Assembly: GCA_050253415.1 (NCBI GenBank)
Contig: JBFWJC010000013.1
Coordinates: 1-20,330 of the forward strand
Source of the DNA: Pedobacter sp.
GTDB lineage: Bacteria > Desulfobacterota > Desulfuromonadia > Desulfuromonadales > Syntrophotaleaceae
DNA length: 20,330 nucleotides
Direction: 5' to 3'
The translations under genes were made by a program, and so were the position numbers. Below, piece after piece: positions 1 to 20,330 of this stretch. Position 1 is the first letter of the stretch, and every line of letters begins with the position of its first letter. The notes under the pieces are model-generated. The model worked only from the letters and a program-made list of their open reading frames with translations, was not told where the DNA came from and did not search any database.

Positions 1-107
1 TGCGAATATTGCAGCTCAATTTATTTGAACGCCGAGATTTACACAGCCTATTTAAACCTCCAAGTGAAAGAAAAACATTACAAACCAATCAGTTACAGCT
101 CATTTAG

Positions 108-162
108 AACTATGAGACAGCAATGCAGTTAGCCCTTATCTGAAACTATGAGACAGCAGTGC
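108..162. repeat. Two 19-bp direct repeats (AACTATGAGACAGCA(A/G)TGC), 36-bp period
   Basis: aactatgagacagcaatgc at 108-126 and aactatgagacagcagtgc at 144-162, 1 mismatch. An IHF-like AACCAATCAGTTA lies at 83-95. Confidence 0.85.
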
Positions 163-228
163 GTTTACTCCACAAATGTTAGTTCGAATAAAATTGAAAA
201 AATAAATAAACTGACAGAAGAATTAATA

Positions 229-774
229 ATGAATCTACATGCGTGCATTAGTCTAGATATTGAAATCGAAAGTATTGAATTGATAAATAGTCATGCTTTG
301 AAAATTGTTGACGAAATTGCAAAGTATCCACTTTTAAAGGTTAGGGTATGCAGACTTTGGTCAAAGACATCAATGGAAGGTATAAATAATAGAGTAGGAT
401 TAGAAAACTACAAAAAAAACAGACTAATAACTGATAAATTTAAGCAGTCATCCGGGCAGTTGGGGCTATTTGGTGATGATGAAAATGATTTAGAAGCGAC
501 TAGTTATGATGAGGAGGATGGTATGGTAGAAACATGCAGCCTCAAATTAATCGCCAAACCATCGTCGAGCAATAATAGTGTGAAGATAGGATTTGTAAAT
601 GCAGTCAGTGGCCGGCCTGTGCATTTGGCCTGTCCCACGGCTTTCCGCCATAAACTTTGTCAATTCGCGAACATGTCTTTTAGCTCAGGAGCGCCACTGA
701 ATGTAGTCATTAAAAATGGCAAGATGGGCCAGATGGTTGCAGTAGACCTGGAAGGGGATGCGAAAAGTAAATAA
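229..774 (+). CDS. Hypothetical protein (181 aa from ATG 229; ORF open from 148)
   Basis: Long ORF in AT-rich DNA. ATG148 lies inside a direct repeat, so ATG229 is preferred. Contains QLGLF followed by an acidic patch. No recognisable family. Confidence 0.55.
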   Translation: MNLHACISLDIEIESIELINSHALKIVDEIAKYPLLKVRVCRLWSKTSMEGINNRVGLENYKKNRLITDKFKQSSGQLGLFGDDENDLEATSYDEEDGMVETCSLKLIAKPSSSNNSVKIGFVNAVSGRPVHLACPTAFRHKLCQFANMSFSSGAPLNVVIKNGKMGQMVAVDLEGDAKSK

Positions 775-1007
775 GTCGTGCCTCTACTGATCATAATGGA
801 TTCGCATTTTTGAAAAGATAGGAGTGGCGTTTATTCGCCCCTTAATTGAAGGGAATATGACGTTACCGCAGATTCAACTTGCAAGGTTTACGTTGTCTGT
901 CTATTTGTCATCGTCATGGGACAGGCGTGAATTGGAGAAAATACACAAGATTTACGTAAATTAAATTTTTTTCAGTTTAGTGTATGTGGATGATATTGAT
1001 AAAAACC

Positions 1008-2153
1008 TCAGGCCGCATTTAAATGACTGTCAGAAATAAAGATAAAACAATCGTTAACGCTTTCATCTTTTGGTAGTTTCTCGATAAAATTTTGAATGGT
1101 AGAAGGTTTTGACTTAATATTAGCCAGGTATTCATATTGGCTAATATATCCGTCTAGGACTTTGTCTCTTGATACAATTTTGTCCATTATTTCCAGCTCT
1201 AGGATTTCTTTTTGTGTAATGTTTTTATGTTTTTTGAATGGAGACATGTGTTTAAGCATGTATTTTATATTGTATGTCTTATTGTTATATCTGTTTTCTC
1301 TTAATTCATCTATCCAGTTTACCCCTAAATCGGTTTTGTTTGCAAAATCAAGCCAGTCAATTATTTGATATGTGGTTGCATGTTTTAGATATAATGGGTG
1401 CATTAACCTCTCTGGGTTGCCTTTTATTATCATCTTCTTTGCAATATTTGCGGTGGAGTTTTTCCAAAATTCGTAAGTGTTCTGCATTTCATCAACAGCA
1501 TGGTCAAATAAGCCAAGCTCTGCAGAGCACATTGCTTGTGCGAGAGCCGTAATTGTGAAATATTCTTCAATAAGAAAAAATTCAGGTGTACTTTTTATTT
1601 CATGTAATTGCATGCAATACTTTTGATTTATCTCTCCGACAGTATTTCTAGCCTCAAGAAGCAACTCTTCCCGAAGCTTGTTTTTGATTTTTTTATTAGC
1701 GTCTTCGATCATTTTTAACGCATTAAAAATTCTTGAGCTCTCTTTTAACGCTAGAAAATTTTTTATTTCGGTGACTTCCTTTTTAATTTCATTAATCCTT
1801 AAGTTGAAATTTTTAAGTTTTTGGTTAAGAAAAATGAAGCCTATGGCGCTAACTCCCAAGGTTAACCCAGAAAGTATCATGGTTCCTTTTGCTAGAGTTA
1901 TTAACTGCTCAACGTTGGCACTTATGCGGCTTAGTTGGTAAGTGTTGATACCATTTAGTACTGTATTGAATGGAGAGGATACTGCAGTTGCTATGTTGAG
2001 AGGATTTGCCGCATTGGCCAAATGTGCAACTATGCGCCCTGAGTTATCTCGAACAACGCCACCATATATCTTGTAGGCTCCTGTCACGATACCTGCAAAA
2101 GTATTGTCAGGTATGGATCTCTTGAGAGTAAAGCCAGCTAACTCGGTAAGCAT
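1008..2153 (-). CDS. Hypothetical membrane-anchored, coiled-coil/helical protein (381 aa)
   Basis: Long AT-rich ORF with GGGAGG RBS upstream. N-terminal GGVVRD motif, hydrophobic helix MILSGLTLGVSAIGFIFL, then a coiled-coil-like segment (QKLKNFNLRINEIKKEVTEIK). Confidence 0.8.
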   Translation of the reverse strand: MLTELAGFTLKRSIPDNTFAGIVTGAYKIYGGVVRDNSGRIVAHLANAANPLNIATAVSSPFNTVLNGINTYQLSRISANVEQLITLAKGTMILSGLTLGVSAIGFIFLNQKLKNFNLRINEIKKEVTEIKNFLALKESSRIFNALKMIEDANKKIKNKLREELLLEARNTVGEINQKYCMQLHEIKSTPEFFLIEEYFTITALAQAMCSAELGLFDHAVDEMQNTYEFWKNSTANIAKKMIIKGNPERLMHPLYLKHATTYQIIDWLDFANKTDLGVNWIDELRENRYNNKTYNIKYMLKHMSPFKKHKNITQKEILELEIMDKIVSRDKVLDGYISQYEYLANIKSKPSTIQNFIEKLPKDESVNDCFIFISDSHLNAA

Positions 2154-2478
2154 AACAGTTGCCTCCCTTAACTGCTGTATTATTGAAATATATTGGAATT
2201 GTATGAGGTCTAAAATTAATAGATATTTTCATTTTATTGCATTTCATAGTATAACCACAAAAAATAAAGAAGAAACTATCTCTGTTTTTTTACAAAGAAT
2301 TTTTCTTCTTTATGGGTAATGAGCAATCTGTTTCGGATTAATTTTATGAAACATGGAATTCGTGGCTAATTGCTTTGGTGTGCAAAAACAGCAATATCCC
2401 AAGAAGATTAGCTGCTTTCCTGTCGTAATCGAGAACTGTCTTAGCTCCGGCCTTGGCTGGAAAGGCGGGGGGAAAACG

Positions 2479-2805
2479 ATGGACCTGAAGACCGCAAATG
2501 ACATATTCACCAGCATTCGAGAAACCAGCCTGACATCCCTAAAAGACGAGCTGATTGCCAAAGCGGTCCGCTATGCCCGCATACGGACGGACTGGTATTT
2601 TATGAGTATGGAAGAGCGCCGCAACATCGATCCGGCGCGCACCCTCGCGCACGATTCTTTTATCTCCAGCTGTAACATTCTAAGCCGGAACATGGCCAAG
2701 GCGGGCGAGGATAACAGTTGGCGCGCGGCGTTGGGGGATGACCGCAAGGTCATCGGGGATTTTGCCTGCCATCTGCACGCCATTCTGGGGATTCTCTCCC
2801 GATAA
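2479..2805 (+). CDS. DUF3232-like small helical protein (108 aa)
   Basis: ATG2479 follows a G-rich RBS. Motifs RTLAHDSFISSCNILSR and DRKVIGDFAC resemble DUF3232 members as I recall them; family not verified by search. Confidence 0.65.
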   Translation: MDLKTANDIFTSIRETSLTSLKDELIAKAVRYARIRTDWYFMSMEERRNIDPARTLAHDSFISSCNILSRNMAKAGEDNSWRAALGDDRKVIGDFACHLHAILGILSR

Positions 2806-2841
2806 GATGCCTGCCCTTGCGCCCTATTCATCCCCGTGAGG

Positions 2842-3284
2842 CTAGTGGGTACAAAATCCCAGGGCATTTCCCGCCTCTTCTTTCAGCGACGATTCCTGCA
2901 GGATCATTTCGGCCACGTCTGCGGCTGAACCACCCAGTCCGAGCAGATCGGCTTTCTTTTTGGCGAGGGCAAAATCCCCCGGCGTCAGGTTGCGGCAGCG
3001 AAGCAGCCTTTCGGGGGGCTGCTCAGTGAAAAAGTGCTCAAAGGCCATGGCAATACGCACCATATCCAGGTAGCCGAATTTCACCTTGAAGAGAAAGCGC
3101 CGCAGGCTCGCCTGATCCAGGTGAGACATCAGGTTGGTGGTGCAGGCGAAGGGGAGGGGATGACTCTCCATCCAGGTGAGCATCTCGTTGACCTGGCTTA
3201 CCTCCCAGGGGTGGTGGGCGTTTCTGCGGTCGGCGAGCAAGGAGTCGGCCTCGTCGAAGATCAGAAAGAGTCCTTCTTCGCGAG
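2842..3284 (-). pseudogene. 5'-truncated AAA+ ATPase (C-terminal part only)
   Basis: The frame reads REEGLFLIFDEADSLL (Walker B), FACTTN (sensor 1) and LDQASLRRF (Arg finger), and ends ..ALGF. There is no Walker A or start: the frame runs into the duplicated repeat at 3285 and an in-frame TGA. Confidence 0.85.
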
Positions 3285-3339
3285 GCGATTCAAAAAGGTG
3301 TCAGCGATTCAAAAAGGTGTCAGGGCTACACATTTGACA
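3285..3339. repeat. Left end: 19-bp tandem duplication plus 25-bp IR
   Basis: gcgattcaaaaaggtgtca at 3285-3303 and 3304-3322. The IR at 3315-3339 has an internal TGTCA..TGACA dyad. Confidence 0.9.
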
Positions 3340-3361
3340 GGCCTCCCCTCCTTGATAGGCT
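3334..3361 (+). promoter_or_regulatory. Putative sigma70 promoter of the transposase, with -35 inside the left IR
   Basis: TTGACA (3334-3339), 16 bp, TAGGCT (3356-3361) with an extended TG. RBS GGAGGAGG precedes ATG3398. Confidence 0.55.
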
Positions 3362-3397
3362 GGAGAGCATTAACATCCGCTATCGAAGGAGGAGGTC

Positions 3398-4345
3398 ATG
3401 GGAAGACAGCTCAGGATCGAATACCCCGGCGCTTTCTATCATGTCACGGCAAGGGGCAACGAGAGGAAAGATATTTATAAAAGCGAAAAAGACCGCGAGA
3501 AATTTCTATCGTACCTGGAGTCGGCGGTCGTCCGCTACGGCTCGGCGATTCATGCCTACTGCCTGATGAACAACCATTACCACCTGGTGGTGGAGACGCC
3601 GCACGGCAACCTGTCGCAGGTGATGCAGCACATAAACGGTGCCTATACCAACTACTTCAATGCCAAGCGCAAAAGGTCCGGACACCTTTTTCAGGGAAGA
3701 TACACAGCCATACTGGTAGAGGCAGACACCTACGCCCAGGAGCTCTCCCGTTACGTCCACCTGAATCCGACAAGGGTTGGCATCGGGGCTATGCCGGAGG
3801 ACTATCGATGGTCGAGCTATCGCGACTATGTGGGGCTGAGGGACGCGCCCAGCTGGCTGGCCACGACATTCATCCTCGGCTTGTTCGGCACCACGCGTGA
3901 AGCCGCACAGACGAGCTACAGGCAATTCGTGGAAGATGCCTGCGGCATGGATCTCGAAAGCCCCCTTGCCGGGGCCGTCGCCGCAACCATTCTGGGATGC
4001 CGGGAGTTCGTCGCAGAGATTCAGGGTCGGCATGTCGATGTCAGCACCTCTGACCGCAACCTTCCGGCCGTAAGACAACTCGCCAACCGGCCCGCCATTG
4101 ACCAGATCATCGATGCGGCCCGGGAGGCGTTGGGAGAAAAAGAGCGGCTGGCGGCAAAGGCCGCCATGTACCTGTGTCATCGATACAGCGGGGCAAAGCT
4201 CAGGGACATCGGGGAGCGCTTCGGGGTGAAGGAGTCGGCCTTATCCCAGGCGAGCCGGAGATTCGAGATGGCGCTGGGCAGGGATGAGCAACTGCAGAAG
4301 AGGATGAAAAAGCTGATGAAGGAGTTGGGTTTGTCAGATGTGTAG
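3398..4345 (+). CDS. REP-associated-type tyrosine transposase (Y1_Tnp/IS200-like HUH) with C-terminal DnaA-C-like HTH
   Basis: YHVTARGN, AYCLMNNHYH (HUH), GHLFQGRY, RYVHLNP (catalytic Tyr), YRWSSY. C-terminal AMYLCHRYSGAKLRDIGERFG helix-turn-helix. Confidence 0.92.
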   Translation: MGRQLRIEYPGAFYHVTARGNERKDIYKSEKDREKFLSYLESAVVRYGSAIHAYCLMNNHYHLVVETPHGNLSQVMQHINGAYTNYFNAKRKRSGHLFQGRYTAILVEADTYAQELSRYVHLNPTRVGIGAMPEDYRWSSYRDYVGLRDAPSWLATTFILGLFGTTREAAQTSYRQFVEDACGMDLESPLAGAVAATILGCREFVAEIQGRHVDVSTSDRNLPAVRQLANRPAIDQIIDAAREALGEKERLAAKAAMYLCHRYSGAKLRDIGERFGVKESALSQASRRFEMALGRDEQLQKRMKKLMKELGLSDV

Positions 4346-4366
4346 CTCTGACACCTATGACACCTA
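4332..4366. repeat. Right end: 25-bp IR overlapping the stop codon plus 9-bp tandem duplication
   Basis: TGTCAGA-tgtgtagc-TCTGACA hairpin (4332-4353). tgacaccta occurs at 4349-4357 and 4358-4366. Confidence 0.9.
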
Positions 4367-4409
4367 CTACTGAGTAAAATTAAGTATTCATTGTGTGGAG
4401 TGTATTAAA

Positions 4410-4979
4410 ATGAAAAAAAAATATAATATCAAAAATAGAGAAGAATCATTTCGGGCTGCTGCAAGAAAGAATGAAAAATTTATTATCAATCTATTTTTAT
4501 TGTATTTTGTTTTTTCGATATTAATTTATTGGACTAATTTAGGTAATACTGAAGCAGGAAAGATTCTTTCTGGTATTGTTTCAGATATTATACCATCAAT
4601 ATCTCCAACTGCAAATATATCATATGATTATGGGTCGGTAAAATTGATACTTTCTATTGCATGGTTGTATATTTTGCCAGCTTATATTTTAATTATGAAA
4701 AGAATACCATGGAGGATAATTGATTGGAATAAAATAAAAAGCCCATACAAGCTAATGATATTCTCTTCTGTAGCATTTGTAGGGGGGGGGTATGGGTTTG
4801 CAACGTCACATCCAACAGAAAAAAGCGTACATTTTGCGGGCATAATTTTTAAATCTATAAAAGCAAATGCTTTATTGTCATCCATTTGGGGCTTTGTAAT
4901 TTCTTTGTTTTTAATTTTAACAGCAGTATGTATGACTTGTGGTTTGTTGGCAATTCTAAAGTCAAAGCGAATTAATTAA
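4410..4979 (+). CDS. Four-TM membrane protein, putative immunity protein (189 aa)
   Basis: GGAG at 4397-4400 precedes ATG4410. Four hydrophobic segments (FIINLFLLYFVFSILIYW; LILSIAWLYILPAYILIM; LMIFSSVAFVGGGYGFA; LLSSIWGFVISLFLILTAVCMTCGLLAIL). Very AT-rich, 32 bp upstream of the RTX gene. The immunity role is inferred. Confidence 0.8.
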   Translation: MKKKYNIKNREESFRAAARKNEKFIINLFLLYFVFSILIYWTNLGNTEAGKILSGIVSDIIPSISPTANISYDYGSVKLILSIAWLYILPAYILIMKRIPWRIIDWNKIKSPYKLMIFSSVAFVGGGYGFATSHPTEKSVHFAGIIFKSIKANALLSSIWGFVISLFLILTAVCMTCGLLAILKSKRIN

Positions 4980-5011
4980 ATAATAAAAGATATATATAAG
5001 GAGAATTTGTT

Positions 5012-8000
5012 ATGTCTGAAACAACAAGCATCGTTATAAACTCAGATGAAAATCCAACTCCTAATCAAGTAACAATTGAGTCATTTATTCAGGAAGCTAT
5101 ACTTTATGGAGCTACATTTACGTCTGAAATCTTTGCTAAAATATACGAAGGAGCAATTCAAGTAGAGAATCGTGCAACTGTAATTGCAGATGCATTCATG
5201 AAAGATTGTTTGAGATGTGCAGAGAAAGCAAAACTCTACGAAGAAGCAGCGATAAAAAACTTGGACAATAGCAGTGCAAAGCTTTTTAAAAATCTTGCTG
5301 ATTTTTATGATAGTAAAGCTGCCGAGCGTTTTGCAGTCTCTGCAGAAGAATATTTGCGAGCTAATGCAGCTGCATCAAAAGCGGCATTGAGTTCTGTTGG
5401 TGAAATAGCCGGTCCCCTATTTGACGCAGCTTCAATGGTAAAGGGCTGGTGGACAGCATTTGAAGATGGTAATTATGATGAGCTTGGCTCGGCAAGTTCT
5501 GGTGTAGTTGGCTCAGCAGTAGGGGTATTTTTAGGGTCCTATCTTGTTAGTGGATTGGTTTCACTCGGACTTTTAACTGCTGGCGTTGGTTTGTTACCAG
5601 GCGTAATTATTGGTATTGCTGCCGTCGGCTTTGGGTACCTTTTTTCCGATGTTATCTGGCCGGAAGTGTCTGACTTATTTAATGTTTCCCAAACCACGGT
5701 TCAACGCCGCGACCCCCTGACCCTTGACCTCGACGGCGACGGTCTCGAAACGGTCGGCATCGATACCGCCAACCCCATCCTCTTCGACCACGACGGTGAT
5801 GGCATCAAGACCGCCACGGGCTGGATCAAGCCCGACGACGGCTTTCTGGTGCTTGACCGCAACGGCAATGGCACCATCGACAACGGCGCTGAACTCTTCG
5901 GTGATTCCACTCCGCTCTTTGATGCGGAAGGAATCCCCGTCGGCCACGCGGAAGATGGTTTCGCCGCCCTGGCACAGGAAGACACCAACGGCGATGGCGT
6001 CGTTGACGCGCAGGACGCCAACTGGGCAGATCTGCGTGTCTGGCGCGACCTCAACAGCGATGGCGTAAGCCAGGCCGAAGAACTCCACACCCTGGAAGAG
6101 GCCGGTATCGCCGCCATCCACGTCGACAAGACCGAGAACTCCCAACCGCTGGCGAACGGCAACCTGATTGCCGATCTGGGCAGCTTTGTGCGCACGGACG
6201 GTAGCGAGAGCGACCTTGGCGCCGTCACCGCCGAGATGGGTGACATCGATCTGGCGGAAAACACGTTTTACAACGAATTCACCGATTCCATTCCCCTTAC
6301 CGAAGAAGCCCAGACCCTGCCTGACATGAACGGCTCCGGCCAGGTGCGCACCCTGCGTGAAGCGGCCAGCCTGAGTCCTGAACTGGCCGCCCTGCTCACT
6401 CAATATGCCCAAGCCGATACCCGCGCCGGACAACTGGCGCTGCTCGACCAGGTTCTCGCTGCCTGGGGTGAAACATCCGCCTTGGCTGTTACCGGCGACG
6501 GAGCCTACGGCGGCGTGCCGACTACCGTGGCCATTGCCGGCTATAGCCCCGGCAGCGCCGGCTACGATGCCTGGATGACCCGTCTGCAGACCCTTGAGCG
6601 CTTCAACGGCCGTCCTTTCGCGAGCCCGGCGGATGGGGCGGAAAGTGTCTTCATCAATCTCTTCGCTGCGCGCAAGCAGTTTCTTGACCAGGCCTGGGAT
6701 GCCTTGCGCCAGTCCGTCTACGACGGTCTGCTGCTGCAGACGCGTCTCAAGCCCTATCTGGACGCCATCAGCCTGACCGTTAACGACACCGGTCTGCTCC
6801 TTGATTTCACCGCCACCGCCACAGCGTTCCAGGATCGCTATGCCATCGCCCCCGGCGAAGCGGTGCGCGATCTGCTCGACTTGCAACGTATTTCAGGCAC
6901 CGACCTGAACGGCATGGGCTGGGACGGCTACAGCCAGCTGCGAGGGTGGCTGGAAGAAGCGGCAACCGGCAATGATCCGCTGCTCAGCGCCTCTCTGATA
7001 GCCGCCCTGGGTGACTTTGGTTATCCCGGACTGCGAACTGACGGAGACGGCACGACCTCGAACGAGGCGGTGATCGGTGATAACGCCGGAGCGGTCCTTA
7101 ACGGTGGCGGAGGCAACGACCTGTTATTGGGTGGTGAAGGCGACGACACTCTGAGCGGAGGCATTGGCAGCGACATCCTGTATGGCGGCGCCGGTAACGA
7201 CACCTACCGTTTCAATCCGGGTGATGGGGCGGATACGATCATAGAAACGCAGGGCGACACCGGCAGCGACACCCTCGAATTCGGCGCCGGCATCCTGGCC
7301 GGGGACATCAGCATCCTCGTCGATGAAGACAGACTGGTTTTCGCGCATAGCAACGGCCGCGATCGCATTTCCGTTGCCAACTGGTTTCTGAGCCTCGCGG
7401 AAAGCTCCCACCGGCTCGACACGGTGCGCTTTGCCGATGGCAGCAGTTTTGATCTGAATGCGCTTCACATCGGTACGGGCGATGCCGACACGCTGGCGGG
7501 CACCGATTCAAACGACATCCTTCTCGGTAATGCCGGAGACGACACCCTCAGTGGTGGGGAAGGCAACGACTGGTTGGACGGCGGCAGCGGCGCCGACCTG
7601 ATGACGGGTGGCAACGGGGACGACCTTTACGTGGTGGATTCCGGCGCCGACATTGTCAGCGAAGAGGTTGATGGCGGCACGGACACCGTTGACAGCAAGA
7701 TCACCTACACCCTTGGCGAAAACCTGGAAAATCTTCGCCTGGTGGGGACGGCCAATATCAATGGCGCCGGCAACGAACTGGACAACATGATCGCCGGCAA
7801 CAGCGGCAGCAATGTGCTGCAGGGGATGGACGGCAACGATGTCCTCAGCGGCAACGCGGGCAACGACGTTCTGCTGGGCGGCGCTGGCGACGATATTCTG
7901 GACGGTGGCACCGGCAACGATACCCTGGACGGTGGGACCGGGGACGATGCCATGACGGGTGGTGCCGGCAACGACACCTACCTGGTGGACAGCATTGGCG

Positions 8001-11000
8001 ACAGCGTGTCGGAGCTTGCCGGGCAAGGGACCGATACCGTCGTTGCCGACCTAGATTACACCCTGGGCGTCCATGTCGAAAATCTCACCCTCACCGGCGC
8101 CGACGATCTGGAAGGCGTCGGCAACGAACTGAACAACGTGATCACCGGCAACGATGGCGCCAACACTCTGTCCGGTCTGGCCGGCAACGATATCCTTGAC
8201 GGTGGTCAGGGCGCGGATACCCTGCTGGGTGGCACCGGCGATGACACCTACGTGGTGGATAATGCGGGTGACTCTGTCGTGGAAAATGCAAACGAAGGGA
8301 CCGATACCGTCAAGTCCGCCATCACCTATACCCTGACGGACAACGTCGAAAACCTCACGCTGACCGGCACGGCCAACCTCGATGGTACCGGCAATGAACT
8401 GGACAATGTGGTCACCGGCAACGATGGCGCCAACATTCTGTCCGGCCTGGCCGGCAACGATATCCTCGACGGCGGCCAAGGCGCTGATACCCTGCTGGGC
8501 GGCACCGGCGATGACACCTACGTGGTGGATAACGCAGGAGATGTCGTTGCCGAAAACCACGATGAAGGAATCGACACCGTCAAGTCCGGCATTACCTATA
8601 CCCTGACCGACAACGTCGAAAACCTCACGCTGACGGGCGGCGCCGCCATCAATGGTACGGGTAACGACCTGAACAACACCCTCGTGGGCAACGGTGCGAA
8701 CAACGTGCTCGACGGCGGCGCGGGGGCAGATGCCATGGCAGGCGGGGCCGGCAACGATACTTACATCCTCGACGACCTTGGCGACACCGTGACCGAGTAT
8801 GTCGGCCGAGGCATCGATACGGTAGTCAGTCCCTTCGACTATACTCTGGGAGACCATGTCGAGAACCTCACACTCTCCGGCACAGCCATCACCGGTACGG
8901 GTAATTCCCTCAACAACATCATCTCGGGTACAGACGCGGACAATACCCTGACCGGTCTGGACGGTAATGACATCTTGAATGGCGGCGCCGGGGCAGACAC
9001 CCTGGTCGGCGGGCGCGGCAATGACACCTTCGTGGTGGATAACGCGGGGGATCTTACACAGGAACTTGCCGGCGAGGGCGTGGACACCGTGGAAGCCAGT
9101 CTGACCTGGACGCTGGCAGACCATGTCGAGAACCTGACCCTCACGGGTCACGACGCCATCGACGGTACCGGCAATGAACTCGACAATGTCATCATCGGCA
9201 ATGCCGCCGCCAACTCGCTGACGGGACTGGAGGGCGACGACACCCTTGACGGTGGTGCGGATGCCGACGTCATGGCGGGTGGTACGGGTAACGATACGTA
9301 CGTGGTAGACAATGCTGGCGATGTCGTTCTGGAGGATATTGATGCGGGGACTGATACGGTTCGAGCCAGCATTGACTATACCCTGACGGACCATGTCGAG
9401 AACCTGACCCTCACGGGCACAGCCGCCATCGACGGCACGGGCAACGTGCTGGACAACGTCATTATCGGAAACTCGGCTGCGAACATCTTGACGGGACAGG
9501 AGGGCAACGACACCCTGAACGGCGGCGCGGGCGCCGATACGATGATCGGCGGCAGCGGCGACGACATTTATGTCGTCGACAATGTTTATGACAGGGTGCT
9601 GGAAGAAGCGGGTGAGGGGATCGACACCGTACAGTCGAGCGTCAGCCATACCCTGGCAGACCAGGTCGAAAATCTCACTCTCACCGGCACGGCCAATCTC
9701 AGCGGCACCGGTAACGCCCTGGACAACACCCTGGTCGGCAACAGCGGCCACAATACCCTGGACGGCGGCACGGGCATAGATATCCTGGTCGGCGGTGCGG
9801 GGAACGACACTTACCTGGTGGATGACAGCGCGGACGTCGTGACCGAAGAGGCAGGAAGGGGAACGGACAGCGTCCTTGCCTCGACGAGTTACACCCTCTC
9901 CGCCCATGTCGAGAATATGACCCTTGTCGGTGATAGTGACATCAGCGGTACGGGCAATGATTTGAATAACGAACTCACCGGCAACAGCGGAAACAATGTC
10001 CTGCACGGGCTGGACGGCAACGACGTCCTTGTCGGCAATGCGGGGAACGACCTGCTCGACGGCGGCGCCGGTGCGGATTCCATGGCCGGCGGTGAAGGGG
10101 ACGACACCTATGTGGTGGATAGCGCCGGTGACGAGGTGGCTGAGCTGGAGGCGGAAGGCACGGACAGCGTTCGGGCGAGCATAGACTACACTCTTGGCGA
10201 GAATGTCGAGAATCTCGAGCTGACCGGTATCTCGGATATCGACGGCACAGGAAACCTTCTGGACAATTCCATTACGGGCAACAGCGGAGCCAACCGTATC
10301 GACGGTGCCGAGGGAGCAGACACTCTGGCCGGCGGGGCCGGGGACGATACCTACGTCGTTGACAACGCCGCCGACGTGGTGATGGAGCAGGCGAACGAGG
10401 GGATAGATTCCGTTGAAGCCAGTGTCCACTACAGCCTGACGGATAATGTCGAGAACCTCACTCTCACCGGAGAGGAGAATCTGAACGGGACAGGAAATGA
10501 GCTGGCCAATGCCCTGACCGGGAATGGCGGCGATAACCTTCTGGACGGTGGCAGCGGCATCGATACCATGGCGGGCGGTGCCGGCAATGATACTTATGTG
10601 GTAGATGAGACCGCTGATGTGGTCGTGGAGAAGGTCGGCGAGGGCATCGATACCGTGCTCGCTTCAGCCAACTATACCCTGAGCGAGAATGTCGAACATC
10701 TCATTCTGACCGGGAGCGCCGATCTTGTCGGTGTCGGCAACGTTCTGGACAACACCCTCACTGGCAACAGCGGGGTGAATGAACTCCGTGGGGGGGCAGG
10801 CAACGACACCTACATCGTGGACAGCACCGCTGATGTGGTGGTGGAGAGCGCCGGGGAAGGGATGGATACCGTGCTGTCTTCGGCCGACTATATCCTGTCC
10901 GACAACGTGGAGAATCTGACCTTGACCGGGGTGGCGGATCTCGACGGCAGGGGCAACGCCCTGAACAACACGATCATCGGCAACAGCGGCGCCAACCTGA

Positions 11001-14000
11001 TCGACGGTGGCGCTGGCGCCGACTCGATGGCAGGAGGAGCAGGGGACGACACATACATTGTCGATAACGCAAGCGATACGGTGAGCGAAGGGGTCAACGC
11101 CGGCATCGACAGCGTCTTCTCCTCCGTCACCCATGCCCTGTCGGCCAATGTGGAAAACCTGACCCTGACGGGTGAGGTGGCCACCAATGGCACCGGCAAC
11201 TCGCTGAACAATATTCTGGTCGGCAACGAGGCCGATAACCGGCTCTACGGTCTGTCCGGCAACGATGTCCTGAACGGCAACGGCGGCGACGACGTGCTTG
11301 ATGGCGGCTCGGGTGCCGATACGATGGCCGGGGGTGCGGGGGACGATACCTATGTTGTCGACAATACCGGCGACCTGGTGATCGAGAACGCGGAAGAGGG
11401 TACCGATACGGTGCAGTCGAGCGTCAGCTACACCCTGAGTGACAACGTGGAAAACCTGACTCTCACAGGGTACGGCTACATCAGCGGTACCGGCAATGCT
11501 CTGGACAATGTCATCATCGGCAATACGCGCAACAATACTCTTCGCGGTCTTGATGGGAACGATACCCTGATCGGCAATGCCGGCAGCGACACCCTGGACG
11601 GCGGTAGCGGGGCAGACACCATGAGTGGCGGTTCCGGTAACGACACCTATGTAGTGGACGATGCCGGCGACTTGGTGAAGGAACTGTCCGGCCAGGGAAC
11701 CGATCATGTGCGGGCCGGAATCGATTATACCCTGACCGATTATGTGGAGAACCTGACACTTACCGGGACGGCAGACCTGAACGGCACCGGCAACACTCTT
11801 GGCAACGTGATAACCGGCAACACCGGCAACAATGTGCTTGACGGCAAGGCCGGTAACGACACCCTGTACGGCAATGCCGGCAATGATACCCTGATCGGCG
11901 GAGACGGTAGCGACAAGCTGTACGGTCAGGATGGCACGGATCTGCTTTTCGGTGATGGCGGCAATGATACCCTGGATGGCGGCAGTGGTGGGGATTTCAT
12001 GGCCGGTGGAGCTGGTGATGATACCTATGTCGTGGACAATGCGGGCGATGTCGTGACTGAAAACGCGAATGAAGGCACCGATCTTGTCCAATCGTCCATT
12101 ACCTACACCCTGACCGACAACGTGGAGAATTTGACTCTGGCCGGATCCGCGGCCATCAATGGCACGGGCAATGAGTTGAATAACGTGATCCGTGGCAACT
12201 CGGCGGCCAATGTACTCGATGGCATGGGGGGCAACGACAGCCTGTACGGAAACTCCGGCAACGATACGCTGCTGGGCGGAGAGGGGAATGATTATCTTGA
12301 TGGGGGCTATGGCTCTGACGCCATGAGTGGCGGCGCCGGTGATGACACCTATATTGTTGACAACACGGGTGACGCGGTTACCGAACTGGTTGGTGAAGGG
12401 ACCGATACCGTTCGTTCCAGCGTCAGCTACACCCTGACCGCCAATGTAGAGAATCTGACCCTGACCGGAACTTCATCCATCAACGGTACCGGCAATGATC
12501 TGGATAACGTGATTACCGGCAACAATGGGTCCAATGTCCTTTCGGGGCTGGCCGGCAACGACACCCTGATTGGTAATTCCGGCAACGATACCCTGGATGG
12601 CGGCAGCGGAGCAGACAGCATGAGCGGTGGTTCCGGCAATGATACCTATGTTGTGGACGATGCCGGCGACGTGGTGAACGAGTCCTATAATGCGGGTACC
12701 GATCAGGTGAAATCCAGTATCGATTACACCCTGACTGCCAATGTCGAGAACCTCATCCTGACGGGCACGGCGGACATTGATGGTACCGGCAACACCCTGA
12801 ACAACCTAATTACGGGCAACAGCGGCGCCAACACCCTGGACGGCGGCGCGGGCAACGATACGATTTCGGCCGGTGCGGGAGACGATACCCTCATCGGTGG
12901 GGATGGCGATGACAGCCTGTTTGGCAGTGATGGCGCAGATCAGCTGTTTGGCAATAGCGGCAACGACACTCTCGATGGCGGCAGCGGTGTGGATATTTCG
13001 GCTGGTGGCATCGGAGACGATACGTATATCGTTGACGATAGCAGTGACGTCGTTATTGAAAATCTGGACGAGGGCACCGATTTGGTAAAATCCTCCGCTA
13101 CCTACATCCTGAGCGATAATGTCGAGAACCTGACACTGACCGGCACGGAAAATATTGACGGTACCGGAAATGAGCTGGACAACATCGTCACCGGTAACAG
13201 CGGAGCCAACGTTCTGGACGGTCAATCCGGCAATGACGTTCTTTATGGAAATTCCGGGGCAGACAGCCTTTTCGGAGGTGCTGGAAACGATCTGCTCGAC
13301 GGTGGCGCGGACGCTGACGCCATGGCTGGCGGCAGCGGTGACGATGTCTACCTGGTGGATAACACGGGAGATAGGGTGACCGAGAATGCGGACGAGGGAA
13401 TCGACACAGTACAGTCGAGTGTCAGCTACACCTTGACCGACAACGTGGAGAATCTGACCCTGACCGGAACTTCCGCCATCAACGGGACCGGCAATGACCT
13501 GGACAACATGATCACTGGCAACAGCGGGTCCAACGTCCTCTCGGGCCTGGCGGGCAGCGACACCCTGATCGGCAATTCGGGCAACGACATCCTGGATGGC
13601 GGCATCGGCGCCGACGTCATGCAGGGTGGTGCGGGTAACGATATCTACGTGGTTGATAACATTGGCGATATGGTGACCGAGGCGATCAATGCCGGGACCG
13701 ACACGGTGCAGTCGAGCATCGACTACACGCTGAACACCAACGTCGAAAATCTCACCCTGACGGGGACGGCGGATATCCGTGGCACCGGCAACTCCCTGAA
13801 CAACATAATCACGGGCAATTCCGGGGCTAACGTCCTCGATGGCGGGACCGGAGCGGACACGCTTGTGGGAGGTGCCGGCGACGATACATATAGGGTGGAC
13901 CATTCCGGCGACGTCGTCGTTGAGTCGGCCGATAACGGCACTGACACGGTATACTCCAGCGCCAGTTACACCTTGAGCGCCCATATCGAAAACCTGACCT

Positions 14001-17000
14001 TGACGGGAACCGCAGGGATAAGCGGCGCCGGTAACGGGGCGGATAACGTGATTACCGGCAATGCAGGGGACAATGCCCTGTATGGCGACAGTGGAGACGA
14101 TACCCTTTTTGCCGGGGACGGCCAGGATGTCCTGAACGGCGGCGCGGGTGCTGACAGGCTATTCGGCGAGGGAGGCAACGATATCCTCGCTGGCGGCTTG
14201 GGCGCTGACCTTATGGTGGGTGGCGCCGGCGATGACACCTATCTGGTTGATGACGAGGGCGATGTGGTGGTTGAGGCCGCTGGCGAGGGTGTCGACACCG
14301 TTCAGGCGAGTATTGATTACACTCTGGGCGACCATGTCGAGAACCTGATCCTCACCGGTTCAGCGGCTCTCAGCGGAACGGGTGACGCCAACGGAAATAT
14401 CCTCACCGGCAATGCGGGCGACAATGTCCTCTTTGGGCTGGAAGGTGACGATGTCCTCATAGGTAATGATGGCGATGATACTCTCGATGGGGGCTTGGGA
14501 GCCGATCTCATGCAGGGCGGCGCCGGCCATGATACCTATGTGGTGGACGACCTGGGCGATCAGGTTGTCGAAGCGGCCAATGCCGGTATCGACACGGTAC
14601 AGACAGCGCTGAGCTACACACTGGCCGACAATGTAGAAAACCTGGTGCTGATCGGGGATGGCGACGTTACCGGTACCGGTAACGCTCTGGAGAATACGAT
14701 TACTGGTAATGGCGGCGCCAACACTCTGGATGGTGCCTCGGGTGCCGATACCCTGATTGGGGGTGCCGGCGACGACACCTACATTGTCGACCATGCGGGT
14801 GACACGGTGGTGGAGACGGCCGGGGAAGGAACCGACACGGTATTGGCAGGTGTCAGTCACACCCTGTCGGCCCATGTCGAGAACCTGATCCTCACCGGCA
14901 CGGCGGCCATCGACGGCAGCGGCAATGATCTGGACAACCTGGTCACCGGCAACAGTGCCGCCAACAGGCTTGACGGCGGCGGCGGCAATGATCTGCTTGA
15001 CGGTCGTACCGGAGCCGATACGCTGGCCGGTGGCGCTGGAGACGATACCTATCTGGTCGAGGATGCGGGCGACACCGTGGTGGAAGCTGCCGGAGAAGGG
15101 ACCGACACCGTATTGGCAAGCGTCAGTCACACCCTGTCGGCCCATGTCGAGAACCTGATCCTCACCGGCACAACAGCCATTGACGGTGTCGGCAACGATC
15201 TGGACAACCTGGTCTTGGGCAACAGTGCCGCCAATACCTTGTCTGGCGGTGGCGGCAACGACCTGCTCGAAGGAGGCCAGGGGGATGATGTCTTGCTGGG
15301 TGGCGCCGGCGATGACCGCTATGTTTTCCGTCCGGGCGACGGCAGCGATCATATCGTGGACGCCCAGGGGAACAACACGCTGTATGTTGGAGGAGGCCTG
15401 ACCGAATTTGACCTGGAAGCGGACCGGATGGGCAACGATATGTTCGTGCGGGTTATCGGTTCCACCGACAGCTTTGTTCTGGCCGACTGGTTCCTGCAGG
15501 ACGGCGAAGGGCTCAATGCCATGGAGTTCGATGACGGGACGATCCTCGATCGCGCCGGCATCGAATTGCTGATCAATCGGCCGCCAGTGGCAAATACCGA
15601 CAGCATCACGGCCTTCGAGGATGGTGGTGCCGTCACCTTCGTGGCCACAGACCTGTTGGCCAACGACACCGACCCGAACCCGGGTGATGTGTTGAGTGTG
15701 ATCTCTGTCGGTGAATCGACGGTCGGTGCCTCTGTTTCCCTGGCCGATGGCGAAATAGCCTATGACATAGGAAGTCGGTTTCAGGAGCTGCCGGAGGGGG
15801 AAGTCCTGGAGGACCGCTTTAGCTACACGATCAGTGACGACAAAGGCGCCACGGCGACAGGAACGGTAGAAGTCGATATTATCGGGGTCAACGACGCCCC
15901 TGTTGTCGCCCCCGATGTTGCCCATGTTGTGGAGGATGTACTGGTTTCCGCCAGCGGGAACGTGCTCTCCAACGATTCGGATATCGATGCCGGAACCGTC
16001 CTCAGCATCGCCGCACCCGGCACCACAGCAGGATCCTATGGGACTCTTTCCCTGGAAGAGGATGGCAGCTACATCTATACCCTTGACGCCGCTTCTTCGG
16101 CGGTTCAATCCCTGGGACGCGATGCGGTCATGGTGGAGCAGTTTACCTACGCCGCGACCGACGGCATGGTGGAGACCGCTTCGTCCCTGGAAATCCAGGT
16201 CAGCGGAACGAATGATGCGCCCATCCTGATGAAGCCTCTGGAGGACCAGGACTTTACCTTTCACAAACCCTTTTGCTGGCAAATGCCGGCCGACAGTTTT
16301 GTTGACGTGGACCAGGGGGATGCTTTGACCTATACGGCGACTCTGGCTGACGGGTCGCCTTTGCCGGATTGGTTGTCTTTCGATGGGGAAACACAGACCT
16401 TCTCTGGGAGGACACCGAAAGAGGTGGGCTCAATCGATATTCGGGTCACTGCGACGGACAGTGTAGCTGCTACCGGCAGCACGGAAGGCAGCCTGGCCAC
16501 TTCGGACGTTTTTCGTCTTTCCGTCAGCCATGGCAATCAAGGCGTGGGGAACGGGCAAGATGCAGCCCCTCCCGGCCACGGATTCAACTTCAATGATGGC
16601 CCGGGTACTTCTCCCGGAAATCCCGGGGCTAGAAATTGGCCGGAACCTGGCAATGACAGGGAAAAAGAGCTTGAACGCGCCACGAACAACGTCGGTCCGC
16701 AAAAAGAACCTGTCCGCGTGCCGGCGGAAGCGCTCTCTTATCTCAACGTAAACCAACTTGATAAGCACTTCTCGGAGTTTGACCGGAAGTCTGGAAATAG
16801 CCAGAGCGGAAAGGACGTATTCAGTCGCTGGCAGGCCATGAACCGCGCCTTGGCTGAGCAGGCTGCGAATTTCGACAGGGGCGATTGGCAGCATGACAAC
16901 AAGGGCGCCGATATAGCCAATCTCGGAAAAGCCGCAGAGGGGTTCCTGGGATCCACTAGAGCCTTCGGTACGGACAGCTTCACGCTTGCGGGCGGTTCCG

Positions 17001-17056
17001 GTACCACTCTCGATGATTTCAAAGGGTTGAAGGGCGGATTGAAGGCCTTGAGGTAA
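5012..17056 (+). CDS. Giant RTX (hemolysin-type Ca-binding) T1SS substrate: variable N-terminus, FrpC-like self-processing module, RTX repeats, VCBS/cadherin-like domains
   Basis: AGGAG RBS. [55 protein letters not shown] matches the FrpC SPM pattern. Many GGxGxDxL nonamers, GVNDAP/GTNDAP Ig-like domains and [14 protein letters not shown] (CADG/He_PIG-like). Followed by hlyD. Confidence 0.95.
   Translation: [4014 protein letters not shown]
5711..6280 (+). other. Self-processing module (Ca2+-dependent Asp-Pro autocleavage), D234/P235
   Basis: Codon 234 GAC at 5711 is followed by [14 protein letters not shown], as in the Neisseria FrpC D414-P415 cleavage site. End coordinate is approximate. 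Confidence 0.8.
7060..15330 (+). repeat. RTX repeat region: ~27 modules ([24 protein letters not shown]...) separated by variable numbers of GGxGxDxL nonamers
   Basis: About 27 VENL-type motifs counted in the translation. Near-identical 270-bp units at ~8138/8408 and ~14800/15070. Confidence 0.9.
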
Positions 17057-17066
17057 CAATGAGGAT

Positions 17067-17099
17067 GCGGCGGGGTTGCCTGAACCCCGCCGCTCTTTT
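17067..17099 (+). terminator. Intrinsic terminator/attenuator-like hairpin between the RTX gene and hlyD
   Basis: Perfect 11-bp stem GCGGCGGGGTT-gcctg-AACCCCGCCGC followed by TCTTTT. Confidence 0.7.
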
Positions 17100-17133
17100 G
17101 CCTGGATAAAATGATTCTCTGTCTGTTCGAAAG

Positions 17134-18510
17134 ATGGCCATGAACGAATCGCCTCCCAAAATTTCAAAGTTCAGTATCGATGCTGATCCACTCGATTTCT
17201 CTCCACCGCTGGTCCGCCTGCAGGAGTCTCCACCCAACCCGTTGGGACGGAAAGTCTTGTGGACTCTGCTGATTCTGGTTGCCGCCCTCCTGGCCTGGGC
17301 TCTTTTGGGGCGGCTCGACATTGTCGCCGTCGCCGAAGGCAAGTTGGTGCCGCAAAGCTACGTCAAAATTGTGCAACCGGCGGAAGCCGGCATCGTCAAA
17401 GAGATTTTGGTAAGCGAAGGGGAGGCTGTTCGTGCCGGTCAGGTACTGATGCGCATGGATGCCCTGATCACCGAGGCGGATGCTAGGTCCCTTGGGCTGG
17501 AACTGGAACGTAAGCTCATGACGTTGCGTCGGATCGATGCGGAACTTTCCGGAAAGTATTTTGATGTGGCTGCGTCTGATCCTCCTGGTCTTGCCCGCGA
17601 AATCGCGCAACAGTACAGCGCCAACCGAGCGGCTCTGGACGCGGCTCTGGCAGAAGAGCGCTCCCGACTGCTCAAGGCGAAGCATGAACTTTCAGCGGCG
17701 GAGCAGGTGAAACAGAAGCTGGCTGAGACCCTTCCGCATTACCTGAAACAGGAAAAAGCTTTCGAGGAACTCGCCAAAAGCGGTTTTGTTTCCTCGTTGG
17801 AGATCAGCGATAAAAGGCGAGAGCGCATTGAAAAAGAAGAAGATTTGCGAATTCAGGAGCAAGTCATCGAATCAGCGCGGGCAAGTATCGAGCAATCGGA
17901 AAAAAAACTTGTCCAGATTGAGACCGATTATCGGCGAAATCTCCACGTAGAACGTAATGATATTCAGGGTCAGGTCGATAAGCTCACCCAAGAGGTTGCA
18001 AAGCAGTCCCACCGCAATGAACTCATGGAGCTAAAGGCATCACAGGACAGCATCGTCAAAGATATCGCTACCCATACCGCCGGGACAGTCGTGCAACCCG
18101 GCACAGTTCTTCTTACCCTGGTGCCCAAGGAAGAAAAAATGCGTGCCGAGGTTTGGGTCTCCAACGATGACATCGGCTTTGTTCGGCAGGGACAATCCGT
18201 GAAACTCAAGATAGCTGCCTTCCCGTTTCAGAAATATGGGATGATTGAAGGAACCGTCACTCATGTGAGCGCGGATGCGGCAGACGATGCCATGGGAGCG
18301 TCAAACGATCCGAGGGAAAGTGGGCAACCTCTGGTATATCGGGCCCTCGTGGGGCTGAAATCCATGCACCTGGAAACAGACGGGAGACGCTTCCCTCTTA
18401 CGGCCGGCATGCAGACCCATGCGGAAATTCATTTAGGCAGTCGTACGGTGATGGAGTACCTGCTGTCGCCCGTCAGAAAGGCGTGGCACGAGGCGGGTCG
18501 GGAAAGATAG
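17134..18510 (+). CDS. hlyD: HlyD-family type I secretion periplasmic adaptor
   Basis: N-terminal TM, LDIVAVAEGKLVP, VKEILVSEGEAVRAGQVL, a coiled coil, AFPFQKYGMIEG, GMQTHAEIHLGSRTVMEYLLSP, and a terminal GRER. The start could be 17140. Confidence 0.95.
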   Translation: MAMNESPPKISKFSIDADPLDFSPPLVRLQESPPNPLGRKVLWTLLILVAALLAWALLGRLDIVAVAEGKLVPQSYVKIVQPAEAGIVKEILVSEGEAVRAGQVLMRMDALITEADARSLGLELERKLMTLRRIDAELSGKYFDVAASDPPGLAREIAQQYSANRAALDAALAEERSRLLKAKHELSAAEQVKQKLAETLPHYLKQEKAFEELAKSGFVSSLEISDKRRERIEKEEDLRIQEQVIESARASIEQSEKKLVQIETDYRRNLHVERNDIQGQVDKLTQEVAKQSHRNELMELKASQDSIVKDIATHTAGTVVQPGTVLLTLVPKEEKMRAEVWVSNDDIGFVRQGQSVKLKIAAFPFQKYGMIEGTVTHVSADAADDAMGASNDPRESGQPLVYRALVGLKSMHLETDGRRFPLTAGMQTHAEIHLGSRTVMEYLLSPVRKAWHEAGRER

Positions 18511-18517
18511 GCGCTCG

Positions 18518-19027
18518 CTAAGCGCCAATGGCTTCCACCGCTGCAGCCAGCGTGGCCAGCGGCAAAAAGAGGGCGAGTGGATGGTCGGGCAGGGCGACGA
18601 AGCCATACTGCTCATAATATGCGCGGGCGCCCTGGTTCTTCGCATCCACGAAAAAGCCGATGATCCCGATGTTCTCCGCAACGTACAAAGTGCGCCGCAT
18701 GGCATCGACCATCATGAGGCCACCGAATCCTCGGCGCTGGCGATCCCTCGCCACCGCCAATCGAGCCAGTTTGGCAGCAGGCGCCTTGCGCGGGTATTTT
18801 CTTGCGTATTCGGGTGGCAGTTCCACTGCCACGACTTCGCAGCTCGTCAGGGTGAAAAAGCCCAGGATCTCCTCCGGTTCAGCTGAGTCGACCAGGACGA
18901 AGGTGCGCGCGATCCCTTTGTCGTTGTGCTGACGAGCGGTCCTTTTGAGATAGTCGTCCAAGTCCCCCTCGCCGCAGGTAAAGCCTTCCCGGTTGTGTCC
19001 CCGCGAAAGAAGTTCGATGCGAAGCAT
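18518..19027 (-). CDS. GNAT acetyltransferase toxin (AtaT/TacT-like)
   Basis: HNREGFTCG..LDDYLK, PAAKLARLAV..QRRGFGG (acetyl-CoA motif), VDAKN..ARAYYEQYGF. Its ATG abuts the antitoxin stop (TAAATG). Confidence 0.92.
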   Translation of the reverse strand: MLRIELLSRGHNREGFTCGEGDLDDYLKRTARQHNDKGIARTFVLVDSAEPEEILGFFTLTSCEVVAVELPPEYARKYPRKAPAAKLARLAVARDRQRRGFGGLMMVDAMRRTLYVAENIGIIGFFVDAKNQGARAYYEQYGFVALPDHPLALFLPLATLAAAVEAIGA

Positions 19028-19297
19028 TTAGAGTCGCTCCTTATGAGTGCGGAAGGCCGCCAGCAATTTCTCGTTCGGCGCTGGCGGGTTCTCAATCGCG
19101 TCGAAAAACCGTCTTGCTGCTTCCGCGTCCAAGCGAATAAGGCTCTCCTCTTCGATCACTGTCCGCGCTCGATCGAGTGCAGATTGAACCAGAAATTGAT
19201 TCATCGTCGCACCGCACAACTCGGCCGCGCGGGTAAGAGTCTCGTAAACGTGCTCGGGCACTCGTGCTGAAATACGTGTTTCGACTTTTGCAGCCAT
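19028..19297 (-). CDS. DUF1778 ribbon-helix-helix antitoxin (89 aa)
   Basis: GGAGG RBS before ATG19297. RISARV..LTRAAEL.G.TMNQFLVQSALDRA..IRLD...FFDAIENPPAPNEKL is typical of DUF1778. Confidence 0.92.
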   Translation of the reverse strand: MAAKVETRISARVPEHVYETLTRAAELCGATMNQFLVQSALDRARTVIEEESLIRLDAEAARRFFDAIENPPAPNEKLLAAFRTHKERL

Positions 19298-19329
19298 GTC
19301 ATCCTCCATGTATGGGCTAATTTGCTGTA

Positions 19330-19358
19330 AGGTTAACATGGTGGTGCCAAAATGGCAA
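19330..19358 (-). promoter_or_regulatory. TA operon promoter with an overlapping palindromic operator
   Basis: Minus strand TTGCCA, 17 bp, TAACCT (TG-extended). Dyad TGCCA-aaa-TGGCA at 19345-19357 overlaps the -35. Confidence 0.6.
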
Positions 19359-19652
19359 CAAGGTGGGTCTGTTTTGGCGTCGTTCGTTTTCGGCCCCCTC
19401 ATGTCCGAAATGAATCGCCGTAAGCTTAGACACAGAGCCCCATCCTCAGCGCCTAGTTTGGTGGCTTTACGATTACCAGGTTTTGTCCGTTCCAAAGGTC
19501 AATCGTTCGATAGTTTTAAAAATTAGAAAAAAACCAAAAAAATTGAATTTTAGAAAACTAATGTAAAAAGGTAACGCCTAAAATACTTTTAAAATGTTGT
19601 TTTCTGGTATGTTAAGGCGTTTTATCTAATTTTATGTTTTTTGTAAAAATTA

Positions 19653-19696
19653 GCCTCCGGCGCCAATCACAAGTTCGAATCTTGTATCGCGCGCCA
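19653..19696 (+). other. att-like tRNA 3'-end remnants (tRNA-Val-like 19667-19696; possible tRNA-Leu-like 19653-19665)
   Basis: T-arm ACAAG-TTCGAAT-CTTGT, acceptor strand ATCGCGC and GCCA, with no 5' half upstream. It is preceded by GCCTCCGGCGCCA. Confidence 0.75.
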
Positions 19697-19704
19697 ATAA
19701 AAAC

Positions 19705-19737
19705 AAAGGCTTACGGTTTCCACCGTAGCCCTTTTTT
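19705..19737 (+). terminator. Terminator-like hairpin after the tRNA remnant
   Basis: aaaggcttacgg-tttcca-ccgtagccc followed by T6; imperfect stem. Confidence 0.5.
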
Positions 19738-20209
19738 GCGTCTGTGACGTTTTTGTGACGTCACAGTGACAGTAAAAACTCGATTTTGACCCTTGGCTTG
19801 GGTTTTTGGAGATTTTCGGCCAGCCAAAGGTCAGTGAAAAAATGACCCTTGGCTCACTGGATATCTAGAGTGTATGTATTCCGCAAGCTCTCTTGCTCTA
19901 TTTTTTTCCCGCTCGGGATGGCGCTGTGCAGGGATGAGCCATTGCGGGAGAGGGCGGGGAAGCTGATGAGGGAGTTGGGGGTGACAGGTGTGTAGCTCCG
20001 ACACCGATGAGGATTGCAAAGTTTTCTGAGCCGGTGAAATGGGGTTCTTGGGTGAGTATTTTGTTCGCAGAAATGATAACGGTCAGTTGTCGGTGAAAAC
20101 TGTTCGATTTCTTACTGGAGAGAAAAATGGATTGGAATAAAAAAAAGAAACACGCTGATCGCGAGGTTGAATCAGCTCCAGAGTCAAATGATCGTGTGGA
20201 AAACTCTAG

Positions 20210-20330
20210 CAGGCCGTTGAAAAACTATACGGGAGTCGGCCTATTACTCCCTTGAGCACTTTTTTTGATCTTTGATAACCTTTGTTCCGCTGATTTCGGG
20301 TCGTTAGACCCCGTTTTGGGGCTCCCTTTC
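20210..20330. mobile_element. Probable end of an insertion sequence (IS5/IS1182-like), continuing beyond the window
   Basis: CTAG (20206-20209) immediately followed by CAGGCCGTTGAAAAA, a terminus pattern I recall from CTAG-targeting IS. No transposase is visible. Confidence 0.5.

Follow-up and report, generated by a model that had tools for sequence, protein, structure and literature searches.

The closest described relatives of the locus reported here are the "clip-and-link" RTX proteins FrpC and FrpA of Neisseria meningitidis, with FrpD, and ApxIVA of Actinobacillus pleuropneumoniae, which are type I secretion (T1SS) substrates with a self-processing module (SPM) and its Asp-Pro bond, as found here. 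As in FrpC/FrpD, the partner gene lies directly upstream. According to the available sections of the literature, the N-termini of FrpA and FrpC are unrelated, which was ascribed to foreign DNA (PMC3034196), and a hypothesis of 2019 regards FrpC as an antibacterial effector and FrpD as its immunity protein (PMC6759196). Our locus differs in that the partner is a polytopic membrane protein, whereas FrpD is a beta-rich lipoprotein, in that the payload, which has no sequence match in the PDB, appears to resemble a colicin pore domain, and in that the host is an environmental bacterium. The available sections of the literature on FrpC, FrpD and ApxIVA make no mention of stub arrays, enzyme payloads or ssrA-like ends.

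The locus also resembles the CdiA/CdiI, Rhs, and MafB/MafI systems, which combine a conserved carrier and variable toxins with a cognate immunity gene, carry additional cassettes that share a stretch of homology, and bear a boundary motif for self-cleavage (PMC4436062, available sections). However, the polarity is reversed here, with an N-terminal payload, the immunity gene and extra cassettes upstream, and export by T1SS. The available text of PMC4436062 defines the polymorphic toxin class by a conserved N-terminus and contains the terms T1SS, RTX, and frp 0 times, as does that of PMC3482391 for T1SS and FrpC. In Vibrio cholerae T6SS arrays, successive insertion likewise displaces the old effector while old immunity genes stay (PMC5361080, available sections), but the secretion system and direction are different, and in our family the old toxin is often left behind as an intact stub of payload and SPM, which in Proteobacteria frequently carries an ssrA-like end. 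Related cases in the accessible portions of the literature are the antibacterial RTX bacteriocins RzcA/rhizobiocin and XF2407, whose mechanism is described as uncharacterised (PMC3034196), the Xanthomonadales T4SS effector Smlt3024, with homology to the N-termini of 221 RTX proteins (PMC6759196), and RTX repeats that have Min-Wnt toxin domains fused to their N-terminal side (PMC12419801); these are single observations, unlike the broad family described here. We found neither a broad family of this reversed polarity nor its stub arrays or tag described in the literature.

Locus layout and compositional step

The window (the whole 20,330-nt stretch of DNA analysed) contains the membrane gene, RTX ORF, and HlyD gene as given in the initial annotation, which our ORF check confirmed (Table 1). 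The membrane gene starts at ATG 4410, with GTG 4395 as a possible alternative, and RRDPL is encoded at 5705-5719. The RAYT-like element, which occupies the site of hlyB in many relatives, is bounded by 25-nt inverted repeats (3315-3339 and 4332-4356, 92% complementary), and its transposase scored 75.7 bits against NF047646, below the cut-off of 80. As a side observation, the tmRNA tag of the host genome matches Desulfuromonas/Pelobacter.

Table 1 Features of the locus in window coordinates
Feature	Position	Strand	Description
RAYT/IS200-like transposase	3398-4345, within element 3315..4356	+	PF01797 above cut-off
AT-rich cassette block	4360..5680	+	Membrane gene and payload-coding 5' part of RTX gene
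Candidate immunity gene	4410..4979	+	189 aa, 3-4 TM helices, net charge +15
RTX carrier ORF	5012..17056	+	4014 aa
Payload	5012..5713	+	aa 1-234; predicted SPM cleavage product; all-helical; candidate colicin-like pore former
Colicin-aligning stretch	5387..5500	+	aa 126-163; aligns to colicin pore-domain helices and 'TG-W' turn preceding hairpin
Hydrophobic hairpin	5483..5647	+	aa 158-212, 55 residues, uncharged, Gly-rich; predicted binding site for membrane protein
Crossover zone/linker	5666..5710	+	xDLFxxAxxxxxRR; start of homology among carriers with different payloads
Asp234-Pro235	5711..5716	+	Predicted Ca2+-dependent self-cleavage bond; aligns to FrpC Asp414-Pro415 (PMC7078468, available sections)
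SPM	5714..6280	+	aa 235-423; FrpC-type (phmmer)
RTX nonapeptide region	6911..15360	+	84 GxGxDx[hydrophobic] matches, aa 634-3442; PF00353, PF06594
Ig/cadherin-like domains	15575..16483	+	Big_9, Cadherin_4/5, He_PIG (Pfam)
Presumed uncleaved C-terminal secretion signal	Downstream of Ig/cadherin domains, up to 17053	+	Expected from T1SS knowledge (PMC7078468, available sections)
HlyD-type T1SS periplasmic adaptor	17134..18510	+	TIGR01843, 336 bits (cut-off 208.65)
GNAT gene	18518-19027		Paired with TacA antitoxin

The carrier is an SPM-RTX protein by sequence, since its SPM matched PDB entries 6sjw and 6sjx (phmmer E 1.2e-50 and 2.8e-50), with W271, D298, W344, and D411 corresponding to W451, D478, W519, and D579 of FrpC, and I412 to L580. 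The Asp-Pro site is thus that of the FrpC SPM, which relates the locus to a studied family, a point missing from the initial annotation.

The membrane gene and the payload-coding part of the RTX gene are compositionally foreign to the rest. The membrane gene has a GC3 of 0.22, and in the RTX gene GC3 rises from 0.27 (codons 1-229) to 0.71 beyond. The GC-rich codons persist as had been claimed, with each block of 200 codons from 201 onwards at 0.60-0.80. In 300-nt bins, GC was 0.30-0.46 in the AT-rich block and 0.52-0.67 on either flank, and the left edge lies directly past the right inverted repeat of the RAYT-like element. Among 1863 genome ORFs of at least 300 aa (median GC3 0.63), just 0.4% do not exceed 0.28. 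The claimed step at the junction was present in the GC/GC3 profile and the change-point test (log-likelihood 70.6; maximum of 200 permutations 10.6), but its near-tied break points at codons 203, 225, 227, and 231 place it at ~5620-5705, slightly broader than the 5695-5710 first proposed. A step so sharp in a small separate contig might suggest an assembly chimera of an AT-rich and a GC-rich organism. However, mis-assembly of the junction is refuted by a 1620-nt contig of an independent study, which matches 4789-6399 without a single difference. In addition, a contig of an RNA library spans 5621-5833, the reading frame stays open at this point, and the step has the same direction in 59 of 61 cassettes. 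We rejected this reading, whose probability is negligible.

Payload exchange among relatives

Comparison of relatives indicates that immunity-payload blocks are swapped at a short linker just upstream of the Asp-Pro bond. The 75 cassettes collected gave 61 non-redundant N-termini in 38 blastp families; these 61 cassettes are not independent samples. In 59 of them the N-terminus has a lower GC3 than the SPM, and N-termini that are unrelated and richer in AT are found on SPMs sharing up to 99% identity. In two groups of six carriers with SPM identities of 90-99%, the N-termini lack blastp similarity, and in near-identical carriers the nucleotide identity drops from 80-100% to the background level at 30-45 nt upstream of the Asp codon. 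Five SPMs group with that of the window (support 100/99; identity 78-83%), and none of these closest carriers shows blastp similarity to its N-terminus; this and the compositional step support the earlier proposal of a cassette joined to a conserved carrier at RRDPL. Conversely, the payload family of the window occurs at 7 separate positions on the 59-row SPM tree, requiring 7 changes, and a single change sufficed in 0 of 200 bootstraps. That the family is exchangeable is very probable.

The Pfam scan covered 60 of the 61 N-termini. Eight exceeded curated cut-offs for antibacterial-type domains (M23 and Lipase_3, two each, glucosaminidase, phage lysozyme, NlpC/P60, and Ntox44), two further lipases fell below the cut-off, two payloads were DUF6973, and approximately 48 of the 60 had no informative Pfam family. 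Partner types follow payload types: a lysozyme-related payload (locus L073) is preceded by a gene for an LprI lysozyme inhibitor, and the upstream gene is polytopic in 10 of 12 cases with hydrophobic payloads and in 7 of 38 otherwise (Fisher p 9e-5). Against such pairing, blastp found homologous upstream genes in only 5 of 28 homologous payload pairs, compared with 5 of 1247 non-homologous pairs.

Candidate function of the payload and its partner

Like colicins A, B, N, and S4 and pyocin S5, the payload has a helical domain, a 'TG-W' turn and then a long hydrophobic hairpin, and like pore-forming colicins it has a small polytopic partner, here predicted to bind the hairpin. Colicin A-type immunity proteins act on the pore-domain hairpin. 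Colicins differ in that their pore domain is C-terminal, behind translocation and receptor domains, and their immunity gene is downstream on the opposite strand; in addition, our payload has no significant Foldseek or Pfam match and its partner no detectable homology to Cbi/Cni. The payload has 14 homologues among relatives at E<=1e-3, 7 of which continue into DPLxLDL. An alignment of this family with 9 colicin pore domains (hhalign) gave a probability of 78.7% (E 1.7e-5, 38 columns) and a score of 41.0, compared with at most 30.5 in 30 block-shuffles and 21.7 for the reversed profile; the window protein by itself gave 1.8%. Colicins A, B, S4, and N were Foldseek ranks 1, 2, 7, and 12 (E 0.32, TM 0.18-0.21) for a structure model with pLDDT 62, and colicin A, pyocin S5, colicin B, and colicin S4 made up 4 of the 5 non-FrpC PDB rows of one homologue (P0007; phmmer E at least 0.079). 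PF01024 matched none of 16 family members, and the ESM features were colicin-like with a recognition of 2202, below the mark of 2300. Each match is weak on its own, but the payload is a candidate for resembling a colicin pore domain, and we lean slightly towards a colicin-like pore former.

The upstream protein, annotated initially as "4-TM", is polytopic, with three segments by hydropathy (21-44, 76-97, and 150-186); the fourth helix (111-133) comes from a low-confidence model alone (pLDDT 54), and "3-4 TM" is the safer description. Its only homologue among 197 candidates was itself, and its ESM look-alikes were mostly unnamed clusters, with a rank 9 cluster that is 62% PF03857 Colicin_im. 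In a search with a profile built from the partners that accompany homologous payloads, it was the best non-member of 53 upstream genes (E 1.2e-4; next 6.6e-3), and a profile comparison of its family with four immunity proteins of the colicin A type gave no similarity (E 0.28). The pair passed the complex prediction test with a score of 0.61, compared with 0.00 for the best of 3 controls (contact agreement between runs at least 86%, partner pLDDT at least 81), with the interface on the hairpin at residues 160-214; of 157 solved pairs 116 attained the mark for this score, as did 2 of 215 mismatched ones, counts which are only approximate with the alignments used here. As the controls may have been soluble proteins, mere packing of hydrophobic helices could also fit the score. 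We call this protein a candidate immunity protein, predicted to bind the payload hairpin.

The mainstream published model for FrpC/FrpD and ApxIVA (PMC5472700, PMC7078468, available sections) would make the locus a variable adhesin or anchor, whose N-terminus, once cleaved, attaches covalently to a surface and is retained there by the upstream protein, with N-terminal variation reflecting binding specificity or antigenic change rather than killing. The Ig/cadherin domains are typical of adhesins and known toxin families are absent from most payloads. However, the partner is an integral membrane protein with predicted hairpin binding rather than a surface lipoprotein, its type follows that of the payload, cell-wall hydrolases, lipases, and Ntox44 occur as payloads in relatives, in one case with the lysozyme-inhibitor gene upstream, and the source organisms are free-living and environmental, all of which makes an adhesin unlikely. 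Equally, an N-terminal hydrophobic pore region is known from classical RTX cytolysins (PMC3034196, available sections) and ClyA was among the top VIA rows (Z 6.0, rmsd 4.5, 108 aligned), although inside the noise range, which would suit a haemolysin-type pore former against eukaryotes such as grazing protists, with the upstream gene as chaperone or self-protection factor. Such a cytolysin is quite improbable: residues 1-700 match no Pfam or NCBIfam RTX-toxin family, the locus has no acyltransferase gene (its GNAT belongs with TacA), cognate immunity genes are usually missing for host-directed toxins (PMC12419801, available sections), and sister payloads attack peptidoglycan. From sequence comparison and structure prediction, we consider an antibacterial toxin-immunity pair the likely function.

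Export, stub arrays and proposed mechanism

Whether this strain secretes the protein today is rather doubtful. The hlyD of the locus is the genome's one tblastn hit for this adaptor at E<=1e-5. The search for an HlyB orthologue in the 100%-complete assembly, a point not considered in the initial annotation, found none, the nearest matches being MsbA-like ABC proteins of 580-621 aa (28-34% identity); HlyB of one relative (L008) is 55-69% identical to that of most others. In the 16 relative loci examined, hlyB is near the cassette, mostly immediately upstream, where the window has the transposase, and the carrier was found in 0 of 6 other genomes of the genus. Given that neither a second cassette nor a recognisable HlyB turned up in this genome, the locus may be silent: a horizontally acquired island that lost hlyB, possibly upon insertion of the RAYT-like element, with no export and perhaps only the immunity gene mattering. 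This reading, which shares its origin with and is compatible with our main explanation, has not quite an even chance, because the 12-kb RTX ORF and hlyD are both intact, identical cassettes occur in sequencing runs from other studies, the assembly is in 18 contigs with 4535 bases withheld, hlyB is known to be unlinked in Neisseria (PMC3034196, available sections), and contigs from an RNA library cover the 5' portion of the membrane gene as well as the junction and carrier, possibly through DNA carry-over. The HlyB of L008 is itself below the TIGR01846 cut-off, so that this cut-off is not decisive by itself.

Tandem SPM cassettes occur in 7 non-redundant relative loci, with up to 5 in one (G007:C28), and another (G067:C14) has the order two stubs, complete gene, hlyB, hlyD. 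Truncated cassettes of relatives often end in a genome-encoded ssrA-like tag, which was terminal in 11 of 54 carrier-homologous stop-ended frames and in 1 of 1459 other frames, with tag patterns defined after the data had been seen; an out-of-sample genome (G963) has a stub, tag and membrane gene, then a payload of the window's family. The window itself has neither tag nor stub. Orphan cassettes had been expected in this genome, but none was found, as six-frame translation of its 18 contigs gave a single motif match; relatives do have them.

Overall, the best explanation is probably a reverse-polarity polymorphic toxin family on FrpC-like RTX carriers, which would have the order (hlyB), immunity gene, payload/Asp-Pro/SPM/RTX/Ig/C-terminal signal, and hlyD. 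By analogy with FrpC and ApxIVA biochemistry, T1SS would export the carrier unfolded via its C-terminus, and outside the cell Ca2+ would fold the SPM, which would cut the Asp-Pro bond and leave the payload with a reactive C-terminal anhydride able to link a nearby lysine. We propose that the freed 234-aa payload would act as an antibacterial membrane toxin and insert its colicin-like hydrophobic hairpin into the cytoplasmic membrane of a competitor, while the upstream membrane protein would shield kin by binding the hairpin in the inner membrane. In the family, an incoming cassette would insert downstream of the old payload within the carrier already present, with the old immunity gene retained and the old toxin left as a signal-less stub; in many Proteobacteria, the ssrA-like tag would route this stub to degradation and double as a source of the ribosome-binding site for the new immunity gene. 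If true, the family would be the mirror image of known swappable-toxin systems, with the payload ahead of a calcium-triggered self-cutting site and the antidote gene upstream.

Exchange of N-termini at the Asp-Pro junction

The window is the complete contig G000:C13. The assembly it belongs to is 4.1 Mb in size and 100% complete, and its tmRNA tag (ADTDVSYALAA) matches Desulfuromonas and Pelobacter. The abrupt compositional step near the Asp-Pro junction that the initial annotation described was confirmed, as GC3 is 0.22 in the membrane-protein gene and 0.27 in RTX codons 1-229 and rises to 0.71 in the remainder of the RTX gene, with a change-point statistic of 70.6 (at most 10.6 in 200 permutations) and near-tied breaks at codons 203-231. 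The median GC3 of the assembly is 0.63, and a value as low as that of the cassette occurs in 0.4% of its 1863 long ORFs; the cassette comprises the gene of the membrane protein (the partner) and the coding part for residues 1-234 (the payload). A contig from another study covers 4789-6399 with unchanged sequence. A promoter scan was uninformative (7 sites, 3.7+/-1.9 expected). Among the neighbouring genes, one with a match to JukB may be an anti-phage defence gene, judging from its sequence.

Features of the window and of loci in relatives
Feature	Position	Remark
Gene	148-774 (+)	no family over cut-off
AT-rich gene	1008-2153 (-)	381 aa; PADLOC JukB match over residues 10-180, E 6e-15
Gene	2353-2805 (+)	no family over cut-off
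Fragment	2842-3240 (-)	weak AAA ATPase match; cut near transposase's left repeat
Direct duplication	3285-3322	19 nt
Transposase element	3315-4356	RAYT/IS200-like
Transposase 3' end and right inverted repeat	4263-4360	
Membrane-protein gene	4410-4979	189 aa; same strand as RTX gene and hlyD
RTX gene	5012-17056	4014 aa; same strand as membrane-protein gene and hlyD
hlyD	17134-18510	same strand as RTX gene
TacA antitoxin (PF08681) and GNAT acetyltransferase toxin pair	18518-19495 (-)	directly downstream of hlyD
Copy of transposase 3' end and right inverted repeat	19913-20010	82% identical to 4263-4360
Tagged truncated carriers in relatives	L004:876, L004:4637, L010:653, L010:2096, L054:288, L056:3929, L059:3632, L060:190, L068:2417, L073:3250, L091:4598, L114:1501	
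Three consecutive AT-rich membrane-protein genes	L012:3221-5387	between hlyB region and payload gene
SPM-RTX gene with tolC, hlyD and hlyB	L103:5912-16120	Methylomonas plasmid NZ_AP019778.1

Relatives were collected with two queries. The carrier, that is, the FrpC-type self-processing module (SPM) plus the RTX remainder, gave 12 loci from GTDB genomes and 47 more from metagenomes. The SPM matched in 38 of the 401 host-phylum genomes, in many of them weakly and in some up to 8 times; seven longer regions took the place of the short loci L015-L043. Leaving out L015-L043, the duplicate L014 and SPM matches not beginning at the module's first residues, we counted 75 cassettes, which yielded 61 non-redundant N-termini at 90% identity in 38 blastp families. 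GC3 of the N-terminus was lower than that of the SPM in 59 of the 61. Two groups of six carriers have SPMs 90-99% identical and no blastp similarity between their N-termini, and nucleotide identity in these near-identical carriers reaches the background level 30-45 nt ahead of the Asp codon, a crossover zone that coincides with the composition step of the window; exceptions with a longer common stretch are the locus pairs L003/L063 (beyond 150 nt) and L060/L083 (about 90 nt). The five SPMs that group with that of the window (support 100/99) are all joined to N-termini unlike the window's. The payload family of the window stands at 7 places on the 59-row SPM tree and clusters no better than when labels are shuffled (a value as low in 126 of 500). 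These results bear out the exchangeable N-terminus proposed in the initial annotation. Exchange at the Asp-Pro junction is thus well supported across the family by these sequence comparisons. The orphan cassettes also envisaged there did not materialize in the host assembly, where the stub motif matched once only; tblastn gave weak matches on its contig C12 (E 0.04-0.07). The locus on a Methylomonas plasmid indicates that SPM-RTX loci can be plasmid-mobile.

The SPM of the window (residues 235-423) starts at D234-P235 and matches the FrpC module over its whole 177 aa (E 1.2e-50). W451, W519, D478 and D579 of FrpC correspond to W271, W344, D298 and D411, so that both tryptophans and two Ca2+-ligand aspartates are kept, and L580 is replaced by Ile. 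Ig/cadherin domains also follow the SPM, and the RTX part adds 84 nonapeptide-like matches in a protein exceeding 1000 aa; on these sequence features, it belongs to the FrpC-like SPM RTX proteins. The SPM of FrpC cuts Asp-Pro in Ca2+ and can join the freed fragment to a lysine (available part of PMC7078468), and, given this chemistry and the position of the SPM, the AT-rich coding part corresponds to the fragment that the SPM would release. As for a LapA/BTLCP retention module at the N-terminus, no NCBIfam or Pfam family was found on residues 1-700, and the payload model is all-helical. In 5 of 61 cassettes (L044 in G007:C28, L045 and L046-L048), Ser-Pro replaces Asp-Pro at the cleavage site, and some carriers may therefore not self-cleave; genome G007 also has ParB-like genes between cassettes, as read by eye from the translation. 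At L003, L005, L050, L058 and L063, 1270-1370 aa stand ahead of the SPM, with an enzyme-like N-terminus and then, where read, RTX repeats and carrier-like sequence, which suggests a cassette fused onto an older carrier.

Payloads and their partners

Among 60 N-termini, Pfam recognised 8 over the cut-off, namely M23 (2), Lipase_3 (2), glucosaminidase, phage lysozyme, NlpC/P60 and Ntox44; 2 lipases lay under the cut-off, 2 were DUF6973, and about 48 of the 60 had no assigned family. The window payload is not among the 8 toxin-type payloads. An LprI lysozyme-inhibitor gene stands upstream of a lysozyme-related payload. In the 50 cassettes with a complete upstream ORF, the upstream protein was polytopic for 10 of 12 hydrophobic payloads vs 7 of 38 others (p 9e-5, with thresholds set once and samples that are not independent), and most of the 38 had an upstream protein with one N-terminal hydrophobic segment, as in a signal peptide or lipoprotein. 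This matching of types follows an immunity logic, in which a membrane toxin would be paired with a membrane antidote and an envelope enzyme with a periplasmic inhibitor. Partners were blastp-homologous in 5 of 28 homologous payload pairs vs 5 of 1247 other pairs.

The window partner had been described as a 4-TM protein; hydropathy upholds three TM segments, and the fourth appears only in a weak model. A homologue search with this protein returned itself only, and the upstream protein of L099 did not match it. Nevertheless, a profile built from the partners of three homologous payloads ranked it first vs the other 50 upstream genes (E 1.2e-4), indicating that the payload family and the partner family travel together. 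ESM features placed it close to a cluster that is 62% PF03857, the family of colicin A-type immunity proteins (match 0.92, 193 shared features); there was no Pfam hit, shallow profiles (4 vs 4) showed no detectable homology to four such immunity proteins (E 0.28), a fold search with the partner model (pLDDT 54) found nothing at E<=0.001, and an ESM structure search gave TM<=0.42. The predicted complex of payload and partner scored 0.61 vs 0.00 for the best control, the controls possibly being soluble proteins. In this test the mark was reached by 116 of 157 solved pairs and by 2 of 215 mismatched ones (rough figures, given the alignments used). At least 86% of contacts agreed between runs, partner pLDDT was at least 81, and the interface was the payload's hairpin. 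The model thus supports payload-partner binding, and we consider that payload and partner probably function as toxin and immunity protein.

Among 1.84 billion representatives, 14 relatives of the payload were found. The payload is helical and includes an uncharged hairpin of 55 residues (158-212). Four methods lean, each weakly, to a colicin pore domain: ESM features (0.90-0.93, with recognition under the mark); Foldseek, which placed four colicins at ranks 1, 2, 7 and 12 (best E 0.32, TM about 0.2); phmmer with the homologue P0007, where 4 of 5 non-FrpC rows were colicin-type (best E 0.079); and hhalign of the payload family with colicin pore domains (78.7% over 38 columns, above 30 block-shuffles). 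The pLDDT of the hairpin region in the payload model is below 50. None of 16 payload-family members matched PF01024 at E<=1, VIA-align listed generic helical bundles and no colicin (best Z 6.4), and a PDB search with a profile (A2) brought up nothing but helical noise, Dps-like matches included. The payload alignment search returned one protein among longer candidates (15% of the query covered) and none among near-length candidates, a plasmid search for homologues gave no match, and 401 genomes in the class of genome G407 gave 2 matches, one being the source of profile rows. PF01024 itself matched twice, weakly, in 400 genomes, and the match examined (L100) was not an RTX locus. Taking these results together, we lean slightly towards a colicin-like pore former. 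The other hydrophobic payload groups, with shallower profiles, reached a probability of at most 8.4% against colicins and 5.6% against the window family and so matched neither; the hydrophobic payloads thus comprise several families.

Tagged truncated units and possible export in this strain

Seven non-redundant loci in relatives hold tandem partner-payload-SPM units, 2-5 each; in G067:C14, two truncated units are followed by a complete gene and then by hlyB and hlyD. In many truncated carriers the last residues are (A)ANDxxWRxAA or a similar sequence, resembling a tmRNA tag such as that of E. coli. The tag closes 11 of 54 carrier-homologous stop-ended frames vs 1 of 1459 frames of other kinds; in the host assembly it closes 2 of 40573. 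Its DNA mostly has GGAG(G) inside, and most tags run into the following reading frame through an ATGA overlap. Since the pattern was formulated after viewing the data, a fresh test was made on 301 genomes, of which 3 matched, one already known, with 0 control matches. Genome G963 showed a payload-SPM stub (a unit cut short of the secretion signal), the tag, a membrane gene and then a payload of the window family (E 2e-9), and G1057 a carrier-like remnant recognised by motif only. The tagged frame of L113 has the carrier-like LERFNG motif and no blastx match. Among the 43 untagged frames, several metagenome stop-ended carriers stay GC-rich past the stop and probably reflect frameshifts or errors; another two pairs are complete short genes. 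The window has neither stub nor tag. We infer that cassettes would turn over by insertion with displacement, and that the displaced toxin would be tagged for degradation. Insertion with displacement recalls the Vibrio T6SS (available part of PMC5361080), whereas the SPM-RTX arrangement is mirrored. The row of membrane-protein genes in L012 resembles an array of retained immunity genes.

In relatives, hlyB is mostly just upstream of the partner gene, where the window has the RAYT-like transposase between 25-nt inverted repeats; with the second copy of its 3' end, element remnants lie on both sides of the RTX-hlyD-TA region. RAYT as a dedicated exchange enzyme was set aside as a lead: in relatives, similar transposases are within 3 kb upstream in 5 of 33 cassettes with enough flank, with no common element DNA. 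HlyD adjoins the RTX gene, and the assembly has 17 TolC-family (PF02321) matches, none shown cognate. No orthologue of the HlyB-type ABC transporter was found in the assembly, which has gaps: its three PF00664 genes (580-621 aa) are 28-34% identical to relatives' HlyB, and its best TIGR01846 score is 375.6 vs 581.4 for the HlyB of L008. A search of 6 other genomes of the genus gave no match to the carrier. Contigs of an RNA library that cover the junction, the carrier and a portion of the partner gene give only a weak hint that the locus works in this strain. The locus could be a remnant that is not exported; alternatively, hlyB may sit inside an assembly gap. We hold secretion in this strain to be somewhat less likely than not.

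A proposed inverted polymorphic toxin arrangement

The 61 N-termini in 38 families on SPM carriers agree with the definition of polymorphic toxins as one carrier with many unrelated variable domains, recognised toxin domains among them, and extra cassettes without the trafficking module occur in relatives and are absent from the host assembly. However, classical systems have a C-terminal toxin and downstream immunity (available part of PMC4436062), and all SPM-RTX cassettes examined are reversed, which makes them a variant rather than a member as defined there. The locus would work like a polymorphic toxin system, although its toxin would not be C-terminal.

Parts of this picture are already in print, as far as the available parts of these sources go: the SPM chemistry (PMC7078468), unrelated N-termini of FrpA and FrpC and RTX bacteriocins of unknown mechanism (PMC3034196), an antibacterial T4SS effector homologous to RTX N-termini and a one-line hypothesis of FrpC as toxin and FrpD as immunity protein (both PMC6759196), Min-Wnt domains fused to RTX repeats (PMC12419801), and the lack of attenuation of FrpC mutants in animal models (PMC5472700). 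The full-text literature searched, main texts with few subscription journals, gave no family-level account of SPM-RTX proteins as polymorphic toxins and described neither stubs in tandem arrays nor ssrA-like ends nor a payload of colicin type. We give an even chance to the general reading that all SPM-RTX proteins, including FrpC-like ones, are widespread T1SS polymorphic antibacterial toxins of inverted architecture, in which the SPM frees the payload and may pin it covalently to its target, inserting cassettes displace old ones, a dual-use sequence at the 5' end of the new cassette gives the displaced toxin an ssrA-like degron and starts the new immunity gene, and the roughly 48 unassigned payloads, including the colicin-like one of the window, would be new toxin domains with new immunity proteins.

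The function of "clip-and-link" RTX proteins is a two-decade-old question, to which this locus and its relatives add the comparative evidence that had been lacking: a fixed linker as the site of exchange, payloads that are enzymes, partners of matching type and cassette arrays. The idea itself has been floated before; what makes it directly testable is its breadth, together with partner matching and tagged stubs, and payload-partner units are simple pairs for tests in E. coli. If true, T1SS would stand as a polymorphic-toxin carrier alongside T5SS, T6SS and T7SS, an Asp-Pro SPM plus its upstream gene would become a rule by which to find antibacterial domains and immunity proteins that are new, and tagged stubs would be a route to disarm a displaced toxin while its immunity is kept.
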